Program-made: the position numbers and the translations under genes
Notes under the pieces: model-generated
Databases searched by the model: none
Told to the model about the DNA's origin: nothing
Seen by the model: the letters and a program-made list of their open reading frames with translations, nothing else
Part shown: one piece after another, positions 1-64,000 of the stretch
How positions within the stretch are numbered: position 1 is the first letter of the stretch
Layout: every line of letters starts with the position of its first letter
IMG/VR virus record: IMGVR_UViG_3300042543_000303
Location: 1-64,000 of that record
Reading direction: 5' to 3' (one strand)
Length of the DNA stretch: 64,000 nt
Source: a virus

Positions 1-1
1 A

Positions 2-106
2 AACGTAGGTAACATTGAAGGACCAACAGGCCCTGCAGGCGCGCCAGGCGCAACCGGACCAGCCGGATCTAGCGACCTGGTCGTCCCGTGGTGGTTAGGA
101 GCTTAA
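2..106 (+). CDS. 3' end of a collagen-like (Gly-X-Y) virion protein, truncated by the window edge
   Basis: Frame 2 reads NVGNIEGPTGPAGAPGATGPAGSSDLVVPWWLGA* with six consecutive G-X-Y triplets. Not in the ORF track. Confidence 0.75.
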   Translation, partial: NVGNIEGPTGPAGAPGATGPAGSSDLVVPWWLGA

Positions 107-107
107 G

Positions 108-437
108 TTGCAAATTCTTCGACTAGCCACAGCTGAGCCGGCCGCGGCCGAGTTTGGCTCTGGCACGGCTGTATACACGGCCACAGAACCTACTCTCGTT
201 TCCGTCATTGCTGCCAATAAGAACGACGAAGACGCGTTTGTGTATGTCTACGTAGTACCGCCGACGACCGAGTCAACTCCCACTCAGTGGGGGATTATAG
301 CCTTTAACCTTCCTATAACGGCAGGCAACTCGTACGAAACTTTTAGATTCGCGATGAACGAAAATGATGCTCTATACGTCGCTGGATCCAGCGGCGTAGG
401 CTACTTCGTTCAAGGCGCCGGCCAAGGCACAGCGTAA
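108..437 (+). CDS. Small beta-rich hypothetical virion protein
   Basis: TTG start directly after the upstream stop, AGGAG upstream, tightly packed in the fibre operon. Confidence 0.65.
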   Translation: MQILRLATAEPAAAEFGSGTAVYTATEPTLVSVIAANKNDEDAFVYVYVVPPTTESTPTQWGIIAFNLPITAGNSYETFRFAMNENDALYVAGSSGVGYFVQGAGQGTA

Positions 438-445
438 GGAAACCG

Positions 446-850
446 ATGCCAGGATTTTCAGGTGACAACAGCGGAGCTGGGACCGGCCAATCACGAGGCG
501 TGTACGTTGAAGATGTCGGATCTTCCGGCACTCTTCTTTTTACCGCCACGAAGCGGACGCGAGTAACCTCGCTCATCGCGACAAACAAGGAGGGCGGGAT
601 TCTCCCAATCTCTCTCTACGTCATCGATGCGTCTGAAGATCAGGCGTATGTCCTTCGGAACATCCGAGTCTTCAAGTCTATGCCGCTTGTCATGGAGCTG
701 GTAGATGGTGACGAAAGAACCATGACAAACCTGCTAGATCAAGTCCCTCTCGTCGAGCTGGTTCTGATGCCAGGAGACGAGCTGTACGCTACAACGCCTA
801 TCAACGACTCTTTTGATATCACGCTTGCCGTCCGTGAAGGAGTTCGCTAA
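446..850 (+). CDS. Hypothetical virion protein, probably a distant paralogue of 108-437
   Basis: AAGGA RBS. Similar pattern in both proteins (LFTAT..T.VTSLIATNK vs VYTAT..TLVSVIAANK; GDELY vs NDALY). Confidence 0.7.
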   Translation: MPGFSGDNSGAGTGQSRGVYVEDVGSSGTLLFTATKRTRVTSLIATNKEGGILPISLYVIDASEDQAYVLRNIRVFKSMPLVMELVDGDERTMTNLLDQVPLVELVLMPGDELYATTPINDSFDITLAVREGVR

Positions 851-1101
851 TGCCACAGTACTTCGTCACCGTTGACCGAAAGTCTCCTTCACTTGAAGAT
901 CTCGTTGATAAGATTTTCTATGGAGTAAAGCAAGACTACGTTACGGGTAAAACTACCATTGAGAAGATCACTGGAGACGAACCCGTGCGTTTGCCTGACC
1001 CTCCAGCGCAGTACCGAGACGACTACGTCAACTGGATGTGGTCGTACAACAACTTTAAGTTTTACTGGGAAGACGGCCGCCTGCTGATGGAGGTTCTATA
1101 A
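850..1101 (+). CDS. Hypothetical protein
   Basis: TAATG coupling to the upstream gene; fills the operon. Confidence 0.7.
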   Translation: MPQYFVTVDRKSPSLEDLVDKIFYGVKQDYVTGKTTIEKITGDEPVRLPDPPAQYRDDYVNWMWSYNNFKFYWEDGRLLMEVL

Positions 1102-1102
1102 C

Positions 1103-4100
1103 ATGGCTCAGATCCTCGACCTGGGCAAGCTTCGGTTTAATTGGGCCGGAGCTTACAGCCCGTCAACTGAGTACGAGTACAATGACGTCGTCAAGTACGG
1201 CGCCAACCTGTACGCCTACACCGGCCTTAATCCAGCCACTGCGGTTGTACCCACGACCACTGCAAACTGGACCCTCGTCATCGAAGGTATTCGATTTCGC
1301 GGAGTATACTCCGAGGGTGTCGTCTACTACGTCAACGACATCGTCGTCGACCAATACAGCACGTTCATCGTCATCGAGCAGCATACCGCTCTTTCTCCCG
1401 ACACTGACGTTGAAGAACTTCAGATCATCGCTGTCGGGCAGCAAGGCATTCCCGCGCAGGAAAACAACGCGGGCAAGGTTCTAACCACTGACGGCGACAC
1501 GCCTGAATGGACCGGCACCGTTGAGCTTGACATTGCTTACGTCGGCGAAGGCCAAGGCGCACAGGCGATTCAGTTTGAGACGGACGCCGATCTAAGCGAC
1601 ACTCTTTCAGTCTTTGCCGCAACCAGCCCTAACTTTGTTCAACTAGCCATCGCCAACCTTGACAATGACACGAGCTCGTCAACCGACTTCATTGCCTACA
1701 CAGCCGATGGCACCAATGAGGCCGGCTGGATCGACATGGGCATTACCAGTCGAGAGTTTGACGCAGAGCAATATGGAATCACGGGACCGCATGACGGCTA
1801 CATCTTCATGTCCGGACCAAAGATTCGTCAGACCGCGATCACAACCAAGGCAGTAGCCGCGCAGATCGCGACGCTCACGACCGAGCTCGCACACGGCTAC
1901 GTTACCGGCGACAAGGTAGAAATTAGCGGTGTCGGCGTCGGAATCAACGGCCGCCGCACGGTTATCAACGCCCCCACCGCAACAACGTTCCGCGTGTCAG
2001 TCCCCGGCGTGTCGCCTCTAAGCTCCACCGAGCTCGAGGTATTTGGCGCAGCGTTTTCTCCTCTCGGCAGCGGCAACCTTGTACTTGCCACTGACCTCAC
2101 CGGTCTCGACAACAAGATCATCTTCGCAGCGGGTGGATTCTCCACCGGGCGCACGCAGATGGAGATCACGCCGGACGTCAACGTTCACATCGAGATCGAA
2201 ACTCCGTCAGTTAGCTCTGGTACCGGCGCACTAACCGTAGCTGGTGGCGTAGGAATCTCCGGCGACGTCAACATTGAAGGCGACCTTACAATGGAGGGGT
2301 CGCTAAACCTCTCCGGCTCACTTGACTACTCAGGCGTAGATCTTCTGCCGATTGGCGCAGGGGCGTTCGCGTTCTCGCAGGATCTAACTAATCCCGTACT
2401 TGTCGTCCAGACAGACGCAGACGACTACGCGCAAATTGCGTTCAGAAACACGAGCAACGCCGCGAATGCGTCAACCGACATCATCGTCTACGCCAACAAC
2501 GGCACCGATGACGCTGGCTGGATTGACCTTGGCATCACTTCGTCCGCGTTCGCTGACCCCGAATTCACAATCACTGGGATCAACGACGGGTACATCTTCT
2601 ACGTAGCGCCGGAAGGCACCGCAGGAGAGGGAAATCTGGTCATTGCCACTGGCGATACCGGCGGTGATAACTCGATCGTGTTCGCGGCCGGCGGTCTCGC
2701 ATCCAACAATACGCAGATGAAGATCGTCCCCGACGAGACAGTTCACATTGACATTGACACCGACTCGACAAACTCTGAAACTGGCGCGCTAACCGTAGCC
2801 GGCGGCGCAGGGTTCCTTGGCTCCGTGTCAATTGAAGGACTAATTCGAGTCGACGGCGCATCGTACCTAGGGGACGGCGCTGAGGCATTCAATGATGACG
2901 CTGAGCTCACAAACGCAAACGTTGTTGTTCAGCTATCTGGCACCCCGTACGCGCAGCTTGCCGTGCACAACGATACGCCAAATGCGTCGACCGACATCAT
3001 TGTCTACTCCGACAATGGCACGGACACGTCCGGCTGGATCGACATGGGCATCACCGGCTCGACGTTCTCACAGGCAGAGTTTGGAATCACCGGCCCCAAT
3101 GACGGGTACATCTTCTTCGAAGCTCCCGACGACACTGACGGCGCCGGTAACTTGGTGTTTGCAACCGGCGACAAGGGCTCAGAGAACAAGATCATCTTCG
3201 CGGCCGGTGGTTTTGCCAGTGGAACGACGCAGATGGAGATCACACCGGACGTTAACGTTCACATCGAGATCCCGACCGAGTCGACAAGCCCGGCCACCGG
3301 AGCATTCACGGTAGTCGGAGGCGTCGGCGTTCAGGGTGATATGAACGTCCAAGGCAACGTCAGCATCGAAGGCACGATCACCTTCGCTGGCGGTGGCACA
3401 ACGGTTGAGACCGAGAACCTCGCGGTAACCAACCCGATCATATTTGTCGGCAACGCCAACGCCGCGGATATTGTCGATCTCGCGGTTATCGGGGAGTACG
3501 TTACCTCGGTCACGCCTGTCGCGGCCACGGCAACTAACAAGGCGCTGACAAGCAATGTTGCCACAATCACGACCGACACCGCGCACGGGTTTGTTACAGG
3601 CGACGTGGTCACAATCGCTGGCGTTGACGCGACATTCAACGGCGTCTACACAATCACAGCCGCGCCAACAACGACAACGTTCACGTTCAATAAAACAAAC
3701 ACGAACGTTTCCTCGGCGCCGGTTACTCCTACAGGCACCGCGACCGTCAACGGTAAGCGCCGATTCGCCGGTCTCAGCCGCGACGCATCGGACGGGATCA
3801 CCAAGTTCTTCCGTGACGCGACAACACGACCTGTCACGGCGGTTAACTTCTCTGAACCTGGTCTTTCGTTCGCTCCGATCAAGACGGGCGCACTCGAGAC
3901 TGTCGGAAACATTGACACCTCAGGCAATATCACCATCAACGGCACGGTCGTAGACAACAAGCACGCTGCCACGGTCGAGTTCGTTCGAACCGCAATCGGT
4001 GGAAACTGGACAGAAAGAACTGCCAACTACGCGGTAGCCGGCGGTGAATCAATCTGGGCAAACACGACAGGCGGGGCATTCACAGTAACACTACCTGCCA

Positions 4101-4288
4101 ACCCGATCGCAAACTTTGACCGCATCAGAATCGCCGATATCGCAGGAGTGTGGGCAAACACGCCCGTCGTTGTCGCACGCAATGGCCGTCTCATTCAAGG
4201 GCTGGCCGAAGACCTTTCACTTAATGTACGAAACGCCTCTATTGAGTTAATATACTCAGGGCCTACCTATGGATGGAGACTCGTTTAA
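1103..4288 (+). CDS. Fibre/adhesion structural protein with three long internal repeats
   Basis: N-terminus MAQILDLGKLRFNWAGAY..Y..NDVV is typical of aquatic phage fibres. Three copies of a YAQ..STD..Y..GT..GWID.GIT..GNLV.AT..NKIIFAAGG..QM.I..GA.TV.GG unit. C-terminal TTGGAFTVTLPA domain. Confidence 0.8.
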   Translation: MAQILDLGKLRFNWAGAYSPSTEYEYNDVVKYGANLYAYTGLNPATAVVPTTTANWTLVIEGIRFRGVYSEGVVYYVNDIVVDQYSTFIVIEQHTALSPDTDVEELQIIAVGQQGIPAQENNAGKVLTTDGDTPEWTGTVELDIAYVGEGQGAQAIQFETDADLSDTLSVFAATSPNFVQLAIANLDNDTSSSTDFIAYTADGTNEAGWIDMGITSREFDAEQYGITGPHDGYIFMSGPKIRQTAITTKAVAAQIATLTTELAHGYVTGDKVEISGVGVGINGRRTVINAPTATTFRVSVPGVSPLSSTELEVFGAAFSPLGSGNLVLATDLTGLDNKIIFAAGGFSTGRTQMEITPDVNVHIEIETPSVSSGTGALTVAGGVGISGDVNIEGDLTMEGSLNLSGSLDYSGVDLLPIGAGAFAFSQDLTNPVLVVQTDADDYAQIAFRNTSNAANASTDIIVYANNGTDDAGWIDLGITSSAFADPEFTITGINDGYIFYVAPEGTAGEGNLVIATGDTGGDNSIVFAAGGLASNNTQMKIVPDETVHIDIDTDSTNSETGALTVAGGAGFLGSVSIEGLIRVDGASYLGDGAEAFNDDAELTNANVVVQLSGTPYAQLAVHNDTPNASTDIIVYSDNGTDTSGWIDMGITGSTFSQAEFGITGPNDGYIFFEAPDDTDGAGNLVFATGDKGSENKIIFAAGGFASGTTQMEITPDVNVHIEIPTESTSPATGAFTVVGGVGVQGDMNVQGNVSIEGTITFAGGGTTVETENLAVTNPIIFVGNANAADIVDLAVIGEYVTSVTPVAATATNKALTSNVATITTDTAHGFVTGDVVTIAGVDATFNGVYTITAAPTTTTFTFNKTNTNVSSAPVTPTGTATVNGKRRFAGLSRDASDGITKFFRDATTRPVTAVNFSEPGLSFAPIKTGALETVGNIDTSGNITINGTVVDNKHAATVEFVRTAIGGNWTERTANYAVAGGESIWANTTGGAFTVTLPANPIANFDRIRIADIAGVWANTPVVVARNGRLIQGLAEDLSLNVRNASIELIYSGPTYGWRLV
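2111..3271 (+). repeat. Two 87-bp direct repeats (2111-2197 and 3185-3271) within the fibre gene
   Basis: Manual alignment gives 13 mismatches in 87 nt (about 85% identity). Confidence 0.85.
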
Positions 4289-7200
4289 ATGGCTGCACTG
4301 AGCGATCTCATTGGAGGCGGAACCGGCGGCAACGCGCCGGACGCCGCGGCAACTCTGCTCACCCGGGTCCAGTCCAATAAGTGCTGGTGGGAGTACAAGC
4401 CAGCAGCGGCACTCGCGCCCGGTAAGTACGTCGTCAAGGTAAGCCACGACGGGCGTCAGCGCATCCGCGTCTCGACCGACAAGGGCGACTACGCCGAGGT
4501 GGTGCACGAGGACTCCGCGGTCATCGATATCACATCCGCGACCAACAACCTTCAGGTGTCCCTTGAGCCATTCGACATTCGAACCGGTCCAATTCAGCAG
4601 TACATTCCACGATACTACCCTGGCCTTAACGCAAACGTAGGCGCTAGCACGTCGCGTTTGTACAATGGCCGGCGAATGATGGCGTGTGACCCGACAGGGC
4701 AAATCTGGATTCAGGTCCGCGGTCACCAGGGAACAGTGTTTCGGTCAACAGACTTTGGCCGCACGTGGCTGGACCTCGGCCGCCCTGACCAGCTCGCCGG
4801 CGTCGCGAACACTTTCTACGACACCTACTGCGTTATCTACGCGCTCGGGCGATTCATTATCTACGCGGGCCCCGCGGAAACAACCATCGCCAACGGTGTC
4901 ACGATTGCGTCAACCAATGGTTACACCTGGAGCCGCATCGCCACAAACGGTATTCTCACCGGCGTTATCGATTCCGCGACAAACTCTCTCACAAACCCGT
5001 CAAACATCTCATCCACGGGTGTTAATCAGGTAACTGAAGGCCCGGTCGTTGTCGGCGCCAGGTGGGCGACAACAAACAACGTCGTGTACAGCACCGACGG
5101 CGTAAACTTTGTGCAGCAGAGCGTTGTCGGCTTCACCGGGAACGCCTGGTTTGTCGACTATTTCCCGACCTACGGGTCCGGCACGTTCATCATGACCGAC
5201 AACGCGAACCACATCATCACGTCAACCGACGGGATCAGCTGGGCCGCCACGATCACCATTCCGTTCAACGCACGCAACATCGCGCTCATCGGGTCAACGT
5301 TCTACGCCGTCAGCCAGGCCGGTCAGATCTACTCAAGCACCAACCTGACGACCTGGACTCTTCTGGTCACGCTCAGCAACAACGCCTTCAACAATCACCT
5401 TCTCTGGAACCGTGGAAGTCTGCTCTTCTACTTTGACCCCACCAATGGTCTGGTTCGCACGTCAACCGACGGCGTAACCTGGGCATCGCGTGTGAACATG
5501 ACCAATGACGCCTCGCTGTTCCTCGGCAACAACTACTTCTGGGTCTGGGATCAGAACAACGCGTACCGATCAGAGGACGGTATCAACTGGACGTTCAGAA
5601 ACGCGGCGTCCGGTGGTAACAATATTCTCGCGTCAGCTGCCGGGCAAGCCAACTTTGTCACCGGCGGTGCTACGTCTATCACCACTTCACCGTTCACGGA
5701 CACTGTCTTCTGGACAGGCAGAACCAACCCTGTCGCTGGTTCAATTCGTGACATGGAGTACAACACGAGCACCAGCACGTTCCTGCTCGTCACGGACAAC
5801 GGCCGTATCGCAACATCGGCAGACGACGGAATCAACTGGGCAGCGGTCAACAACCCGTGGGCAGGTTCCGTCGCCGCGACTGGCACCGGATTCAACGGCA
5901 GCCGCTGGGTAGTGGTTGGCAACAGCGGAACGCAGGTTCTTCTCTCAACCGACAATGGCGTATCCTTCACCGCGATCAACTTGACCGCCTCGACCGGTCA
6001 GAACATGAACGGTGTCACGTTCACAACCAGCAACCGCTGGTTCGCTGTCGGCAACGCTGGTACCATGGCGTTCTCCACCGATAACGGGTCATCCTGGACC
6101 ACGATGCCAACAACGCGCTGGCGCACGTTCTGGGGCGGCAAGGGTGCGCCGCCCACACTGGCATGGAACAGCATCGCGTTCGGCAACAACACCATTGTCG
6201 CTGTCGGAGACCGCCAGATCGCGTACAGCAAGGACAACGGCGACACCTGGTACTACCGCGACCAGAACTCATTCATCTCAAACGTCATCATTCAGGACGT
6301 CAAGTTTGCCGCCGGTCGATTTGTTGCGTCCTGCCGCGGCGGACTTGTTCTCTACTCCACCGACGGCATTGACTGGTTCAGCCTTCAGAGCGGGTTCAAC
6401 ACGACCAACGTCAACAGCTACACGTTCGGCGGCGGCGTTCACCTGCTCACCGGCGACGCCGGAGTGCAGCGCATCTCAAGCGACGGGCTCAACTTCATCA
6501 CCCCCGTGATGACGTTCATTCCGTCAACGACCTACTGCGCAGTGTCCGCTGGCGGCACAAAAAATGTCGCCTTCGGTAACAACGGGATCTGGATTACCAA
6601 CGACTTTGAGCAGTGGGAGTTACCGGTCACAAACAACGTTGGCGGCGGCAACAACCTCGTGCAGGGCACGTACGGCTCAGGGCGATTCGTCGCGATCTCA
6701 CTAACCACGAACGCGACGTACTACTCAACAAACGGTCGCAACTGGGCGGTTTGTAAGTCCCACGACGGTCTTACAGATATTCGCGCCAACAACGTTATCT
6801 ACGAAGACGGGCGATTCTGGAAGATCTGGCAGGGTCGCCTGGCGTACTCGACCGACGGCGTAACCTGGTACGACTATCACGTCTGGGGTACCGTCGACAC
6901 GGCTGGCACCGGCCAGCTCGGCTACCCGCCGTTGTACATTAAGAAGACCGGCGGGTACTACTTCGCGTTCGGGCGAACCTCCGCCGCCAACGGCAGGTAC
7001 TACTGGTACACTCGTAGCCTGCTTACTCGCCCGGACTCTTGGTCACTTGGCGACACTGGACAGAGCAACGCCGGCTGGCAGATGACAGACGTTGCTATGC
7101 ACGGTGAAATGGTGATCTTCGCGTACGGTAACGCTGGCTACGCTAGCATGGGTATCAACATGGCTGGTAGCCAGAACGGAACGGTTGGGTCATTCCAGTT

Positions 7201-7522
7201 GTTCAACGGCTCAGGCGACGGCTCAACTGGTGTAGCTACCTTCTATCAGGTGTTCATGGTTGGTAGTCGAATGTTTGGTGTTGACACGACGAATAACTTC
7301 TATGAGATCACTGTTGAATCGGACCAGCGTAACGCGACTAACACTGTTTACGCACTCAAGCAGCGCGCCTGGATCAACGGCGTGTGGGGTACATTCAACT
7401 ACTACACTCACTGCTACGGCCCTGGCGCGATTAGCGCTCGCGGTGATCGCATCTACCAGATTGACTCGTCTGAGTCGGTAACGTTCAGCGTGTACAATTC
7501 AACAATCCCAACGGTTAACTAG
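4289..7522 (+). CDS. BNR/Asp-box beta-propeller protein, probable receptor-binding fibre tip
   Basis: More than a dozen S-x-D/N-G-x-x-W/F repeats (STDFGRTW, STNGYTW, STDGISW, STDGVTW, SKDNGDTW and others). Rich in Thr, Asn and Gly. Confidence 0.8.
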   Translation: MAALSDLIGGGTGGNAPDAAATLLTRVQSNKCWWEYKPAAALAPGKYVVKVSHDGRQRIRVSTDKGDYAEVVHEDSAVIDITSATNNLQVSLEPFDIRTGPIQQYIPRYYPGLNANVGASTSRLYNGRRMMACDPTGQIWIQVRGHQGTVFRSTDFGRTWLDLGRPDQLAGVANTFYDTYCVIYALGRFIIYAGPAETTIANGVTIASTNGYTWSRIATNGILTGVIDSATNSLTNPSNISSTGVNQVTEGPVVVGARWATTNNVVYSTDGVNFVQQSVVGFTGNAWFVDYFPTYGSGTFIMTDNANHIITSTDGISWAATITIPFNARNIALIGSTFYAVSQAGQIYSSTNLTTWTLLVTLSNNAFNNHLLWNRGSLLFYFDPTNGLVRTSTDGVTWASRVNMTNDASLFLGNNYFWVWDQNNAYRSEDGINWTFRNAASGGNNILASAAGQANFVTGGATSITTSPFTDTVFWTGRTNPVAGSIRDMEYNTSTSTFLLVTDNGRIATSADDGINWAAVNNPWAGSVAATGTGFNGSRWVVVGNSGTQVLLSTDNGVSFTAINLTASTGQNMNGVTFTTSNRWFAVGNAGTMAFSTDNGSSWTTMPTTRWRTFWGGKGAPPTLAWNSIAFGNNTIVAVGDRQIAYSKDNGDTWYYRDQNSFISNVIIQDVKFAAGRFVASCRGGLVLYSTDGIDWFSLQSGFNTTNVNSYTFGGGVHLLTGDAGVQRISSDGLNFITPVMTFIPSTTYCAVSAGGTKNVAFGNNGIWITNDFEQWELPVTNNVGGGNNLVQGTYGSGRFVAISLTTNATYYSTNGRNWAVCKSHDGLTDIRANNVIYEDGRFWKIWQGRLAYSTDGVTWYDYHVWGTVDTAGTGQLGYPPLYIKKTGGYYFAFGRTSAANGRYYWYTRSLLTRPDSWSLGDTGQSNAGWQMTDVAMHGEMVIFAYGNAGYASMGINMAGSQNGTVGSFQLFNGSGDGSTGVATFYQVFMVGSRMFGVDTTNNFYEITVESDQRNATNTVYALKQRAWINGVWGTFNYYTHCYGPGAISARGDRIYQIDSSESVTFSVYNSTIPTVN

Positions 7523-7530
7523 GAGCATCA

Positions 7531-7917
7531 GTGTCCTATCAGTACTCAATCGGTCAGGGCAACGCAGTTAGCATCTGGCTCGGTGACAAGGCATCGGCAG
7601 GGATGCTTATGCAACCGACATGGCCGGACGGTACCAAGTGGAGCTCAAAGGCGGAAGCCGAGGCCTGGGCTAAGGCGTACATTGCCTCTCAGGAGGACCC
7701 GCAGGCTGACCTTCCGGGCAACGGGCCCGATCAGAAGGTTATTCCTCGCGAGGACTTAGAGGTTTCTTCCGACGAGTGGGCTGAGCGCGAGGCTCTTTGG
7801 GCAAGCGAGGCGGCTGAGCGCGAGGCCGCGAATCTTGCTGCCGAGGCCGAGGCCGAGGCTCGCGCCGCGGCTGCTGCGGCGCCTGTCGCCGACACCGACA
7901 CCGACGCCGACGAGTAG
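7531..7917 (+). CDS. Hypothetical protein (possible fibre assembly chaperone)
   Basis: AGGAG RBS, last gene before a terminator. QPTWPDGTKW motif followed by an Ala/Glu-rich tail. Confidence 0.65.
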   Translation: MSYQYSIGQGNAVSIWLGDKASAGMLMQPTWPDGTKWSSKAEAEAWAKAYIASQEDPQADLPGNGPDQKVIPREDLEVSSDEWAEREALWASEAAEREAANLAAEAEAEARAAAAAAPVADTDTDADE

Positions 7918-7948
7918 AGTTACTCGCAACAATTTCATAGATTAAGCT

Positions 7949-7985
7949 AAGAGCCAGCGGTATTCGCTGGCTCTTTGCTTTTGTT
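7949..7985 (+). terminator. Intrinsic terminator ending the fibre operon
   Basis: AAGAGCCAGCG-gtatt-CGCTGGCTCTT 11-bp stem followed by TGCTTTTGTT. Confidence 0.8.
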
Positions 7986-8006
7986 CGCTTCTACGGCAAA
8001 AAGGCA

Positions 8007-8012
8007 TAAAAT
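8007..8012 (+). promoter_or_regulatory. -10 box for a probably leaderless glycosyltransferase mRNA
   Basis: TAAAAT 6 nt before the ATG at 8019, with no Shine-Dalgarno sequence. Confidence 0.55.
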
Positions 8013-8018
8013 ACGCGC

Positions 8019-9086
8019 ATGCGCGTTGCAGTGTACACGATCGCCCTAAACGAAGAGCAATTCGTCGAGCGCTGGGTAAGCAGCGCCGTAGAAGCCGATG
8101 TGCTTCTCATCGCCGACACAGGGTCCACAGACCGCACCGCTGAGCTTGCCCGCCAGTACGGCGTTGAGGTTGTAGACGTCCGCGTACGACCCTGGAGATT
8201 CGACGATGCACGCAACGCTGCGCTAGCCGCGTTGCCGCTTGACGTCGACTACTGCATAGCCCTTGACATGGACGAGGTACTTCTACCAGACTGGCGCGCC
8301 GAGCTCGAGAAGGCGCACGCCGAAGGCTGGACGCGGCCCCGCTACCAGTACACATGGAATTGGAACGAGGACGGCTCACCCGGACTCACGTACGGTGGCG
8401 ACAAGATCCACGCCCGCATCGGATATCGCTGGAAGCACCCCGTTCACGAGGTCCTGCGCAACTACGGCGACGTACAGGAAACCCAAGGCTGGATCGGGCT
8501 TGAAATCTACCACTTCGCCGACAACACGAAATCACGCGGGCAATACATGCCACTGCTCAAGCAGGCAGTCGATGAAGACCCAGCCGACGACCGCAACGCG
8601 TTCTACTACGCACGCGAACTTTACTACTATGGTCAGTACGACGAGGCTGTGCAACAGTTCATGCGCCACCTGTCTCTGCCGCGCGCCGTGTGGCCGCCCG
8701 AGCGCGCGGCTTCGATGCGCTTCATCGCGAAGTGTCGCCCTGACGAAGCCGAGTACTGGCTCAAGGCAGCTGCAAAGGAAGCGCCAGGGCGTCGCGAGCC
8801 GTACGTTGATCTCGCAAAGCATTACTACGCAAAAGGCGACTGGGCGAACTGCCTGAGTGCAGCCGAGTCTGCTCTTGCAATCACAGAGCGCCCACTTGAA
8901 TATCTATGCGAGTCGTACTCGTGGGGCGCAGCGCCGTGGGATTTCGGGGCGATTTCTGCATACCGCATGTCAATGTTTAAGAAGGCGCTCGAGTACGGTG
9001 AAAAGGCAGTCGCGCTTGAACCAGCGAACGAACGAATTGCGAAGAACTTAGCGTTCTACCGAGAGGCCCGCGGTGAAATCAGCTAG
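8019..9086 (+). CDS. Family 2 glycosyltransferase with C-terminal TPR repeats
   Basis: IALNEE, DTGSTD, FDDARNAAL, LDMDE (DxD) and HPVHE motifs, then a helical TPR-like region. Confidence 0.9.
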   Translation: MRVAVYTIALNEEQFVERWVSSAVEADVLLIADTGSTDRTAELARQYGVEVVDVRVRPWRFDDARNAALAALPLDVDYCIALDMDEVLLPDWRAELEKAHAEGWTRPRYQYTWNWNEDGSPGLTYGGDKIHARIGYRWKHPVHEVLRNYGDVQETQGWIGLEIYHFADNTKSRGQYMPLLKQAVDEDPADDRNAFYYARELYYYGQYDEAVQQFMRHLSLPRAVWPPERAASMRFIAKCRPDEAEYWLKAAAKEAPGRREPYVDLAKHYYAKGDWANCLSAAESALAITERPLEYLCESYSWGAAPWDFGAISAYRMSMFKKALEYGEKAVALEPANERIAKNLAFYREARGEIS

Positions 9087-9578
9087 ATACGCTCCTGTCA
9101 CCGCGTAGGTCTCATACTCGGTGATCCCCGGGAACGTGTCCATGACGCGCTCATGCGACCAGTCTTCAACGACATGAACCTCGTACGGGTTTCCGTGCTC
9201 GGCGCACTGTGGATAGTGAATGATCGGAATCGACATTAGCACTTTGCCGCTGGCTGATGCCGCCTTAGCCCACAACAGTCGAGCGTCTTCCTCGCTCATG
9301 TGCTCAAGAACGTCGCCAAAGATAACTAGGTCGCTTGACCAGTCGTTGAGCTCTCTCGCGTCCATGACAAGAACGTCATCGTAGATCGCGCGCAGACCAA
9401 ACTCGTCAATATACGGTTCCCAGGCTTCTACGCCGATCAGGTTAGCGTCTGCCGCGACGTCACGAACAATGCGGCCATAGGCGCCAGACCCTGGCCCGAT
9501 ATCGAGAACTGTTTGCGGCGCGATTTGTTCGATCGCTCTTGACATCCACGCCTTATTTGCAAAGTCCGAATGCGGCAC
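9048..9578 (-). CDS. Class I SAM-dependent methyltransferase
   Basis: VLDIGPGSGAYG motif I, IGVE, DLVIFGDVLEHM. Converges on the GT2 gene with a 39-bp overlap. Confidence 0.88.
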   Translation of the reverse strand: MPHSDFANKAWMSRAIEQIAPQTVLDIGPGSGAYGRIVRDVAADANLIGVEAWEPYIDEFGLRAIYDDVLVMDARELNDWSSDLVIFGDVLEHMSEEDARLLWAKAASASGKVLMSIPIIHYPQCAEHGNPYEVHVVEDWSHERVMDTFPGITEYETYAVTGAYLADFTAGLSVER

Positions 9579-10105
9579 TACTTAGATCCCTTTCGCGCGC
9601 GGGTAGTCTTGAGCGCTTTCTTTTCAGCGGCGCGACGCGTCTTTTCTTCTTTTTCACTTCTCTTTGCGTGGTACGCCTCGACCGCGTTCGCGCTGGTCCG
9701 ACTGCGCCATTTGAACTTGCATGACGAGCACTCGACCCAGCGAAGTGACGTCCAGCGCCCTCCGCCCAAAGACGAGCCTACGACTACGAAGAGCTTTCCT
9801 GGCCGCGCGCTGCAAAAAGGACACTGCGGAAACCTCTGCCTCCGTGATTCCTGCCCAACGTATGAAACAGAAAGAGCGCGACGGATTTCTCCTTCGTCGC
9901 GCCCGCCCCAAATGCCCCAGATTTGCCGATGTTCAAGAGCCCACTTTAAGCACTGCTCTCGAACCGGGCATTCGAAACAAATATTTTTAGCCTGGTACTT
10001 CTCGTCAGGGTTCTTTGAGAAAAACCAGTCTCTCGTGTGAGAGTACTCTGTTCGAGCGCAGATGGCATCCTTCTGCCACGCAAGCTCGTCAGCTGCTCCA
10101 CTCAT
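9578..10105 (-). CDS. whiB: WhiB-family Fe-S transcription factor with a C-terminal Zn ribbon and basic tail
   Basis: W..DAIC..WFF..AKNICFECPVREQC..GIWGG..E.R, plus extra CPFC and CSSC pairs. Confidence 0.92.
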   Translation of the reverse strand: MSGAADELAWQKDAICARTEYSHTRDWFFSKNPDEKYQAKNICFECPVREQCLKWALEHRQIWGIWGGRDEGEIRRALSVSYVGQESRRQRFPQCPFCSARPGKLFVVVGSSLGGGRWTSLRWVECSSCKFKWRSRTSANAVEAYHAKRSEKEEKTRRAAEKKALKTTRARKGSK

Positions 10106-10171
10106 ACGCCCTATTGAAACTTATTAAGCGCGAATTGTAAATACCGTACAAACCGTACGTTTAGTTGTATC

Positions 10172-10504
10172 TTAGATTTCTACCCAGGTAACGACGCAAA
10201 TCTCGTCAACTACATCGCCTTCGCGTGTCTCTCCAGCTACATCGCACACGGCAAAGTCGATGGCGCCATCTACCATTCCGGCGTACCCGTGAGTGACGAT
10301 CGCGGTGTCAAGACTTCTAAAGCCGTCGCCTAATGATACGGCGGATCCGTCGCGCTGAAGCGCGGACGCTAGCGCTCGACGAACTACTTCGTGTTCAATG
10401 TCGACGTGTCCAATGGTGAAGAACACCGTTCCGTCATTCTCCGTCTCAAGATCTTCACCGGTCCACTCGTACCAAAGCGTCTCTCCAGTCCTTGAGTCTT
10501 TCAT
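10172..10504 (-). CDS. Hypothetical protein (start revised to MKDSRTG at 10504)
   Basis: ATGA overlap with the stop of 10501-10755. Confidence 0.65.
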   Translation of the reverse strand: MKDSRTGETLWYEWTGEDLETENDGTVFFTIGHVDIEHEVVRRALASALQRDGSAVSLGDGFRSLDTAIVTHGYAGMVDGAIDFAVCDVAGETREGDVVDEICVVTWVEI

Positions 10505-10755
10505 GACAAGTGCTCGAGCCAGATCTTGCGTACGTTGCTCGCAGGAGTGACAACAGTCTCGAAAGGAACGTATGTGTCTTCGCCGGTCTTGCGGCAGGAG
10601 CACGACACGGCGATGCCCATGCCGCACGCGTCAGCTTCAATTGCGCGTACGATGCGGATTTGATGAGGCAAAGAGTCGTCCATGATCATCCAGGAATCAT
10701 CGTCTACTGGGACGCTGTGAACCAGCCTAAGATGCCCTCTAGTTTTCACACTCAT
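10501..10755 (-). CDS. Hypothetical protein (H..CSC..W..H, possible Zn binder)
   Basis: Overlap coupling to both neighbours. Confidence 0.6.
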   Translation of the reverse strand: MSVKTRGHLRLVHSVPVDDDSWMIMDDSLPHQIRIVRAIEADACGMGIAVSCSCRKTGEDTYVPFETVVTPASNVRKIWLEHLS

Positions 10756-11123
10756 ATTTTATTCACCGCTAGCCCGACTAGTTCTCCGACAGCGTCTCGA
10801 CTAGAAGGAATTTTGTACCAGTCACCAAGCCCGTGATCATACTCGTACACCGGTATAGCCGCGCTCATAGCCGCGGCTACTTCTACGCGCGCGCCGACAG
10901 ATTTCTTCCAGCCGTCAAGAACAAACACTCGCTGGCAACTAAAAATTCCAGATAGACACGACTTCATATAGTGCTCCCACGGTAGATCTGTTCTTCCCCC
11001 AAAGAGCTCAGTAGGATCAAAGACTTCATAGCCCGCTTCGCGCAGCTTTCGGCATAGAGCCGCAAATGCGCCGTAGTTGTGCCCATCTATGCCTGTCATA
11101 GGGCCGCTGATGTACGCCCGCAT
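10752..11123 (-). CDS. DUF4406 / nucleoside 2-deoxyribosyltransferase-like protein
   Basis: YISGPMTG..N..F..L..G..V.DP..W..YM..C..L.GW..S.GAR.E pattern. Confidence 0.85.
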   Translation of the reverse strand: MRAYISGPMTGIDGHNYGAFAALCRKLREAGYEVFDPTELFGGRTDLPWEHYMKSCLSGIFSCQRVFVLDGWKKSVGARVEVAAAMSAAIPVYEYDHGLGDWYKIPSSRDAVGELVGLAVNKI

Positions 11124-11245
11124 GGGTTACTTACCCTTTCGTGCGTCTTAGAGCAAATCTAAGACAATTTAATAGAGACGTGGTAAACGATATGGAATAG
11201 CCTATGTTTGTCCGCTAGAGTCGCCGAGAGAGCCTTATTTTTCAC

Positions 11246-11755
11246 CTAAGCTGCCATGAAACCGTCTTGATGCGGCCACAGGTACTCGTATGAGCCCGGG
11301 GACGACCCTGGATCCTCCAGATAGTCAAACTGCGAGTACCACTCATAGTTCTTAACCAGCAGCGCGCGCCGATGCGTTGAGACAAGACGCGAGAAGTAGT
11401 CGCCGTCTTGCATCCACGACGGCAAGGTTAGCTCGGAACTGACTCGGCCGAGCTCAAGCGCGCGATCGAAGGTCGCAAACGTCTTGGGCAGAAGAGTAGA
11501 CTTGTAGCCTCGGGAACGCCACTCAAAATAGGTAGCTGAAATGTACGAGACAAGCAGCGCCTCGGAGCCGCGCCACATGCGCGTCACCGGGTGATTGACC
11601 CAGCCTTTCTGCTGACGGTCGTTGCCCTCAGGGTCAAGACAAGTAAGAGTAAGAAGTGTCTGCCATGCCTCAAGTGTCTGCTTGTGAAGTCTTTTATTGT
11701 CAAGCTGGCGAGCGGTAACTTCAAAGCTGCCAGTATCTACAAGAAATGTCTGCAT
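11246..11755 (-). CDS. Pyrimidine-dimer DNA glycosylase / endonuclease V-like protein (MSMEG_6728 type)
   Basis: MQTFL..LDNKRL.KQ..E..Q, GW.NHP..MWRG and STHR..LL.K..WY motifs. Confidence 0.85.
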   Translation of the reverse strand: MQTFLVDTGSFEVTARQLDNKRLHKQTLEAWQTLLTLTCLDPEGNDRQQKGWVNHPVTRMWRGSEALLVSYISATYFEWRSRGYKSTLLPKTFATFDRALELGRVSSELTLPSWMQDGDYFSRLVSTHRRALLVKNYEWYSQFDYLEDPGSSPGSYEYLWPHQDGFMAA

Positions 11756-11758
11756 ACA

Positions 11759-11790
11759 CGTCCTAATGTCGTTATGGTAGAGCTATTATA
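11759..11790 (-). promoter_or_regulatory. TATAAT promoter, TAACGACA motif and AGGACG RBS
   Basis: TATAAT at 11790-11785 and TAACGACA at 11774-11767. Confidence 0.6.
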
Positions 11791-11797
11791 TCGTGCA

Positions 11798-13207
11798 CTA
11801 TCGCACTGTAAACACCTTGCCGCCGCCGGACCCCGGCTTCGCCTGCGGCAGTCTACGACTTGCAAATGATTTGGCAGTTAGCCGACCGCCAACAAATCCA
11901 GGCGGAGGCTTGATCAGAAGCGCAGTCATAGCATGAACTAGTGCGTCGATACGGTCAGGCGACTTACCCTCGCCGGGAATCCATGCGCACATCTGAGACT
12001 CTAGATCTGCAAGAATCCCGACATGGTGAACACGGGTCTGCTCATACGCAAGTACGACTGGCTCAGCGCGAAGCGCCTTGCCGTGCTTGCTGTGTACCTC
12101 GAGAACTTTAATACTCGGGTCGATAGCCTGAATTGCATTGCGCACAAGCGCGCCGCCCTGATTGACTTCGGCAACAACCGGCGCCTGCCACTTACGCGCC
12201 ATCGTGGCAACCGCGCTCGCCCAGACTTCAGGCGAGCCGTGCACCGTGGCATCTTCAACTACCCAGGCATGACGCTTATACAGATCGCGATCAGCCATTG
12301 CGGTGCATACCACGATGCCGCACTCATCGCGCGGGTTCTCAGCGACAGACGGGTCGACGCCGACAACGCGCAACGGCGCGTTCATCGGCAATGCCATTTG
12401 GCGCCCAGCCTCGATCATCTCCAACGTCCAGAGCGCGCCTTCAACGTCGTCGAGCATCTCGCCGTACAGCTCTTGCTGCGCCAGGCGGGTGCCTGCGTAC
12501 ACTCCGGTGATCGTGTCCAAGTACGCGCCAGATAGGTTACCCGCGTTGTCGAGCGTCGAGCCGCGAGAGATGTACACCTTGCCTGTGCGCTCGGCTTCGG
12601 AAATCAAACCATAGAGAACCGGCACGCGCTTTGGCGTAGTTGTCGCGATGATCTGCGGGTTAGAGCCAAGACGACAGGCGACGCGAAGGTTGTCCCACGA
12701 GGTCATACCAGCCGCGTCAGGCGTTTGCCGCCAGGCGGCAAGCTCGTCAGCCCAGGCGTAGTGTGCCTGGATACCGCGGAGGCCGTCAGGTTCATCGGCA
12801 GTGAACAGCGTCGCAGTGTTCCCGTTCGCCCAAGTAAGGCGTCGCTTGGATGGCTCGTAGTGCGGGCGCTCGCTTGGCGGACTGACATTGATGATACCGG
12901 ATTCGCCTTCAACAATGACGTCGCGAACGTCCGCCGCAGTACGGGCAACTAGCGCAAAGCGCAGTTGACCCTTGTTTGTGTACTTAGCCTTCTCACGTAC
13001 CCACTCCGCAGCGGAGCGAGTCTTACCTGCGCCTCGGCCGGCAAGGTACAGCCAGATTGCCCACGACTCGTCCTGCGGCGGTCTTTGCTCTGGTCGAGCC
13101 CACATCGACCAGTCCCAGACGAGCGCGTCCATGTCAAGACCTTCAAGCGCCGCTGCCTGCTCCTCCGGCGGCAACGTCGCAACGATCTCCATAAGGCTCT
13201 TGCCCAT
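11798..13207 (-). CDS. terL: Terminase large subunit
   Basis: Walker A AGRGAGKT, LRG.Q, Walker B AWADE, ATTTP, QELYG, nuclease VGVDP, AE.NQGG and SPDRIDA. Confidence 0.95.
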   Translation of the reverse strand: MGKSLMEIVATLPPEEQAAALEGLDMDALVWDWSMWARPEQRPPQDESWAIWLYLAGRGAGKTRSAAEWVREKAKYTNKGQLRFALVARTAADVRDVIVEGESGIINVSPPSERPHYEPSKRRLTWANGNTATLFTADEPDGLRGIQAHYAWADELAAWRQTPDAAGMTSWDNLRVACRLGSNPQIIATTTPKRVPVLYGLISEAERTGKVYISRGSTLDNAGNLSGAYLDTITGVYAGTRLAQQELYGEMLDDVEGALWTLEMIEAGRQMALPMNAPLRVVGVDPSVAENPRDECGIVVCTAMADRDLYKRHAWVVEDATVHGSPEVWASAVATMARKWQAPVVAEVNQGGALVRNAIQAIDPSIKVLEVHSKHGKALRAEPVVLAYEQTRVHHVGILADLESQMCAWIPGEGKSPDRIDALVHAMTALLIKPPPGFVGGRLTAKSFASRRLPQAKPGSGGGKVFTVR

Positions 13208-13214
13208 GCGTTAG

Positions 13215-13220
13215 ATCATA
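13215..13220 (-). promoter_or_regulatory. -10 box for a probably leaderless terL mRNA
   Basis: TATGAT 7 nt before the ATG, with no SD. Confidence 0.55.
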
Positions 13221-13240
13221 CCCTAAGATCTGCCAAATGG

Positions 13241-13298
13241 TGACTGCCCCGCGGGCGAAGTGACAGGGGCTATCACCTCAAGCGCCGCGGGGCAGCCA
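13241..13298 (-). terminator. Long bipartite RNA hairpin (terminator or processing site)
   Basis: On the - strand: 14-bp outer stem TGGCTGCCCCGCGG/CCGCGGGGCAGTCA and 10-bp inner stem GAGGTGATAG/CTGTCACTTC. The mismatches are G-U pairs only on this strand. Confidence 0.65.
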
Positions 13299-13331
13299 GA
13301 GATCTAATGTAACCTAGAGAGAATAAAGCTA

Positions 13332-13799
13332 CTACGCGCTTTCTCGAAGTGCCGCGCGCTGAACCCCGTAGTACAGAGGGGCGGCCGAACTAAGCCCGAG
13401 CTCCTCCGCCAGAGCGGCAAGAGACACGCCCTTCGAGTACTCGGCAGCAAGCGCGGAATGATACGCCTCGGCGCCACCGCTGTCTCGGGCCTTTGTCACT
13501 CTCTTAGCCGCGGCGGAGATCTCGGCCTCCGAGTACTTAACTCGGCCCTTCTTCATGGTCGAAGGAGGCAGCTTTGCGGTGAAGACGCGGCGGCGCATTC
13601 CGCTATACGCCACGTCTAGTTTTTCCGACAGCGCGACGAGACTGCCGCCATTCTCGTAGAACTCCGCAAGAAGTCGAGTATACTCCCGGCTTGCCTCGTG
13701 CGCCGGCGTAACCTGCGCGCGGGATCCATAGGCTCTTTTGGCAAGCGGCAATAGCGGCTTGATCTTCTTGGCGTACTGCTCGACGAGAGCGTCGCTCAC
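13332..13799 (-). CDS. Probable DNA-binding protein with tandem HTH-like repeats
   Basis: Internal duplication Y..LLAEFYENGGSLVALSEKL / Y..ALAAEYSKGVSLAALAEEL. AGGGAG RBS. Confidence 0.7.
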   Translation of the reverse strand: MSDALVEQYAKKIKPLLPLAKRAYGSRAQVTPAHEASREYTRLLAEFYENGGSLVALSEKLDVAYSGMRRRVFTAKLPPSTMKKGRVKYSEAEISAAAKRVTKARDSGGAEAYHSALAAEYSKGVSLAALAEELGLSSAAPLYYGVQRAALRESA

Positions 13800-13847
13800 T
13801 TTGTCTCTCCCTGTTGTTTGTCAGTGCGTTGTCTCGATGATGATTTG

Positions 13848-13860
13848 ATTATATTACATG
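13848..13860 (-). promoter_or_regulatory. Promoter CATGTAATATAAT
   Basis: Consensus TATAAT in an AT-rich gap. The same 10-mer CATGTAATAT occurs upstream of the capsid gene. Confidence 0.6.
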
Positions 13861-13886
13861 AGACACGAGAAATAAAATTAAGATTT

Positions 13887-13994
13887 CTAAAGAGGTTCGC
13901 CTTCGCAGCACGACGCCTTAAAACCGCAGTGCGGGCACAGCCAACGAGTGGCTACAGGAGAAAATCTCTCGCCGCAGGAGTCGCACTCAATCAT
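13887..13994 (-). CDS. 35-aa zinc-finger microprotein (not in the ORF track)
   Basis: MIECDSCGERFSPVATRWLCPHCGFKASCCEGEPL*. ATGA overlap with the upstream stop; CxxC, CPxCG and CC motifs. Confidence 0.75.
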   Translation of the reverse strand: MIECDSCGERFSPVATRWLCPHCGFKASCCEGEPL

Positions 13995-14239
13995 TCTGCT
14001 TGAACCTCTTGACCATCAGTTTTTACGTCGCCCCAGGCGATAGCACGGGCGAGCACGACTAGTCTCTCTGCCTCGGCATAGAGTTCTTCTGCGGCTACGA
14101 GAAGATCTGCCTTGTCCTCAATGCTTTTCGGCGCGGCTAGATCCGAAACTACAGCATTTGCGGTATACGCGCACGCGGCCATGCGACGAAGCGCGCGTGC
14201 CTGCGCGTCTTCGTACTGCCAACTTCGCTCGAATCCCAT
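13991..14239 (-). CDS. Hypothetical protein
   Basis: TACAAT (14252-14247) lies 7 nt before the ATG, a leaderless arrangement. Confidence 0.65.
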   Translation of the reverse strand: MGFERSWQYEDAQARALRRMAACAYTANAVVSDLAAPKSIEDKADLLVAAEELYAEAERLVVLARAIAWGDVKTDGQEVQAE

Positions 14240-14270
14240 GACAGTAATTGTAGTACTGGCTCACGAAGTC

Positions 14271-14540
14271 TTAGTCTTCCCAGGGGCGAAGTTCAACGAT
14301 CTCACTGAGATATGGAACTGTCTCTGGATCGCGCTCGACGAAAAGTCCAACTATGGTTAAATCAGAACACATGCAGCAAATGTAGACATTTCCTGTTTGC
14401 AAGTTTTCTGGAATGGAGACACCGGACAGCTTTGAGACAATATTTCCGTCCTCGTCCACGCCCTCTGGCTCCCAGACAGTGTTCTCATCTAGCCAGCATC
14501 GTTCGCAGATCGGCAGTGTTTCCAGGTTAATCTCGCTCAT
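14271..14540 (-). CDS. Small acidic Cys-containing protein (CERC..CCMC)
   Basis: ORF fills the gap; two CxxC pairs. Confidence 0.65.
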   Translation of the reverse strand: MSEINLETLPICERCWLDENTVWEPEGVDEDGNIVSKLSGVSIPENLQTGNVYICCMCSDLTIVGLFVERDPETVPYLSEIVELRPWED

Positions 14541-14568
14541 AAAGATATCAAATCACATTTCGACGCGG

Positions 14569-15822
14569 CTATTCTGAGTACCAGCGCTTGCGCACGGCTT
14601 CACGGGAAAAGCCTTTGTCAAGGTTAAGAAGCCACTCACGATCACCAATGAGCTCCCCTTGCGGGCCAGTAGGCGTCCCCTTGATGGCGCCGTTGATAGC
14701 CTCGCCTAGCCACGTGGCGGCTTGCACTGGCACGGCCTTACCCCACACGGCCGGCAGCGCGCTGTACGTGCGAACGGGCTCGATAGCCCAGCCGTCTGGC
14801 AGCCCCTGCATCCGTGCTGCTTCACGATGCGTGATTAGACGCGGCTTTGTTGGGTGTACCACGTGATCAAGCGCTGAGCCGGTAAGAACGTTCGCCCAGT
14901 AGCGATCGCTCCACCGATACGGCGTCGAAAAGCCTAGACGGTAATCCTTTCTTCGAACGCCCTCTTCAAGATTCTTCCATGTCGGCGGGAACTCGCCCAG
15001 GTTATCAACTGCCTTTTTGAGCGCGTCACCTAGACTTTCATTGGCCATCCAGGCGTCGTCTTCGGCAATAGACGTGAAAACTTCCTCGACCCGTTGAGCG
15101 TGGATATTCGTTCGCCCCATGTGCCCGTCAACCTGGCCGGTCTGATTTCTCAGCGAACGCGTCCATTTTGTGTCGTCCCCGACGTATGGCTGCTCTTCCC
15201 ACTGATATGGCATATCGGCAAGGTCACCGATGACTTCCATGATCTTAGGCAACTCAGTGGGGTCGTCGCAGTGCGCACCAAAAGGCAAGCCCTTCTCAAC
15301 CGCTACCCAGAAATAACGCGGCCGGAACGAAAATCCGCCAAGACGCAGATTGTTGTGCTTGACGTGATACAGGTCGTATTCTTTGCCGCTTAGCTGTTCG
15401 AGCATGTCGCGGTATTGGAGCATTACCTCGCGCCCTTGAGTGTACGCCTGCTGCACACACTCAAACGAGACAACTGTCGGCTTCTGCCGCGCGGCGTACT
15501 GCATGAATGCACGCGTATGCACATGCGCCGGTGAATCCGGCCCGCGATATGTTGGCCCGCTAAACGGTGACCACCCTGAGCACGGAGGACACCCGACCAC
15601 AGCGTCCGTGTCGTCAAAATCCGGCCAGTCATCTGGGTCATCAGAGAACCAGGCGTCCCAGTACTCATCATCCGAGTTGAAGTGTTTACGGTTCGCTTCC
15701 GCGACGCGGTTACCAAAATCAAGAGTGCCGACTCGTCCTTGCATCTTCATTCCAGCATTTGCCATGCCAAGGCTCATAAAACCAGCAAGGCCGTTGCAGT
15801 CAACAAACTTCGGGGCACTCAT
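14569..15822 (-). CDS. Divergent DNA cytosine-C5 methyltransferase-fold enzyme (start revised to MSAPKF)
   Basis: Motif IV GCPPCSGWS, motif VI FECV (for ENV), motif VIII RPRYF, motif IX RLITHREAARMQGLPD, motif X WGKAVP (for GNAV). Motif I is altered to DCNGLAG. AAGGAG RBS before 15822. Confidence 0.85.
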   Translation of the reverse strand: MSAPKFVDCNGLAGFMSLGMANAGMKMQGRVGTLDFGNRVAEANRKHFNSDDEYWDAWFSDDPDDWPDFDDTDAVVGCPPCSGWSPFSGPTYRGPDSPAHVHTRAFMQYAARQKPTVVSFECVQQAYTQGREVMLQYRDMLEQLSGKEYDLYHVKHNNLRLGGFSFRPRYFWVAVEKGLPFGAHCDDPTELPKIMEVIGDLADMPYQWEEQPYVGDDTKWTRSLRNQTGQVDGHMGRTNIHAQRVEEVFTSIAEDDAWMANESLGDALKKAVDNLGEFPPTWKNLEEGVRRKDYRLGFSTPYRWSDRYWANVLTGSALDHVVHPTKPRLITHREAARMQGLPDGWAIEPVRTYSALPAVWGKAVPVQAATWLGEAINGAIKGTPTGPQGELIGDREWLLNLDKGFSREAVRKRWYSE

Positions 15823-15853
15823 GTGTCTCCTTCGTCGCGCGGTCGCCCTTACC

Positions 15854-16165
15854 TTACGCTGAGGTTGATCTGTTCTCAGTGATCTGGCCCACCTCATAGC
15901 CGCATCCCGCGTATCCGGCAATGTCGATCCAGGTGTCGGCCTGAAACCCGCCATTGACCAGTCGCGCCATCTTGACAGCGATCATTGCTGCCGCGACGTC
16001 CGATTCGGAGAATGGTCGCCCGAAGAGAACGGTCCAGATCCTAGCAATCCGGTTGAAATTCTCTTCTGGCCCGCCATACTGCTTGTCGCGATTACCGGCA
16101 ATAAGATCTGCCGCGGTACAAAGAGCTTCCTCGCGGGGGGTCTTCTTGCTTTCTTTGCTTGCCAT
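15854..16165 (-). CDS. DUF6378 family protein
   Basis: A..LI.G.R...YG.PEENF.RIA.IW..DVA..M...K.AR..DTW.DIAGYA pattern. Confidence 0.85.
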   Translation of the reverse strand: MASKESKKTPREEALCTAADLIAGNRDKQYGGPEENFNRIARIWTVLFGRPFSESDVAAAMIAVKMARLVNGGFQADTWIDIAGYAGCGYEVGQITENRSTSA

Positions 16166-16170
16166 GTCTT

Positions 16171-16380
16171 TTACCTCTTCATTCTTAGATGCACGGTTGC
16201 CTTGTACGCGCCATCGGCACTCATGTCTGAGTAGCTAGGAGTAATGTCGACTTCGATGTCGACCCGATTTTCAATTTCATCGATGCTAATCCCAAGAAAC
16301 TCTGCGACTGCGCGTAACGTCTTACCAGCAATCTCGTCGTACGTATCGCCTTGCACCTCTAGCTGCGCTGAAGCTCTCAT
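16171..16380 (-). CDS. Hypothetical protein
   Basis: TAATG coupling; operon position. Confidence 0.65.
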   Translation of the reverse strand: MRASAQLEVQGDTYDEIAGKTLRAVAEFLGISIDEIENRVDIEVDITPSYSDMSADGAYKATVHLRMKR

Positions 16381-16799
16381 TACTTGACTCTCTTCTCGAG
16401 CATGTACGGGCTATGATGCGCGCCTTCAATTGCCGGAGCCTTATCGTCCTCCGACTTAAAAATGACATCTCCGTATCGAATACCAACAATTCGTCCGCGC
16501 CGCCCGTTGTGCGCCGTTCCAGCTTCTCCCGTATACGCGTCAGCCTTAACTCGCACCTCATCTCCGACAGTGATTTGCCCCGGCTGCGCTTGAACCCAGA
16601 TCTCATCGGCAACGCTCTGAGGGATAAGCGCGTGCCCGAGTGCTACCTTGCTAAACACTTCAACTGTCTCGGCCGCTGACTTATCTGTGTGGTTCATTGT
16701 GTTCCACAGCTCCATAAGTCTTAGCACCGCCGTGCCAACCGACTGCTTAACTCTTGCCTGCGCGAATTGCTCGCGCACCCACTCTTCGCTAATCGTCAT
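16380..16799 (-). CDS. Hypothetical protein with an SH3/KOW-like C-terminus (start revised to MTISEEW)
   Basis: ATGA overlap with the dCTPase stop. ITVGDEVRV..HNGRRGRIVGI pattern. Confidence 0.7.
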   Translation of the reverse strand: MTISEEWVREQFAQARVKQSVGTAVLRLMELWNTMNHTDKSAAETVEVFSKVALGHALIPQSVADEIWVQAQPGQITVGDEVRVKADAYTGEAGTAHNGRRGRIVGIRYGDVIFKSEDDKAPAIEGAHHSPYMLEKRVK

Positions 16800-17269
16800 G
16801 CCACTACCTCGCACTTCACGCAAATTGTTGAATTAGAAACACTAACCCGGACTTCGTCAAGAGCCCTCGAGCAGACACCACACTTTACTCCAGCCTCGCG
16901 AACTTTGTACCCATCGCGCTGGCGCGCTCGATTCTTTTTCATTTTTTCTAGATAGATTTCGTCAAGCTCTTCGTCGGTGGCTCCAGCGGCGCAGATGATG
17001 TTAGCGACAAAATGCAGAACATCGACCGCCTCCTTAACTAGTTCTTCGCGGTCAAGGTACGGGTCATCGTGCTGCCACGGTTTCCACGACATTGCTTGCC
17101 GCATTTCGGCAAGTTCATCGTCAATCGCCAACATGTTCCAACGCATATACTCGATAGTGGCGTTGATATCATCAGGCGCGTTGCTGTGGAAGACCGAGTA
17201 CTTGGCTCCGTAGCACTCTTCCTGAAGCCTGGCAGTCTCCTTGAGCCAGTCTTGAAAAAGTCTTTTCAT
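16796..17269 (-). CDS. All-alpha dNTP pyrophosphatase (dimeric dUTPase / T4 gp56 dCTPase-like) with a C-terminal Zn ribbon
   Basis: DDELAE..WKPW..KEAVDVLHF..Y.EK..N..RQRDGY, then CGVC..CVKC. Start revised to MKRLF. Confidence 0.85.
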   Translation of the reverse strand: MKRLFQDWLKETARLQEECYGAKYSVFHSNAPDDINATIEYMRWNMLAIDDELAEMRQAMSWKPWQHDDPYLDREELVKEAVDVLHFVANIICAAGATDEELDEIYLEKMKKNRARQRDGYKVREAGVKCGVCSRALDEVRVSVSNSTICVKCEVVA

Positions 17270-17282
17270 TCTTACCCCTACT

Positions 17283-18308
17283 TCACTTTGATGAGAGCAA
17301 CAGCGTGTCGAGAAGATACTCAAGCGCTTTGCCTTTAGGCGTAATTGAAGATAGATAACTGTCCTTTTGCTGCGCGGCAAGACTATCTCGCCGCGCTTGA
17401 TTCATTTCGTCGACGGTAACGGCTAGATCCATCCACGGGTCACCAAGAATAGCAGACTCTCGCCAATCGGTAACGACTGGCACCCCTACGCCTATAGACT
17501 GGGCAACGCGAGGAGTCCACCATGACCCTGTCGGCTTAGACGGCGCAATAAGCGCGCCAACACCTTGCGACATCTGCGCAAGAACGTCACGATCTGCCCA
17601 TCCCTTGTGCTCTTTCATTGGCACGACATTGGTTTTCATTGTTGCTTGAACGCTGGCCGCCCACCGCGACTTCACATCGTCCACGACCCAGAATCTACTT
17701 CCATCGCTAGAAGAGAAAGTTTCTACGTCGTGTACCCGATCAAAAATTAGTGAGTCTAGATTCACTGCTCGAAGACTGTTAACCGCGTGGGGCGGGAGTG
17801 CGCTTGCAACCTTGCCCTGGTTTCCCCACGGCAGAATCGGGTACAAAGTTTCCGCCCAGGTGTACGAATTAAGATAGTTAACAGCGCCGTGAATCTTTGC
17901 CGCAGTTTCTGGCGTGCGTGCCTGCGCGTAGAACGGCCTAGCCGAATAGAAAGGCTTGAACATCGCGGCAGGAGATTCCTGCATCGCGTGAATGCTGTGC
18001 GCAATCTTTCCAGGGTCAGGCGCGTCAAGAAAAAGACGCAGCTTAGGGGAATCGCGCATCTCATTGATAACCCATAGCGCCGCGTACGCATGGTTAGCGG
18101 CGACGCTAGTGAGTGGCGATAGCCCAACGAACACGAGATCATAGTCCTCGAGCGCGTCTCTAGTCATTCCAAAACTCGGTGCGCAGATTTCGCTTGAATG
18201 CAGTTTGGTGCTGAGCGCGCTGGATAGAAGTCCGGCAAATGACACCGAGCGCTCTGCGTATTTTTTCGACGCCTGAGGCGCAGTCATCCCAGTGATAAGT
18301 GTTTTCAT
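17283..18308 (-). CDS. GT-B-like glycosyltransferase, putative DNA glycosyltransferase 2
   Basis: Paralogous to 18553-19734 (MK.L..G.T; D..FV.L.PL.S; WWTPR vs WWRSR). The fold is inferred from the pattern only. Confidence 0.55.
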   Translation of the reverse strand: MKTLITGMTAPQASKKYAERSVSFAGLLSSALSTKLHSSEICAPSFGMTRDALEDYDLVFVGLSPLTSVAANHAYAALWVINEMRDSPKLRLFLDAPDPGKIAHSIHAMQESPAAMFKPFYSARPFYAQARTPETAAKIHGAVNYLNSYTWAETLYPILPWGNQGKVASALPPHAVNSLRAVNLDSLIFDRVHDVETFSSSDGSRFWVVDDVKSRWAASVQATMKTNVVPMKEHKGWADRDVLAQMSQGVGALIAPSKPTGSWWTPRVAQSIGVGVPVVTDWRESAILGDPWMDLAVTVDEMNQARRDSLAAQQKDSYLSSITPKGKALEYLLDTLLLSSK

Positions 18309-18556
18309 TCGCGCCCGCCCGCGGGCTCGTCAACTTCACCAATTTCATCAAGAACAGCAGGTAGCGCGTCTAGCACGCGTTCGACATCCTCGCACGCGAT
18401 ACTCCCCCAGTTAAGCGCGTCGTCTCCAGCCGGGTAGCTGTTTGGGAACCACGCGGCAAGAAGAGCTTGCGCTAGTTTTCTTATGAGCTGATCTGTTACA
18501 TGCTCTGGTAAGTATTCTTCTGGGAAGCTTGTTTCATTGATCTCCGTGTACGTCAT
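18305..18556 (-). CDS. Hypothetical protein
   Basis: ATGA overlaps on both sides. Confidence 0.65.
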   Translation of the reverse strand: MTYTEINETSFPEEYLPEHVTDQLIRKLAQALLAAWFPNSYPAGDDALNWGSIACEDVERVLDALPAVLDEIGEVDEPAGGRE

Positions 18557-19734
18557 ATCTTGAGTCCTTTGTCTTCTCGTACTGCACGGTGAACGATTTG
18601 ATCGCAGTGCGCGATAAATGAATCGTAGCTTGGTATGTACTGCCGTAGCGCGTTCTGCTGCGTGATCGCGAGCTGCGCGAGCTCGGCGTCTGATAGACGC
18701 TCAATCTCGGCAATACTCAGCCGGTGGCAGTCACCAAGCGGCGCGCCTTCGTTCTTGTCCGCGAAGAGAACTGAACCTACACGCGCGGAGTACATGAATC
18801 GACTACGCCACCAGCCAGACCCGGCGTGCGGGTACGGCGGAGACAGAATACCCCAGTGCTCGTTGTAGAACGCGAGGACGTCCTGTTCAGTCTGAAGGCG
18901 CTGACCGCCGAGCTTGCGAACCAACTTGCGCGACCCGACAATTTCGACAGGCCACTCAAAGCGTTTCTTCTCAAGCCACGTGTCGTGCGGCATTAGCGCC
19001 CCAAGCACCCACGCGCGTTTCTTGCTCTCTGGCGGCAGCGCTGTGACGCTGTCAAGAATAGAATAGATCGTCGAGCTCGGGTCAAGCGCCTCGATCGCTG
19101 AAAGCTCTTTCGGCATGCGCTTGCGTACCAGTGAACGATCGCCCCACGCGTACATTGGGCACACAGGCACCATGCCTGCCCCCCAGCGCGCCCCGAGCAA
19201 GTTTCGCGCAGATTCGACAAGCATTGCGTCGTAGTCGCGAACAGACTCGTCAGTCTCCGTCATATAGTAGCGCTCGATGTAGATCTTGGCGTTAGGGTTA
19301 ATGGCTAGCGCGCGTTCCTTGGCAGCTACAGCGTCCGCGTGACTAAAGTACGTGGCGCCCTCCTCGCCGCGATCCTTGCCGACAAGAAGATATTTGTAGA
19401 TCATCTCGGGCTTGCGTATCAACGCCTTTGCACCATTGAACACGGTGGAGAACTGCCAGTCATCAAAGAAACCCACGCAGGGTTTCCCGCTAGCAAGAGC
19501 GTAAAGCGCGCCCATAGCGCCTTGTCTTCCGTTAAGTGAGTTTAGGGGCGCGAGGTTCATCCAGATGACATCGAAAGACGATAGGTCTTCGCCGGGTGTC
19601 ACCTTGCGCCACTCGACCTCATGCCCGGCGCTACGCAGCGCGTCAACGATTGACGCAGGTACGTCAATCTTTGAGATTGTACGCTTGTCGGTGTTGATCT
19701 GCAGGGCAGTAAACCCTGACATCAAGATTTTCAT
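18553..19734 (-). CDS. GT-B-like glycosyltransferase, putative DNA glycosyltransferase 1
   Basis: MKILMSG..DALRSAGHEV Rossmann-type start typical of GT-B. FFDDWQ. C-terminal GIL.PPY..GWWRSRF....GSVL resembles the T4 beta-glucosyltransferase/CgeB-type donor-binding helix. Confidence 0.65.
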   Translation of the reverse strand: MKILMSGFTALQINTDKRTISKIDVPASIVDALRSAGHEVEWRKVTPGEDLSSFDVIWMNLAPLNSLNGRQGAMGALYALASGKPCVGFFDDWQFSTVFNGAKALIRKPEMIYKYLLVGKDRGEEGATYFSHADAVAAKERALAINPNAKIYIERYYMTETDESVRDYDAMLVESARNLLGARWGAGMVPVCPMYAWGDRSLVRKRMPKELSAIEALDPSSTIYSILDSVTALPPESKKRAWVLGALMPHDTWLEKKRFEWPVEIVGSRKLVRKLGGQRLQTEQDVLAFYNEHWGILSPPYPHAGSGWWRSRFMYSARVGSVLFADKNEGAPLGDCHRLSIAEIERLSDAELAQLAITQQNALRQYIPSYDSFIAHCDQIVHRAVREDKGLKI

Positions 19735-19756
19735 TCCGTCTCCTCAGTAGCCCCTG

Positions 19757-19797
19757 CGACGTGCCCGCCCGGTGTAGTGGGCCGGGCGGACACGCCG
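19757..19797 (-). terminator. 16-bp hairpin downstream of the SSB gene
   Basis: CGGCGTGTCCGCCCGG-cccactaca-CCGGGCGGGCACGTCG, with no U tract. Confidence 0.6.
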
Positions 19798-19812
19798 TAC
19801 GCTTCGATCGTA

Positions 19813-20385
19813 CTAGAACGGAGAAGCGGGAGGTGCGCTAGCGCTGACAGCTTCTGGTGCAGGTGCAGGTGCAGGTGCAGGTGCAGGTGCAGGTGCAGGT
19901 GCAGGTGCAGGTGCAGGTGCAGGTGCAGGTGCAGGCGCCGCGGCCGGAGCGGAAGCTGCGAGGGGTGCTCCAGCCGCCGCCTGAGTGGCGTAGTAGGTCT
20001 TGATCTCGTTGCGCTTCTGACCCTGCCACGTGCGACTGCCAACCTGCGCACGGAACGAGCGCCCAACAAGCGCCTGCTCGATCTGAGCATTCGACGGGTT
20101 GGTTGCGAAGTAGTCGCGACCGAGACCAAGAGCGTTCATCTTACGGAAGAAGATGCCAAGCGCATTTGCGTTGTCAGGTGAGACAACCAGGTTGTCCCAG
20201 ACAAGACGCTTATTGTGCGCGCCACCCTGAACCTGAGTCTTCAGCGCGAACATTGTCTTGCCTGACTGCGACACTTTTGCGGTTGCCTCGACCACGGTGA
20301 GTTCATAGTCGCCGTCCGGCAGCGGCTCATAGCTGCCGACGTCTCCGGCCTCGTTGACGAGGTCTGACCAGTTGAGACTGCTCAA
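19813..20385 (-). CDS. DUF669-type single-stranded DNA-binding protein
   Basis: YEPLPDGDY..V..A..S.SGK.M..WDNLV..NE.K pattern, Pro/Ala linker, C-terminal PF. Follows a Sak4-like ATPase. Confidence 0.85.
   Translation of the reverse strand: MSSLNWSDLVNEAGDVGSYEPLPDGDYELTVVEATAKVSQSGKTMFALKTQVQGGAHNKRLVWDNLVVSPDNANALGIFFRKMNALGLGRDYFATNPSNAQIEQALVGRSFRAQVGSRTWQGQKRNEIKTYYATQAAAGAPLAASAPAAAPAPAPAPAPAPAPAPAPAPAPAPAPAPEAVSASAPPASPF
19856..19933. repeat. Perfect hexanucleotide microsatellite (GGTGCA)x13 encoding Ala-Pro repeats
   Basis: Counted directly from the sequence. Confidence 0.97.
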
Positions 20386-20414
20386 TGTATTCTCCTTACT
20401 CTGCCTGACGACTG

Positions 20415-21191
20415 TCAGGACGCCTTCTTCTTGGACTCAGCCGGGGCTGCTTCTTGCTTTGGCCCGAAGACCATGTCGAGCATACGCTCGATTGATAGGT
20501 TTTCCTGCTCGACGACTCCGCCGAGCCTACCCTGTACGCGTTCGCCAGCTTCGTACTTCGGCGTACGCTCGACGTACATGCGACGCACTCGATACGGCCC
20601 TTGCGTTGGGTCAGGATTTGGAAATTCCTCGATAGTAATTGCGCCGAGGATATCGTAGAAATACGGAGCCTGAATAGCCAGCTGCCCCTGTAGATACGGC
20701 TTGTACCGATCATCCTGCCCCGACCGTGCCATGGCGGTAAGAACCACGGCCTCGAGCGGAGCGGTAGGGTGCATCGTTAGGTCACGCAGATCACGCAAGA
20801 GCGCGCCCATGTGACGAAGTAACTCACCCCACTGCTGCTGACTCATCTGCTGCTTCCCCGCGATATTCTCCAGGCACTTAACCTGGAGCTCAGACACGGA
20901 GTCAATGATGAGCGACTTAAACTGATGCTTACCGAGCTGAAGCCACTGGAACGTTTTCAGCACGGTGTCGTAGTCACGGATTTGCACGACGCAGGTATCC
21001 CACGTCCCATCCGCGACAGGCGGCTCCTCACGGAGCGGGTCCCAGTACTTGACAACGATGGGAAGGAAGCGGTGACCGCCTTCGACATCGAGCATGAGCC
21101 GGGGGTAGGGTGCGGTCACGGCGAAGGTTGACTTACCAACCTTTGACTCACCGTAGACCATAATGGTTAGAGAGCGCTGTACTTCCGACAT
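20415..21191 (-). CDS. AAA_24 / Sak4-like recombination ATPase
   Basis: VYGESKVGKST Walker A, LDVEGG, LIIDSVSE Walker B. Lies between an exonuclease and the SSB. Confidence 0.88.
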   Translation of the reverse strand: MSEVQRSLTIMVYGESKVGKSTFAVTAPYPRLMLDVEGGHRFLPIVVKYWDPLREEPPVADGTWDTCVVQIRDYDTVLKTFQWLQLGKHQFKSLIIDSVSELQVKCLENIAGKQQMSQQQWGELLRHMGALLRDLRDLTMHPTAPLEAVVLTAMARSGQDDRYKPYLQGQLAIQAPYFYDILGAITIEEFPNPDPTQGPYRVRRMYVERTPKYEAGERVQGRLGGVVEQENLSIERMLDMVFGPKQEAAPAESKKKAS

Positions 21192-21194
21192 GCG

Positions 21195-22121
21195 TCACTC
21201 AGTTCCTTTCTTTTCGGATTCGTAGTAGCCATACGGGTCGGCCACTTCGAACATCTCAGAGATTGCCTGCTCCGCCGCGCTGCCGTCATCAATCATGTGG
21301 CACACGGTGTAGAACTGGCACTTCCAGCTGCAGTCGCGGCTGGGGCGCGGATACGCAACAAACGCCGGGTCCTCGCCTTCGTCGAGCGCCTTGCGTGTTC
21401 GCATTAGATCGGCGATGGTTCCGTGGATGCGCTTCCAGAACGAGCGCAGTGTGAACACGTTATGACGAACCTCTACCTGCTCGTAAAAAGGCGGCTTCGC
21501 GTTCGCTGAACGCTTGACCTTTTTGAGAAGAGTGAAGATACCGCCGTCGCAGCGCTCGTCGCCTTCGTTTGTTGTCGCCTCGAGAAGCATGTACGTAAGA
21601 ATCTGCTCGTTCATATGCGACATCTTGTTAAAGTCAGTAAACGAACCGCCGACCGTCTTGAAGTCGCGAAAGAAGCGCACGCCGTCAGCCTTGCGCCGAA
21701 CGCGCATATCAAGTTTGCCCTGCAGCTCGACTTCGCCGTTGAACAGCGGGGCGATGATGATTTCCTCCGTCGAGATCATCTCGAGCTCGAGGTCGATGCC
21801 TTCCTCGTCAACCCACTGCAGATAGCCCTCGAGCATGATGCGCCCAAGCTCTGCCTCATTGTCTAGGTCTGACGTGTCGCGCCATTGCTCTGCAAGAATC
21901 TCGCGGTCCTGCTCGACAAGTTGCGTGTGCGCTTCGAGAAGAGGAATGCCCTTTGAGTAGTAGCGATCAAGCGCCTCATGAATACGCGACCCGAGCGCGA
22001 GCGCTCCAGTAAAGTCTTTAGACTTAGGCTGCAGACGACGGTAATACGTGAGCCACCATTTGCGCCGGCAGTCCTTGAACGTCTGTATTTCGGAGTTTGA
22101 TAGTCTTACGACACCAGTCAC
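21195..22121 (-). CDS. PD-(D/E)XK Cas4/RecB-like exonuclease
   Basis: LSNSEI..F..C.R.W, GS.IH, E..GKLD..DFKT and a C-terminal C..C.F...C cluster. Confidence 0.9.
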   Translation of the reverse strand: MTGVVRLSNSEIQTFKDCRRKWWLTYYRRLQPKSKDFTGALALGSRIHEALDRYYSKGIPLLEAHTQLVEQDREILAEQWRDTSDLDNEAELGRIMLEGYLQWVDEEGIDLELEMISTEEIIIAPLFNGEVELQGKLDMRVRRKADGVRFFRDFKTVGGSFTDFNKMSHMNEQILTYMLLEATTNEGDERCDGGIFTLLKKVKRSANAKPPFYEQVEVRHNVFTLRSFWKRIHGTIADLMRTRKALDEGEDPAFVAYPRPSRDCSWKCQFYTVCHMIDDGSAAEQAISEMFEVADPYGYYESEKKGTE

Positions 22122-23923
22122 AGTTTGTTGTCCTTATCGTCACGAAGCATGGAGAGCAGCTGCGCCTTGTCGCGGACAATCTGCTCAAAGTTATCTGCCT
22201 TGGTTTCAAGCGCCTGAATAACACGTTCTTCGATTGTGCCTTCAGTGACGTAATCGGTAATGATCACCGAGTCGTGAATCTCTGAGCCAATGCGGTGCAC
22301 GCGGTCGAGTGCCTGCTTATGATCGACAAGCGACCATGGTCGCTGCAGCATGACAAGTCGTCGCGCCGCAGTTAGCGTTACGCCGACGCCGCCTGCCTGC
22401 GCAGTGAAAAGAATCCACTTGATTCTGCCGGACTGAAAATCGTCGATAGCCTCTTGACGTTCGTCTTCGGTCTGCGCGCCGGTGATCAGCCCATGGGGAA
22501 TCTTAGCTTTTGTCATCGCGTTGCTCAGCAACTCAATCAACTGGCGGGACACGGCGCATACGGCGACGCTGTCACTGCCAAAGTCGCCGGATGATATGTC
22601 GTTCATGAGCGCATCGACCTTACACGACGGCTCGGCAAGAATAACGCGCGATTCACCGCTCGTCTCGTCGATGACCATCTCGGCATAGGACGACGCAAAC
22701 TGCAGCAGACGTGTTGTTTGCGTGAGCGGGCTCGGCGCGGTAAGTGCGTCCCCGCCTTCCAGCTCCGCGATCATCATGTCGCGCATCTGGCCGTACGCCT
22801 TCTTCTGCTTGGTTGACATTTCAACGTCGCGACGCTCAAAGAGTACCTCTGGCAGCCACGGCAACACGCGCGCCTTAAGCATACGGCGCATGCGCGGGTT
22901 GATCGCCGCGTAGAACTCTTCCTGCATATGCGGCTTGACACCGAGCACCATCATGCCGCCGAATGCGTTGAGCATCGTGTCTACAGTGCGATCGACCCAG
23001 CGTGTCTTGCTCGGCCATTCTTCTGGCGATAGCCAGTGCAGAATGGACCAGAGATCGAGCACGTCATTGGCGATTGGCGTTCCCGTGAGAGCGAATCGGA
23101 ATGGCGCGTCCGCGGTGGCAGCCCAGAGCGCGCGTGTTTGCTTGCTCTTAGGCTCCTTCGAGCGGTGGATCTCGTCGGCGATGACGCTCTTGAAGTCGAT
23201 TTCGTTGAGCTCGCGCCGGTGCACCTCGCAACGGTTTTCGCTGATACGCTCATCGTGGCCGCCGCAGTCCTTGCACCGAGCCAGAGCCACAGAACCGTAG
23301 GGTGCGAGGCGCGAGTGTGATCGTAGCGACTCCCAGTTGATGACGTACACGTCCGCGTCGCTGGCTAGTTGCTTGCGGCGTTGTCCGGCGCTGCCTTTGA
23401 TGACCTCGACATTGACGCCTGGCCACCAGAGCGCGAACTCGCGCTTCCAATTCTTTTTGAGCGTGTTTGGGCACACGATGAGCGCCGGAAACACACCCTC
23501 GCCGGCGTCCTGCAGGCGCTTGAGTGCTCGAATTGCCTGGGCGGTCTTTCCGAGGCCAGGCTCATCAGCAAGAAGGGCTCGACGGGCCGTGGCAAGAAAC
23601 TCGACGCCCGCTCTCTGGTGGGGAAATAGGTCCTCGTTGACGCCATTCTCGAGGGTCTCAAGGTCACGAAGGGCGTTGGCCGGGTCGATACGCGCGACTC
23701 GCTCATTGGCCGCCCATTCGCCCAGTCTTGGCCCAATCTCAAGGTCGTCTCGAAACGTCGAGCGTAGCGCCAGGCAGGTTGCCCACCCGAGGGGCGCTCG
23801 CCATACCTGATCCTTCGCTGACCAGGTGGCTCCAGGGATGCTTTTGCAAAGCTCCTTGTACCGCCACTCGGCGTCGATCAGAATCGACTTGCCTTCGGCG
23901 TCGAGCTCTGTCGTTACGGTCAC
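22118..23923 (-). CDS. SNF2-family helicase (start revised to GTG at 23923)
   Basis: LFPHQ, LADEPGLGKT, DEIH, LTGTP, GVGVTLT and QALDRVHRIG motifs. AAGGAGAG RBS before 23923. Confidence 0.93.
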   Translation of the reverse strand: MTVTTELDAEGKSILIDAEWRYKELCKSIPGATWSAKDQVWRAPLGWATCLALRSTFRDDLEIGPRLGEWAANERVARIDPANALRDLETLENGVNEDLFPHQRAGVEFLATARRALLADEPGLGKTAQAIRALKRLQDAGEGVFPALIVCPNTLKKNWKREFALWWPGVNVEVIKGSAGQRRKQLASDADVYVINWESLRSHSRLAPYGSVALARCKDCGGHDERISENRCEVHRRELNEIDFKSVIADEIHRSKEPKSKQTRALWAATADAPFRFALTGTPIANDVLDLWSILHWLSPEEWPSKTRWVDRTVDTMLNAFGGMMVLGVKPHMQEEFYAAINPRMRRMLKARVLPWLPEVLFERRDVEMSTKQKKAYGQMRDMMIAELEGGDALTAPSPLTQTTRLLQFASSYAEMVIDETSGESRVILAEPSCKVDALMNDISSGDFGSDSVAVCAVSRQLIELLSNAMTKAKIPHGLITGAQTEDERQEAIDDFQSGRIKWILFTAQAGGVGVTLTAARRLVMLQRPWSLVDHKQALDRVHRIGSEIHDSVIITDYVTEGTIEERVIQALETKADNFEQIVRDKAQLLSMLRDDKDNKL

Positions 23924-24006
23924 TAAGTCTCTCCTTCCGGGTGCAAACAACATACTAACAGGAAATCTGCAAAAAGTAATAGTTTTCTCGTAGTATGTAC
24001 AAGATT

Positions 24007-24474
24007 TTATTGAAGTAGCACGGTTGGCTTCCAACCAAGCTTTACTAGCCGTAGAAGCCCATGACGAATCGCGTCATTCGCGTGCCCACCACCGCCGACG
24101 TGCCAAGTGCCGATTTTACGCAGCGCGTCGTTCGGGAACATCTTTTTTGCGTCCGACGGAGACTGAAAAATCAACTCAGCTTCGGCATCGCGGGCGTAGT
24201 CTCGCATGATCTGCTTAAGCACGCCGATCTGTTCGAGGCTGTATGGCGCCTGACTGTTGCGCACTGTCTGCGCGTTGATCACAAAGCGTTCGCATACAAC
24301 GCCAAGCTCAAGACCATGATGCAGCGCCCACTCTAGCGTGTCGCGAATCGGCTTTGCAAACTCATCAGGTTGGTACTCACCGGATGACAGTAATTCAGGA
24401 GACTCTGACAGGCTAATCACACTGACGCCAGTAGTCTTTCCAGGGTCTACTGCAAGAACATACTTCACGTCCAT
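24007..24474 (-). CDS. RuvC-like Holliday junction resolvase
   Basis: LAVDPGKTTG, VCERF and HANDA motifs. Confidence 0.8.
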   Translation of the reverse strand: MDVKYVLAVDPGKTTGVSVISLSESPELLSSGEYQPDEFAKPIRDTLEWALHHGLELGVVCERFVINAQTVRNSQAPYSLEQIGVLKQIMRDYARDAEAELIFQSPSDAKKMFPNDALRKIGTWHVGGGGHANDAIRHGLLRLVKLGWKPTVLLQ

Positions 24475-24788
24475 ACGATATTCGCCACTCCTACTCTGGC
24501 CAGCCGGCGCTCACAGCGCTTGCACGGTTTTGACATGGCAGGACTACCATCACGCCCAACGCGTGCCACGTAGACTGTTGCACCCTTCGCACGAGGTCCC
24601 GCCGCGGCAATTGCCGCTTCCTCGGCATGTACGTGCGCGATGCGCCACGTGTTTGAGTCTGCTTCACGGATTCTTTTATTCGTTGCCTCTGCGACTACTA
24701 CGCCGTTCGCAACAACAACGCAGCCGTGCCGGTATCTGCACTTACTCGTCGCGGCAATGTTGATCGCCTGCTCAAGAAACCGGTTCAC
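24465..24788 (-). CDS. Small zinc-dependent cytidine/dCMP deaminase-fold protein
   Basis: HAEE and SKPCKRC motifs. Confidence 0.85.
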   Translation of the reverse strand: MNRFLEQAINIAATSKCRYRHGCVVVANGVVVAEATNKRIREADSNTWRIAHVHAEEAAIAAAGPRAKGATVYVARVGRDGSPAMSKPCKRCERRLARVGVANIVWT

Positions 24789-26623
24789 CGGTACTTATCT
24801 CCCCATGTCTCAAGCGGACCGTCAATGCCGGCGGTAAGCGGGACGTCCCAGCCGTCTGAAGTTGTCATACACTCTTGCACAACCTTCATGATCTCGTGCG
24901 CCTCACGGCGCGGCGCCTGCAGCACAATCTCGTCGTGCACCGGCACAATGAGATGCTCGGTGAGATCTGCCTGATCGAGCTTGACGAGGTTCTGCTTAAA
25001 CACCTCGGCGGCGCCACCCTGAATTAGATAGTTGACAAGTGTGTACACGCGATTCTCATCGCAGGGGATTCGGCGGCCTGTCCACGTGTAGACGTAGCCC
25101 TGCCCTTCCGAGCGTAATCTCCGCATTCCAGTGTCTTCAATCTTGCGCTGGAAGTCGGCCATGCCCGGGTAGCGAATGTCAAATGCGTCTGATACTGAAC
25201 GCATCTGCGTCTCAGGCACGCCGGCAGTTAGCGCTTGCTTCGCGACGCCCGCTCCGTATAGGCGACCATAGACGGTGCCCTTGATCAGATTACGGCGCTT
25301 GTCGCTCTTTTGCATGTCTGGGTCTTGGTAGATTTCGCGACCAATCTCCGTGAACGGGTCCGAACCCGTCGCGTCCGCGCGGTTAAACAGCGTGATCAGA
25401 TTGGGGTCGCCAGACAGCGACGCAAACATGCGAAACTCAACCTGGTCGAGGTCGGACGTGATAATCACGTGATCCTCGTCCTTTGGAATGAAGGCGGTAC
25501 GCACCGTGTCATCGCCCTTCGGCAGCGTCTGCAGCGCAGGGTCGGTAATCGACATCCGCGACGTGCGCGCCCCGAGAGTCTTCACCGACGGATGAACGAT
25601 TCCGTCGATAGACTTGGTCAGGAAGTTCTGAAAGTACGTGCCAGCAAGCTTGTCCGCCTTGCGCTGCTTAAGCACAATCTCGGCGAGCTGCTTGACCTCG
25701 TCATTGCCGTAGATCGTCAACATTTTGAGCTGATCCTTGGTGCACGACTTCTGCCCGGTTGGCGTCATCTCTGTGATCTCCGCGCCGAGGCTCTCAAACA
25801 AGCGCACGAGTTGAATGTTACTTGTGATCGACGTCCCGCCGTACGTTTGCTTGGCCCATGTCTTAACCGACTCGGTGTACGCGGTCAACTCGTCATACTT
25901 GCGCTGCGAATAGTCCAAGTCAATTCGTGCGCCGTTAAGTTCCATGCGCGTGACGATGCGCCGTGCCGCCATTTCGAGTTCGTACGGGCGATTGTAAGGA
26001 CCGCCTGGGCCACACTTCTCCCAGAACATGTGCCACAGGCGCATTGTCAACACGGTATCCAGCGCGCCGTACGCCCAGTATGGCTGGAAGTTGATCGGTA
26101 CCGTTCCCCACGTCCAGCCGTTCTTGGCCAGCTCTGTGTCCAGCGTGTCTTGCAGCGCGACGGCGCGCCCGTCAACGTGCAACGCTGCAAGTCGCTTGAG
26201 CGCGCCAGAGCCTAGCGGGTCGATGATATGAGCCATGATCATCGTGTCGTGCGCGCGATGCCATGGAATTTCCCAGCGCGAACGAATGTCAAACCAACGC
26301 GCCTCGAACGCGATGTTGTGGCAGACGATAGGACCGTCGAAGCGGCTCATGGCTTCGTAGAAGACACCAGACCATTCTTCCCAGGGAATCGACCACCCTT
26401 GCTCGCCGTCGCCAACCTGCACAAGTCGCAGACGCCCGTGCCATGGCGATAGCGCATGATCACGTGGGTTGCCTGGGAGCTCGCCGGTCTCAGTGTCTAC
26501 AGCGATCGCGTTCAGTGGGCGTCGTTCACTTAGCCAGCGCAGAAACTCACCTGCTTTGTCGACAGAGTCGACAAGGTGAAGTTGAACGTCGCCCAGATTA
26601 CCAGTATCAGACAAGAACGTCAC
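24785..26623 (-). CDS. polA: Family A DNA polymerase with a 3'-5' exonuclease domain
   Basis: Exonuclease DTET, HN..F and YGALD. Motif A DLDQVEFR, motif B R...KGTVYG..YG, motif C VHDE. Confidence 0.96.
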   Translation of the reverse strand: MTFLSDTGNLGDVQLHLVDSVDKAGEFLRWLSERRPLNAIAVDTETGELPGNPRDHALSPWHGRLRLVQVGDGEQGWSIPWEEWSGVFYEAMSRFDGPIVCHNIAFEARWFDIRSRWEIPWHRAHDTMIMAHIIDPLGSGALKRLAALHVDGRAVALQDTLDTELAKNGWTWGTVPINFQPYWAYGALDTVLTMRLWHMFWEKCGPGGPYNRPYELEMAARRIVTRMELNGARIDLDYSQRKYDELTAYTESVKTWAKQTYGGTSITSNIQLVRLFESLGAEITEMTPTGQKSCTKDQLKMLTIYGNDEVKQLAEIVLKQRKADKLAGTYFQNFLTKSIDGIVHPSVKTLGARTSRMSITDPALQTLPKGDDTVRTAFIPKDEDHVIITSDLDQVEFRMFASLSGDPNLITLFNRADATGSDPFTEIGREIYQDPDMQKSDKRRNLIKGTVYGRLYGAGVAKQALTAGVPETQMRSVSDAFDIRYPGMADFQRKIEDTGMRRLRSEGQGYVYTWTGRRIPCDENRVYTLVNYLIQGGAAEVFKQNLVKLDQADLTEHLIVPVHDEIVLQAPRREAHEIMKVVQECMTTSDGWDVPLTAGIDGPLETWGDKYR

Positions 26624-27101
26624 TTTCGTCTAGTGTCGAATGAAAAACGTCAACCTTCAATCCGCAAGCGCGCAGATACTTGATGACGAGCTCGGGCTTA
26701 CGATGCGCGTCTGCCTCGCGCAGGCGCATAACAACTCGAACAAGCCCCGAGTTGGACACTGCCTTTGCGCACGACATACACATGCTTTCGGTTACGTAAA
26801 TCGTCCCGCCCTCTACCTGAGTGCGATCTACGTAGAGTAGCGCGTTGAGTTCACTGTGAATGCTGGGGCACTGATCGTATGTGTTATCTAGCGGAGTTAT
26901 CCCTTGAGCTCTTGGGCAGAACTCGATGCAGTCACCTTCACTTGGGTAGGTTGCCGCTGGGCCGTTGTAACCGGTCGAGCAGATACGATTATTGGCGGAC
27001 ACAACAACAGCGCCGATACCAGCGCGTGTGCAGCGACTCCGCAGCGCGATCGTGTCAGCCACAGACATCCACGCCTCGTCCCACGTCAGCCTGCCATGCA
27101 T
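26607..27101 (-). CDS. dCMP deaminase (start revised to MHGRLTWDE)
   Basis: WD..M..A...A.RS.C, TGYNG, HSE.NAL and CMSC motifs. Confidence 0.9.
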   Translation of the reverse strand: MHGRLTWDEAWMSVADTIALRSRCTRAGIGAVVVSANNRICSTGYNGPAATYPSEGDCIEFCPRAQGITPLDNTYDQCPSIHSELNALLYVDRTQVEGGTIYVTESMCMSCAKAVSNSGLVRVVMRLREADAHRKPELVIKYLRACGLKVDVFHSTLDESDVLV

Positions 27102-27102
27102 A

Positions 27103-27291
27103 CTAGTCGTCCTCCCGAGCGTCCTCAATCGCCGATCCGGCGCCAAGAACGATGCTACGGGCGATCAGATCAAGCGCCTCGCGACGCGTAAAGCCGGCGC
27201 GCTTAAGTTCCTGGTAGAGTTCGTGCATTTGAATGGCACCGGCAGCGAGCGGGCTCATGTCATTTGTTGGTTCACTATTCTCATTCGCCAT
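27103..27291 (-). CDS. Small hypothetical protein (start revised to MANENS)
   Basis: HELY..L..AGFT..EAL.L helical motif; GAGGAG RBS. Confidence 0.7.
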   Translation of the reverse strand: MANENSEPTNDMSPLAAGAIQMHELYQELKRAGFTRREALDLIARSIVLGAGSAIEDAREDD

Positions 27292-28171
27292 TGCTAGTCT
27301 CCTCAGTAATCTTCTTGGCCTTTTCTTCATTGTTGCGAATCGCGGTTACCATCGAGTTAGTAAACCACTTTTCGTGATCCTGCAAACGGTCATAAAGCGC
27401 CTGATCAAAGACAGCCTTTAGACAACCAACGGCACTAGCAGACACTTCCTGCCAGATTCGACCAGTGATGTATGGAACCGGTACGCCATCTGTTGCGTAC
27501 TCAAGACTTTCGGCTGCCGCATAGTGCTGCTCATAGATGTGCAACGAACCAACGTGGTGCGCGTACGTCCCGGGCTCAATGCCTAGCACTGACGCAATCG
27601 CAATCTGCACGCGCGTAAACTGAAACCAGTCATATGCGGCGCCGAGCCAAATATCATTCGAGCGCATGTACACACTCATGTTGAGCTTGCCGTTACGAAT
27701 GCGGAACTGATGCAGCACCGTGCACGGATAGTCGCGCTTACTTGGCTGCAGATCGAGCTTTGGGTCCCAGATGGTTACGACCGCCTGCCGCGTATCCGGG
27801 TCTTTCTTAAGCCGTTCAATGACGTGCTCGTATTGTCCCCGAGTGCGCGGGCCGTACGCTCCATGAAACAGCCCATTGTTCTCAGCGTAGTTCGCGAACT
27901 GCGGGCCAACCGCAATCACAAGCTCAGGAGCGCTCACCCCCGCAAGAAGCTGCAGCGACTCAACTGACGCAATACCCGGCACCGCACCGCGCTTAACACC
28001 AAGTGGCAGTGTGTTATACACGTCATCGATGACGATCACCGCGTCCTCAATCTCGCGCGTCTTCATTCCACGCGGCGCGACTTCGTCACCGTTCTCAAGC
28101 ACCCAACGAACAACGTCGACGTACCCGTTGACTCCGTCGGCAACGTGCTTAATTTTCATTGCAGGATCCAC
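27281..28171 (-). CDS. Thymidylate-synthase-family enzyme with a dCMP-specificity Asp (probable dCMP hydroxymethylase or methylase)
   Basis: YG.R, DTRQA, PCT (catalytic Cys), MRSNDIWLGAAYD (Asp where ThyA has Asn) and SLHIYE. Confidence 0.85.
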   Translation of the reverse strand: MDPAMKIKHVADGVNGYVDVVRWVLENGDEVAPRGMKTREIEDAVIVIDDVYNTLPLGVKRGAVPGIASVESLQLLAGVSAPELVIAVGPQFANYAENNGLFHGAYGPRTRGQYEHVIERLKKDPDTRQAVVTIWDPKLDLQPSKRDYPCTVLHQFRIRNGKLNMSVYMRSNDIWLGAAYDWFQFTRVQIAIASVLGIEPGTYAHHVGSLHIYEQHYAAAESLEYATDGVPVPYITGRIWQEVSASAVGCLKAVFDQALYDRLQDHEKWFTNSMVTAIRNNEEKAKKITEETSNGE

Positions 28172-29181
28172 TGAGCGCTCCCTTGTATCTCTTCGCCACG
28201 AGCGAGTCGCTCGATAGCCTCACCGTATTTTGCCTTGTCGCTAGAATGAAAACGTCGAACGTACTGCGGATGCGCCAGCGTTCCGGCCATCTCAAATTCA
28301 AGACCAGCGTCAATCGCAGCCCGCTCGGCCTCGCGGCCTAGCGAAATTACTCGCGGGTAACCAAGCGCCGACCATAAACCGTGTAGACGTTCAGTGTCGG
28401 CAAGATCGTTCGCGTTGACGATACCGAGCTTTGGCCAGGCCTTCTCGGGCAGCGAGTCAAGAAGGAACTCGCCTGAGTTGCCGCCAACAGGCATGAATGG
28501 GAGACGGGTCTCGTCGCCGTACAGCTCGGTGACATTACGCTTGTCTCCAAGAATAAGAGCGCGTGGAGTTGTTGGCCCGATGTACTCGGGGTACTCAGTG
28601 CGCAGCTTAAATGTCTGCCGCGTAGAGAATCCCGCGCGATCAACCACGGCCTTCGCAATTCCGCGCAGACTAGAAGTATCATTTGGTTCTGGCACCAGAC
28701 GCTCGACCACGGACGGGGCAACAGTCATACCAAAGTCATAGCGCTCAACGATCGCGTCGAGTTCGCCGACCGATACAAAATCATCGCCGCGGGACTCAAG
28801 GCGTGTTCGAAGAACATCGAGCGGCTGGCTGAGAATCCACGTTGTCGCTCCGCGGGACATAAGAAAAAGCTCAACCCATCGCCAGCCTGCGCGCCCGAGT
28901 AAACCGTACCCGTCTTTGTTTGTGTGAGGGCGCTTGAGCGGTGCGTACGTGACCTCGCCCCAGTGCCAACGGTCCGCGACGATACACGCTCCAGACGTCG
29001 CGAGTTCGTCAATCGACAAGACGTATTCATTGAGCACCCATCGCCGCGATTCCTCGAGAGGGCGACCCTTATGAAAATGGTGCGCGCTATGAACTCCGCA
29101 CGACACGCTTAGGTGGTGCTCGAGCGCTCCAAGCATTGAGCTCTTACCGGCCGCGTCTGGGCCTTCGATGATGATAAACAT
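28156..29181 (-). CDS. Thymidylate-kinase-like dNMP kinase fused to a uracil-DNA-glycosylase-like domain
   Basis: IIIEGPDAAGKS P-loop and DR.H..E..Y. C-terminal YIG..LILGD..PF..SG.FL..N..LG..A..HPQY follows the UDG-superfamily motif order. Confidence 0.75.
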   Translation of the reverse strand: MFIIIEGPDAAGKSSMLGALEHHLSVSCGVHSAHHFHKGRPLEESRRWVLNEYVLSIDELATSGACIVADRWHWGEVTYAPLKRPHTNKDGYGLLGRAGWRWVELFLMSRGATTWILSQPLDVLRTRLESRGDDFVSVGELDAIVERYDFGMTVAPSVVERLVPEPNDTSSLRGIAKAVVDRAGFSTRQTFKLRTEYPEYIGPTTPRALILGDKRNVTELYGDETRLPFMPVGGNSGEFLLDSLPEKAWPKLGIVNANDLADTERLHGLWSALGYPRVISLGREAERAAIDAGLEFEMAGTLAHPQYVRRFHSSDKAKYGEAIERLARGEEIQGSAQWILQ

Positions 29182-29184
29182 CGG

Positions 29185-29241
29185 CGTCCTTTGTCGTTAG
29201 GTATGCAAAGTAATTATACCACTACGCGTGCGATTTGCGAA
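29185..29241 (-). promoter_or_regulatory. SigA-type promoter heading the replication/modification operon
   Basis: TTCGCA-17 nt-TATAAT with an extended TGG, then TAACGACA and an AGGACG RBS. Confidence 0.75.
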
Positions 29242-29244
29242 TGG

Positions 29245-29715
29245 CTAGGGTATAACCTCGACTCGGTACACGGCTTCAATGCGCTCGTCTGCCGCCGCAG
29301 CGGTGTCGAGTAGTCGCTGAGCAACGTTGGTCAAGTACCTGGCGCCGCTCTGGTCATACTTGTACAGAGCCTCGAGTACTGCGTCCGGGTCTTCACTTAC
29401 CTGCGCCCAGTACCGATGCTTCTCCGGGAAGACCATTTGCGCTTCGAGCGACGGGTTGCACTCTCCGCACGGGATCGCGCTGTCAGCAAGCTTACCAACA
29501 GATGATTCGTGCAAGCCGTAACGCTTTACGAGAGGGCATGCCGCGCCGTGGTAGACAAGCGATACTCCCACGCGCGACAAAATATAAGAACCGCTTTTTG
29601 TCCTGTACAGCTCAAACTCGATCCACCGGTCCGATCCGCGGCGCCACGAGGTAGAAGACCCGAGAAGCTGCCCATCAAATTGCAGCTTACGCGACCCGTC
29701 TCGTACTTCAAACAC
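29245..29715 (-). CDS. Hypothetical protein
   Basis: AGGAG RBS with GTG start. F.G.LLG..RW.E..LYRT..G.Y pattern. Confidence 0.75.
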   Translation of the reverse strand: MFEVRDGSRKLQFDGQLLGSSTSWRRGSDRWIEFELYRTKSGSYILSRVGVSLVYHGAACPLVKRYGLHESSVGKLADSAIPCGECNPSLEAQMVFPEKHRYWAQVSEDPDAVLEALYKYDQSGARYLTNVAQRLLDTAAAADERIEAVYRVEVIP

Positions 29716-29771
29716 TGCGTCTCCTACGTTTTATGTCAGATATCTCTCTGTACATGGATACTCTATACTGG

Positions 29772-29975
29772 CTATACGGACTTATTGGAGTTAGACTTGC
29801 CTTCGAGCTCGGCGATTTTCCTGTCTTTTTCCTCAAGTTCCTTTGAAAAATGGACTTTTAGCACCGCGAGCTGGGTTTCGTACTGAGTAGTTAGTTGGCC
29901 AATTCGCGCCTGAAGTTCCTGCGCGACAAGCTCAATTGTGTTGTCTGGCGTCGCGTCTTGATTCTTAATCGTCAC
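29772..29975 (-). CDS. Small coiled-coil protein
   Basis: AAGGAG RBS; heptad pattern. Confidence 0.65.
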   Translation of the reverse strand: MTIKNQDATPDNTIELVAQELQARIGQLTTQYETQLAVLKVHFSKELEEKDRKIAELEGKSNSNKSV

Positions 29976-29984
29976 TGAGGCTCC

Positions 29985-30224
29985 TTAGCTAACCGACGTG
30001 CCAGATGAAAGAGCAGCAAGTTTAGTCTCGAGCACGCTCTTCTTAAGTTGAAGATCGTCGATCTGTCCCTGAATATCCGCAACATAGCCTAGGTTTGGCT
30101 CGCTGATCGCGGTTTCCATGAGCACGTCTAGCTCGAGGTTGTACATTTGGTACGCCGTATTCTTGATTTTGGAGCGAATCGACGACGCCTTTTCCTCGTC
30201 GGAAAGTTCGCTAAAGTCATCCAT
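29985..30224 (-). CDS. Small coiled-coil protein
   Basis: AAGGA RBS; GGTACAAT -10 box near 30266-30271. Confidence 0.65.
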   Translation of the reverse strand: MDDFSELSDEEKASSIRSKIKNTAYQMYNLELDVLMETAISEPNLGYVADIQGQIDDLQLKKSVLETKLAALSSGTSVS

Positions 30225-30300
30225 AATTCATCCTTTACTATGCTCGAATAGCGCCAGTGATTCTAATTGTACCGCGTTTCTATCGCTGTTACCCCGCATT

Positions 30301-31047
30301 TCACCGATAGCTTTTCGGGGACCAGTACATTTTTTTGTACGCCTCTCCCATGAATAATTTCATGCCCTCGCCAGCATACTCATCAAACTCGCTAAGACTC
30401 GCGACACGATGCTCCCAACTTTCACGCTTGATCGGAATCACCTGCGCGACGGGCGTCCCTCTCGGGATCAACCCGTTGAAATCTTTCTTAAGGAAGAAAG
30501 GTAGATTTACAGGCACACCATACTTATCCGCTTCAACTACTCCTGACATCGTGTAGAATGGGAGCTCTATGCGATTCAACGGGTGTGTGTACAGAAGGCT
30601 ATAACCTTTCGGCACTGTGATAGCCCAGTGAAAATTCCACTTATACGGCGCCGGTTCGTACTCCTCGGGAGCTTGAAACCCTTCCATCTGCTTTGCCGCG
30701 TGCGTGTCAATCATGTTGGTGTTCGAGTCCCAGATGATGCGAGCCTCGTAGTACTGCGGATCCACTACTGTCACATCGGTTGGAAGCGTGATCGTGTAAC
30801 CAGTAAGCATCGAATCAAGAAATGGTTTGCATGCTTTTACCGTGAAATTGGTATTGTTCGGCGTCGAATTTTTGTCCGGGTATCGACTGCTTTTTGCCTC
30901 AGGGACAACGTACTTGCCGAGCGTTTGAAACCACTTTGGAACATTCTTACTTGCAGGCGAGGGGTGATCAAGTATTCGCTCGGCACGCTCCGTGTCAGGA
31001 GTAAAGGTTATTGTTCGCTTTAGAGGCAGCCTGCTAAAAGAAAACAT
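30301..31047 (-). CDS. DUF6065-like protein (dUTPase-like beta fold); start revised to MFSFSR
   Basis: P.WF..TVKAC.PF.D....GY..W.I..PKGYS.L..HP.N..SGVV..D..IPRGTP..Q.IP pattern. GGAG RBS. Confidence 0.65.
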   Translation of the reverse strand: MFSFSRLPLKRTITFTPDTERAERILDHPSPASKNVPKWFQTLGKYVVPEAKSSRYPDKNSTPNNTNFTVKACKPFLDSMLTGYTITLPTDVTVVDPQYYEARIIWDSNTNMIDTHAAKQMEGFQAPEEYEPAPYKWNFHWAITVPKGYSLLYTHPLNRIELPFYTMSGVVEADKYGVPVNLPFFLKKDFNGLIPRGTPVAQVIPIKRESWEHRVASLSEFDEYAGEGMKLFMGEAYKKMYWSPKSYR

Positions 31048-31057
31048 GTGTTCTCCG

Positions 31058-31324
31058 TCAGTTGTTAGACACGTCATTAAGCTTTTCTAGGTTACGCTGC
31101 AGCGCAGTAATTCGCGCTTGGCAGTTTGTAAGTTCTTTTTCAATGAATCGAAGATGGTCTTTCTTTTCGTCTGCGTACTCGACGTCGTCATTTGTCAATT
31201 CTAGTAGAATAATATCCTGCCTGCTTCGCAATTTGTCCATGCACGCAGTCACTTCTTCTATTTTATGCACAGTAATCCACCTTTTAGTGTGATTCTGCGC
31301 TTGTGTTTCTTCTTGATTTTCCAT
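31058..31324 (-). CDS. Small coiled-coil protein (start revised to MENQEE)
   Basis: Fits between its neighbours without overlap. Confidence 0.6.
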   Translation of the reverse strand: MENQEETQAQNHTKRWITVHKIEEVTACMDKLRSRQDIILLELTNDDVEYADEKKDHLRFIEKELTNCQARITALQRNLEKLNDVSNN

Positions 31325-31335
31325 AGATGTCTGCT

Positions 31336-33924
31336 CTACGACGCTGGAATGTTGGCAGAGAGCCCGCTCTGCGTACCGGTTCCACCCCACGGTGTTTGAG
31401 GAACTACTCGGTATCTAAACGCGCCGGAAACGGGCGGATTGGCGTAGCTGTCTTGAAACTGAGTGTTAGTGGTAGATCCAACCTCAGTGCCCGCGGACGT
31501 GCCCTGCCCTCGAAACACTGTGTAGCTGACCGTGCCTCCTCCGTTAGCATTGGACGCGCTCCAAGATATGTTGACATTATTGTTTGTGTTGTTAGCTGAA
31601 CCGCCGGGCGTCCCCGGAGCTCCAGGCGCTGCGCCTGTAGGTGTTGTAATAGAGCCAAGCGCTTCGACAGTGTTAATGCTATTTGTCATGCTAACTTTGT
31701 AGTAGTATGTCGTGTTTAGCGCAAAGTTTCCTGCGTCCAGCACGGACAAAAGCTGATTATTAGTGTTGGTTGTTCCGCCCGCAACGCTGCCGATGCTTGT
31801 CTGCGGGTTGGTGTTTTGTCCGCGGAAAACGGAATAGTTTGGAGTATTTCCGCTTCCAATATTTCCGCTGAAAATAACAAGAACTTCCCTAGCATTGCTT
31901 GACACTATAGGCAAAACGTTCACAGTCGGCTGCGTCACCGCCAGCTCGGATGATACAGCACTCCGCAAGCCAATGGCGCTTAGATTAACGTTCCCTGCGG
32001 CGAGCGTGTTCTGTGGAACTACTCTATAGTAGTAGCCTGTCGCACTGCCGGCGATGTTATCTGTAAAAGAAGTGTTAGCGATAAGACCAGACCGGTCTGT
32101 TGCAACGTTAGCGTCGTTTTGTCCGCGATACACGCGGTAGGAAAGATCACTACCCCCTCGAGCATCAGCGGCCGTCCAGTTGATCGTCGCTTGCGCGTTC
32201 GTAGCGTTAATGGTAGGGTTGCTAAACGCGGGGGTCCCGGGCGTGCTTGGAGAAGAATTTAGAACAACTTCAACGTACGGTCCAGCGCCTGCGCCGTTAA
32301 CTGCTCGCACTCTTACTCCGCATTTAGAACCGGAGAAAATACTTATGTCCGAGCTGGTGCTTGTTCCGTTGCTTGTCCAAATGTCATCAAAAGCGAATGA
32401 GCCGCCGGTGTCATCAAGATCGAAATCAAACTCATATCTGGTGATGGGGGTTCCAACGTCCGGAGCGCCCCAGGCAATGTTCCAGGTAATTAAACTACCA
32501 GAAGACCCGGCGGAAACGGCAGCCTGTCGCGGGTTAGTCACAGTGACGTTTTTAACAGCGGAAGGCACGCTCTGATGCGTGTAACTAACGCTACCTGGGA
32601 ATCCGTACTGGCCATCATAGGTTGCTCGTGAGATCGGACTAACGGTCACTGAGTACGCTCTGCCGGAAGTAAGTCCGCTCATTGTGATGCTTGTCCCAGT
32701 GGTAAATGCTGAGAAGTCGTCAACACCGCCCGCGGAAGCTCTAACCCAGTAGCCATTAGCGGTGCTCCCGCTCCAAGACACTGTCGCCGTAGTTGCCGTA
32801 GCGTACACGGGCGTGCTCACTGTTGGCGTAGACGGGTAAAACATGTTTGACTTAGTAAACGCGCTAGGAGAAAGCGCCGGAGAAGAACTTGTTCCTCCGC
32901 CGGTAAACACTAATGTTCCGTTGGTTAAATCCACAGGGTTAGCGACGGGTATCCACCCGTTAAAGATAGAAGGCGCCGTTGTCGACGGCGCCGCGGAGGC
33001 AGCCGCCACCGCGGTTAGCGGGTTCATCGTGACCCGGAACCGCGTGTTTGCCGCGTACGACGCGCTGGGGTGCGTCTTAATTTGGTACCCGCCAGACTGC
33101 CACGCGGTGTACGTTTCAATGTAGCTGGTTGTGACTGGGTTTACAACAAAAACGTCTACAATGTTGCTGTTGTTCGTAAAAACTATCTCCATTTCAATGT
33201 TTGGAGTAGAAGGTCTCTGATTTTCTGGAATGTCGTCTCTCCACATTTGATGATAGATACGAAACGTGGTCAGGTCAGACTTGTACCATACTTCATAGTG
33301 TCGAAATTGCCCGCTGAAGTATCGAAGAATTCTCGCAGTAAGAAGATCAAATGCCGTGGCAGAAGGAAAATTGCCGTTAGAGTCTGGGTCAAGCATGATA
33401 AAGGCGTTTGCGTTGACGCCAAGTGATACGCCGAACGAAAACGTGTAGTATGGATTTGGCACTGGTAGAATAATGGAAGCAGATGGAACTGCGGTAGACG
33501 CGCGCTCATTGGTACCGGTTATTAGGCATCGAAGAAACCTGCCAATATCCGTGTCTTGAACTGTGTATGACAAACCAGTCGCACTGGAAATGTTGCTGTA
33601 TGTGCCGCCTAGAGTGGGCGCACTCTGCCATTGATATGCGACAGCGTCGGGGCTTCTGTAGTCTGAAAAATCCCAGAAAAAATAATCGCTAAGCGACACT
33701 GTAAACCCGGGGACAGGGGTTCCTGTGACAAATGGCGTAGAGACGTTATCCGGCGGGTCAGGGTAGACAACTTGCCAAAACCCTCCCGGGTCAGGGCCTC
33801 TCCAGGCTGAGATTTTTTTCGCCAGGTACCAGTCAGTTGTTGGAGCACCAGTCGCTGTCGTCCTGAAAACTTTGAGCCTCTGGGCCAGATCCCAGACGTT
33901 ATTTCTAAACACCTTAAATGACAT
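31336..33924 (-). CDS. Tail fibre / minor tail protein with Ig-like and fibronectin type III domains
   Basis: YQWQ..I..AT..Y...D.G..LRC Ig-like motif and several P.AP..W..Y.V..Y.YRV FN3 units. Confidence 0.8.
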   Translation of the reverse strand: MSFKVFRNNVWDLAQRLKVFRTTATGAPTTDWYLAKKISAWRGPDPGGFWQVVYPDPPDNVSTPFVTGTPVPGFTVSLSDYFFWDFSDYRSPDAVAYQWQSAPTLGGTYSNISSATGLSYTVQDTDIGRFLRCLITGTNERASTAVPSASIILPVPNPYYTFSFGVSLGVNANAFIMLDPDSNGNFPSATAFDLLTARILRYFSGQFRHYEVWYKSDLTTFRIYHQMWRDDIPENQRPSTPNIEMEIVFTNNSNIVDVFVVNPVTTSYIETYTAWQSGGYQIKTHPSASYAANTRFRVTMNPLTAVAAASAAPSTTAPSIFNGWIPVANPVDLTNGTLVFTGGGTSSSPALSPSAFTKSNMFYPSTPTVSTPVYATATTATVSWSGSTANGYWVRASAGGVDDFSAFTTGTSITMSGLTSGRAYSVTVSPISRATYDGQYGFPGSVSYTHQSVPSAVKNVTVTNPRQAAVSAGSSGSLITWNIAWGAPDVGTPITRYEFDFDLDDTGGSFAFDDIWTSNGTSTSSDISIFSGSKCGVRVRAVNGAGAGPYVEVVLNSSPSTPGTPAFSNPTINATNAQATINWTAADARGGSDLSYRVYRGQNDANVATDRSGLIANTSFTDNIAGSATGYYYRVVPQNTLAAGNVNLSAIGLRSAVSSELAVTQPTVNVLPIVSSNAREVLVIFSGNIGSGNTPNYSVFRGQNTNPQTSIGSVAGGTTNTNNQLLSVLDAGNFALNTTYYYKVSMTNSINTVEALGSITTPTGAAPGAPGTPGGSANNTNNNVNISWSASNANGGGTVSYTVFRGQGTSAGTEVGSTTNTQFQDSYANPPVSGAFRYRVVPQTPWGGTGTQSGLSANIPAS

Positions 33925-33938
33925 GACAACCAGACCCG

Positions 33939-36341
33939 TCAGAATTCAATGTGTATGTCTCCGGCAGTTCTGCCTGATGTTGGGGCAGTACCACCGTATG
34001 TTATCTTATTTGTCGTTGTTCCGTCCGTTGCGTTGCTGTAGCCTCCAGAGTTTCCATCCACAGCGGTGCCGTTGACAGTGAAAGTGCCTTGGATATTTGT
34101 ATTTCCTACTATTAGAATGGATCCGGATCCTCCGGTACTGATGTTGTAACTAGAAGCAAACATTGAAATAGTAGAAGTTGCAGGACCAGTAGTCGCCAGA
34201 TTAATTTCTGGGGGAAACCCGCTGGCCCCTCCGGGATCATAGCCTTCAATATTTAGGGTCTGATCTGTAGTAGGAGACGCACCAACCGTAAGATACATAC
34301 GGGCTGGCACAACGGGGGATGAACTCGACCTTGCTATTTTTGATAGAGATGGCGTGACGTAGACAAATTCAAGCAGGTCAGATTTAGCCCGGCCATCTAC
34401 ATTAGACATTCTAATAAAGTTATTGTTTGCTCCGACCGCAGTCTGGAAAGAATTCGCAGTAATGCCGCCGGAAAAAGTTCCATTCGCGCCAACCAGGGTC
34501 CCAGAGATGTTTAGGCTACTGCCATTCCATTCAACGTATTTGGAAGAGCCTCCAACTCTAAACTCGGCTGTGGCGCCAGTCTGGCTGAGGGTCCAGTAGT
34601 TGTTGGAGTTCAAGAACAACCCATCACGGACAGACATCACGTCTTTGCCGAAAGCGTACGTGGTGCCTTGGATAGTCAACTTTCCCTTGACGGTCCCCCC
34701 GGTGGGGTTAGTTTCGCCTTCGAATGAAGCCGTGCCGTCAGACGCTCTGATATAGAAGATTGGATTGGTAGCGGTGCCCTTGTAGCCGAAAATGCCGTCT
34801 GATGTCATCTCCACTCGGGTATTGGAGTCGGCAGTTTTGAAGGTGCCTCCCCCGGTGAGGGTAATATCCCCGCCGGTCAGTTTAAGAAGACCAGAGACTG
34901 TGTCGTAAGTCAATTGCTTGGTGCTTGACCCGACGCTAAACGCGGTTGACCCTCCAGTGTTCGACACCGTCCAGTGATTGTTGGCGTCAATTCTGAGGCC
35001 GTCTCGGTTCGACAGAACGTTCTGCCCGATCTCGATTCTGTCTACTGCCCCGGCGATAGCGCGAATACTAAGTTTTCCCTTTATCACGCCGCCGGTAGGG
35101 TTGGTAGTTCCCTCAAAGTTGACCGCGCCACCCTTAGTGACTGTCAACCCCTCAGTGCCAGAAGACCCAGCCTTGAAAATAAGACTGGTAGAGCCTGTAA
35201 CCGAGTTGGGGCGGTACCAGTAGTTGTAAGGGCCTAGGCGTATGCCGTCTTCTGCCTCGGTAGGGCCGACATCGGGTCCAATCAAAAGTGCTTCGTCGCC
35301 AGTACCGACTTTAAGTTGTCCAGATATGCTCAGACGATCAATGCTGTCAGGTGTGTTGAATTTGATAAATTCCTCAGTGTCTCCGAGAAAGAACGAGCCT
35401 TGAGTCGCGTCGAGGCGGAACAGTGCCGGAAGCGATGACTGTGAAGCCGAGTCAAGACCATAGGTCTCGCCGTCAGGGTTGCTTAGCACTGTGATTCCGG
35501 CGTAGAAGGTAGAAGAAAAATCAACCTCCGCGCCTTCGTCGTGCGCCGCGGACGACCCGGAGACACCGCGCACAACAGCTAGGGTTGTCCCAGTTCGCGC
35601 AGTTACGAGAACTACTTCCTCGTCAGGAGTCCCCGCGTCGATCTTTAAGTTGTACGTCACGGCGGGCGACGGCAAACCAGACGCATCCGCTATCGTCAAC
35701 GTGGTAGCCGAGCTAGTTATCGCCGCAGCAAGCTCACTGCTAAACTCGATATCTCCAGACCCGCCCGAGATCTCGAGGCGCGAAAAGCCTTCAGACGTGG
35801 GGTACTGGCCTACACGGATGATCGCAGCCGCGTCAAGCACACCAGTTGCGATCTTACCCGCGTTAAGAAAACGAAATGCCGCGTCGCCAAAAAGAGCCGG
35901 CTCCCACGAGTCACCGTCCCACTGGTACGGAGTGTACTTAGGCCGCCCGTCGGTGTCCAGCGACGTGTCGTACCAGATGTCATCAACTTGATACGTGCCT
36001 TCGTCTGGCCGCGTAGCACTAAAGAATAGAGAGTTCTTGCCATTAGCCGCGTTGGTAGAAAACGTCGCCGACGAGACTAACGCGTCAGTGATGCCGAAAC
36101 CCTGCTCCTCCGTTGTATCTCCAGTGGAATCACCGCTGCTGTATGTCTGCTGTAAAAGAGTGAGCAATTCAGGGCTCAGCTTGTCAAGAGTGATCAACCC
36201 CGGAGCAAGCATGTCCGAGGTAACACTCCACGAGTCAATGGAAGAACGTGGCCGCCGCTCGACAGACTTAAGGCGACGGTCAAGATCGTTGAGGTTCTGT
36301 CCGAGGTCTTTCTTGGCAGTCCTACGACGACTGGTTGCCAA
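33939..36341 (-). CDS. Minor tail protein (fibre/spike)
   Basis: N-terminal coiled coil, G....DIWYDT..W.G..W, LNAGKIATG and repeated DG.RI..NNYW..F.VG units. Confidence 0.75.
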   Translation of the reverse strand: MATSRRRTAKKDLGQNLNDLDRRLKSVERRPRSSIDSWSVTSDMLAPGLITLDKLSPELLTLLQQTYSSGDSTGDTTEEQGFGITDALVSSATFSTNAANGKNSLFFSATRPDEGTYQVDDIWYDTSLDTDGRPKYTPYQWDGDSWEPALFGDAAFRFLNAGKIATGVLDAAAIIRVGQYPTSEGFSRLEISGGSGDIEFSSELAAAITSSATTLTIADASGLPSPAVTYNLKIDAGTPDEEVVLVTARTGTTLAVVRGVSGSSAAHDEGAEVDFSSTFYAGITVLSNPDGETYGLDSASQSSLPALFRLDATQGSFFLGDTEEFIKFNTPDSIDRLSISGQLKVGTGDEALLIGPDVGPTEAEDGIRLGPYNYWYRPNSVTGSTSLIFKAGSSGTEGLTVTKGGAVNFEGTTNPTGGVIKGKLSIRAIAGAVDRIEIGQNVLSNRDGLRIDANNHWTVSNTGGSTAFSVGSSTKQLTYDTVSGLLKLTGGDITLTGGGTFKTADSNTRVEMTSDGIFGYKGTATNPIFYIRASDGTASFEGETNPTGGTVKGKLTIQGTTYAFGKDVMSVRDGLFLNSNNYWTLSQTGATAEFRVGGSSKYVEWNGSSLNISGTLVGANGTFSGGITANSFQTAVGANNNFIRMSNVDGRAKSDLLEFVYVTPSLSKIARSSSSPVVPARMYLTVGASPTTDQTLNIEGYDPGGASGFPPEINLATTGPATSTISMFASSYNISTGGSGSILIVGNTNIQGTFTVNGTAVDGNSGGYSNATDGTTTNKITYGGTAPTSGRTAGDIHIEF

Positions 36342-39300
36342 TTTCCTCCACCTCCACGTCTCTGATCAGCTCGAGATCGACAGTCTCGGGCACGCCGTAT
36401 GCGTCTGGCACGTCCACTTTAAACCCTAGAATCTTACGGACAATCATATCGTCCCGTGGCTCTTGGTCACTTGCAAGACGCAGGCGAACAAAGGCATCGT
36501 CGAAAAGCAAAGAGCACCAGTCCCCCGGGACGTAACTGCCGACCTCTGGATCCATAGACCCATTGACCGACACGGTCAAGTCGTCGATTGGCGGCAAAGC
36601 CTCATTGAGATAGCTCTTGGCTTGGTCGTACAGGTCAATGGCGCCGCTTTGCGCGTCAATTTGCTCGGCCGCGTCGAGTACCGGCCAACCCGAGCGAAGC
36701 ATCTTCTTGGAGCTGGCTCCAGCCATTGGCTGCTTCGTATCATCGCCGCCAGCTGTCGAATTCGTGCCAGTAACCCACATGCGTGTCGCCGCGTTCTCCG
36801 CTGATTCCTCGAACTTGAACGATGCGATGTTTCCGGGGTAGTCAAACACGAACTTGTCCGCCCCTAGGCTGGCGGCACTGCGGATGTCGCCGGGTTCTGG
36901 GTCGTCGGGGTAGTCGTACCCAGAGAGAACCAGTGTTCGCTTGAATGACTGAGTAGCAGTATCAAACGCACAGTCAATACGGTACTCAAAGCCGTTCGGG
37001 CCTGACGATGCTTCTTCGAGAATCTCGCCCACGCTCAAAAGACTACTACCGATGAAAATCTCGCGGCGAGTAAACACGCCAGCGTTGGTTTCCTCTGAAA
37101 ACTCAATGCCGATATCCGAGTTATCTTCGAATCCTCCATACGTACCAGCGTACACGCGGGGCCCGAGAGTAGCCGTACCACCGCCCTTAACTTCGATCGT
37201 ATTAGTTTCAGTGATGATCTCATCTCGCGAAATCTTAATGGGTTCAAACTCGAAGTCACTGGTGATTTTCGCTGTAGCATTCGCGGGGGGCTCGTTATCA
37301 TTGCCAGCTCGGTCTGGGAAGTCTTTGACGAACTTCGAAAGAGTCTCAAAGCGAATATTAGCGCCACTGGCGATGTTAGCTGTCGTATCCGCAGATAGAG
37401 TGATCTTCTTCCCATTAGTAGCAACTGAACTAACGAGCGTGCCCGCCGGGATACCCGTGGCATGCACGGTCATCCCGGCGGAAATGTTCTTTGTATCAGT
37501 GACAGTAATCGTCTGAGAGCCAGATGCTACCTGGCCGCCGGCGATCTGCACGGTGATGTTTTTAGCCTCGCCCGTGGTCTTCTTGGTTAGCTCGACAGTG
37601 GTTGAGCCCCCGGACGTGCTGATGCTTTTAATTTTCGCATCGGCCGGCACGCCTGAGCATGCGATCGTCATGTCAACAAGCAGACCTGTAGACGTTTCTC
37701 CGCTATTAAGCGTCATCTCCGTGCTGCCTTTACTAAAAACAACGTTCTTCTGCGCGTTGACTTGCTTCTTAAACGTGAACCGATTCGCGCCTGGAGTGCC
37801 GTCAATAACCCACGAGCCGTTGTACCCCTTATCGTTAGGGTCACCAAAGTTGGAGATCGTGACCGTCTCGCCAATACGGTACCCGTGTGGCGTATTGGTG
37901 TAAAGAGTAACAACGCCACCGCGACTGGTTCGTCGCGTGATACTCCGCGAACGGTTGATTAGATATGTAACTTGATTGTTGGCAGGAATCGTGTCGATCT
38001 CATGCTCGCCGTCAAAAGGAGCATTAGCGCCTTGCACCTTGATTTTTCCGGTAGTTAGATAGTTATGCGGAGTTTCCACCTCGAGTTTGACAACCCACTT
38101 TTCGGGTGATGCCTGATAGTCGATTCCGCGCTTTGTGATGTTGCGCTTGAAGTACCAGAACGAATTACTTAAAGACTGCCTGTTGTATACCAACCTATCT
38201 GGCGCCGTGATTTCGTCGATTTGCTCAGTCTCGTCGAAAAGGTCCATGTCCTGATTGGTGATAGACGTCTTGCTGCGCGGGCGATTAGCGTTGACAACCA
38301 CTTCATCGCCGACGCTGGCATTGTGATTCTCGGCGAGCGTCAGCGTAACCTTGCCACCAGTAACGCTGAAGGCAGTGATGTCGAGTGTGCGAAGCCCGTC
38401 CTCAGCTGCGGCCGCAAGATCACTGCCGGCGTTTTCGTACTCAAAGCTGAGCTCGCTTGGCGTGCTAGTTACTGCGTACAGGCCGTCAAAAACTTCATCC
38501 ACGTCCTTGACGACAACCTCTTGTCCTGGAATCAGTGTATGAGGACGATTGAGCGTCAGCCGGGCAGTGTTCTCTGTGCGCTGCTTGCCAAGGACCGAGT
38601 ACTCAGCTGTAAAGCCAGGCTGGTACTCATCACGAGGGATTTCGATCCCTGCAAAGTCGTCTGCGGTACGCTTGACGATATCCCGCACGAACTTGTAATT
38701 GTCCATGCTCTTGCGGAACGTTGCCGACGTTGTCTCAGTGCCCGAGATCGTCTCGTTCGAATCAATCAGTACCGTGAAAGTTGAAGCGTTTGGAGTTTGG
38801 TAAACGGTAGCGCCTCCGTCAAGCGCAGGCTGACCTGTCCCGATAATGATGATGTCGTTGCCTGGCGCAAGCAAGTGCTCTCTTGGCTCCGAGCCTTCGC
38901 CCAAGTCGACCGGCCGCGTCGTGAATGTTGCCAGGCCGTCGATCGCCGAATACGAACCAAGTTGAATGGGCGCGTCCATCGAGTAGATGCCTACAGGGGT
39001 GCCGGATGAGCGATCGACTAGAGTCTTCCAGACAAAGCGATGGTAGAAGTAGCTGATGAACTCAGCGCCGGACACAGACAGCGTGCGGTTTTCAGGGTCG
39101 TACTCGCGTGACCAAATGATACCACCCCAAACGCACGCGTCGTTGCGCATGACGTACAGCGCGGTGCGGCCGGGCATCGTTGAGTTGTAAAGATCCAAGT
39201 GAGTGTTCTCGTCGATGACGGGGATATTTCCTGAAAACTCACCAGCTCGGCGAATAGCCCGGCTCCAGCCCACACCCTGAAAAGGGATCTCTGCGAGAAG

Positions 39301-39354
39301 TGTGTTAGTGAGCAGATCAGTCGTGAAGTAGCGGTACCTTGCACCGGTGTCCAT
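36322..39354 (-). CDS. Minor tail (hub/Tal-like, ReqiPepy6 gp37-like) protein with inserted beta-domain repeats
   Basis: L.T..LLAEIP..WSR..AG.FSG, VWGGIIW and FDYPGNI motifs. Second gene after the tape measure. Confidence 0.8.
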   Translation of the reverse strand: MDTGARYRYFTTDLLTNTLLAEIPFQGVGWSRAIRRAGEFSGNIPVIDENTHLDLYNSTMPGRTALYVMRNDACVWGGIIWSREYDPENRTLSVSGAEFISYFYHRFVWKTLVDRSSGTPVGIYSMDAPIQLGSYSAIDGLATFTTRPVDLGEGSEPREHLLAPGNDIIIIGTGQPALDGGATVYQTPNASTFTVLIDSNETISGTETTSATFRKSMDNYKFVRDIVKRTADDFAGIEIPRDEYQPGFTAEYSVLGKQRTENTARLTLNRPHTLIPGQEVVVKDVDEVFDGLYAVTSTPSELSFEYENAGSDLAAAAEDGLRTLDITAFSVTGGKVTLTLAENHNASVGDEVVVNANRPRSKTSITNQDMDLFDETEQIDEITAPDRLVYNRQSLSNSFWYFKRNITKRGIDYQASPEKWVVKLEVETPHNYLTTGKIKVQGANAPFDGEHEIDTIPANNQVTYLINRSRSITRRTSRGGVVTLYTNTPHGYRIGETVTISNFGDPNDKGYNGSWVIDGTPGANRFTFKKQVNAQKNVVFSKGSTEMTLNSGETSTGLLVDMTIACSGVPADAKIKSISTSGGSTTVELTKKTTGEAKNITVQIAGGQVASGSQTITVTDTKNISAGMTVHATGIPAGTLVSSVATNGKKITLSADTTANIASGANIRFETLSKFVKDFPDRAGNDNEPPANATAKITSDFEFEPIKISRDEIITETNTIEVKGGGTATLGPRVYAGTYGGFEDNSDIGIEFSEETNAGVFTRREIFIGSSLLSVGEILEEASSGPNGFEYRIDCAFDTATQSFKRTLVLSGYDYPDDPEPGDIRSAASLGADKFVFDYPGNIASFKFEESAENAATRMWVTGTNSTAGGDDTKQPMAGASSKKMLRSGWPVLDAAEQIDAQSGAIDLYDQAKSYLNEALPPIDDLTVSVNGSMDPEVGSYVPGDWCSLLFDDAFVRLRLASDQEPRDDMIVRKILGFKVDVPDAYGVPETVDLELIRDVEVEEIGNQSS

Positions 39355-39393
39355 CGTCCTTTTTCTCCGCCTTAGTGTCGTTAGAGTTGATTA

Positions 39394-41832
39394 TTACGCG
39401 AGCCAGCCAGAGCGATACTTCAATGCCACAACGGCGGTTGATGCCGCGTTGCCAGCGTCCACGACCTTGATCGCGTTTGCGCCTGGCGCAAACTTGATCC
39501 AGTCCGTCACGGCCGCAAGTTTTCCTCGCGCGTAGGGCGCCTGCCCGTTAAGCAAAACCGAACGCATAGATGTGTCAATGACCAGCCGATCTGTGCCTCC
39601 AGACACTGTGCCGCTCGAGGTTGTCTCCTCTATCACGGTAGAGTTTCCACTGCCGACAGTGTTAGTTAGTCCGACGATAGAAAATGTCGTAACTCGCCCT
39701 CCCGTGCTGTTCTGTCCCTGAGCGTTCACCGAAGCGTTCTCAAACGAAGCCAGCGACGACTTAGCAGCCGCGCTGATCGGCGCCTCTCCGCTTGCCACGC
39801 CGAAGTACTCGATAAGACCGGTTTTCGTAGTCGAAGGAGGAATAACGTCGTAGTAGTACCTGGTAGCGTTCACCTTCGTGATTGCAAATGATCCATTCAA
39901 ACCGGTCGGTGCTCGCCCAGCCTTCAGGGGAGTGCGCAGGCGCAGGGTGTCCCCGCTCTCAAACCTGTGACTTGTCTCAGTATTGACTGTGACGCGGTAG
40001 TACTTGCCAGACGCTTTAGCAATCGCGATGCTAGCGGTTTCAACATTAAAACTGGCTACGTTGAATGTAAACGTGAAGTCTGTTTTGGCGGCCGGCTCTA
40101 CCGTGATCTCGCTGCTGGTCAAGTTTACCGGGCGACCGCACCCTCCAACGTAGATTAAGTCATTAGTCGTGAACCCGTGCTTATCCCAAGTTTCGAGCGT
40201 AATGACGTCGTCATTCGCGCTGTTTGAGGCCGTGTACGACTTAAACTTCACCGCGCGCGCGCGATTGGCGTAGTAGCGAAGGCTTAAGCCGTTGCCTGCC
40301 ACCGAGAGAACAGTCCCATTCGTAATGTTTACTGCGGGTGAGATGTTGTCTACCGTGATGGAGTCGCCGGCTACAAAATCAACTGGGTCGCCAGAGTACA
40401 AAGTCACGATCGACGCGACGGCAGTAGCCGATGCTGCGCCTGACGCAAGAGTCGCAAGCGCAGGGACGTTAACCGTGAACGTGTTAGCTGTTGGCGTCGC
40501 TACGATCTCAAAGCGTCCATTGAGCGCCACCGCGCCAGCAGTGAAACCCGACATAAGAACCTCAATGCCGGGGACGAGCTGGTGCGCTGCCGACGTAGTC
40601 AGTGTTGCGACGCTGGCTGTCACGCTGCGTGAGGAAATATTTAACGTCTCCCCGAGCCTGTACGAAGTAAAACCGCTGCTGCGAGTGAGTTCTAGTGCGT
40701 AAGAGAATGAATTCTCTGTTGGCACGTCGGTGATCACGTGCGTGCCGTTAAACTCCGCGTTGACTCCAGACACAGTCACGGTCTTACCGACGTACAGCTT
40801 GTGCGGCCCTTCAGTCGTCAACGTAGCGTAGCCGTTGAAGTACGAACGCTTGATGATGTTTGTTGTCGTGGTACCGCCAACAAGATTTGTGGTTACGGTA
40901 AGCTTCTGCTTGGTCGTCGTGTTCTCGATCGTCAGCGGCCCGGTAACCGGACCATCAATGGTAATAATCCCGCCTACCGCGACGTTGCCGGCGTTAGTAA
41001 TCGTGTATTCGCCGCTAATTGTCGTGTTCTTGGGCGAGATCGTAGCGGTCGTGTACCCGTCAACACCAGACCAAGAGTATTTGATCGGGTCCGCCGCAGT
41101 CAGGTCTGCTCTGAAATTGATGCGCCCACGAGAGCCAACAACCTCAATCTCTGGTTGCGAGCCAAGACGAACAAACGCTGCCTTGGTTAGCCCATCGCCA
41201 GACTGCACGCTGCCAATCGCGAAGGTGTCGGAGATGCCGCTACCCGTCGAGGCGAATGTTACCGCCGCGCCGCTGGAGCTAATCACCGCGAAAGTTCCGT
41301 TGACGGCGGAGACGTTGGACGAGACGGTAATCGAGTCGCCAGCGATAAATGGATTAGTCCCGCTAAGTGTGACAGTCGCTACGTTTGACGCTCGAGAAAC
41401 CTTCGCGATCTTGGCGAACTTGGTAGCCTGCCGCTCAACTGTCTTAAGCCAGGCTCCAGTGTACACCAGATTAAGCGCGCGGGCAAGTGAGTCCCGCGCG
41501 GCGAGAACAAACGACGGGCTTGGGACTAGTATCGAGCCCCTAAGCGTAACCTCGCGAGACTGGTAGCGACCAGACACGTCGTACGAGCCGTCGCCAAAGG
41601 CGCGCTCGACACTCGGGTAGTCAGGTTCGGCAAGCGTCCACCAATTTTCGATATCGGTGCATACCCAGACCACACCGTTGCCGTCTCGAGTGTTGAGCGT
41701 AAGATCTCCTAGGGCGACGTCTCCTAGGAGTTTCATTCCGGTAATTACCGGTTCATCGAGAGGCGTCAGCCCCTTACGGACGAAGTGGTTTTCACTGCGC
41801 TGGAACGCAGGAGTGACATTCTCAGCGGCCAT
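39394..41832 (-). CDS. Distal tail (Dit-like) protein with inserted beta-domain repeats
   Basis: First gene after the tape measure. DG.VW..I..W, R..GDG, R.VTL.G, L.A.DP.KY, N.GN and C-terminal W..F.PG.N..YRSGW. Confidence 0.8.
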   Translation of the reverse strand: MAAENVTPAFQRSENHFVRKGLTPLDEPVITGMKLLGDVALGDLTLNTRDGNGVVWVCTDIENWWTLAEPDYPSVERAFGDGSYDVSGRYQSREVTLRGSILVPSPSFVLAARDSLARALNLVYTGAWLKTVERQATKFAKIAKVSRASNVATVTLSGTNPFIAGDSITVSSNVSAVNGTFAVISSSGAAVTFASTGSGISDTFAIGSVQSGDGLTKAAFVRLGSQPEIEVVGSRGRINFRADLTAADPIKYSWSGVDGYTTATISPKNTTISGEYTITNAGNVAVGGIITIDGPVTGPLTIENTTTKQKLTVTTNLVGGTTTTNIIKRSYFNGYATLTTEGPHKLYVGKTVTVSGVNAEFNGTHVITDVPTENSFSYALELTRSSGFTSYRLGETLNISSRSVTASVATLTTSAAHQLVPGIEVLMSGFTAGAVALNGRFEIVATPTANTFTVNVPALATLASGAASATAVASIVTLYSGDPVDFVAGDSITVDNISPAVNITNGTVLSVAGNGLSLRYYANRARAVKFKSYTASNSANDDVITLETWDKHGFTTNDLIYVGGCGRPVNLTSSEITVEPAAKTDFTFTFNVASFNVETASIAIAKASGKYYRVTVNTETSHRFESGDTLRLRTPLKAGRAPTGLNGSFAITKVNATRYYYDVIPPSTTKTGLIEYFGVASGEAPISAAAKSSLASFENASVNAQGQNSTGGRVTTFSIVGLTNTVGSGNSTVIEETTSSGTVSGGTDRLVIDTSMRSVLLNGQAPYARGKLAAVTDWIKFAPGANAIKVVDAGNAASTAVVALKYRSGWLA

Positions 41833-44800
41833 TTACGCCACACCCTTTCGCATCTGCTGCGCAATTGCGCGCGACACACGCGACGCAAGCTGCCGCTCAT
41901 CCATCCCGGGCGACGGGTATACCTGAATCTGAATGCTTGTCCCGGCCGCAGCAACTCCGGACTGCATCTGTGTCATGTAGTTAATCATCGCCTTGTCGCG
42001 AGTCGACAGCCCGTTAGGGTCAAGTGGCTCGACGCGCTCGGCGCGGCCAGCCTCTGCAACACGTACCAATGTCCCACCAGCGCGAGGGCGAATGATGCCG
42101 CCGTACGCCAGATTAGGAATCTCTGGAATATCATCGCCAGGGTTAAGTAGGTTTGCTCCGCGAATCGCGATGTTAATTCCATTGATCAGCCCGTTTAACA
42201 ACCCCTTGATGGTGCCAATCACGGTGGACAGTCCGTTCGATAGGCCAGACCAGAGTGACCCGGCCGCGCTTGAAACTTTACCTGCAAGGTCAGACAAGAA
42301 CGGCCAAACCGTGTTGTCCCAGAAGTCTTTTACAACAGTCCAGGCAATTCGGAAAGGCTGCACGATCCACTTATTAAAGAGCCCACCGATGCCAGACATA
42401 ATAGTGGTTATGAAACTCTTCATTGCATTCAAGAACGGAATGACAAAGGTGTTCCAACTGGCCTGCATCCCGCTCCAGATCAGCTTAAACCCAAACAGGA
42501 TGGGTTTAAAGGCAAGCGCAATCAAGGAAACAATTACCTTGATAATGCCGAGACCAACGCGGAACAGTCCTAGGAAAAGATCAAACACTGGGCTAAGCAG
42601 ATCAACAACAGCTTGAAAACCCTTCCAAATAAGCTGAAATGTCGGAACCAAAGTATTGACGATAAAGCCGACAATCAGACTAAAGATCGGGAATAGTGCA
42701 GTCGACCACCACCAGCCGATGACTCCGGCAACAATCTTAATGATACCGATCACTAGCTTGAATGCATTAACAATAATGTTGCCCCAGACAAAGCCAATGT
42801 ACTGTCCGATGGCACTAAAGATCGGTTGAACAAAACTCCAGAAGTTTGTTACCGCGGTCCCGATTTCTTCAAACGCTGCAGAAAAACCGGGCGCAATCTC
42901 GTTTGAGAACCATGACACGACGGTGTCGATAACTGGCTGAACGTTTTCAGTCCATAGCGCGACAAACTCGTCAATGTATGGTTGGATCCCGGAGACGATG
43001 CCTTGAACAAGTGAGACAAGACTTTGAATCACGCCACCGACGACGCGAATAAGGAATCCCCACCACTGAGCCAGGACCTTAATCGCGCCGACGAGAACAA
43101 ACTGAATGACGGGAACGATGAAGGTTCCTATAAAGTCGCCAAGCGCCTTGAGCGCGCCAAGCACTCCGTCAATTACGCTTTGGCCTCCACCCATCCAGGC
43201 AAACGCTTCTTCAAACGCCGTTTTAAGCGTGTCCCACGCCTCAGTAAGAGCCCCACCGATTGCCTCTGCCATATTCGTCAGCGACTCGCGGAACGCTTCA
43301 CTTTGCGTGTAAGCTCCGATAAGAATGCCAATCACGGCCGCGATGGCAGCAATGATTCCCCACAGCGCGGCGGTGCTTACTCCAAGAACAAGCGCTAGTC
43401 CGCCAAACCCACCCTGCGCAAGTGTTCCAGCAAACCCAAGCCCTAAGCCTTTAAACAAACCGATAACCGCGGCGAGCCCACCCGCGAGCCCCTTAAAGGC
43501 GGCGATAGCGCCGAGTACTGCGCCGGCTATGAACATAAATGCTGTTTTACCGATAGAAAATAGAAGTCTAAACGCTCGAGTAGCGGCAAAAATTACAGCA
43601 GCAAACGCTAGAACCTTTGCCACGGTTTCATTCGAGAAAAAGTCGGCTACGATTTTTGCTGCTTGATTCAAGATATCGAAGAAGATCTGAAGCGCGCCAG
43701 CATCTGTCAACGCGTCAAAGACGCGCATAAGATTATTGGCTAGCTCGCCCATCGTAGTGCCGAGGTTCGTGTCAGCCATCTTCTCAAAGGCGGAGAAGAA
43801 GCTGTCGATTGCTCCGCCGTCCTGCGAAATCGTGTTGAAGAAGTTCGCGACGCCTTGATTGTTACCAAGGTCGATAAAACCCTTGACAAACCTAGTTATG
43901 CCTCGGCCGATAGCAATAAAGTTTGTAGCAACGTCTCGAAAGAAATCTTCAAGCTCGCCATTTTCGTTAATGACTCGAGTAAATTCCTCAAACTTTTTTG
44001 TTGCGGCCTCGAATGCGTCAAGAATCATCTCGCCGCCGCTGCCTGGGCCGGACGCGGCCTTTCCGATGTTCATGAACGCGTCAAACAAATTACCAAAGAT
44101 TCGCCCGAGTTGCCTAGCAATTTCTCCGGCGTACGACATGGTGTCGGCTAGAGCGCCAGTTTCTTTGTTGGCTTGAAGCGACGTCTTCCATCCACCGGTT
44201 AGCGTCTTTGTCCACTCGGCAAATTCTTCAGTCAGCGGGCGCGCCGCATCGAGCAAATCCAATAGAATGCTGAGAAGGTTACTAATCGTCCCGCCAAGGC
44301 TGCCAATAACCTTGTCATTGGTCTTCCAGATGCGCTCAAGATTGCCAAGATTGTCTGCGGCCGTGACAGTTTTTGAAATCTGAATCGCGACCTTGCCGAT
44401 TGCGTCGCCGGTGCCTTCTAGCAGCGGAATCAGTCTCGGGAAAAGATTCTTGACAAGATTGTCGATCGCGATGATTAGCTGAGGAAACAGCTTTCTACCC
44501 GCGGCAAACTGAAGTTTCTTCAGCTCATCTTGAATACTAATGATGTAACGAACAAACGCCTGAGCTTCCGGCGACAACTTAGCCATCGCTTCAGCAAACG
44601 CATCAGCACCACCGCCCGCTCCGCCAAAGCCTTTCTTGAGATCCTCAAGAGCGTCGGCAAGCTCTTCCTCTGCTTCAATGATCGCGCGCTGCGCGTCACG
44701 CCGCGCACGCTCCGCGTCGACAACAGCGTCCTGGTAATCACGGAATGCGTCAGCCTCGCGCTGCTTAGCGTCTGCCACGTCCTTGCTCGCGTCGGCGAGA

Positions 44801-45726
44801 AGATCGGCGCCGGCGGACCCAGCCTGCGCAGCCTCCTCTTGTTCTTGACGCAGATCATTATTTCGGTCGATCGAGCGACGGTACTCGAGCTCAGCCTCGC
44901 GAAACGCGAGCTCGGCTTCGCGCCGGGCAGCGCTGTCGACCGGGAGATCAGAAGCCGCTGCCAACTGTGTGCGCGCCTGCTCGAGCCGCATCCCTGCGCG
45001 TTCTTGCGCGAGCGCGGCTTCCTCGACATCAAAGCCGAGCTGCTGCGTCATCTCAGCAGCTTCGCGTTGCGCGTCCTTTAGACGATCAACAGCGTCGGTA
45101 GTTTCTTCAATCGACTCCTGGTAGTCGCTCCAGGCGTCTTCAACCATTCGCGCCGCGCGCTCTTCGACCTCGGCCGCGTTTTCAATCGCGTCCGCGAGAC
45201 GGCGGCGTGCATCCTCTACGCGCTTCGCTGCAGCCTCAGCGGCCTCAGCGCTACCGCCACCGCCGCCACCTCCACCGCCGGCGTTCAATCCAGCAGAAAT
45301 AGCAGCGCCTACGCCAATGAACGCTACCTTGAGAGCTATTGCGCCTTGGATAAGTGCAGAAAACACTCCAAGAAGGCTGAGTAGAGCTGGCCCTGCCGCT
45401 GCTGCCTGAGCGCCAAGCGCAACAAGCCCACTGCCCAGCGCCGATATCGCGGCACCTGCACCGGCGAATGCCGGGCCAAGAACGTAGCCCAGCGTGATGA
45501 GGCGACTTAGCGAGCGAAATGTGTTTCGCGCGTCGTTCTGGAATTGCCGGCCAAAAAGCCCGCCACCGCCGCCTCCACGCCGGAATCCTTGCTGAAAACT
45601 GCGCCCTACACGGTTGCCCGCGTCGTTTCCAATTCGATCCGCGTCACGAAAGCCCTGCCGAATATCGTTCGGGACGCCGCGAGTAATCGCGTGGACAATT
45701 ACATAAGCGTCACCCACGACTGCCAT
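41833..45726 (-). CDS. Tape measure protein
   Basis: MAVVGDAYV start, long coiled coils, hydrophobic W/F-periodic repeats, C-terminal LAYGGI..AEAG..E..PL. AGGAGGT RBS. Confidence 0.93.
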   Translation of the reverse strand: MAVVGDAYVIVHAITRGVPNDIRQGFRDADRIGNDAGNRVGRSFQQGFRRGGGGGGLFGRQFQNDARNTFRSLSRLITLGYVLGPAFAGAGAAISALGSGLVALGAQAAAAGPALLSLLGVFSALIQGAIALKVAFIGVGAAISAGLNAGGGGGGGGGSAEAAEAAAKRVEDARRRLADAIENAAEVEERAARMVEDAWSDYQESIEETTDAVDRLKDAQREAAEMTQQLGFDVEEAALAQERAGMRLEQARTQLAAASDLPVDSAARREAELAFREAELEYRRSIDRNNDLRQEQEEAAQAGSAGADLLADASKDVADAKQREADAFRDYQDAVVDAERARRDAQRAIIEAEEELADALEDLKKGFGGAGGGADAFAEAMAKLSPEAQAFVRYIISIQDELKKLQFAAGRKLFPQLIIAIDNLVKNLFPRLIPLLEGTGDAIGKVAIQISKTVTAADNLGNLERIWKTNDKVIGSLGGTISNLLSILLDLLDAARPLTEEFAEWTKTLTGGWKTSLQANKETGALADTMSYAGEIARQLGRIFGNLFDAFMNIGKAASGPGSGGEMILDAFEAATKKFEEFTRVINENGELEDFFRDVATNFIAIGRGITRFVKGFIDLGNNQGVANFFNTISQDGGAIDSFFSAFEKMADTNLGTTMGELANNLMRVFDALTDAGALQIFFDILNQAAKIVADFFSNETVAKVLAFAAVIFAATRAFRLLFSIGKTAFMFIAGAVLGAIAAFKGLAGGLAAVIGLFKGLGLGFAGTLAQGGFGGLALVLGVSTAALWGIIAAIAAVIGILIGAYTQSEAFRESLTNMAEAIGGALTEAWDTLKTAFEEAFAWMGGGQSVIDGVLGALKALGDFIGTFIVPVIQFVLVGAIKVLAQWWGFLIRVVGGVIQSLVSLVQGIVSGIQPYIDEFVALWTENVQPVIDTVVSWFSNEIAPGFSAAFEEIGTAVTNFWSFVQPIFSAIGQYIGFVWGNIIVNAFKLVIGIIKIVAGVIGWWWSTALFPIFSLIVGFIVNTLVPTFQLIWKGFQAVVDLLSPVFDLFLGLFRVGLGIIKVIVSLIALAFKPILFGFKLIWSGMQASWNTFVIPFLNAMKSFITTIMSGIGGLFNKWIVQPFRIAWTVVKDFWDNTVWPFLSDLAGKVSSAAGSLWSGLSNGLSTVIGTIKGLLNGLINGINIAIRGANLLNPGDDIPEIPNLAYGGIIRPRAGGTLVRVAEAGRAERVEPLDPNGLSTRDKAMINYMTQMQSGVAAAGTSIQIQVYPSPGMDERQLASRVSRAIAQQMRKGVA

Positions 45727-45786
45727 AGACTCTACTCACCTCCTTTCCCGCTAGATCTATTCTTACCTGTTTTTAAGAACTGACTC

Positions 45787-46223
45787 CTACTTTAGAGGCG
45801 CGTCCAAGGCGCTTCCGAACGGCAACTTCGCGTCTGAGTCAAACGTTGACGCCGGAGTGAACGGCTTAACCGTCTTTGGCTTCGGGCTGAACGGGTCCGG
45901 AAGTGGCTCGATCTCAGTGTCTAGGTCGATGTCGTCCGGTACGCCGAAACGCCCGTCTGAGGGGTTCTTGTCCTTAGGCAGGGCATAGCGGTAGGGGGTG
46001 TTATACAGCGCCGGATAGATACTTTCCCGGATAGCTGACTTTGAGCGCGCCGACTCTTCGCTGGGAGGAGTGTGGTCGGTCTCAAACATGTAGTGGAGTA
46101 CGTCCAGCATGTCAGATGCATCCATTTCTGCCAAGTTGAGACCGTTCATTTGCGCCCAACCATTCACGTAAGGCCAGAGATCTAATCCCCAGGTGGCGAA
46201 GGATCGGGCTGCGTCGTAGGGCG
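45787..46223 (-). CDS. Tail assembly chaperone extension (gpT-like), probably reached by a -1 frameshift
   Basis: Overlaps the upstream chaperone in the -1 frame, has no clear RBS or start, and sits directly before the tape measure. Confidence 0.65.
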
Positions 46224-46532
46224 CGTCGCGTACTGCTCCACCAACCAACCCGTGATCTCGCCAAGCGTCTCGACCGAGACGATGCGATCTGGGTCATCAA
46301 GAAGAGCTTCAAAGCGCGCGTAGTCTTCAGAAACGATCACGTAGTTGAAGAACTTAGTGACAGTTTCAGCAGCAGCACTTGGGTCATCGTCGTCTGTGCC
46401 GGCCACTAGACTAAGCAGGAACTTACCCTGAATGGCCGGACGGCAGGAGAAAGTCTCGCCGTGAAGAGCGAACTGCAAAGGCTCGGCGCTTGCCTCGCCG
46501 CCGCTGCCAAAATCCTTGAATCGAGTAGTCAT
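46182..46532 (-). CDS. Tail assembly chaperone (gpG-like)
   Basis: GGAGG RBS; position; ends WLVEQYATRPT. Confidence 0.8.
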   Translation of the reverse strand: MTTRFKDFGSGGEASAEPLQFALHGETFSCRPAIQGKFLLSLVAGTDDDDPSAAAETVTKFFNYVIVSEDYARFEALLDDPDRIVSVETLGEITGWLVEQYATRPTTQPDPSPPGD

Positions 46533-46594
46533 GCGGTAAATTCCTCCGTCTTTATCGTGGTGTCTTAGCTACTGAGCTATTCAGCAACATGGGT

Positions 46595-46975
46595 CTACAG
46601 TATCAAACGAAGAGCGTCCGTGAGGTAGTGATTGGCGCGTGTCCCCGGGTGAGACACTGACCTGGTGTAAACGATTCGCCCTCCGGCGGCGAACCGTAGG
46701 TGTTGGCCTTTGCCGACGATCTGATGCGGACGAGTGCCTTCGTGGTGAAGCAGAGCGTAGCCTAGCGGCGAGCCGATCTTGAGCTCTTGCCCTGGGCCAC
46801 GGCGATAGTGCCGCATATGTATCGAGTTCATCAATCTGCCAGAGCGCCTACCTACGCGCGCCTTTGCAGCCATGACAATTAACTGACCGCGACGGCGAAG
46901 CCAGCGGCCGACCGCTCCAGGGGGCTCGTTCAAGAAAAAATCGAGCTCCGCGGCGCGCAAGCGGACAATTGCCAT
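46595..46975 (-). CDS. Neck/tail-completion protein (HK97 gp10-like); start revised to MAIVRL
   Basis: RSGRL..SI, YA..HHEGTRPH, V.HPGT.AN..L motifs. TAATG coupling. Confidence 0.8.
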   Translation of the reverse strand: MAIVRLRAAELDFFLNEPPGAVGRWLRRRGQLIVMAAKARVGRRSGRLMNSIHMRHYRRGPGQELKIGSPLGYALLHHEGTRPHQIVGKGQHLRFAAGGRIVYTRSVSHPGTRANHYLTDALRLIL

Positions 46976-47478
46976 TACGGGACGCCGAGCGTGAGCTGCA
47001 TGTTGACTACCTGAAAACCGCCCTCGGGCACGGGAGCCTCGACCGTCGAGATCACTCCCAGGCCGAACCCTGTGTCGTCCCAGCCGTCCAGGTCGGCCGC
47101 GATCTGCATAAGTGTCCACGCGTCAACCGCGCTGATCTGCGCGCCTTCTTGGATCTTTTCTGCCGCAGGCGCTTTGCCGTTGTTGCCAACTACGGGAATG
47201 CTCCGTGCGATGGACACCTGTAGTACCGCACTGCGTGGAGAATTGCACCGCTGAGGGCGCGAGGCTTCGTCTCCGGGCGGTCCGAGGTACATCTGAATGA
47301 AGGCGACCACTAGCTGTTCACAGTCAATCGACGGCGTCCCCATGGCCCAATAGCGCCGAGAAGGCAAAGGCACGTTGTAAGACTCAAAACCTGCCACAGC
47401 GCGCTCGAGCACCCCGTCCATAAGCTGAGCGAGGTTGATTGCGTCTGGGTGAACGTCGGCGATAGGAGTAATAGGCAT
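46975..47478 (-). CDS. Probable tail terminator / neck protein
   Basis: Position, plus P..DC.QL.V and PEGG motifs. Confidence 0.6.
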   Translation of the reverse strand: MPITPIADVHPDAINLAQLMDGVLERAVAGFESYNVPLPSRRYWAMGTPSIDCEQLVVAFIQMYLGPPGDEASRPQRCNSPRSAVLQVSIARSIPVVGNNGKAPAAEKIQEGAQISAVDAWTLMQIAADLDGWDDTGFGLGVISTVEAPVPEGGFQVVNMQLTLGVP

Positions 47479-47483
47479 GTGGG

Positions 47484-47675
47484 CTACGCTTCGGTATTAG
47501 AGGGCTTCTGAGCGCTTTTAGCCGTCTTGCGGCTAGTACGGCTGGCAGCAGGCTTTGAGTCCGTCTCGACGGTCTGAGCGGCCTCAGTTTCAGCGGTAGA
47601 AGGCTTTGGAGCAGCCTTTTTGGCCTTCTTTTGATAGCCAGGCATGTCTTCGGGCCTAAAGTTCGTGATAATCAT
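47484..47675 (-). CDS. Small basic hypothetical protein
   Basis: AAGGAG RBS; fills the gap. Confidence 0.55.
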   Translation of the reverse strand: MIITNFRPEDMPGYQKKAKKAAPKPSTAETEAAQTVETDSKPAASRTSRKTAKSAQKPSNTEA

Positions 47676-47705
47676 CTTGTCACTCCTTCTTCCGACGGTC
47701 GCACG

Positions 47706-48848
47706 CTACTGAAGCGTGTTTCCAATCGTATACGCGTTGATGACGCTAGAAGCAAGACTGATGCGAACATTTCCAGACGTTACGCGAACGGTCTCGGGTA
47801 CTTCAGGATCTTCAACAGAAGGCCGCGTGGCGTACAAATCATACTGACCAATGTCGACCATTCCAAGAATACGAAGAGCATCGGCGTAGCCTGCCGACAA
47901 CTTGACAAGAGCCTCAGCCTCATCAAAAACCGCTCCGCCAGGAACAGTAAAGCTCTTGCTTCCCGAGTAGTTCATGATGTCAAGCGAAAGCTCCCAGCCG
48001 ATCTCTTCGTCAAGCCACTCTGCATTGAGATAGTCTAGAGTCAAGTCAACTGATCCGCCGTCCGGTGTCACTACTAGATCGCCAGGCCCTTCGCCATACA
48101 GAGCCGGCTTAGACACAGAGCGCCTGGCGCGAGGCATGTCAGGAGAAAAGACTCGCGACTTAGCACGGGCACGGTCCGGGTTCACAGACTTAAGAAAAAG
48201 GTCGACCGCGTACAGGCCGGTACGCATATCATCAACAAAGTCTTGATTGTCAAGCAGAGTAAACGACACGCCCTGGCGCGAGATTGTCGTAACGCGCTCT
48301 GGAAGAGCGCAGTCGTCGCCAGCCCAGAGCTTGGCAAACTCGAGGGCCAGAATACGCGCGGCAGCTCGCCCCGCGGCAGGCGGGTAGGCTCCGTACGTGT
48401 ATGTGACCTCAACGTTACACGGAGTCCAGGGGATGCCGGCCGCGGCTTGAATTGTTGAATGATCTACGAGGTAGTATTTGCTGGGGTCGATAACCCCGCC
48501 AGACCGGTTACGCACCGTGTGAATCTTGACGACGGGGCGGCCGCGTAGGCGAATACGGGACATCGGTGACAATCCGTCAGAAGTGATTTCGGCATAGTTG
48601 TCGAACTCCTCCGAAGGAATATTGTAGATATCTCGATCAAGCAAGACAGGGTTATATGTCTTGGACGAGGCGCCTAGGCGATAAGACTTCGCAGCGCATA
48701 CGTAGCGCTCAGTCACCGTCGCGATTCCCCCAAACTTGCGCCCCGACAGAGACCACAGAATCTGCGAAGCTGCCTTGCACGCGTCATAGGAGTAATCCGA
48801 CTCGGCATAGTCGCCGAGCTCGTCTGACGTCACCCAGAGATTTGTCAT
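47706..48848 (-). CDS. Head-to-tail adaptor
   Basis: AS..LW.LSGR.F, VTYTYG..PP..G, C.LP.RVT.ISRQGVS and TGL..VDLFL...NP motifs. Confidence 0.82.
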   Translation of the reverse strand: MTNLWVTSDELGDYAESDYSYDACKAASQILWSLSGRKFGGIATVTERYVCAAKSYRLGASSKTYNPVLLDRDIYNIPSEEFDNYAEITSDGLSPMSRIRLRGRPVVKIHTVRNRSGGVIDPSKYYLVDHSTIQAAAGIPWTPCNVEVTYTYGAYPPAAGRAAARILALEFAKLWAGDDCALPERVTTISRQGVSFTLLDNQDFVDDMRTGLYAVDLFLKSVNPDRARAKSRVFSPDMPRARRSVSKPALYGEGPGDLVVTPDGGSVDLTLDYLNAEWLDEEIGWELSLDIMNYSGSKSFTVPGGAVFDEAEALVKLSAGYADALRILGMVDIGQYDLYATRPSVEDPEVPETVRVTSGNVRISLASSVINAYTIGNTLQ

Positions 48849-48883
48849 CGAAGACCTCGCTGCTAAAGGCGGCTAATACGCGA

Positions 48884-48932
48884 AACGGGCGACGCGCTTG
48901 TGTTGTAGTAACACGTCAGCGCGCCGCCCGTC
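48884..48932 (-). terminator. Long hairpin after the major tail gene
   Basis: GACGGGCGGCGCGCT..GTGTT-actac-AACAC..AGCGCGTCGCCCGTT followed by TCG. Confidence 0.65.
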
Positions 48933-48939
48933 AAGCGCA

Positions 48940-49758
48940 CTAGGCTGTCGGGTCCTCCGTCGACGCGATGATGAAGTCGATCGCGTTGTCGGGGTTGTAC
49001 TCCTCGCTGCCAGGGACGTTGTAAGCCGTGGTCGAACCCTGCGATGAGAAGTCGGTAACTGCGGTGTAATCGCCGTCCTCGTCGTCCCAGGTGTAGAAGC
49101 CCTTCAAGCCGCTGCCGGGGGCCCACTGAGAGCGAGCGTATGAGTACGGACGCTCTGCCGCTACTGGGAACTCCCAGCGCCCGTCGGGTCCAGCGCCGAA
49201 CGTCGCATTACCAAGGCCGTAGCCCTCGAACGTGTTGGCGAGCAGGCCGTTCTCGATCACGCGATCGCCAGACTGGCGAAGCTTCGCGAACGGGAACACC
49301 CAGTGGAAGAACGGGAGGGTAGCAGCACGGCGGCCCTCCTTGATCGCGTACGACCAAACCTCGAGCGCCACACCATTGCCGGCGGGATCGTCACCGACCG
49401 CAGGGGCGGCCCAGCCGATGCTGCTGCGGCTCGGCGCGCCAAACGTGCCGAGATTCTTGCGAAGCAGCAGACCGCCTGAGATCAGAGCGGTGAGCTCGGG
49501 ATCGGGCTCGCAGATTGCGAGCTCCATGGTGATACGCTTTAGAGTATCGGGGGACTTGTAGGTGACGCACACTGTTCCGTCCGCAGACTTCTCAGTGATC
49601 TCGTCGCCTTCCTCGTACTCGGGCGTGAACGACACGCGCATAAACGCAGAGGTCGTGTAGCTGTCACCAGCATTGTTAAGCAAGTTTCCATCGGCGTCCA
49701 GTCGAGTTACTCGAATCGACACGCCCTGGATACTCGCGGCGTAATCTTGAGTAGCCAT
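48940..49758 (-). CDS. Major tail protein
   Basis: RVTRLD..G, F..V..T...EEG.EI....A.G..C, C..DP.L and VFPF pattern of Rosebush/cluster-B-type tail tubes. Confidence 0.85.
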   Translation of the reverse strand: MATQDYAASIQGVSIRVTRLDADGNLLNNAGDSYTTSAFMRVSFTPEYEEGDEITEKSADGTVCVTYKSPDTLKRITMELAICEPDPELTALISGGLLLRKNLGTFGAPSRSSIGWAAPAVGDDPAGNGVALEVWSYAIKEGRRAATLPFFHWVFPFAKLRQSGDRVIENGLLANTFEGYGLGNATFGAGPDGRWEFPVAAERPYSYARSQWAPGSGLKGFYTWDDEDGDYTAVTDFSSQGSTTAYNVPGSEEYNPDNAIDFIIASTEDPTA

Positions 49759-49799
49759 ACCAGCTTTCTCCTAATTTAGTTACTCGTGGCTGCCGTGGA

Positions 49800-50663
49800 T
49801 TAAGCCGTCAGATCAACTCTGACAGCGAAGTGGCATGATGGGTCAAAGTACGCCGCAGCCGGGCGAACCGCCTTGATGCGCATGTCGTTGATTGCCACGT
49901 CGGCACCCTGAGCAAGATTCTCATTCATAAGCTCAGGCTTACCAAGGTGGACGTCTACAGGTCCTGTGCCGTACATCCACTTGTTAGTCAGGGTCGCTGC
50001 GGTGTGCTGTACGTCGATCGGGCCGTCTCCGGAGTATCCGGATCCAACCACGACTGGGGTACCAAGCATTGTGGTCAGCTTATCGTCTGATCGGTACAAG
50101 TGCTCAGACCCAAGCGCCGAAGCAACGTCCCTGGTTACGTGGATAACGCCACCGGCTCCAGATGGAGAATCAGCGAGCGCGCCTTCAAGATACGCAAGAG
50201 CCCGTGCTGCTGATGCTGCCGAAGTGCCGTTGACTAGCGACGCGGCGTCCTCCTTGCGGAGATACGCGTTGCTGTTTGTGGCTTCTTGGGCGGCAACGCC
50301 AGACCAAAGCTCGAACTCAACTGCCTTCTGCGTCGCCGCTTCAAGCTGCGTGAGAACCCGCCTTAACCGGTCCTCGCCCGTGATACTGAAGATCGAGCGA
50401 AAATCCTCGACCTCGATGCCGAACGGAACATACTCGCGAAAGCGAACATCTCCATCGGCGTCATAGATTTCTCCGTTAGTAGCCTCGACGTCTTCGAGGG
50501 TGAGCAGGGAGAGGGTCATCTGCGAGTCGAACTCGTATGAAAACCCTCGCACCCAGCGCTCGTCATACTCGCGTGCCGTGTGCTTCATCACACGCGCGAC
50601 GCTCAGAAGCCCAAAGGGGGCGGGTTCCAATTCAGGAGCAGGGTACACTCCACGAAACACCAT
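49800..50663 (-). CDS. Second capsid protein (pentamer-type)
   Basis: Follows the main capsid gene. P.GLLSVA, RW..G, PF.., L.....AVE..LW.G, GVIH and T.LGTPVV.G.GY motifs. Confidence 0.7.
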   Translation of the reverse strand: MVFRGVYPAPELEPAPFGLLSVARVMKHTAREYDERWVRGFSYEFDSQMTLSLLTLEDVEATNGEIYDADGDVRFREYVPFGIEVEDFRSIFSITGEDRLRRVLTQLEAATQKAVEFELWSGVAAQEATNSNAYLRKEDAASLVNGTSAASAARALAYLEGALADSPSGAGGVIHVTRDVASALGSEHLYRSDDKLTTMLGTPVVVGSGYSGDGPIDVQHTAATLTNKWMYGTGPVDVHLGKPELMNENLAQGADVAINDMRIKAVRPAAAYFDPSCHFAVRVDLTA

Positions 50664-50727
50664 TTGATTCTCCTCCAGGTCCTGAGCGTCGCGCCGTGTG
50701 ACTATGGCTTGCTATTCGCGATTCGGC

Positions 50728-52773
50728 TTAGTACTCGATAGCCGCTGCGGTCGCGCCACCGGTCGTGTCGCGGAGAGCCGCGGCAACGCCGTTGATGCTA
50801 ATCGTCGAGGTAACCTTGAGGCCCTCAACGCCGACCTTGGCAACGCCCTCGAAGGTCTCAACGAACATCTTGTAGTCGTTGGTGCCAACGAGGCTGGAGT
50901 CGCGGATGATACCGAGATCCAGGGTGCCGCCGTCGAGGAACAGGAACGTGCCCTCGGCGAACAGGTACCACGTGAATGAATCAGCGAACTCGTTGAGCGC
51001 GCCGGTGCCCTGGGCACCGTACACGTTCTGATCGAGCGAGTACGAAGCAACCACGCCGCGGGCGTTGAGGTAACCATCAACCTCGCCGTAAGCGTTGAGC
51101 AGGTTGTCACCGGGCATCGACAGCGCGAGGTCAGCAACCATCGCGTCCTTCACCCACGACGGGGCGATGAGACGGAGGGGAGCGTCGGCCTCGAGACGGT
51201 GACGCGAACGGTAGGCAACAGCGGCGCGAGCAACCTGCACGAGGAAGTCGCGGCCGAAGCCGATGAGCGACGTCGTCGTGACGGCGGTGCTAGCATCGCC
51301 AATCTTGCTGAGGATGTACTGCTCTGCCTCGCGGGCATGCTGGATCAGACCGAGCTCGTTGTGACGAGCGATCAGCTCCGGGTATGCCCGAGTGGCGAGG
51401 TTGCCGAACTGCATCTGCAGCGTAACGGCATCGGTAGCAACCGTGGTCTCAGAAGCCGCGGTCACCGTGAGGCTCGCCTTGGTTGCGGGATCCGGCGTGT
51501 TGTCCGCGTCGTTGGCTGCCGTCCACACGCCGACAGCGTTGGCGTAGTCGGTCAGAACCGGCGGGGTCACGAAACGGATGCCACCACGATCGGCCTGGAA
51601 GCGCGGGAGCGCGTCACGAACCGGACGAGAGGTGGTGCCGATGCCGAAGATCTCGTAACGGTTGACAAACGGGGCCTGATGACCGCCGGCGGCGACCAGC
51701 GCCTCGGGGCCGACCACGTTCTGAATCTTCGACCAGTTCTCCTCGGGATCCGAGGTGAGGACGCGGTCCTCAGGGAACTGAGTGGTGACGCTAGCAACAA
51801 TGTGCTGCTCACCGTCGCCGCCGTTGACACGGCGGAGTGCGTGAAGTCGCTTGGACATTGCCTCTGCGACATCGGTCATGTTGTTGAGGGGGCTGCCGGC
51901 CGTGTAACCCGGAATATCAGCGCCCGCCGTGATAGCCACGGGAGCGGCGGTGGTCCGGGAAGTCGGACGACGGTCAGCCGGAACCTCGATCTCGAGGCTG
52001 TCGCCCTCGTGGGCTGCGGCAGTCACTGGTGCCTCCGGGTTCTCTTGCGTTGTGGTGGACTCTTCAGTTGTTGAAAGCTCAGCGATTGCTTCGCTCTCAG
52101 TTGATGCCTCGGACGCCTCGGGCGCATCGGCAGCAGTGTCAGTAGTGGTCTCCTCGCTGGCGGCCAGTTCGGCCTCAACGGGAGTCTCCTCTACAGTGGT
52201 CTCCTCAGATGCAGCCTCGGCTGCCTCCTCGACGACCACGGAAGCCTCGGCAACAGCCTCGGCCTCGGTATCAACGGCAGCCTCGGCCACCGTCTCGGTC
52301 TCGACTGCAGCCTCGGCGACCGTCTCGGTCTCCGCTGCAGCGGTCTCAGTTGCATCGGTCGAAAGCTCGGAAGCCTCGTCCGCAGTTGTCGACGCCTCGG
52401 TCATCGGCTTCTTCGACTCCTCCTCGTCCATGGGAGCGGGAGCCGGCGCGGGCGCCTCGTCCTCGTCCTCGTCCATGTCCTCGGAAGCGTCGACAGAGTC
52501 GCCGTCCTCGGTCTCGGCGCCCTCGCCCTTAACGCGCATTGCAGCCTCAGCAGCTCGGTTAGCGAGCTCCTGGCCAGCAATCTCACGGCGCTTGACTTCA
52601 CCGCGCACGGTGTCAAGCATATCGGCGAGCGACGTCATCGCGTCGACTGTCTGCGGAGTAGGATCCTCCTTCTCGACCGTCTCGAATTCGCTGATGATAG
52701 CACTCTGGAGCTCAGCGAGCTGATCCTCGCCAAGCTCGGAGAGCTGATCCAGCATCTCCTTGATACGGTCCAC
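50728..52773 (-). CDS. Major capsid protein (hexamer-type) with a long acidic N-terminal scaffold region
   Basis: Strong codon bias. Helical then very acidic N-terminus; LVAAGG..AP..Y, RP..D.LP.F...RGG..F, and GTLDLG..RDS.L...NDY..F.E.FE. Confidence 0.88.
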   Translation of the reverse strand: MDRIKEMLDQLSELGEDQLAELQSAIISEFETVEKEDPTPQTVDAMTSLADMLDTVRGEVKRREIAGQELANRAAEAAMRVKGEGAETEDGDSVDASEDMDEDEDEAPAPAPAPMDEEESKKPMTEASTTADEASELSTDATETAAAETETVAEAAVETETVAEAAVDTEAEAVAEASVVVEEAAEAASEETTVEETPVEAELAASEETTTDTAADAPEASEASTESEAIAELSTTEESTTTQENPEAPVTAAAHEGDSLEIEVPADRRPTSRTTAAPVAITAGADIPGYTAGSPLNNMTDVAEAMSKRLHALRRVNGGDGEQHIVASVTTQFPEDRVLTSDPEENWSKIQNVVGPEALVAAGGHQAPFVNRYEIFGIGTTSRPVRDALPRFQADRGGIRFVTPPVLTDYANAVGVWTAANDADNTPDPATKASLTVTAASETTVATDAVTLQMQFGNLATRAYPELIARHNELGLIQHAREAEQYILSKIGDASTAVTTTSLIGFGRDFLVQVARAAVAYRSRHRLEADAPLRLIAPSWVKDAMVADLALSMPGDNLLNAYGEVDGYLNARGVVASYSLDQNVYGAQGTGALNEFADSFTWYLFAEGTFLFLDGGTLDLGIIRDSSLVGTNDYKMFVETFEGVAKVGVEGLKVTSTISINGVAAALRDTTGGATAAAIEY

Positions 52774-52897
52774 TGTCCCTCCTCCGGGCCAGTCATGACG
52801 AACGAGACATGATTCGTTCGTCTCGCTTATCAGTCAAGGCTGAGGGACTTCAACGCATTCGCGCGGAGGCACTCCACCCAGGACTGAATATTACATG
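52771..52897 (-). promoter_or_regulatory. Capsid-gene promoter and structured 5' leader
   Basis: CATGTAATAT (-10 TAATAT) at 52897-52888. Hairpins GTGGAG/CTCCGC and GACGAACGA/TCGTTCGTC. GTCCCTC is complementary to the GAGGGAC RBS. Confidence 0.6.
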
Positions 52898-52901
52898 GTT
52901 T

Positions 52902-55900
52902 TTACGTCAGCAAGCGAAGAAGCTTGCTTAGTTCACTTGAGATTTCAGATTGGTTCATAAAGTCCCCGCCGCCCTTGTAACTCTCGAGAACCTTTGTTGC
53001 TTCCGCCGCATCTTCATCGCCGATCTTGTCGGCGACACGAATAATCATGTCCTCGATCAGATCCTTTAGTGCGGGGGGAAGATCACTATAGCGAACCTTG
53101 GCAGCATCCTGCCCGAACGGCAAAGGAAGATTGGCGACAACGCGCCCAAGTTCCGCCGCGGTCGCTCTTACATTCTCAAGAGCGCGCGGATTAAGCGCGC
53201 CGGTGTCGATACGGTCAATCATGTCGATCAACTCACCGGCAGAGCCTGCCGCCTGCTCATAGTCGCCGGCGTTCTCGTTATTCTCGGCCTCTTCGATCTT
53301 CTCAATGATATTGGTAAGACCAGAATCTCCGATATTCTGCTTGAGTCGCGCTAGCACTCGACGAAACCGCCCACTATCGTCCCGCGGCTGAGTTTCAGGG
53401 GTGTACCTACCCCGCTCATCGACGCTTTCACCTACCGCGGGGACCATTTCTTCAGCCTCGACGGCTACCGCTAGAGCCCCAGTGGCAGTTAGACTCGCGA
53501 TACGCAACCGCATTTCATCGAGCGTCTCATCGATCTCAAACGTGCCCATGCTCTTCCACTTCTCAGGGATGAGATCCGGGCGATCGAGTTGGCGCGCGCG
53601 CTTCATAATGTGGCGACGAATCTGCGCGCGCTTCGACTTCTTGCCTCGGCCGTACGCTTGAATAGAATCTTTAAGAGAGTCGATGTTGCCGATCGGGTAC
53701 GACCCGTCTGGGAGCGCCTTGCCCTCCTTGGCCATCTTCATGCGGTACGCGGTGCTGTCGCCGAAGCCGTCGTCATAGCTCGGCTCGCCCTTGACGCGAA
53801 GAGTGAGCTCAGACATTCGTGAGCGCAGGCGCCCCTCCTGCTCGGCCTTGGCCGCCGCGAAGGTCTCCTTGATCGGGTCAATCTTGGCAGAAAGTTCCGC
53901 TTGCTCCAACTGCTCTAGTTTCTCGACACGAGACGCAAGATCTGCCATCGGGTCAGACTTAAGCTTGGCAAGGACGCTCGCGCCGGCAGCGACAAGCGCC
54001 ATTACCTGACCGGACGCGACACGGGCACGAGCGATCGGGAATCCTGGAACATTCACCTGGCAAACTGCGACCAGCTCAAGGTTGCCCTTGATCGGCCGCC
54101 AGTCCCCTGACGGTGCTGAGGCGCGTAGCGCGCGAACTTGCTCCGGTGTTACGCCAGGGCGAAGCGCGCCAGCGACCCAGATCCCAAACCGATCCTCGCC
54201 CGCGTGAACATCAGCAATTGCGGACGCGGTGTCATCGTAGTGACGAACCGCCTGTTCCGCGCTTGCCTCAAGAGCAGCGTGGCCGCCAGCAAGCGTTAGC
54301 TGGCCGACTGGAATATCCTCGCCGTTCTCCGCGCGAAGCACACCCGTGTGGAAGTAGGCGTACCTGCTCTTGCTACGCGGAGGGCGGGTGCCAAAGGCCA
54401 TTCCAATGTGATCAACGTGCCAGGCGGCAATGTGCCCAAAGACGCGCCCGTCATCCGTCACGGTAAGCGCCGCTGGCTTATCGAGCTCCGGGTTGTCGAA
54501 CCACTCGCGAGGGGGAACAACCGGAATAGCTCCGGCAATCATGCCGCAGGCGACAATGGCCGCTGCCTCGCTCGGGTCAACCTGCTCGACGTAGACTCCG
54601 TCGGGGATCACGTCGCCCTCCTCTTCAGTAGCCTGCTCGGGCTGCTCATTTTCATCCTCTATGAGTTGGATGCTGCATTCCTGGAACGCAGGCTTAGGTA
54701 CAAGGGTAACTGCCATCACTCGGGCCTTGTGGATCCGAATCTTGTCTCCACCGATTCGGTCCTCGCTATCATCGCCAGCCTCGGACTGCCCATGCTTAGC
54801 CTCGAACTGGTCAAGGTCGGCGGATACACCGCGGATAAAGCCCTCGCGAACAAGGCGCTCGGCCTCGCGGCCGTACGCACCGGTGTCAAACACTCCGTAG
54901 GCGTTTCCAATGCCATTTTCGACGCGCTCCATCGTGTCAATGCGACCGACCACGACAGAGCCTTCGTGCCCATCGGCTGTCTTGATCTGCCACATTAGCG
55001 GGAGTGGTAGATCTCGCACTCCAATTGAGTCAGGTTCGAAGCTGCGCCCGTCACCAGACTCCATATCCTCTGGAATCACCAACGGAATGCAGAACTTAGC
55101 GCCATCCGCTCGCTGCGCGCCGCCAGCCATAAGCACTCGATCCTTCGCTGCTCGAGCCTGCGCGCTTAGCGCAGTCGTGAACGTGACCTCGTCTTCGGTA
55201 TGAATAACGTCAGTCGAGAACATACCCTTGTTGCGGCCGTACATCTGGCGATGCAGCTTGTCGCCCGTCCAGAGACCGGTAGCCTCCTTGTGACGAAGAG
55301 CGCAGTACCCCTTTGCGCGGGGTCCCATATACTTGGCAAGGTAGCGCACACAGCGCGTCCAGTCGCCGGGAGTATTCCAGCGAATCTTCGCCGCGCCCTT
55401 GCCGTGCAGCCAGTAGCGGCGGAGCTTCTCGGCATTACCACGATTACGGTCGAGACCGCCCGCGGAAACCAATGCAGCAATCTCGCCCTTTGGTCCCCAC
55501 AATGGCATCAACATCGCGTCGCGCATTTGCTCGAGCGCTGCGGTCAGTGCTGCGTCGCCGTCAACTTGCTTAAGCACGTCGTCAAGCGTCGGGTCGTCAA
55601 GAACGATGACGGGAGGCGGCGTCGGAGAATTAAGATCGCGCAGGATCTTCTCGTCCGCTACCCACTCGCCATTCAAACGCTTAAATGTTGCAGGCTCGAG
55701 TGACGTCGAAGTGGCGGGAACAAGTGAAACGAGCTCCATAACCGCACGCGGGTCGTCCGCGGCAACGATCGCCATATACAGCGGCGCGACGTCAGATGTC
55801 TCCGGAGTGAGCGCCTTGCCTTCCTTGGCCGGAGCCTTCTTCTCGTCCGTGTTCTTATCTGGCTCGCCGGACGCGTACACAGCCTTGCGGGACTTCTTAT

Positions 55901-57611
55901 CCTCGATAATTTCCGGGTCGTTCAGAATTGGGTTGTACCAGCTCCGGTTCGGGTAAACGTGCTTCTTACCTTTGCCCTTGTGCCGCTCGTCGAGCCAATC
56001 GCGCAGCATTGGGTGGTTATACGCATTCTGAACCTTCTGCGGCTCGTACCCGGAATCCTTTATCTTCGGGTCATCGTAGTAGCGCGTCTCGTCACCGTCA
56101 ATCTGCTCTTCAACGCGGTTCTCGTCGTACGTCTTTCGCTGATCCGATACCCATGACGGCCAGTCGGACAGTAGAAGCCGCAGATCGTTTGAGGTAAGCG
56201 GCGGTAGACGATTTGGGAGCGACGCGACAGGCTGATCAATTGGCGCGCGAGGCTCGGCAACGATCCCGCGGAGATCAAGAGGCGAGTCGTCGATAATCTG
56301 AGGCCGCTGGGTAGGAGGCGGCGCGCCTTCCTCGTCCGTCGGACCAGTCTGTGACGCTGGGACGGTCGCCGATGAGCCATCGTCAAACTTAACCGTGACG
56401 GTCTTGTCGGCAGGGTTGATCGACGAGATGTTGCCAGAACGCCCGGACGTGTCGCCAGTGATCGTGACGCGCGAACCATTCTTCGCGAAACGCCCTGTGC
56501 GATCACGCACCTGTTGACTAGCCTTCTTGCTGCGCTCCTCTGGCGTGTAGTTGCCGTCGCCATCCGAGACCTTGATGTCTGTTTCGCCGGCCGCGGTTAC
56601 AGTGACAAGATCAGCGAGCTCCCAGTCAACCTCAGGCATGGCGTTCTCGACGAGAGTTGCCTCGTCAGCGTCAAGGTCATACACCGAAACCGGAGTGAAC
56701 GGGTTCTGCTGCAAATGCGCCGAGACGGTGACAGCCGCGATGGGGTCGATGACAACGTGCATTTTCTCGCAGCGGTCATACGGGTCGTCGAGCATGCGGT
56801 CATAGCCGAGCGGGTCGCCGTCAACTGTGGCGAATCGCGTCCAGCAGCCGTCGTCCCAGAGAAGAACGTCACCGGCCTCGTTCACCATATAGAGACGGTC
56901 GATACCAGTGCCGTCGAGGCGCACGCGTGCAACAAACTCTGGTGCTGCATCTTCGTCGAGCTCAAATGCGAGCTTGAACGGATCAACGTCGGCGTCATAG
57001 CTCGTTGCCAGCTCGTACTCCGAGCCGTCGCCAAACAAATCAACGCCTGGGTAGCCGCCAGACGTCAGCGCGCGCTTGTTCTCGCGCTCGACGATCGCCT
57101 TCGACCAGCGCCACGCCGCGTCACCACCCCACAACGCCCAGGCAATGCGCCCGCGCGACGGAAAACCGTCTTCACCAGGCTCGTAGCCCTTCGCCTTCTT
57201 ATCAATTTCATGACGAGGAAAGTACTTTGCGATGTGGCGAATCTTCTCAATACCAATCTGACCGCCTCGCGCAAGAGTACGCGCCGTGTTCATACCCACC
57301 GGGGTACCACCGCGCTTAAACTCCTTGCGCCACTCCAGCGCGCGCTTAGCCTCGGCTTGCACGCCCTTCGGAATCGTGTACATGCGCCCGGAAGCGGTCA
57401 ACACGCGAATATCGAGACTCGAAACAGCGCTCGAGGCAAGGTCAAACGTCGCAGGCAAAGCGGAAAGCTCGTCGGACGACCAGCTCTCACGCGCACGAAA
57501 CTCCGCCGCGCTTCCGCTCGCGACAACAGTGTTCGTGCTCTCGTCAACAATAGCTGCGGCATCGTCATCCGCGAAGAGAAGACGTGAACCATTGCGCCCA
57601 ACGAGTTCCAT
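52902..57611 (-). CDS. Multidomain capsid maturation protease fusion (1569 aa)
   Basis: Directly upstream of the capsid gene. SGDGR..LPL.WQ..GH..VGRID..GVSAD protease-like domain, a second GH.A.W..HYD..SGDWR..VNVPGFP domain, and several accessory domains. Confidence 0.78.
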   Translation of the reverse strand: MELVGRNGSRLLFADDDAAAIVDESTNTVVASGSAAEFRARESWSSDELSALPATFDLASSAVSSLDIRVLTASGRMYTIPKGVQAEAKRALEWRKEFKRGGTPVGMNTARTLARGGQIGIEKIRHIAKYFPRHEIDKKAKGYEPGEDGFPSRGRIAWALWGGDAAWRWSKAIVERENKRALTSGGYPGVDLFGDGSEYELATSYDADVDPFKLAFELDEDAAPEFVARVRLDGTGIDRLYMVNEAGDVLLWDDGCWTRFATVDGDPLGYDRMLDDPYDRCEKMHVVIDPIAAVTVSAHLQQNPFTPVSVYDLDADEATLVENAMPEVDWELADLVTVTAAGETDIKVSDGDGNYTPEERSKKASQQVRDRTGRFAKNGSRVTITGDTSGRSGNISSINPADKTVTVKFDDGSSATVPASQTGPTDEEGAPPPTQRPQIIDDSPLDLRGIVAEPRAPIDQPVASLPNRLPPLTSNDLRLLLSDWPSWVSDQRKTYDENRVEEQIDGDETRYYDDPKIKDSGYEPQKVQNAYNHPMLRDWLDERHKGKGKKHVYPNRSWYNPILNDPEIIEDKKSRKAVYASGEPDKNTDEKKAPAKEGKALTPETSDVAPLYMAIVAADDPRAVMELVSLVPATSTSLEPATFKRLNGEWVADEKILRDLNSPTPPPVIVLDDPTLDDVLKQVDGDAALTAALEQMRDAMLMPLWGPKGEIAALVSAGGLDRNRGNAEKLRRYWLHGKGAAKIRWNTPGDWTRCVRYLAKYMGPRAKGYCALRHKEATGLWTGDKLHRQMYGRNKGMFSTDVIHTEDEVTFTTALSAQARAAKDRVLMAGGAQRADGAKFCIPLVIPEDMESGDGRSFEPDSIGVRDLPLPLMWQIKTADGHEGSVVVGRIDTMERVENGIGNAYGVFDTGAYGREAERLVREGFIRGVSADLDQFEAKHGQSEAGDDSEDRIGGDKIRIHKARVMAVTLVPKPAFQECSIQLIEDENEQPEQATEEEGDVIPDGVYVEQVDPSEAAAIVACGMIAGAIPVVPPREWFDNPELDKPAALTVTDDGRVFGHIAAWHVDHIGMAFGTRPPRSKSRYAYFHTGVLRAENGEDIPVGQLTLAGGHAALEASAEQAVRHYDDTASAIADVHAGEDRFGIWVAGALRPGVTPEQVRALRASAPSGDWRPIKGNLELVAVCQVNVPGFPIARARVASGQVMALVAAGASVLAKLKSDPMADLASRVEKLEQLEQAELSAKIDPIKETFAAAKAEQEGRLRSRMSELTLRVKGEPSYDDGFGDSTAYRMKMAKEGKALPDGSYPIGNIDSLKDSIQAYGRGKKSKRAQIRRHIMKRARQLDRPDLIPEKWKSMGTFEIDETLDEMRLRIASLTATGALAVAVEAEEMVPAVGESVDERGRYTPETQPRDDSGRFRRVLARLKQNIGDSGLTNIIEKIEEAENNENAGDYEQAAGSAGELIDMIDRIDTGALNPRALENVRATAAELGRVVANLPLPFGQDAAKVRYSDLPPALKDLIEDMIIRVADKIGDEDAAEATKVLESYKGGGDFMNQSEISSELSKLLRLLT

Positions 57612-57612
57612 G

Positions 57613-58659
57613 CTAGTCAGCCTTCTCCTCTGTCACGGGACCACCTGCAACCCACGCGCGGCACGTTCTTGCCGCCGCGCACTTAAAGTCAAACGCTTCG
57701 CAGTAGCCAAGCTCGCCAGCTTCATCAATCGCGTCAAACTCGTCCGCGTCATCGGTAAGACCAGACGCGATGCAGTCCTTCATACGCGGAGTGATCACGA
57801 ACACGGCGCAGTTACCGCAGCGCTGCTTCTTAGCCTCGTCCGGGCGCACCTGCCACTCGCTGGCAAGAGCCGCCCAGTACTCGTCGTTCGGCTCCGCTGG
57901 GTTCAACGGGCCGTACATCGCTGTCTGAATCGCGTTCTGCCGATTCTTTAGATTCAGGCCAATATCCCGGGTCGCGGGCGGGCAGGCGCCAGCGGCAGCC
58001 GCGGTAAGACCTTCCTGCACGTCCTCGTACTTCTTAACCTCGGCGAACGTCAGCTCGTCGTCATCGGAGAGCTTGGCCCAGGCTTTGATAATTTCCGGCT
58101 TGACGTCGATGACCTGTAGCCCGTCAAGCGACTCGTCATCGGCTGGAAGCTTAAACCACCCGTCACCTTCGCGCAGATAGATGCCATCAGCGCCGCTGTA
58201 GATTAGATCCTGAACTTCCTGAGTGTCAGGGTCAACCGTTACGAACAGCGACTCGTCCGCCGCGGGCGCATCCGGGCTGAACGCCATTGCTACCTCCAAG
58301 TCGATGCTTCTCTCGATTGCCTCGGCGGGAACCTCAGCGGCCAGAGAAGATGCCCACAGGCCATCGGAATCTTCAACTGCTCGTATCGTATAGATCCTAC
58401 CAAGACTCGAGAACGTTATAGCTCCAGTTTTAGGGTCAATGTCAACCGAATCACGCGAATCTACCGGGTACTGGCGCGCAACTCCGTCGTACCCGCCGAC
58501 GTAGACATACGTGATCCCGTCCTGCTCAACAACTATCCGTGGAGAGTACGCTACTCGGTGGACAACCTGACCCTCGTCCTCGCTATCCAGAACCGCCGGA
58601 CCCCAGGCAAGATACCCCTGGTCTTTAACCTCGTCAGGTGCCTGTCGTAGTTTACGCAC
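57613..58659 (-). CDS. Head-region protein with a C-terminal HiPIP-like Cys-rich domain
   Basis: QRCGNCAVF..GYCEAFDFKC....TCRAW. GGGAG RBS. Confidence 0.6.
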   Translation of the reverse strand: MRKLRQAPDEVKDQGYLAWGPAVLDSEDEGQVVHRVAYSPRIVVEQDGITYVYVGGYDGVARQYPVDSRDSVDIDPKTGAITFSSLGRIYTIRAVEDSDGLWASSLAAEVPAEAIERSIDLEVAMAFSPDAPAADESLFVTVDPDTQEVQDLIYSGADGIYLREGDGWFKLPADDESLDGLQVIDVKPEIIKAWAKLSDDDELTFAEVKKYEDVQEGLTAAAAGACPPATRDIGLNLKNRQNAIQTAMYGPLNPAEPNDEYWAALASEWQVRPDEAKKQRCGNCAVFVITPRMKDCIASGLTDDADEFDAIDEAGELGYCEAFDFKCAAARTCRAWVAGGPVTEEKAD

Positions 58660-58670
58660 GTCATTCTCCC

Positions 58671-61600
58671 TTAGCTAATCTTGTCCATGGCGGCCTTGAG
58701 CTTCGCGCGCTCCTCAGGTGAAATATCAGGCAGATCCTCGCCCTTGGAGATAAAGATCTGCTCGATCGGGATGCCTCCGAGAGAGAAGATCCCGCGGGCT
58801 TTCAAGGCAGCGATTAGATCATCGCGCATACGAGCCTCGGGGATGAGCACATGGTCGAGGTCAGACCAGTCAAGACGATGCTTGAGCATCAGCTCATACG
58901 TGTACGGAGTAATGTTTTTGATGATGTCAGCCGTGTTGGAGCGCTTTCCGAACTTGTCGTTTTGGTTCGCGTACATATCCAGGCGCTCGAACACAGCCTC
59001 GGGCCTAAACACGATGCGAGGTCCGGAATTATACGAGTCCGAATACACTGTCGTGTCCGGGCGATAGCCCTTCGGAGCAGTAAACACGTAGTCAGCTCCG
59101 CCAGTCACGGCATCACTGGTAGACGACATTCCGTTGCGGCCAATACCCTCAGTCCAGCGCGTTGTCGTCGACAGCAGACCGTCATGCGGGCTGCCGAACA
59201 GCTCCAGGTAGTACTCAAGCCACGCCGCGCGGCGCTCATCCTCTGGCCCGCTATAGAGCAGCTTCCCTGTCGCCGTTTCCGACGGCGGAGTAATTGAATG
59301 AAGAATCGCCTTAACACCAGTAGCCTTAGCGATTTTCTCAGCAACCTCGGGAGGAAGCCTGTACTCAATGCGCCCGTCCGCTCCAGACACGACGCGAATG
59401 TCTTCTAACGCAAAACCCCACTTCTTGTAGATCTCCTCAAGCTTAGCTTCGCGCGCCGGGCCGGAAAGATTCTTAGTCGGGTTAGTCTCCTTGCCGAACA
59501 GGCTAAGCACACGATTCTCAATCAGTACCCGTGCATCTTCCTGAACGGCCGGACGCGCATCGCGCACGCCTGCCGCGGTCATTACCTTGGCGATGTCATC
59601 CTCGGTAGCGTTACCGGGGAGAACCACCTGCACAAGATTATGGAACGCCTTAGGGCCGCTCGATGACGGGTTAGCCCCGTCGCTCGTGTTTGCCCGGTGC
59701 AAGATAACCGTAGCGGGGCCGCTATCCGTGTCGACAGTGAACTCGTACGTTCGACCGTACCCGTTCTTGTACGCCGAGTCCGGCGCAATGCGCATCAGCC
59801 CGTCCTGATCACGACGGAGCTTACGGATTCTCAACTCCGTGCTCTTTACATCCGGATCGCCAAACACCTTCTTAGCCAAAACGGCACCGGCCCAGCTGGT
59901 CAGACGATACTTGAGCATGAGCTTCTCGTCGCCGCCCTGATCGAGCACACGAGTGACGCGCACATCCAAGTCTTCAACATCACCCGCGTCAGTCGCAACA
60001 GATGCACCTCGAGTTGCGGAGTCGGCGTCTTGACGAACATAGTCAATTGCTCCGCTCATTGACTTCACGTCTTCAAAGTTTGACTGATTCCAAGACTGCG
60101 GCTCATCGACGACAACCGCGGGCGCACCAGTCTGAATCGGCTTGCTTGACTTCTTAGGAGTGTTGCTCTTCGCGACCGGCATGTCACCAGTGCCAGACAC
60201 GACAACCTTCTTGATCGAGCGAGCCTTCTTGGTCTCGTCCGGGAACTTCACGTCGACGTATGTCCCGTTCGGCTGCAGCTTGACGACAGTACCCTCGTTG
60301 CCCTGCGCGTCAGTAACCTTCGCGCCGACCCAGATCGGGTTGCCATTTGCGTCAGGCAGCGTGGGCGCGCCTGGCGGAGGAGTAGGCACGTCGACTGCCT
60401 CCGCAGCAGCGGGCGGCGCCTCTGGCTCAGATACGTCAGCCTCGGGCTCGCTGTCGTTGTTGTCATCCTTGAACGACGTGTAGTGCTCACCGGAGACCGG
60501 GCCGATCTTCTCGAGGCCACCGTAGATTGATGCAAGCGCGTCATCAAGCGTGCCAACGCCCATTCCGGGCTTTAGTGTAATCGACCATGACTTATCGTCA
60601 CCGTTGTAGCGATAGCCAGCCTTCTTCAGCGCGTCCTTAATCGGGAAGGTCTTACCCTTCACGGTCAGAGTGACACCGGCTACCTTACCGGTGTACTTGC
60701 CCCCGACGTTGTAGTCGCTAACAAGATCGCCCTTGATGCTGTATTCGACTCCGTCACCGACTGTGCCCGAGTAGTCGATCGCTTCGAGCGCACTCTTTGG
60801 CACGGACTTGACTACGCTGCCTGGCGTCTCCATATTTGGCAGCTTGAGATCGAGAGAATCCGCAGCAGTAGGTTCACTTGCGACAGGCTCCGGCTCCGGC
60901 GTTTCTTCAATCTCTGGAGCCGCAGGCTCTGGGGCCGCAGGCGTTGGCATCGTCGGAGCATTGTCCTTGGGCTCTGGAACCGACCAGCCCTTGTCCTCGA
61001 GCACGGAGATCAAGGCGCTTACGCTGATCGGAGTTTCGTACCCTCCGGGAGGAGCGATGTCGACAACGGAGTCGCCGCTGTACATTGCCTCGTAGATATT
61101 CCAGCGCTGATCCTTAGCCAGGTCAAAGATATCGGCATTCGAGTATTTACCGTTTTCACCGTCGGCCAGTGATTCTGCGATGTCCGCGTAGGCCGCACTA
61201 ATCGGCATACGCTCGTACTCGTACGCGGCCTTCGGCCCATTCAGCACAACGTCGGACACGATCGCGTCGATGTCGTCACGCCCATCGCTTGTTAGACCGT
61301 CGCGTATCGCAGGAAGTAGCGCGCTTGGGATGAAAACCGATTCTGGATTCTTATCGTAGTACGCGGGATGCCGAAGTCGCAGATAGTTGTACATGTCCAC
61401 GGCAGGCTCAATACCAAGGGCATCAGCGATAGCGTCCACGCCAACCCCTCCCTGCAGGACGGGCTCGAGAGCCATGAGCGCATCGATCTTGCTCTGGAAC
61501 GTGGAAGTGTCCTCAGGCTCCCCCGGGGAAGGCGCTTCAGGCGCTTCAGGCGCTTCAGGCTCAGAAGCTGGAGACTCGTCAGAGTCTGTCAGAATCTCAA

Positions 61601-64000
61601 GCGTCTTCGTCGAACGCACAATCTTCTTACCCGACGCGTCCTTGACAAACACATACTTTGGGTTCTTATCAAACTTGACAACCTCAGCCTCGAGCCCGTC
61701 CTTTGTAGAACGAACCTTCATGCCGATCTGCAACGGCGTTCCGTCACTTGACAAATACGAATCCGCTACAGGAGCAGACTCAGGCTCAGGCTCAGGCGAC
61801 GGCTCATCAACCGTAGCAGCAGGCGGAGTGTAGTCGTCAGGAACACCAGCGGGCTCCGGCGTAGCAACACCGGCGGGCGTTTCCTTCTCGTCATCAACGT
61901 ACGTGTTAACATGAGTCTCTGGCTGCTCATCATTCAAGCTCACGTAATCAAGAATGTACTGACGACGCGCCTTTAGCTTATCCGACAGCTCCTTGGCTTG
62001 CTCGGGATCCTGCACGATCGCGCCGACCATGTCTTCGATCTTGTCCGGAGTCATCGGCAAAAGCTTACGCGCGCTCTCGCGCAACTGATCCGTCGACATG
62101 CTACCAAACACTGCAAACGACTGCGCGTTCTTATTCGGGTCGCGCAGTGTGTCAAGCTCAGTGACTTCGTTGCCAAACGCGCCACCCTTCGGCGCGCCCT
62201 GCGCCCGGAAGATAAGCGCACCACCCGGGTCAACACGCACCGGGTTACCATCCGCGTCAGTGACAACGTTATCAAACACGAGACCAGCGACATCCCAGTT
62301 CGCGAGCCAGGCGTCAACAGCGAAACCGTCCTGCACCTTCTCGAGGTAGTCCTGCTCGTCGAGGCGCGAACCAAAATCGCTTGTTGCGCCGTCAATCATC
62401 GGCGACACCGTCACCAGGTCGCCATTGCCGTCGCGACCCAGATAAATTCCTGCCGCGTCAACACCAGCCGCACGATACAAAGCCGACGCGAGCGTTTCGT
62501 TCTGCGCGTGCAAATCGCTCTTCGGGTACTTCACGTAGTAGCGGTTACCATCCGCGTCCTCGTACGTGCCACCCTTGTTCGAGCCCATCTGACCGCCGAC
62601 CTGCTTCCAGTCAGAGATATCAAACTCTGACAGCGCAGTCTCGTCCCGGACCGCTGCGATCTCATCAGCCGCGATCGACTCAGCAGGCTCAATGTCAGGC
62701 TCATCGGTCTCAGTATCAGCGTCAACGCCATCACCGGCGTTCGCCACGTCGCGCAGAATTTCGTCCGTGTCGAATCCCTGAATCTGCAGCGCGTCGCGAA
62801 TAGCCTCGACGGGGATCTGTGCAGTGTAACCCTCGTCAAGCGGGTACTCAAACGAGCCAAACCCGGTGCCATCCTCGACACCGGCGCGAAGCTGCTCGAT
62901 CAGATCGTTCGTTTCCCACATCTCCGCAAGATACAGAGGGCTATCCGTAAAGCCTTCCGGAACCCCCTCATAGTTATCGCCCTCAGGGTACTCAGGCTCA
63001 TACGTGTCAGGGCTAACGTCGTGGTAACCTTCCGGCATCTCGACGTATTCATTCTCAGACAGCAATGACGAGTAATCGCCATTCGCGTTGTACCGCGCCC
63101 ACTCTGGCGTAGTCATCGGGCGAAGATTAACGACGTACGTATCCTTGGTTTCGCCACCGTACGTAGGCGCGGTCTCCTTTGTCACCGAATCCACGACGTA
63201 CTGGCCCCAGACGACATCCTCGTGCTCGTGGAAGAACCAAGAAAGACGCTCGATGTTCATTGACGTAGCTTCACCGGCGTCCAGTCGAAAAACAACACCC
63301 GCCGTGTTATCATCTGACTTAAAGTTACGCTTCGCATACGAATCAGCGGTCGACTCTTCCCAGGTCCAGCTAGACGGAGCAAAGTTAATAACTGAACCCT
63401 CAGTCGTGTACAACTCAAAGTCTTCGTCAAAGATCGACATGTCAACGCCTCGGAACACCGGCCTCTGATTCGCTGACGCGCCAGCGGCAAGGATTTCCGC
63501 GAACGCACGATAGATTTCAGAGCCTTCCTCACCCGCCGCGAACGCGCTCTTTGACTCCTTAAAATCGTCAATACTGCCAAGCTGCTTGTAGATCTCGCTA
63601 GCGAGCGCAGAAACTGCGTTGTAATCAGAATCGTCAATACCGCTGTAGTCCGCGAGGGCTTTAGCCACTTCCCTTAGCCCAGTGCTGACTACTCCCCCGT
63701 CCCCATTGTCGATGTGCTGGAACAGTCCCCACCAACTTGCAATAAGAGCCTTATCGCTGTCGCTTGCCGTGTCGCTCATCACTCCAGCAAGCGCTGGCGC
63801 CAAGAACTCAGCAATGGCGGCGCGATTTGCCATAGCCTCAGATTCATCGGCGGGGATCGGAAGCTGCATCGCGAAATTGCGAAGCTCACGAACACCAGGC
63901 TGGAGCTCATCGACATCGATCGCGGAGATTTCCGCCGCGATATTAAGCTTCTCGAGCTGGCGCTGGCTAACGTAGACATCAGGCTCGGCTTCCTCTACGC
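58671..64000 (-). CDS. Giant multidomain effector-like protein (R-S-E ADP-ribosyltransferase, PI3/4K/HipA-like kinase, SH3-like repeats, C-terminal ART-like domain); 5' end lies outside the window
   Basis: The frame stays open from 63869 to the window edge (43 more sense codons). VFRG..PSSWT..EHED; GSN.GG..YYVK..NE..NWD..DN..RVD.G; HSIT..GLLS..DYVF..YELML. Confidence 0.8.
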   Translation of the reverse strand, partial: VEEAEPDVYVSQRQLEKLNIAAEISAIDVDELQPGVRELRNFAMQLPIPADESEAMANRAAIAEFLAPALAGVMSDTASDSDKALIASWWGLFQHIDNGDGGVVSTGLREVAKALADYSGIDDSDYNAVSALASEIYKQLGSIDDFKESKSAFAAGEEGSEIYRAFAEILAAGASANQRPVFRGVDMSIFDEDFELYTTEGSVINFAPSSWTWEESTADSYAKRNFKSDDNTAGVVFRLDAGEATSMNIERLSWFFHEHEDVVWGQYVVDSVTKETAPTYGGETKDTYVVNLRPMTTPEWARYNANGDYSSLLSENEYVEMPEGYHDVSPDTYEPEYPEGDNYEGVPEGFTDSPLYLAEMWETNDLIEQLRAGVEDGTGFGSFEYPLDEGYTAQIPVEAIRDALQIQGFDTDEILRDVANAGDGVDADTETDEPDIEPAESIAADEIAAVRDETALSEFDISDWKQVGGQMGSNKGGTYEDADGNRYYVKYPKSDLHAQNETLASALYRAAGVDAAGIYLGRDGNGDLVTVSPMIDGATSDFGSRLDEQDYLEKVQDGFAVDAWLANWDVAGLVFDNVVTDADGNPVRVDPGGALIFRAQGAPKGGAFGNEVTELDTLRDPNKNAQSFAVFGSMSTDQLRESARKLLPMTPDKIEDMVGAIVQDPEQAKELSDKLKARRQYILDYVSLNDEQPETHVNTYVDDEKETPAGVATPEPAGVPDDYTPPAATVDEPSPEPEPESAPVADSYLSSDGTPLQIGMKVRSTKDGLEAEVVKFDKNPKYVFVKDASGKKIVRSTKTLEILTDSDESPASEPEAPEAPEAPSPGEPEDTSTFQSKIDALMALEPVLQGGVGVDAIADALGIEPAVDMYNYLRLRHPAYYDKNPESVFIPSALLPAIRDGLTSDGRDDIDAIVSDVVLNGPKAAYEYERMPISAAYADIAESLADGENGKYSNADIFDLAKDQRWNIYEAMYSGDSVVDIAPPGGYETPISVSALISVLEDKGWSVPEPKDNAPTMPTPAAPEPAAPEIEETPEPEPVASEPTAADSLDLKLPNMETPGSVVKSVPKSALEAIDYSGTVGDGVEYSIKGDLVSDYNVGGKYTGKVAGVTLTVKGKTFPIKDALKKAGYRYNGDDKSWSITLKPGMGVGTLDDALASIYGGLEKIGPVSGEHYTSFKDDNNDSEPEADVSEPEAPPAAAEAVDVPTPPPGAPTLPDANGNPIWVGAKVTDAQGNEGTVVKLQPNGTYVDVKFPDETKKARSIKKVVVSGTGDMPVAKSNTPKKSSKPIQTGAPAVVVDEPQSWNQSNFEDVKSMSGAIDYVRQDADSATRGASVATDAGDVEDLDVRVTRVLDQGGDEKLMLKYRLTSWAGAVLAKKVFGDPDVKSTELRIRKLRRDQDGLMRIAPDSAYKNGYGRTYEFTVDTDSGPATVILHRANTSDGANPSSSGPKAFHNLVQVVLPGNATEDDIAKVMTAAGVRDARPAVQEDARVLIENRVLSLFGKETNPTKNLSGPAREAKLEEIYKKWGFALEDIRVVSGADGRIEYRLPPEVAEKIAKATGVKAILHSITPPSETATGKLLYSGPEDERRAAWLEYYLELFGSPHDGLLSTTTRWTEGIGRNGMSSTSDAVTGGADYVFTAPKGYRPDTTVYSDSYNSGPRIVFRPEAVFERLDMYANQNDKFGKRSNTADIIKNITPYTYELMLKHRLDWSDLDHVLIPEARMRDDLIAALKARGIFSLGGIPIEQIFISKGEDLPDISPEERAKLKAAMDKIS

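Follow-up and report, generated by a model that had tools for sequence, protein, structure and literature searches.

A lysine-type C5-methyltransferase-fold enzyme in an actinophage hydroxymethylcytosine-type pathway, with a conserved rebuilt donor pocket and probably a non-methyl chemistry

The window analysed here is a stretch of 64,000 nucleotides (positions 1 to 64,000 of the IMG/VR record IMGVR_UViG_3300042543_000303) from an uncultured lake actinobacterial phage, and harbours the gene of a 417-aa enzyme with the fold of DNA cytosine C5-methyltransferases, together with the other features listed in Table 1. The enzyme scored 66.1 bits against the Pfam family PF00145, exceeding the cut-off of 22, and 29.4 bits against the NCBIfam family TIGR00675 (dcm), i.e. 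below the cut-off of 100.65. Its predicted structure (AF2) reached a pLDDT of 95.7, with DNMT1, ZMET2, 3G7U and M.HaeIII as the best Foldseek matches. A longer form of 461 aa, starting with the ATG at 15954, was rejected, since the homologues are 411-425 aa long and cover just 90% of it; based on these lengths and on the Shine-Dalgarno motif 4 nt upstream, the start was placed at the ATG at 15822. The gene is real, confirming what had been noticed in the first-pass annotation, which was made from the letters alone. Two independent freshwater DNA runs contain the locus without indels and a single RNA run yielded three short contigs, all on neighbouring genes and none on the enzyme gene, these data being assembled contigs only. 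A megablast search of the locus against the phage collection gave no match.

Table 1. Features of the Lys-type enzyme and of the surrounding genes in the window
Feature	Position	Strand	Basis or remark
Lys-type C5-methyltransferase-fold enzyme	14569..15822	-	417-aa ORF translation; PF00145; AF2; Foldseek
Motif X, WGKAVPV	14725..14745	-	Lys362 (AAG, 14737-14739) at the Asn position
Motif IX	14788..14838	-	intact
Motif VIII, FRPRYFW	15307..15327	-	Arg167 and Arg169
Motif VI, SFECVQQ	15448..15468	-	Glu121 retained; ENV changed to ECV
Motif IV, GCPPCSGWS	15568..15594	-	catalytic Cys81 at 15580-15582; Ser82 replaces the Gln of PCQ
Motif II region, GRVGTLDFGN	15709..15738	-	Gly32 at the canonical ribose-binding Glu (family-profile alignment)
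Remodelled motif I, VDCNGLAGF	15778..15804	-	canonical Phe replaced by Asn10 and first Gly of FxGxG by Leu12 (family-profile alignment)
Shine-Dalgarno, GAAGGAG	15827..15833	-	read in the sequence; 4 nt ahead of the ATG at 15822
DUF6378 protein	15854..16165	-	directly upstream of the enzyme; present in 79/80 related loci
MazG/dUTPase_2-like all-alpha NTP pyrophosphatase, candidate dCTPase	16796..17380	-	adjoins the enzyme in most lineages
GT-B-like glycosyltransferase candidate 1	17283..18308	-	Atlas structure neighbours GT4/GT1, TM 0.6-0.69; lead only
GT-B-like glycosyltransferase candidate 2	18553..19734	-	Atlas feature neighbours, score 0.94; lead only
dCMP deaminase	26607..27146	-	
Thymidylate-synthase (TS) homologue, dCMP hydroxymethylase signature	27281..28171	-	Asp at ThyA N177 and L143; D169 kept
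P-loop dNMP-kinase-like protein (P0122), extra C-terminal domain	28156..29181	-	

The motifs fall into a retained catalytic side and a rebuilt donor side, and all motif positions given in the first-pass annotation were found in the sequence. Among the features that define canonical DNA cytosine-5 methyltransferases, the Pro-Cys of motif IV, the Glu of motif VI and the Arg-x-Arg of motif VIII are present, while FxGxG of motif I, the acidic residue of motif II and Gly-Asn of motif X are absent. Cys81, Glu121 and Arg167/Arg169 match M.HaeIII in the alignment and hardly vary across the family, so that the cytosine-activating residues, including motif IX, are indeed all in place, as had been claimed. 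The claimed alteration of the SAM-facing motifs holds as well, i.e. DCNGLAGF in motif I, Gly32 at the motif II Glu and GKAV in motif X, the last of which HMMER aligned to GNAV of M.HaeIII with both the single sequence and the family profile, setting Lys362 at the motif X Asn. Residues 1-67 gave no alignment to any solved methyltransferase in the single-sequence search.

The pocket changes, including Gly32 and the motif X Lys, are fixed in 121/121 close homologues, which rules out the decay of unconserved residues considered beforehand as a refuting alternative and indicates that strong purifying selection acts on the altered pocket, which is a product neither of chance nor of erosion. The Sixama orthologue (gp120) falls into the same N-G-L-A-G / R-T-G pocket class as the window enzyme. 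In distant representatives, motif X carries Lys in 139/147 and Arg in 3/147 (142/147 together), PPC is followed by Ser in 109/124, motif VI reads E-S/C-V in 138/141, and Phe is never found at its position in motif I. The interchange of Lys and Arg at motif X argues for a role in binding an anion or an oxygen. These four features (Lys/Arg at motif X, PPC-Ser, E-S/C-V and no motif I Phe) define a Lys-type clade, into which the enzyme fits. The motif II Glu is retained in 82/124 distant representatives, and in 73/119 it is followed by an aromatic residue two positions later; members of the latter kind could still bind an adenosyl cofactor. Upstream of the nucleophile, the window enzyme has CPPC, while most of the family has NPPC. 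The family comprises at least 529 clusters at 50% identity, is common in lake metagenomes and is labelled ‘DNA methylase’ in databases.

Several relatives carry additional domains. Two different ones are fused to HMUDK_hel, a 5-hydroxymethyl-pyrimidine DNA kinase domain, and both retain the motif X Lys; for one of these (P0223), a single 5.7-kb relative, flanked by recombination genes only, was found among metagenome contigs, and a search in viral contigs gave no match. A fused class I methyltransferase domain, UbiG-like rather than CmoA-like by sequence, was present in 10/150 listed representatives and in two further proteins of ~1,000 aa, the latter being all that the search for longer proteins contributed. 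The C-terminal extensions of the longer relatives did not match any gene of the window.

The Lys-type family was seen in viruses only. In 185,579 bacterial and archaeal species, scanned with one genome each, no true relative was found, and 15 of 50,697 phage records carry the family, every one of them an actinophage; cultured carriers are the Gordonia phages Sixama and GMA2 and the Micrococcus phage Kurnik. This distribution bears on one rival reading, i.e. that of a SAM-dependent 5mC methyltransferase of the ordinary kind whose cofactor site has diverged unusually far and which would shield particular sites or leftover unsubstituted cytosines. The passed Pfam threshold, the intact chemistry-side motifs and the database annotation all fit such an enzyme, and engineered Asn-to-Lys enzymes retain some SAM activity. 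However, plain methylases of this kind should also occur in prophages and bacteria, where the scan found none; the canonical SAM contacts are either lost or substituted, and the substitutes are themselves conserved; the N-terminal 67 residues lack a match to a solved methylase, and the dcm score is below its cut-off. Compared with canonical C5-methyltransferases (M.HaeIII 1DCT, M.HhaI, prophage CP-933R 3G7U, DNMT1/ZMET2), the enzyme shares the fold, the order of motifs IV-X, the Cys, the Glu and RxR as well as a DNMT1-like target-recognition region, but the motif I Phe and first Gly, the Gln of PCQ, the Asn of ENV and the motif X Asn are conservedly replaced and, in the subfamily of the window, also the motif II Glu. 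Ordinary methylation would further leave the strict linkage to 5-hydroxymethylcytosine (hmC) genes unexplained, and we consider it rather improbable.

This linkage is seen both in the window and across the carriers. The best solved match of the TS homologue was the CMP hydroxymethylase MilA, and its motifs RSNDIWLGAAYD and RDYPC were judged by the residue rules of PMC13326640; a 5-hydroxycytosine reading was rejected because D169 is kept. Glycosyltransferase candidate 1 had no match in Pfam, while the neighbours of candidate 2 include a cluster that is 100% PF09198 (T4 glucosyltransferase). The cassette of sugar genes, MazG and the enzyme recurs at 30-88% identity in lake phages, Sixama and Kurnik. 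An Asp-type TS homologue was found in 16/18 enzyme-carrying records, the two misses being fragments that are 9% and 21% complete, and the enzyme-carrying cultured-phage records coincide with the 14 whose TS homologues are closest. Thus, the proposed placement of the gene within a cytosine-modification pathway was borne out, and the predicted co-occurrence of GKAV-type homologues with the Asp-type TS homologue and glycosyltransferases was seen in every sizeable record. Much of this co-distribution may have been inherited together with a single replication module and would then reflect few independent events. Literature searches on Sixama, GMA2 and Kurnik, and the MetaGPA paper, yielded no information on the DNA bases of these phages.

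The gene set resembles the glucosyl-hmC pathway of T4 (gp42, gp1, gp56 and glucosyltransferases), as the window phage has the same genes at the nucleotide level along with GT-B-like transferases. T4 is not known to have a component with a C5-methyltransferase fold, and the Lys-type enzyme is the sole fixed component of this hmC-type DNA pathway that lacks a T4 counterpart. It had been argued from the sequence that filling of C5 at the dCMP level would make an ordinary methyltransferase superfluous, which is a reasonable inference. Since the rebuilt Lys pocket is conserved and the virus-only family travels with hmC-DNA genes, the enzyme probably performs non-methyl chemistry.

Such chemistry could consist in the transfer of an anionic group from SAM or a SAM-like donor onto the C5 of unsubstituted cytosine, with Lys362 binding the carboxylate; the group could be carboxymethyl from carboxy-SAM, as for CmoX and M.MpeI N374K, or 3-amino-3-carboxypropyl with SAM in a new pose. 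CmoX, the DNA cytosine C5-carboxymethyltransferase of Synechococcus phage S-B43 (PDB 8YF3; PMC12783734), is likewise phage-encoded and part of a DNA hypermodification pathway, has the same fold and the PPC nucleophile, and bears a cationic residue, Arg350, at the position of Lys362. M.MpeI N374K (PMC12783734) has the identical Asn-to-Lys change at the identical position. The swapping of Lys and Arg within the family, the Gln-to-Ser change in PCQ, which frees space for a larger group, the retention of the motif II Glu by the majority of wider-family members and the recurrent class I methyltransferase fusions, which could tailor the transferred carboxyl or amine, would all suit an anionic donor.

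CmoX differs in that it combines Arg with SPPC, whereas the window enzyme has Lys with CPPC and Arg is rare among its relatives; motifs I and II are rebuilt in the window enzyme, and its link is to dCMP hydroxymethylase instead of a CmoA partner. No amide ligase (CmoY) or ParB-domain neighbour was found among ~30 window neighbours scanned with Pfam. The engineered M.MpeI enzyme has a normal SAM pocket and needs carboxy-SAM made by CmoA in Escherichia coli, while the natural Lys-type family has many further pocket changes. Against an anionic donor, CmoA (TIGR00740) had no match at E <= 1 in nine records of carrier phages (five complete; Sixama and Kurnik are among the nine) and was above the cut-off in 0/301 Actinomycetota genomes, which makes the carboxymethyl reading weak. 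Class I methyltransferases were not found in the carrier record G002, Sixama and Kurnik, arguing against a universal special donor made by the phage. The family profile matched CmoX 8YF3 with an E value of 5.5e-12, poorer than that for M.HaeIII (2e-25), so that ordinary methylases are at least as close to the family as CmoX is. Finally, the motif II Glu has been lost in the subfamily of the window enzyme, and C5 should already carry a substituent in hmC DNA. Transfer of an anionic group to unsubstituted cytosine is therefore unlikely in our view. Of the first-pass interpretation as a whole, the Lys alignment, the exclusion of decay and the pathway context stand, while its carboxy-SAM version is not supported.

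Our tentatively preferred explanation is that the enzyme is a predicted DNA-directed, Cys-dependent cytosine-C5 enzyme of a Lys-type branch fixed in an actinophage pathway that would substitute (glycosylated) 5-hydroxymethylcytosine for cytosine, where it would carry out covalent chemistry on 5-hmC. It would not perform ordinary SAM methyl transfer. The substrate would be 5-hmC already within the phage DNA: after addition of Cys81 to C6, an enamine would form that drives out the oxygen substituent of the 5-methylene carbon or exchanges it. Lys362 would hold the leaving or anionic group through a hydrogen bond or a salt bridge, and Ser82, being smaller, would leave space for the group on C5. 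The remodelled pocket would hold a co-substrate that is subsequently added to the methylene, so that a subset of the sites would end up with a cytosine modified one step further. The link to hmC is supported by the strict co-distribution with the dCMP-hydroxymethylase-type TS homologue, MazG and the sugar genes. Moreover, ordinary C5-methylases are able to attack 5hmC, in that covalent complexes form and dehydroxymethylation has been reported (PMC11347137).

The proposed reaction on 5-hmC resembles thymidine hypermodification by 5-HMUDK systems (PF18723) in being chemistry that takes place after replication on a 5-hydroxymethyl pyrimidine of phage DNA, and the two HMUDK_hel fusions point the same way; those systems, however, act on hmU with other transferase folds. 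No HMUDK-type DNA kinase was found in the window phage and the complete genomes related to it, nor in Sixama or Kurnik, which speaks against chemistry on 5-hmC. So does the motif II Glu with its aromatic companion, kept by most of the wider family, and the class I methyltransferase fusions would suit a role in tailoring some transferred group equally well.

The confinement of the family to phages with hmC-pathway genes and its absence from cellular genomes would also be expected if the enzyme were toxic to ordinary DNA, i.e. a weapon against unmodified host cytosine acting by cofactor-free covalent trapping, C5 protonation or deamination, to which C5-substituted phage DNA would be immune. A built-in cation at the site of the SAM sulfonium would suit this role, and a T4 endonuclease V-like glycosylase/AP lyase lies nearby in 74/80 loci, although it may just serve UV repair. 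This idea is pure inference, the pocket is conserved more than an empty site should require, and the Arg variants lower the likelihood of a proton-donor role; we regard it as quite improbable. Even less credible is an enzyme acting on RNA (e.g. tRNA, DNMT2-like) or a non-catalytic DNA-binding or base-flipping factor. The Sixama cassette comes after a large tRNA array and a tRNA C38 methyltransferase gives a weak profile match (6FDF, E 5.5e-4), but no tRNA genes were found in the window, sequence and structure searches both matched DNA-bound DNA methyltransferases best, and the invariant Cys, Glu and Arg argue for catalysis.

Ordinary methylation thus fails to account for the donor pocket of a large family annotated as plain ‘DNA methylase’. 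Knowing the reaction of this family would provide either a new DNA base modification along with a new use of the methyltransferase fold, or a measure of how far a SAM site can drift. Enzymes placing or exchanging non-methyl groups on cytosine C5 are wanted for epigenome sequencing and DNA labelling, and the question is directly testable since cultured phages carry the enzyme. It is tempting to speculate, if with more doubt than for 5-hmC chemistry in general, that the enzyme is a natural catalyst which, instead of methylating cytosine, employs the covalent catalysis of methyltransferases to derivatise 5-hydroxymethylcytosine already in DNA, swapping the hydroxyl, or an activated ester of it, for another group. 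If so, widespread actinophages would carry an undescribed cytosine hypermodification, and the reaction behind it would be one seen to date solely as an in vitro side activity of methylases.

Translation of the C5 enzyme (protein P0001) from the more distant ATG at 15954 is improbable, since its homologues are 411–425 aa long and matched only 90 % of that longer form, and since the ATG at 15822 is preceded at 4 nt by a Shine-Dalgarno-like GAAGGAG. Against Pfam PF00145 the protein scores 66 bits, above the cut-off of 22, and its 29 bits against the dcm model of NCBIfam fall short of the 100.65 required there. An AlphaFold2 model built with 88 relatives as input was confident (pLDDT 95.7, pTM 0.94), with DNA-bound DNMT1, ZMET2, MET1, the prophage methylase 3G7U and M.HaeIII as top Foldseek matches. 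The enzyme has the fold of a DNA methylase, and its machinery for C6 attack and for holding the cytosine is intact; that it targets RNA or is non-catalytic is very improbable.

All motifs described in the first-pass annotation were found again, at the positions given there, on re-reading the sequence, and its placement of Lys362 at the motif X Asn is borne out by the HMMER alignment, which pairs WGKAVPV with IGNAVPV of M.HaeIII. Three canonical SAM-contact positions besides motif X are also altered in the profile alignment, i.e. the motif I Phe is Asn10, the first Gly of FxGxG is Leu12 and the motif II Glu is Gly32. Furthermore, Ser82 replaces the Gln of PCQ and ECV replaces ENV, and with the single sequence as query the SAM-binding half (residues 1–67) aligned to no solved methyltransferase.

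Simple decay, raised earlier as an explanation of these changes, does not hold: in 121 close homologues (57–88 % identity) DCNGLAGF, R-T/V-G-T-L, GCPPCSGWS, FEC/SVQQ, FRPRYFW and WGKAVPV are invariant or nearly so, and the pattern recurs in distant relatives. When all 1.84 billion cluster representatives were searched exhaustively, 529 relatives came up (E <= 0.001); among the best 150 of these (28–67 % identity), motif X carries Lys in 139 and Arg in three of 147, Ser follows PPC in 109/124, motif VI reads E-S-V in 131 and E-C-V in seven of 141, RxR is invariant, and Phe is absent from the motif I Phe position, which holds Gln, His, Asn, Glu, Tyr or Met. Two pocket classes were seen, which may simply be clades: one with Phe/Tyr at position 12 and Glu at position 32 (73 representatives), the other with Leu at position 12 and no Glu at 32 (34 representatives, including the C5 enzyme); gp120 of the cultured phage Sixama belongs to the latter. 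The donor pocket is thus conserved but without canonical SAM contacts, and a conserved cation sits at the spot facing the transferred group. We infer that the reaction is not ordinary methylation; a divergent but ordinary methylase appears improbable.

The phage DNA cytosine carboxymethyltransferase CmoX (PDB 8YF3) likewise has a cationic residue at this motif X position, Arg350 in place of Lys362, and requires CmoA, the carboxy-SAM synthase; the phage survey for CmoX used SPPC plus Arg as criteria (PMC12783734). The CmoA partner considered earlier for the Lys-type family did not materialize: nine carrier records, among them G001, G002, G007, Sixama and Kurnik as complete genomes, had no match to profile TIGR00740 at E <= 1. 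Among 301 evenly drawn Actinomycetota genomes, with G014 (lineage checked) as centre genome, none reached the cut-off (193 bits), the three best scoring 132–152 bits; two of the 301 (G015, source of a ~132-bit sub-threshold match, and G240) are flagged as unpublished, and without both the count is 0/299, all other values being unaffected. A class I methyltransferase as possible maker of a special donor was absent from G002, Sixama and Kurnik. Since the family profile fits CmoX (E 5.5e-12) worse than M.HaeIII (2e-25) or M.HhaI (about 1e-17), the cationic residue probably arose independently of CmoX. That a SAM-type donor supplies an anionic group other than methyl, with unsubstituted cytosine as acceptor, is unlikely, ranking just ahead of the divergent methylase.

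The TS homologue, whose best match is the CMP hydroxymethylase MilA, carries Asp at the ThyA N177 (AYD) and L143 (RDYPC) positions and keeps D169, i.e. a predicted dCMP hydroxymethylase signature by published rules (PMC13326640) and at odds with the methylase and 5-hydroxycytosine synthase types. An Asp-type homologue was found in 16/18 carrier records, the other two being fragments (9 % and 21 % complete). For cultured phages, the closest TS homologues come from 14 records, and these coincide with the ones in which the C5 enzyme occurs. The independent events are few because the lineages have a common replication module. Kinases adjoining the TS homologue in other lineages have only about 160 aa. 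The PF14359 protein could hydrolyse or exchange the nucleotide base in a modified-nucleotide pathway.

Features of the window and of one further viral locus
Feature	Coordinates	Strand	Remarks
GT2 plus TPR glycosyltransferase (phrog_13126)	8019-9086	+	Convergent with small methyltransferase gene
Small class I methyltransferase (Methyltransf_11/25/23)	9048-9578	-	176 aa; overlaps 3' end of convergent glycosyltransferase gene
WhiB-domain protein	9578-10105	-	Domain at residues 10-76, then ~100-aa C-terminal extension without assigned function; conserved in 65/80 loci
DUF4406/nucleoside 2-deoxyribosyltransferase-like protein	10752-11123	-	PF14359 (2e-22); phrog_355; 1/80 related loci
T4 endonuclease V-like pyrimidine-dimer glycosylase	11246-11755	-	PF03013; near C5 enzyme in 74/80 loci
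Terminase segment	11798-14239	-	Gene for the large terminase plus two small ORFs, between C5 enzyme and glycosylase
C5 enzyme	14569-15822	-	417 aa (translation); Lys362 codon AAG at 14737-14739
147-aa protein	16380-16823	-	Weak sub-threshold match to Thoeris inhibitor Tad3 (PF25185, E 4e-4); kept between MazG and C5 enzyme in 73/80 loci
TS homologue	27281-28171	-
P-loop dNMP-kinase-like protein	28156-29181	-	Kinase part at residues about 1-190; extra ~150-aa C-terminal domain without family match
Very long ORF, head-gene region	58671-63869	-	>1,700 codons; open at window edge
Repeat in long ORF	61590-61730		Weak match to C-terminal extension of P0123
Lys-type homologue with PF18723 domain (locus L119)	3308-5704	+

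Eighty related viral loci show a conserved order, i.e. PolA, resolvase-like, SNF2, PD-(D/E)XK, AAA_24, DUF669, two GT-B-like proteins, MazG, small ORFs, DUF6378, C5 enzyme, endonuclease V-like glycosylase and WhiB. The cassette is still found at 32–38 % identity in further viral lineages as well as in Sixama and Kurnik, where MazG and the C5 enzyme are retained while the sugar genes vary (other glycosyltransferase families; an NDP-sugar epimerase in L098). In a third lineage (L088–L090), MazG is grouped with a deaminase, a kinase and the TS homologue, and a primase-polymerase gene precedes the C5 enzyme. A Pfam scan of the two window GT-B candidates gave no match; in the ESM Atlas they resemble clusters of the T4 glucosyltransferase family and of GT4/GT1, which provides leads and no proof. 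The small methyltransferase occurs in only 3/80 loci and is therefore not a fixed partner of the C5 enzyme. The glycosylase may serve UV repair or be connected to the modification system. The terminase segment is found at this place only in the window phage and its closest relative L001 (1/80 loci); through this local rearrangement a packaging gene has come to lie within the replication/modification block.

Among the best 150 of the 529 representatives, fused or inserted domains comprised a C-terminal FkbM/FtsJ-like class I methyltransferase (n=6; Pfam-confirmed in P0144, P0177, P0210 and P0267), a C-terminal Methyltransf_23 (n=4; Pfam-confirmed in P0166, P0171 and P0195), a common extension without assigned fold (n=6; wHTH only in P0141), an intein with a LAGLIDADG domain (P0207) and the 5-hmdU DNA kinase helical domain PF18723 (P0223). 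A search for longer proteins added two Methyltransf_23 fusions, each about 1,000 aa long. A soil metagenome holds a second kinase fusion, 39 % identical and with Gly-Lys kept. Both kinase-fused proteins are distant Lys-type homologues; no HMUDK-type kinase was found in the window phage, its relatives, Sixama or Kurnik.

A pattern scan covering 185,579 species of bacteria and archaea, one genome each, found no true relative of the C5 enzyme, the best matches being partial (24–37 % identity). Among 50,697 phage records only 15 are carriers, all actinophages: Actinomycetia phage DSL-LC01, Micrococcus phage Kurnik and 13 Gordonia phage records (Sixama, Forza, Boopy, BlueNGold, Mareelih, Phendrix, GodonK, GMA2). 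The IMG/VR record of the window is 73,960 bp long and about 44 % complete, complete relatives have about 130 kb with terminal repeats, and lake metagenomes of many studies hold near-identical DNA. Attack on unmodified host DNA is a doubtful function for the enzyme, placed below the divergent methylase and above the RNA or non-catalytic reading; part of the probability is assigned to none of the readings. The Lys-type family is phage-only and tied to hmC-pathway genes. It is tempting to speculate, as our first-ranked though tentative reading, that the C5 enzyme works on 5hmC in phage DNA, a chemistry known as a methylase side activity (PMC11347137); this would account for the strict hydroxymethylase linkage and the absence from cells, for the enlargement of the pocket towards C5 (Gln to Ser, Asn to Lys), and for the DNA-kinase fusions.

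Follow-up and report, generated by a model that had tools for sequence, protein, structure and literature searches.

Gene block and its proposed pathway

The genes at positions 14569-29181 of the window (the whole 64,000-nucleotide stretch of viral DNA analyzed here) likely encode a T4-type modified-cytosine pathway, built partly from different proteins, in which 5-hydroxymethylcytosine (5hmC) would be made before replication and a sugar then placed on its hydroxymethyl group. The original prediction, that cytosine is replaced by a C5-modified base which then receives one or more sugars, is supported at the sequence level by a gp42 signature in a thymidylate synthase (TS) homologue, by homology to gp56 and by two glycosyltransferases (GTs) with BGT-like GT-B folds. 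Glycosylation of 5hmC in the phage DNA is probable on these grounds. The mechanism itself is already known from T4; the novelty lies in the group of hosts and in several parts that are non-orthologous.

The block is a single, tightly packed run of co-oriented genes on the minus strand, the strand of every block gene described below. By ORF coordinates, neighboring reading frames across all of it either overlap by 1-28 nt or are separated by gaps of less than 80 nt. It had been described as co-oriented and overlap-coupled, and all of the genes then listed are present where they had been placed, but the block additionally carries recombination and replication genes and a second, short deaminase-fold gene. 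The former (19813..24474) divide the pathway genes into two halves and comprise RuvC-like, SNF2 helicase, PD-(D/E)XK nuclease, AAA_24 ATPase and DUF669 genes, identified by Pfam matches and by a gene order like that of Actinomycetia phage DSL-LC01, from which the RuvC-like gene was assigned by position. The latter (24465..24788) encodes a 107-aa protein of cytidine/dCMP-deaminase fold (PF00383, 1e-11; HAE and PCxxC motifs).

The cassette is kept in 21 long related metagenomic loci, in DSL-LC01 and in cultured Gordonia phages such as Phendrix and GodonK, which opens the pathway to bench testing. In Phendrix both halves are retained approximately 25 kb apart. The short deaminase-fold gene is a variable accessory, present in 4 of the 21 related loci. 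Retention of the cassette in those 21 loci mostly reflects common descent.

A WhiB gene (9578-10105) and the nearest relatives point to an actinobacterial host, as had been proposed, and a 1297-aa tape measure protein, a major tail protein and Dit support siphovirus morphology. The source is an uncultured freshwater actinobacterial phage.

The TS homologue

The gene at 27281..28171 (PF00303, 1.2e-25) encodes a predicted gp42-type dCMP hydroxymethylase. Each of the 13 active-site residues compared (E58, Y94, R126, D143, C146, T147, R166, S167, D169, G173, D177, H207 and Y209) is the one found in T4 gp42, and all 22 related metagenomic TS copies, as well as DSL-LC01 and Phendrix, share this set. 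The Asp first noticed at the specificity position is real, lying in a motif, RSND..G...D, that is the same in T4 gp42. The signature is that of gp42, not that of a thymidylate synthase, a dUMP hydroxymethylase or a 5-hydroxycytosine synthase. D177 corresponds to cytosine selection, and an acidic residue at 143 accompanies non-methyl products (PMC13326640); TS homologues from environmental contigs whose cytosine is modified have Asp177 and differ at position 147 (PMC8670742).

The best solved relative is the CMP hydroxymethylase MilA (1e-25), from mildiomycin biosynthesis in Streptomyces, which also has Asp at the equivalents of 143 and 177. Deoxyribose substrates are marked by R126 and S167, where MilA instead has K133 and A176 (PMC5175136). 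Lys133 and Ala176 favor ribo-CMP; Arg and Ser, present in the window enzyme, are shared with deoxy-specific enzymes. The contexts differ as well: phage replication here, a nucleoside-antibiotic cluster for MilA.

Nucleotide supply and polymerase

An all-alpha dNTP pyrophosphatase, a proposed dCTPase/dUTPase, is encoded at 16796..17269 (PF08761 dUTPase_2, 2.5e-10). Comparison with gp56, which had been suggested as a check, identified a true homologue: BLASTP against T4 gp56 gives 4e-11 at 27% identity, an RQxxGY motif is common to both, and the two proteins match the same three PHROG families. The enzyme had been described as an all-alpha dNTPase ending in RQRDGY. The fold holds and the motif aligns with the gp56 C-terminus, but 36 further residues with a CxxC...CxxC tail come after it. 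The best PHROG family of this enzyme is labelled dUTPase; substrate range is not readable from sequence.

The dCMP deaminase that had been listed is indeed present at 26607..27146, is of the ComEB / T4 cd type (PF00383, 3e-16; PHROG dCMP deaminase, 2e-36; HSE and CxxC zinc motifs) and probably starts at the ATG near 27101. The dNMP kinase gene (28156..29181; PHROG thymidylate kinase, 2e-10) shares 16 nt with the TS gene. At about residues 1-170 its product has a Tmk/YorR-like P-loop domain with 30% identity to Phendrix gp182; the family profile matches Tmk P-loops and, along the whole kinase domain (positions 2-156), the SPbeta YorR kinase (1e-7). The C-terminal domain (about 180-341) resembles the UDG superfamily (Atlas feature score 0.89, TM 0.69), a resemblance we treat as a lead only; Pfam and PDB profile searches gave no match for it. 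The phage's own PolA (24785..26623) is a family A DNA polymerase with a 3'-5' exonuclease domain (PF00476, 1.8e-55; PF01612).

If these enzymes act as their T4 counterparts do, the gp56-like pyrophosphatase would convert dCTP (and dUTP) to the monophosphate, keeping unmodified cytosine from the phage DNA, and the TS homologue would use methylene-tetrahydrofolate to form 5-hydroxymethyl-dCMP. The Tmk-like kinase would then make 5hm-dCDP and host NDP kinase the triphosphate, from which PolA would incorporate 5hmC into DNA, while the deaminase would provide dUMP for the host thymidylate synthase. After replication, both BGT-fold GT-B paralogues would move a sugar from a host nucleotide-sugar to the hydroxymethyl group; the two may give two linkages, or add a first and a second sugar. 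The substrates, the completeness of cytosine replacement, the type of sugar and DNA as its acceptor are what we infer in this scheme.

The T-even glucosyl-5hmC system (gp56 dCTPase/dUTPase, gp42, gp1, cd, and alpha- and beta-glucosyltransferases) follows the same logic with the same set of enzyme roles. The likeness to T4 covers the gp42 active-site signature, a gp56 sequence homologue, a dCMP deaminase and two GT-B transferases nearest BGT. As anticipated, the kinase and polymerase are non-orthologous, the one Tmk/YorR-like with a UDG-like domain rather than of gp1 type, the other of family A rather than family B. The TS homologue falls in PHROG 5131 and gp42 in PHROG 160, the GTs share with BGT and AGT only the fold, and the block adds a conserved C5-methyltransferase (C5-MTase)-like gene, with no phage td or ThyX. 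The actinobacterial host and siphovirus-type virion set the phage apart from T4 as well.

Glycosyltransferases and the final base

GT 1 (393 aa, 18553..19734), the proposed DNA 5hmC glycosyltransferase, and GT 2 (341 aa, 17283..18308) had been called paralogous GT-B-like proteins, and they are: mutual BLASTP gives 1e-9 over the full length, and predicted structures of both have the GT-B fold. Comparison with BGT and AGT was positive for structure but not for sequence. In confident models T4 BGT is the best solved structural match for both, but hhalign probability is below 1%, with no sequence-level similarity to BGT. In the structure comparison with 48,161 solved chains, T4's two DNA glucosyltransferases take first and third place; for the 341-aa paralogue BGT is ahead of SenB by less than 1 Z.

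The GT family is rare in phages (58 of 50,697 records). Five non-actinophage carriers were sampled: three (Aeromonas phage 25, Erwinia phage FBB1 and Manatee Spring siphovirus) have a TS with the gp42 signature, and one, Providencia phage PSTRCR_127, has an RB69-type signature. Phage C48C1 carries the GT yet lacks a PF00303 gene. In DSL-LC01 and Erwinia FBB1 a UDP-galactopyranose mutase adjoins the GT, for which the RL38JI DNA-glycosylation cluster is a precedent (PMC13326640).

The GT-B fold alone does not define an acceptor. The GTs might act off DNA, on virion proteins or the host envelope, or a C5-MTase-like enzyme and small conserved proteins might turn 5hmC, or another C5-substituted cytosine made before replication, into a different derivative; the final base would then be no simple glycoside. 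An additional GT2-TPR gene in the window (8019-9086) fits such an outcome, as does a C5-MTase-like gene that adjoins the gp56-like gene in three lineages and has atypical cofactor-side motifs. We nevertheless regard it as unlikely: the GT family is nearly confined to phages with cytosine-specific TS homologues, T4's DNA glucosyltransferases stand high in the structural ranking, and the GTs sit within the replication/nucleotide module, outside the structural module.

The C5-cytosine-methyltransferase-like protein (14569..15954, with a probable start at 15822; PF00145, 4.7e-18; motifs from alignment) matches M.HaeIII, Dcm-like and DNMT1 chains at 1e-6 to 1e-8 and is 32% identical to Phendrix gp106 (3e-62). 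Among the extra genes (DUF6378, SH3-like and MTase-fold) it alone accompanies the cassette in each of the three lineages, a conserved cassette partner without a place in the T4-type scheme. With every cytosine present as 5hmC it would be left without a substrate; replacement may therefore be incomplete, or the pathway may depart from that of T4. A C5-MTase-fold gene and DNA-type glycosyltransferases in one block also recall post-replicative 5hmC glycosylation by C5-MT, 5mYOX(TET) and GT enzymes (Burke et al. 2021, PMC8256090; bioRxiv 10.1101/2023.12.21.572611). Searches of the contig and of the complete genomes of DSL-LC01 and Phendrix gave no TET/JBP dioxygenase, and a pre-replicative TS route is present in its place. 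The preprint already reports that in metagenomes the usual association of GT-B candidates is with TS homologues (bioRxiv 10.1101/2023.12.21.572611).

Other products of the TS homologue

The glycosylated 5-hydroxycytosine pathways of RB69, DLP3 and Rhizobium phage RL38JI (Lee et al., NAR 2026, PMC13326640) likewise combine DNA glycosyltransferases with an Asp177 TS homologue and its cognate dNMP kinase; sugar chemistry varies among relatives, and the mutase of DSL-LC01 and FBB1 parallels that of RL38JI. Asp177 alone cannot separate products (PMC13326640; PMC8670742), and the phage with the RB69-type signature carries one distant GT relative. It is nonetheless very improbable that the window enzyme makes 5-hydroxy-dCMP, as in these phages, with the sugar then ether-linked, or 5-methyl-dCMP, as in Xp12. 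All tested 5-hydroxycytosine synthases have N169 (PMC13326640), whereas D169 is retained here; in our alignment RB69 gp48 has E143, N169, V173 and F209. Since the D169N mark is absent and residues 173 and 209 follow gp42 rather than RB69 gp48, the predicted base is 5hmC, not 5hoC. Methyl products are linked to a bulky hydrophobic residue at 143 (PMC13326640); the enzyme has Asp there.

Ordinary nucleotide metabolism, with a TS homologue making dTMP, a thymidylate kinase, a housekeeping dUTPase or MazG, and GTs and mutase remodeling the host cell wall, would agree with the GenBank annotations of DSL-LC01 and Phendrix and with the DSL-LC01 paper, in which UDP-galactopyranose mutase and MTase are read as auxiliary metabolic genes (PMC10611076), but it is very improbable given that, where true thymidylate synthases have Asn177, Leu143 and His147, this enzyme has Asp, Asp and Thr, and that all scores against NCBIfam thymidylate-synthase equivalogs are far below cut-offs. 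Canonical td genes included in the same alignment, those of Aeromonas phage 25, Erwinia FBB1 and Providencia phage PSTRCR_127, retain L143 and N177. The contig and the complete genomes of DSL-LC01 and Phendrix each hold just one TS-family gene and no ThyX.

Small proteins of the block

The DUF6378 protein (15854..16165; PF19905, 1.4e-26) is not part of the cassette core; it has the same place in DSL-LC01 and is absent from Phendrix and T4. The 147-aa protein at 16380..16823, initially termed SH3-like, is 38-55% identical in related loci, and its sole family match is a sub-threshold one to Tad3 (4e-4). Between the TS and deaminase genes, a 75-aa protein (27103..27330) with 34-57% identity in most related loci gave nothing in a Pfam search. 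An 83-aa acidic protein (18305..18556) lies between the two GT genes, which it overlaps by 4 nt on each side according to ORF coordinates; family searches returned no match for it, and in Phendrix a small ORF likewise occupies this position.

The gene block and its phage

CheckV puts the completeness of the source IMG/VR record (73,960 bases, of which the window is the first 64 kb) at 44%. Because the window contains a WhiB gene (9578-10105) and its nearest named relative is the Actinomycetia phage DSL-LC01, with Gordonia phages coming next, the evidence points to an actinobacterial host. A siphovirus-type tail is indicated by the tail genes in the window, which encode a 1297-aa tape measure, a major tail protein and a protein resembling Dit. 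A megablast search with 24000-29200 against 50,697 phage records returned no near relative.

The block occupies 29181 to 14569 on the minus strand, with all genes co-oriented; according to the ORF coordinates, neighbouring genes either overlap by 1-28 nt or are separated by gaps of less than 80 nt. Family scans gave the following order along that strand: a Tmk-like kinase (28156-29181), a thymidylate synthase (TS) homologue (27281-28171), a 75-aa protein, a dCMP deaminase, PolA, a short second deaminase-fold protein, a RuvC-like gene, an SNF2 helicase, a PD-(D/E)XK nuclease, an AAA_24 ATPase, DUF669, a 393-aa protein (18553-19734), an 83-aa protein, a 341-aa protein (17283-18308), a dUTPase_2/MazG-like dNTPase (16796-17269), 147-aa and 69-aa proteins, DUF6378 and a C5-MTase-fold protein (14569-15954). 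The gene list of the original prediction proved right, three small corrections apart. The dNTPase does not end at RQRDGY but continues for 36 residues with a CxxC...CxxC tail; all the listed genes are present, but there are two deaminase-fold genes rather than one; and the dNMP kinase, present as described, has an extra C-terminal domain that had been missed. The second deaminase-fold gene (24465-24788, between the PolA and RuvC-like genes) encodes 107 aa with HAE and PCxxC intact; it occurs in 4 of 21 related loci and is missing at the equivalent place in DSL-LC01.

The TS homologue as a probable dCMP hydroxymethylase

The TS homologue matches PF00303 at 1.2e-25. We aligned it to E. coli ThyA, T4 gp42, RB69 gp48 and an SPO1-type dUMP hydroxymethylase, and scored 13 active-site positions in E. 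coli ThyA numbering. At 13 of 13 positions the window protein agrees with T4 gp42: E58 Y94 R126 D143 C146 T147 R166 S167 D169 G173 D177 H207 Y209. This bears out the Asp noted at the specificity position, 177. Judged against E. coli ThyA and T4 gp42, the catalytic Cys146 and the TS core (E58, Y94, R166, H207 and Y209) are intact. The same 13-residue string is found in all 22 related metagenomic copies, in DSL-LC01 and in Phendrix, a cultured Gordonia phage that carries the same cassette.

Two residues expected of a gp42-type enzyme are present: N177D selects dCMP, and an acidic residue at 143 goes with non-methyl products, letting water in so that a hydroxymethyl rather than a methyl group is formed (PMC13326640). 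R126 and S167, which mark deoxyribose substrates and are replaced by Lys and Ala in MilA (PMC5175136), are invariant in our alignment, the pattern of an enzyme that prefers deoxyribose. Positions 177 and 147 have been reported as the best two for separating the TS homologues of modified-cytosine contigs from others (PMC8670742).

Three other activities were considered. RB69 gp48 is a 5-hydroxy-dCMP synthase by experiment, and D169N is the diagnostic mark of 5-hydroxycytosine synthases (PMC13326640). RB69 gp48 departs from the window protein at 143 (E), 169 (N), 173 (V) and 209 (F), and it shares N169 with the homologue in Providencia phage PSTRCR_127; the D169 of the window protein argues against this type. 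Comparison with solved proteins puts MilA, a CMP hydroxymethylase, first (1e-25), and a MilA-like enzyme acting on free nucleosides in antibiotic synthesis was rejected given R126/S167 and the replication context. The residues do not fit a canonical ThyA: D177, D143 and T147 stand in place of Asn177, Leu143 and His147 (the SPO1-type enzyme likewise has N177), and every score against the NCBIfam thymidylate-synthase equivalogs fell under the cut-off.

No second TS-family gene and no ThyX (PF02511) was found in the contig, in the complete DSL-LC01 genome or in the complete Phendrix genome. Because the gp42 signature holds across copies and this is the sole TS-family gene, with ThyX absent, we are fairly confident from the residue pattern that the TS homologue is a dCMP hydroxymethylase, not a thymidylate synthase, contrary to public annotations.

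Two glycosyltransferase paralogues

The 393-aa and 341-aa proteins are paralogues (BLASTP 1e-9 over the full length), and the homologues found for both were metagenomic only and nameless. Scans of both against Pfam, NCBIfam and PHROG gave nothing but one unknown-function PHROG for the 393-aa protein. A profile of the family against PDB sequences gave chance-level matches only (E about 1), and its hhalign comparison with T4 beta-glucosyltransferase (BGT) gave a probability below 1%, which places the family outside the BGT/AGT sequence family. AlphaFold models, made with the family alignments as input, are confident (pLDDT 90.4 and 91.4), and both show the two-Rossmann-domain GT-B fold. BGT is the top Foldseek match of both models, and an exhaustive structure pass over 48,161 representative chains ranked BGT first and AGT third. 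The resemblance to BGT is thus one of structure, with no counterpart at the sequence level. By their models both proteins are GT-B enzymes, and the solved structures closest to them are those of the T4 DNA glucosyltransferases; the fold by itself does not fix the acceptor.

For the acceptor we turned to the distribution of the family. A tblastn search found relatives of the 393-aa protein in 58 of 50,697 phage records. These carriers are 13 Gordonia phages and DSL-LC01; T4-like phages of Aeromonas, Vibrio, Stenotrophomonas, Erwinia and Providencia; two Manatee Spring siphovirus records of equal length (56,278 bp); and phage C48C1 (Kyanoviridae). We pulled the TS-family genes from five sampled carriers outside the actinophages. 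Two of them, Aeromonas phage 25 and Erwinia phage FBB1, encode a canonical td plus a second TS in which the gp42 signature is complete. The single TS of the Manatee Spring phage bears the gp42 signature as well. Besides td, Providencia phage PSTRCR_127 encodes a D169N enzyme of the RB69 type; no PF00303 gene was found in C48C1. In metagenomic viruses, GT-B candidates are most often linked to TS homologues (preprint, bioRxiv 10.1101/2023.12.21.572611). The co-occurrence of this family with cytosine-specific TS homologues argues, indirectly, that the acceptor may be modified cytosine in DNA.

A UDP-galactopyranose mutase adjoins the glycosyltransferase in both FBB1 and DSL-LC01. This enzyme has been implicated in the DNA glycosylation of RL38JI (PMC13326640), and the DSL-LC01 paper took it, together with a methyltransferase, as auxiliary metabolic genes (PMC10611076). 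In Phendrix, two further annotated glycosyltransferases lie between the second BGT-like gene and the MazG-like gene. A DNA-glycosylation cassette would be expected to combine a constant core with sugar genes that vary, as seen here.

In the T4-like phages of Aeromonas, Vibrio, Stenotrophomonas and Erwinia, the relative of the glycosyltransferase is unannotated. It lies in region 4001-5077 of L103, from Aeromonas phage 25, and in region 5937-8062 of L102, from Erwinia phage FBB1, where it directly follows the UDP-galactopyranose mutase. This adjacency, with the gp42-signature TS of FBB1, suggests galactofuranosyl-5hmC in these T4-like phages.

The dNTPase and the kinase

By alignment, the dNTPase is a homologue of T4 gp56, as had been proposed: BLASTP gives 4e-11 with 27% identity over 146 columns, and its RQRDGY falls on the terminal RQDNGY of gp56, an RQxxGY motif common to both. 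It matches PF08761 at 2.5e-10 and shares PHROGs 173, 18650 and 12184 with gp56, the best family differing between the two. We infer specificity for dCTP; we know of no residue rule that tells dCTP from dUTP specificity in gp56-type enzymes. The 36-residue C-terminal extension (16796-16900) is a putative zinc ribbon that T4 gp56 does not have.

The SPbeta YorR kinase matches the N-terminal domain of the kinase across its full length, and the domain also matches the P-loops of thymidylate kinases; because of these matches, the protein is classed as dNMP-kinase-like and not of the T4 gp1 type. An hhalign comparison of the kinase family with RB69p045 matched at the P-loop only. The kinase and TS genes overlap by 16 nt, an arrangement reminiscent of the cognate pairs of TS and kinase without which Lee et al. 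did not get a modified base into DNA (PMC13326640).

The C-terminal 160 residues of the kinase (28156-28650) fall near UDG-superfamily clusters in the ESM Atlas (feature score 0.89; TM 0.69 to an archaeal UDG cluster), and by eye they contain PF..G..G..L and HPQYVRR stretches like the motifs of family 4/5 UDGs. Pfam (E up to 5), phmmer against PDB and the family profile against PDB gave no support for a UDG-like domain. The DSL-LC01 kinase is equal in length to that of the window, and the domain had no match in Phendrix gp182. Drawn from the ESM Atlas alone, the UDG-like assignment is a lead.

Conservation of the cassette

In 21 of 21 related IMG/VR loci of at least 15 kb, the segment that begins with the MTase-like gene and ends with the dCMP deaminase is kept, and the TS and kinase genes are kept in all 17 that extend far enough. 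Because the 21 loci belong to one phage lineage, this conservation mainly reflects common descent. The comparison with DSL-LC01 and Phendrix, whose TS proteins are 61% and 40% identical to that of the window, is more telling. Every core part is retained in both, and in Phendrix the half with the glycosyltransferases, dNTPase and MTase lies about 25 kb from the half with TS, kinase, deaminase and PolA. DUF6378 is common to the window and DSL-LC01; since it is absent from Phendrix and T4, it is not a core part. Phendrix gp107 was considered as a DUF6378 protein and rejected on comparison.

The C5-MTase-like partner

The C5-MTase-like protein (14569-15822 when counted from its probable start) is a conserved partner in the cassette (32% identity to Phendrix gp106, E 3e-62). 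It matches PF00145 at 4.7e-18, as well as bona fide DNA C5-methyltransferases, and the catalytic residues are all present: the Pro-Cys of motif IV (PPC), the Glu of motif VI (ECV) and the RxR of motif VIII (RPR). We compared the AdoMet-side motifs, canonically FxGxG (I) and GNxV (X), by eye, because the MAFFT alignment with Dcm was wrong in the N-terminal half. The window protein has NGLAG as motif I and GKAV as motif X, where Dcm has FAGIGG and GNSV; the motif I Asn and motif X Lys are common to the window, DSL-LC01 and Phendrix.

A C5-methylase would be left without a substrate if 5hmC replaced every cytosine. Partial replacement of cytosine, other DNA or RNA targets, and further chemistry on 5hmC are all possibilities for its role. 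A bolder version of the last, which we think improbable, starts from the retained Cys, Glu and Arg residues that activate cytosine and the altered AdoMet-side motifs: the protein would be a non-methylase acting on 5hmC or glycosyl-5hmC in actinophage DNA and, with the two glycosyltransferases and the variable sugar genes of the relatives, it would produce an undescribed cytosine hypermodification, a new base rather than a T4-like glucosyl-5hmC. The post-replicative MT-TET-GT route was set aside because neither the contig nor DSL-LC01 nor Phendrix gave a match to TET/JBP (PF12851).

Relation to known modification systems

Pathways of this type are textbook T4 biology, and the advance lies in scope and parts, the principle being already known. 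Within the searchable literature, chemical evidence for pre-replicative replacement of cytosine comes mainly from T4-like myoviruses that infect Gram-negative hosts, and we found no report there of hydroxymethylcytosine or a dCMP hydroxymethylase in actinobacteriophages. The logic appears to be that of T4; what would be new is the host group, the virion type, a non-orthologous fused kinase, a PolA, a glycosyltransferase family known at fold level only, and an unexplained conserved MTase-like partner.

If the prediction is true, DNA would be hypermodified both in a freshwater actinophage lineage that is widespread and in the cultured Godonkavirus group of Gordonia phages. The consequences would reach sequencing bias, sensitivity to restriction and CRISPR, and host-range studies with SEA-PHAGES isolates, and a function would be gained for a glycosyltransferase family that also occurs, unannotated, in T4-like phages of Aeromonas, Vibrio and Erwinia. 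Since Gordonia phages are in culture, the prediction can be tested right away.

Other genes in the window

Elsewhere in the window, 8019-9086 encodes a GT2 glycosyltransferase with TPR repeats, 9048-9578 a class I SAM methyltransferase, 10752-11123 a protein of DUF4406, a nucleoside-deoxyribosyltransferase-like family, and 11246-11755 a pyrimidine-dimer glycosylase of the T4 endonuclease V type. These genes (8019-11755) are possibly a further set related to the cassette. DSL-LC01 has a set resembling them after its MTase.

Within the block, the 147-aa protein (16380-16823) has a sub-threshold match to Tad3, a Thoeris inhibitor, over residues 23-80 (E 4e-4, 20.5 bits against a cut-off of 27). 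The SSB-like DUF669 protein (19813-20385) ends in a long run of Ala-Pro dipeptides, the product of a hexanucleotide repeat in the gene; the two overlapping frames open there, one per strand, are artefacts of the repeat. The head module contains two giant ORFs. One, at 58671-63998, exceeds 1775 aa, runs off the window edge and has no PHROG match; the other, at 52902-57611, encodes 1569 aa, of which residues 845-1260 match portal and head-protein PHROGs.
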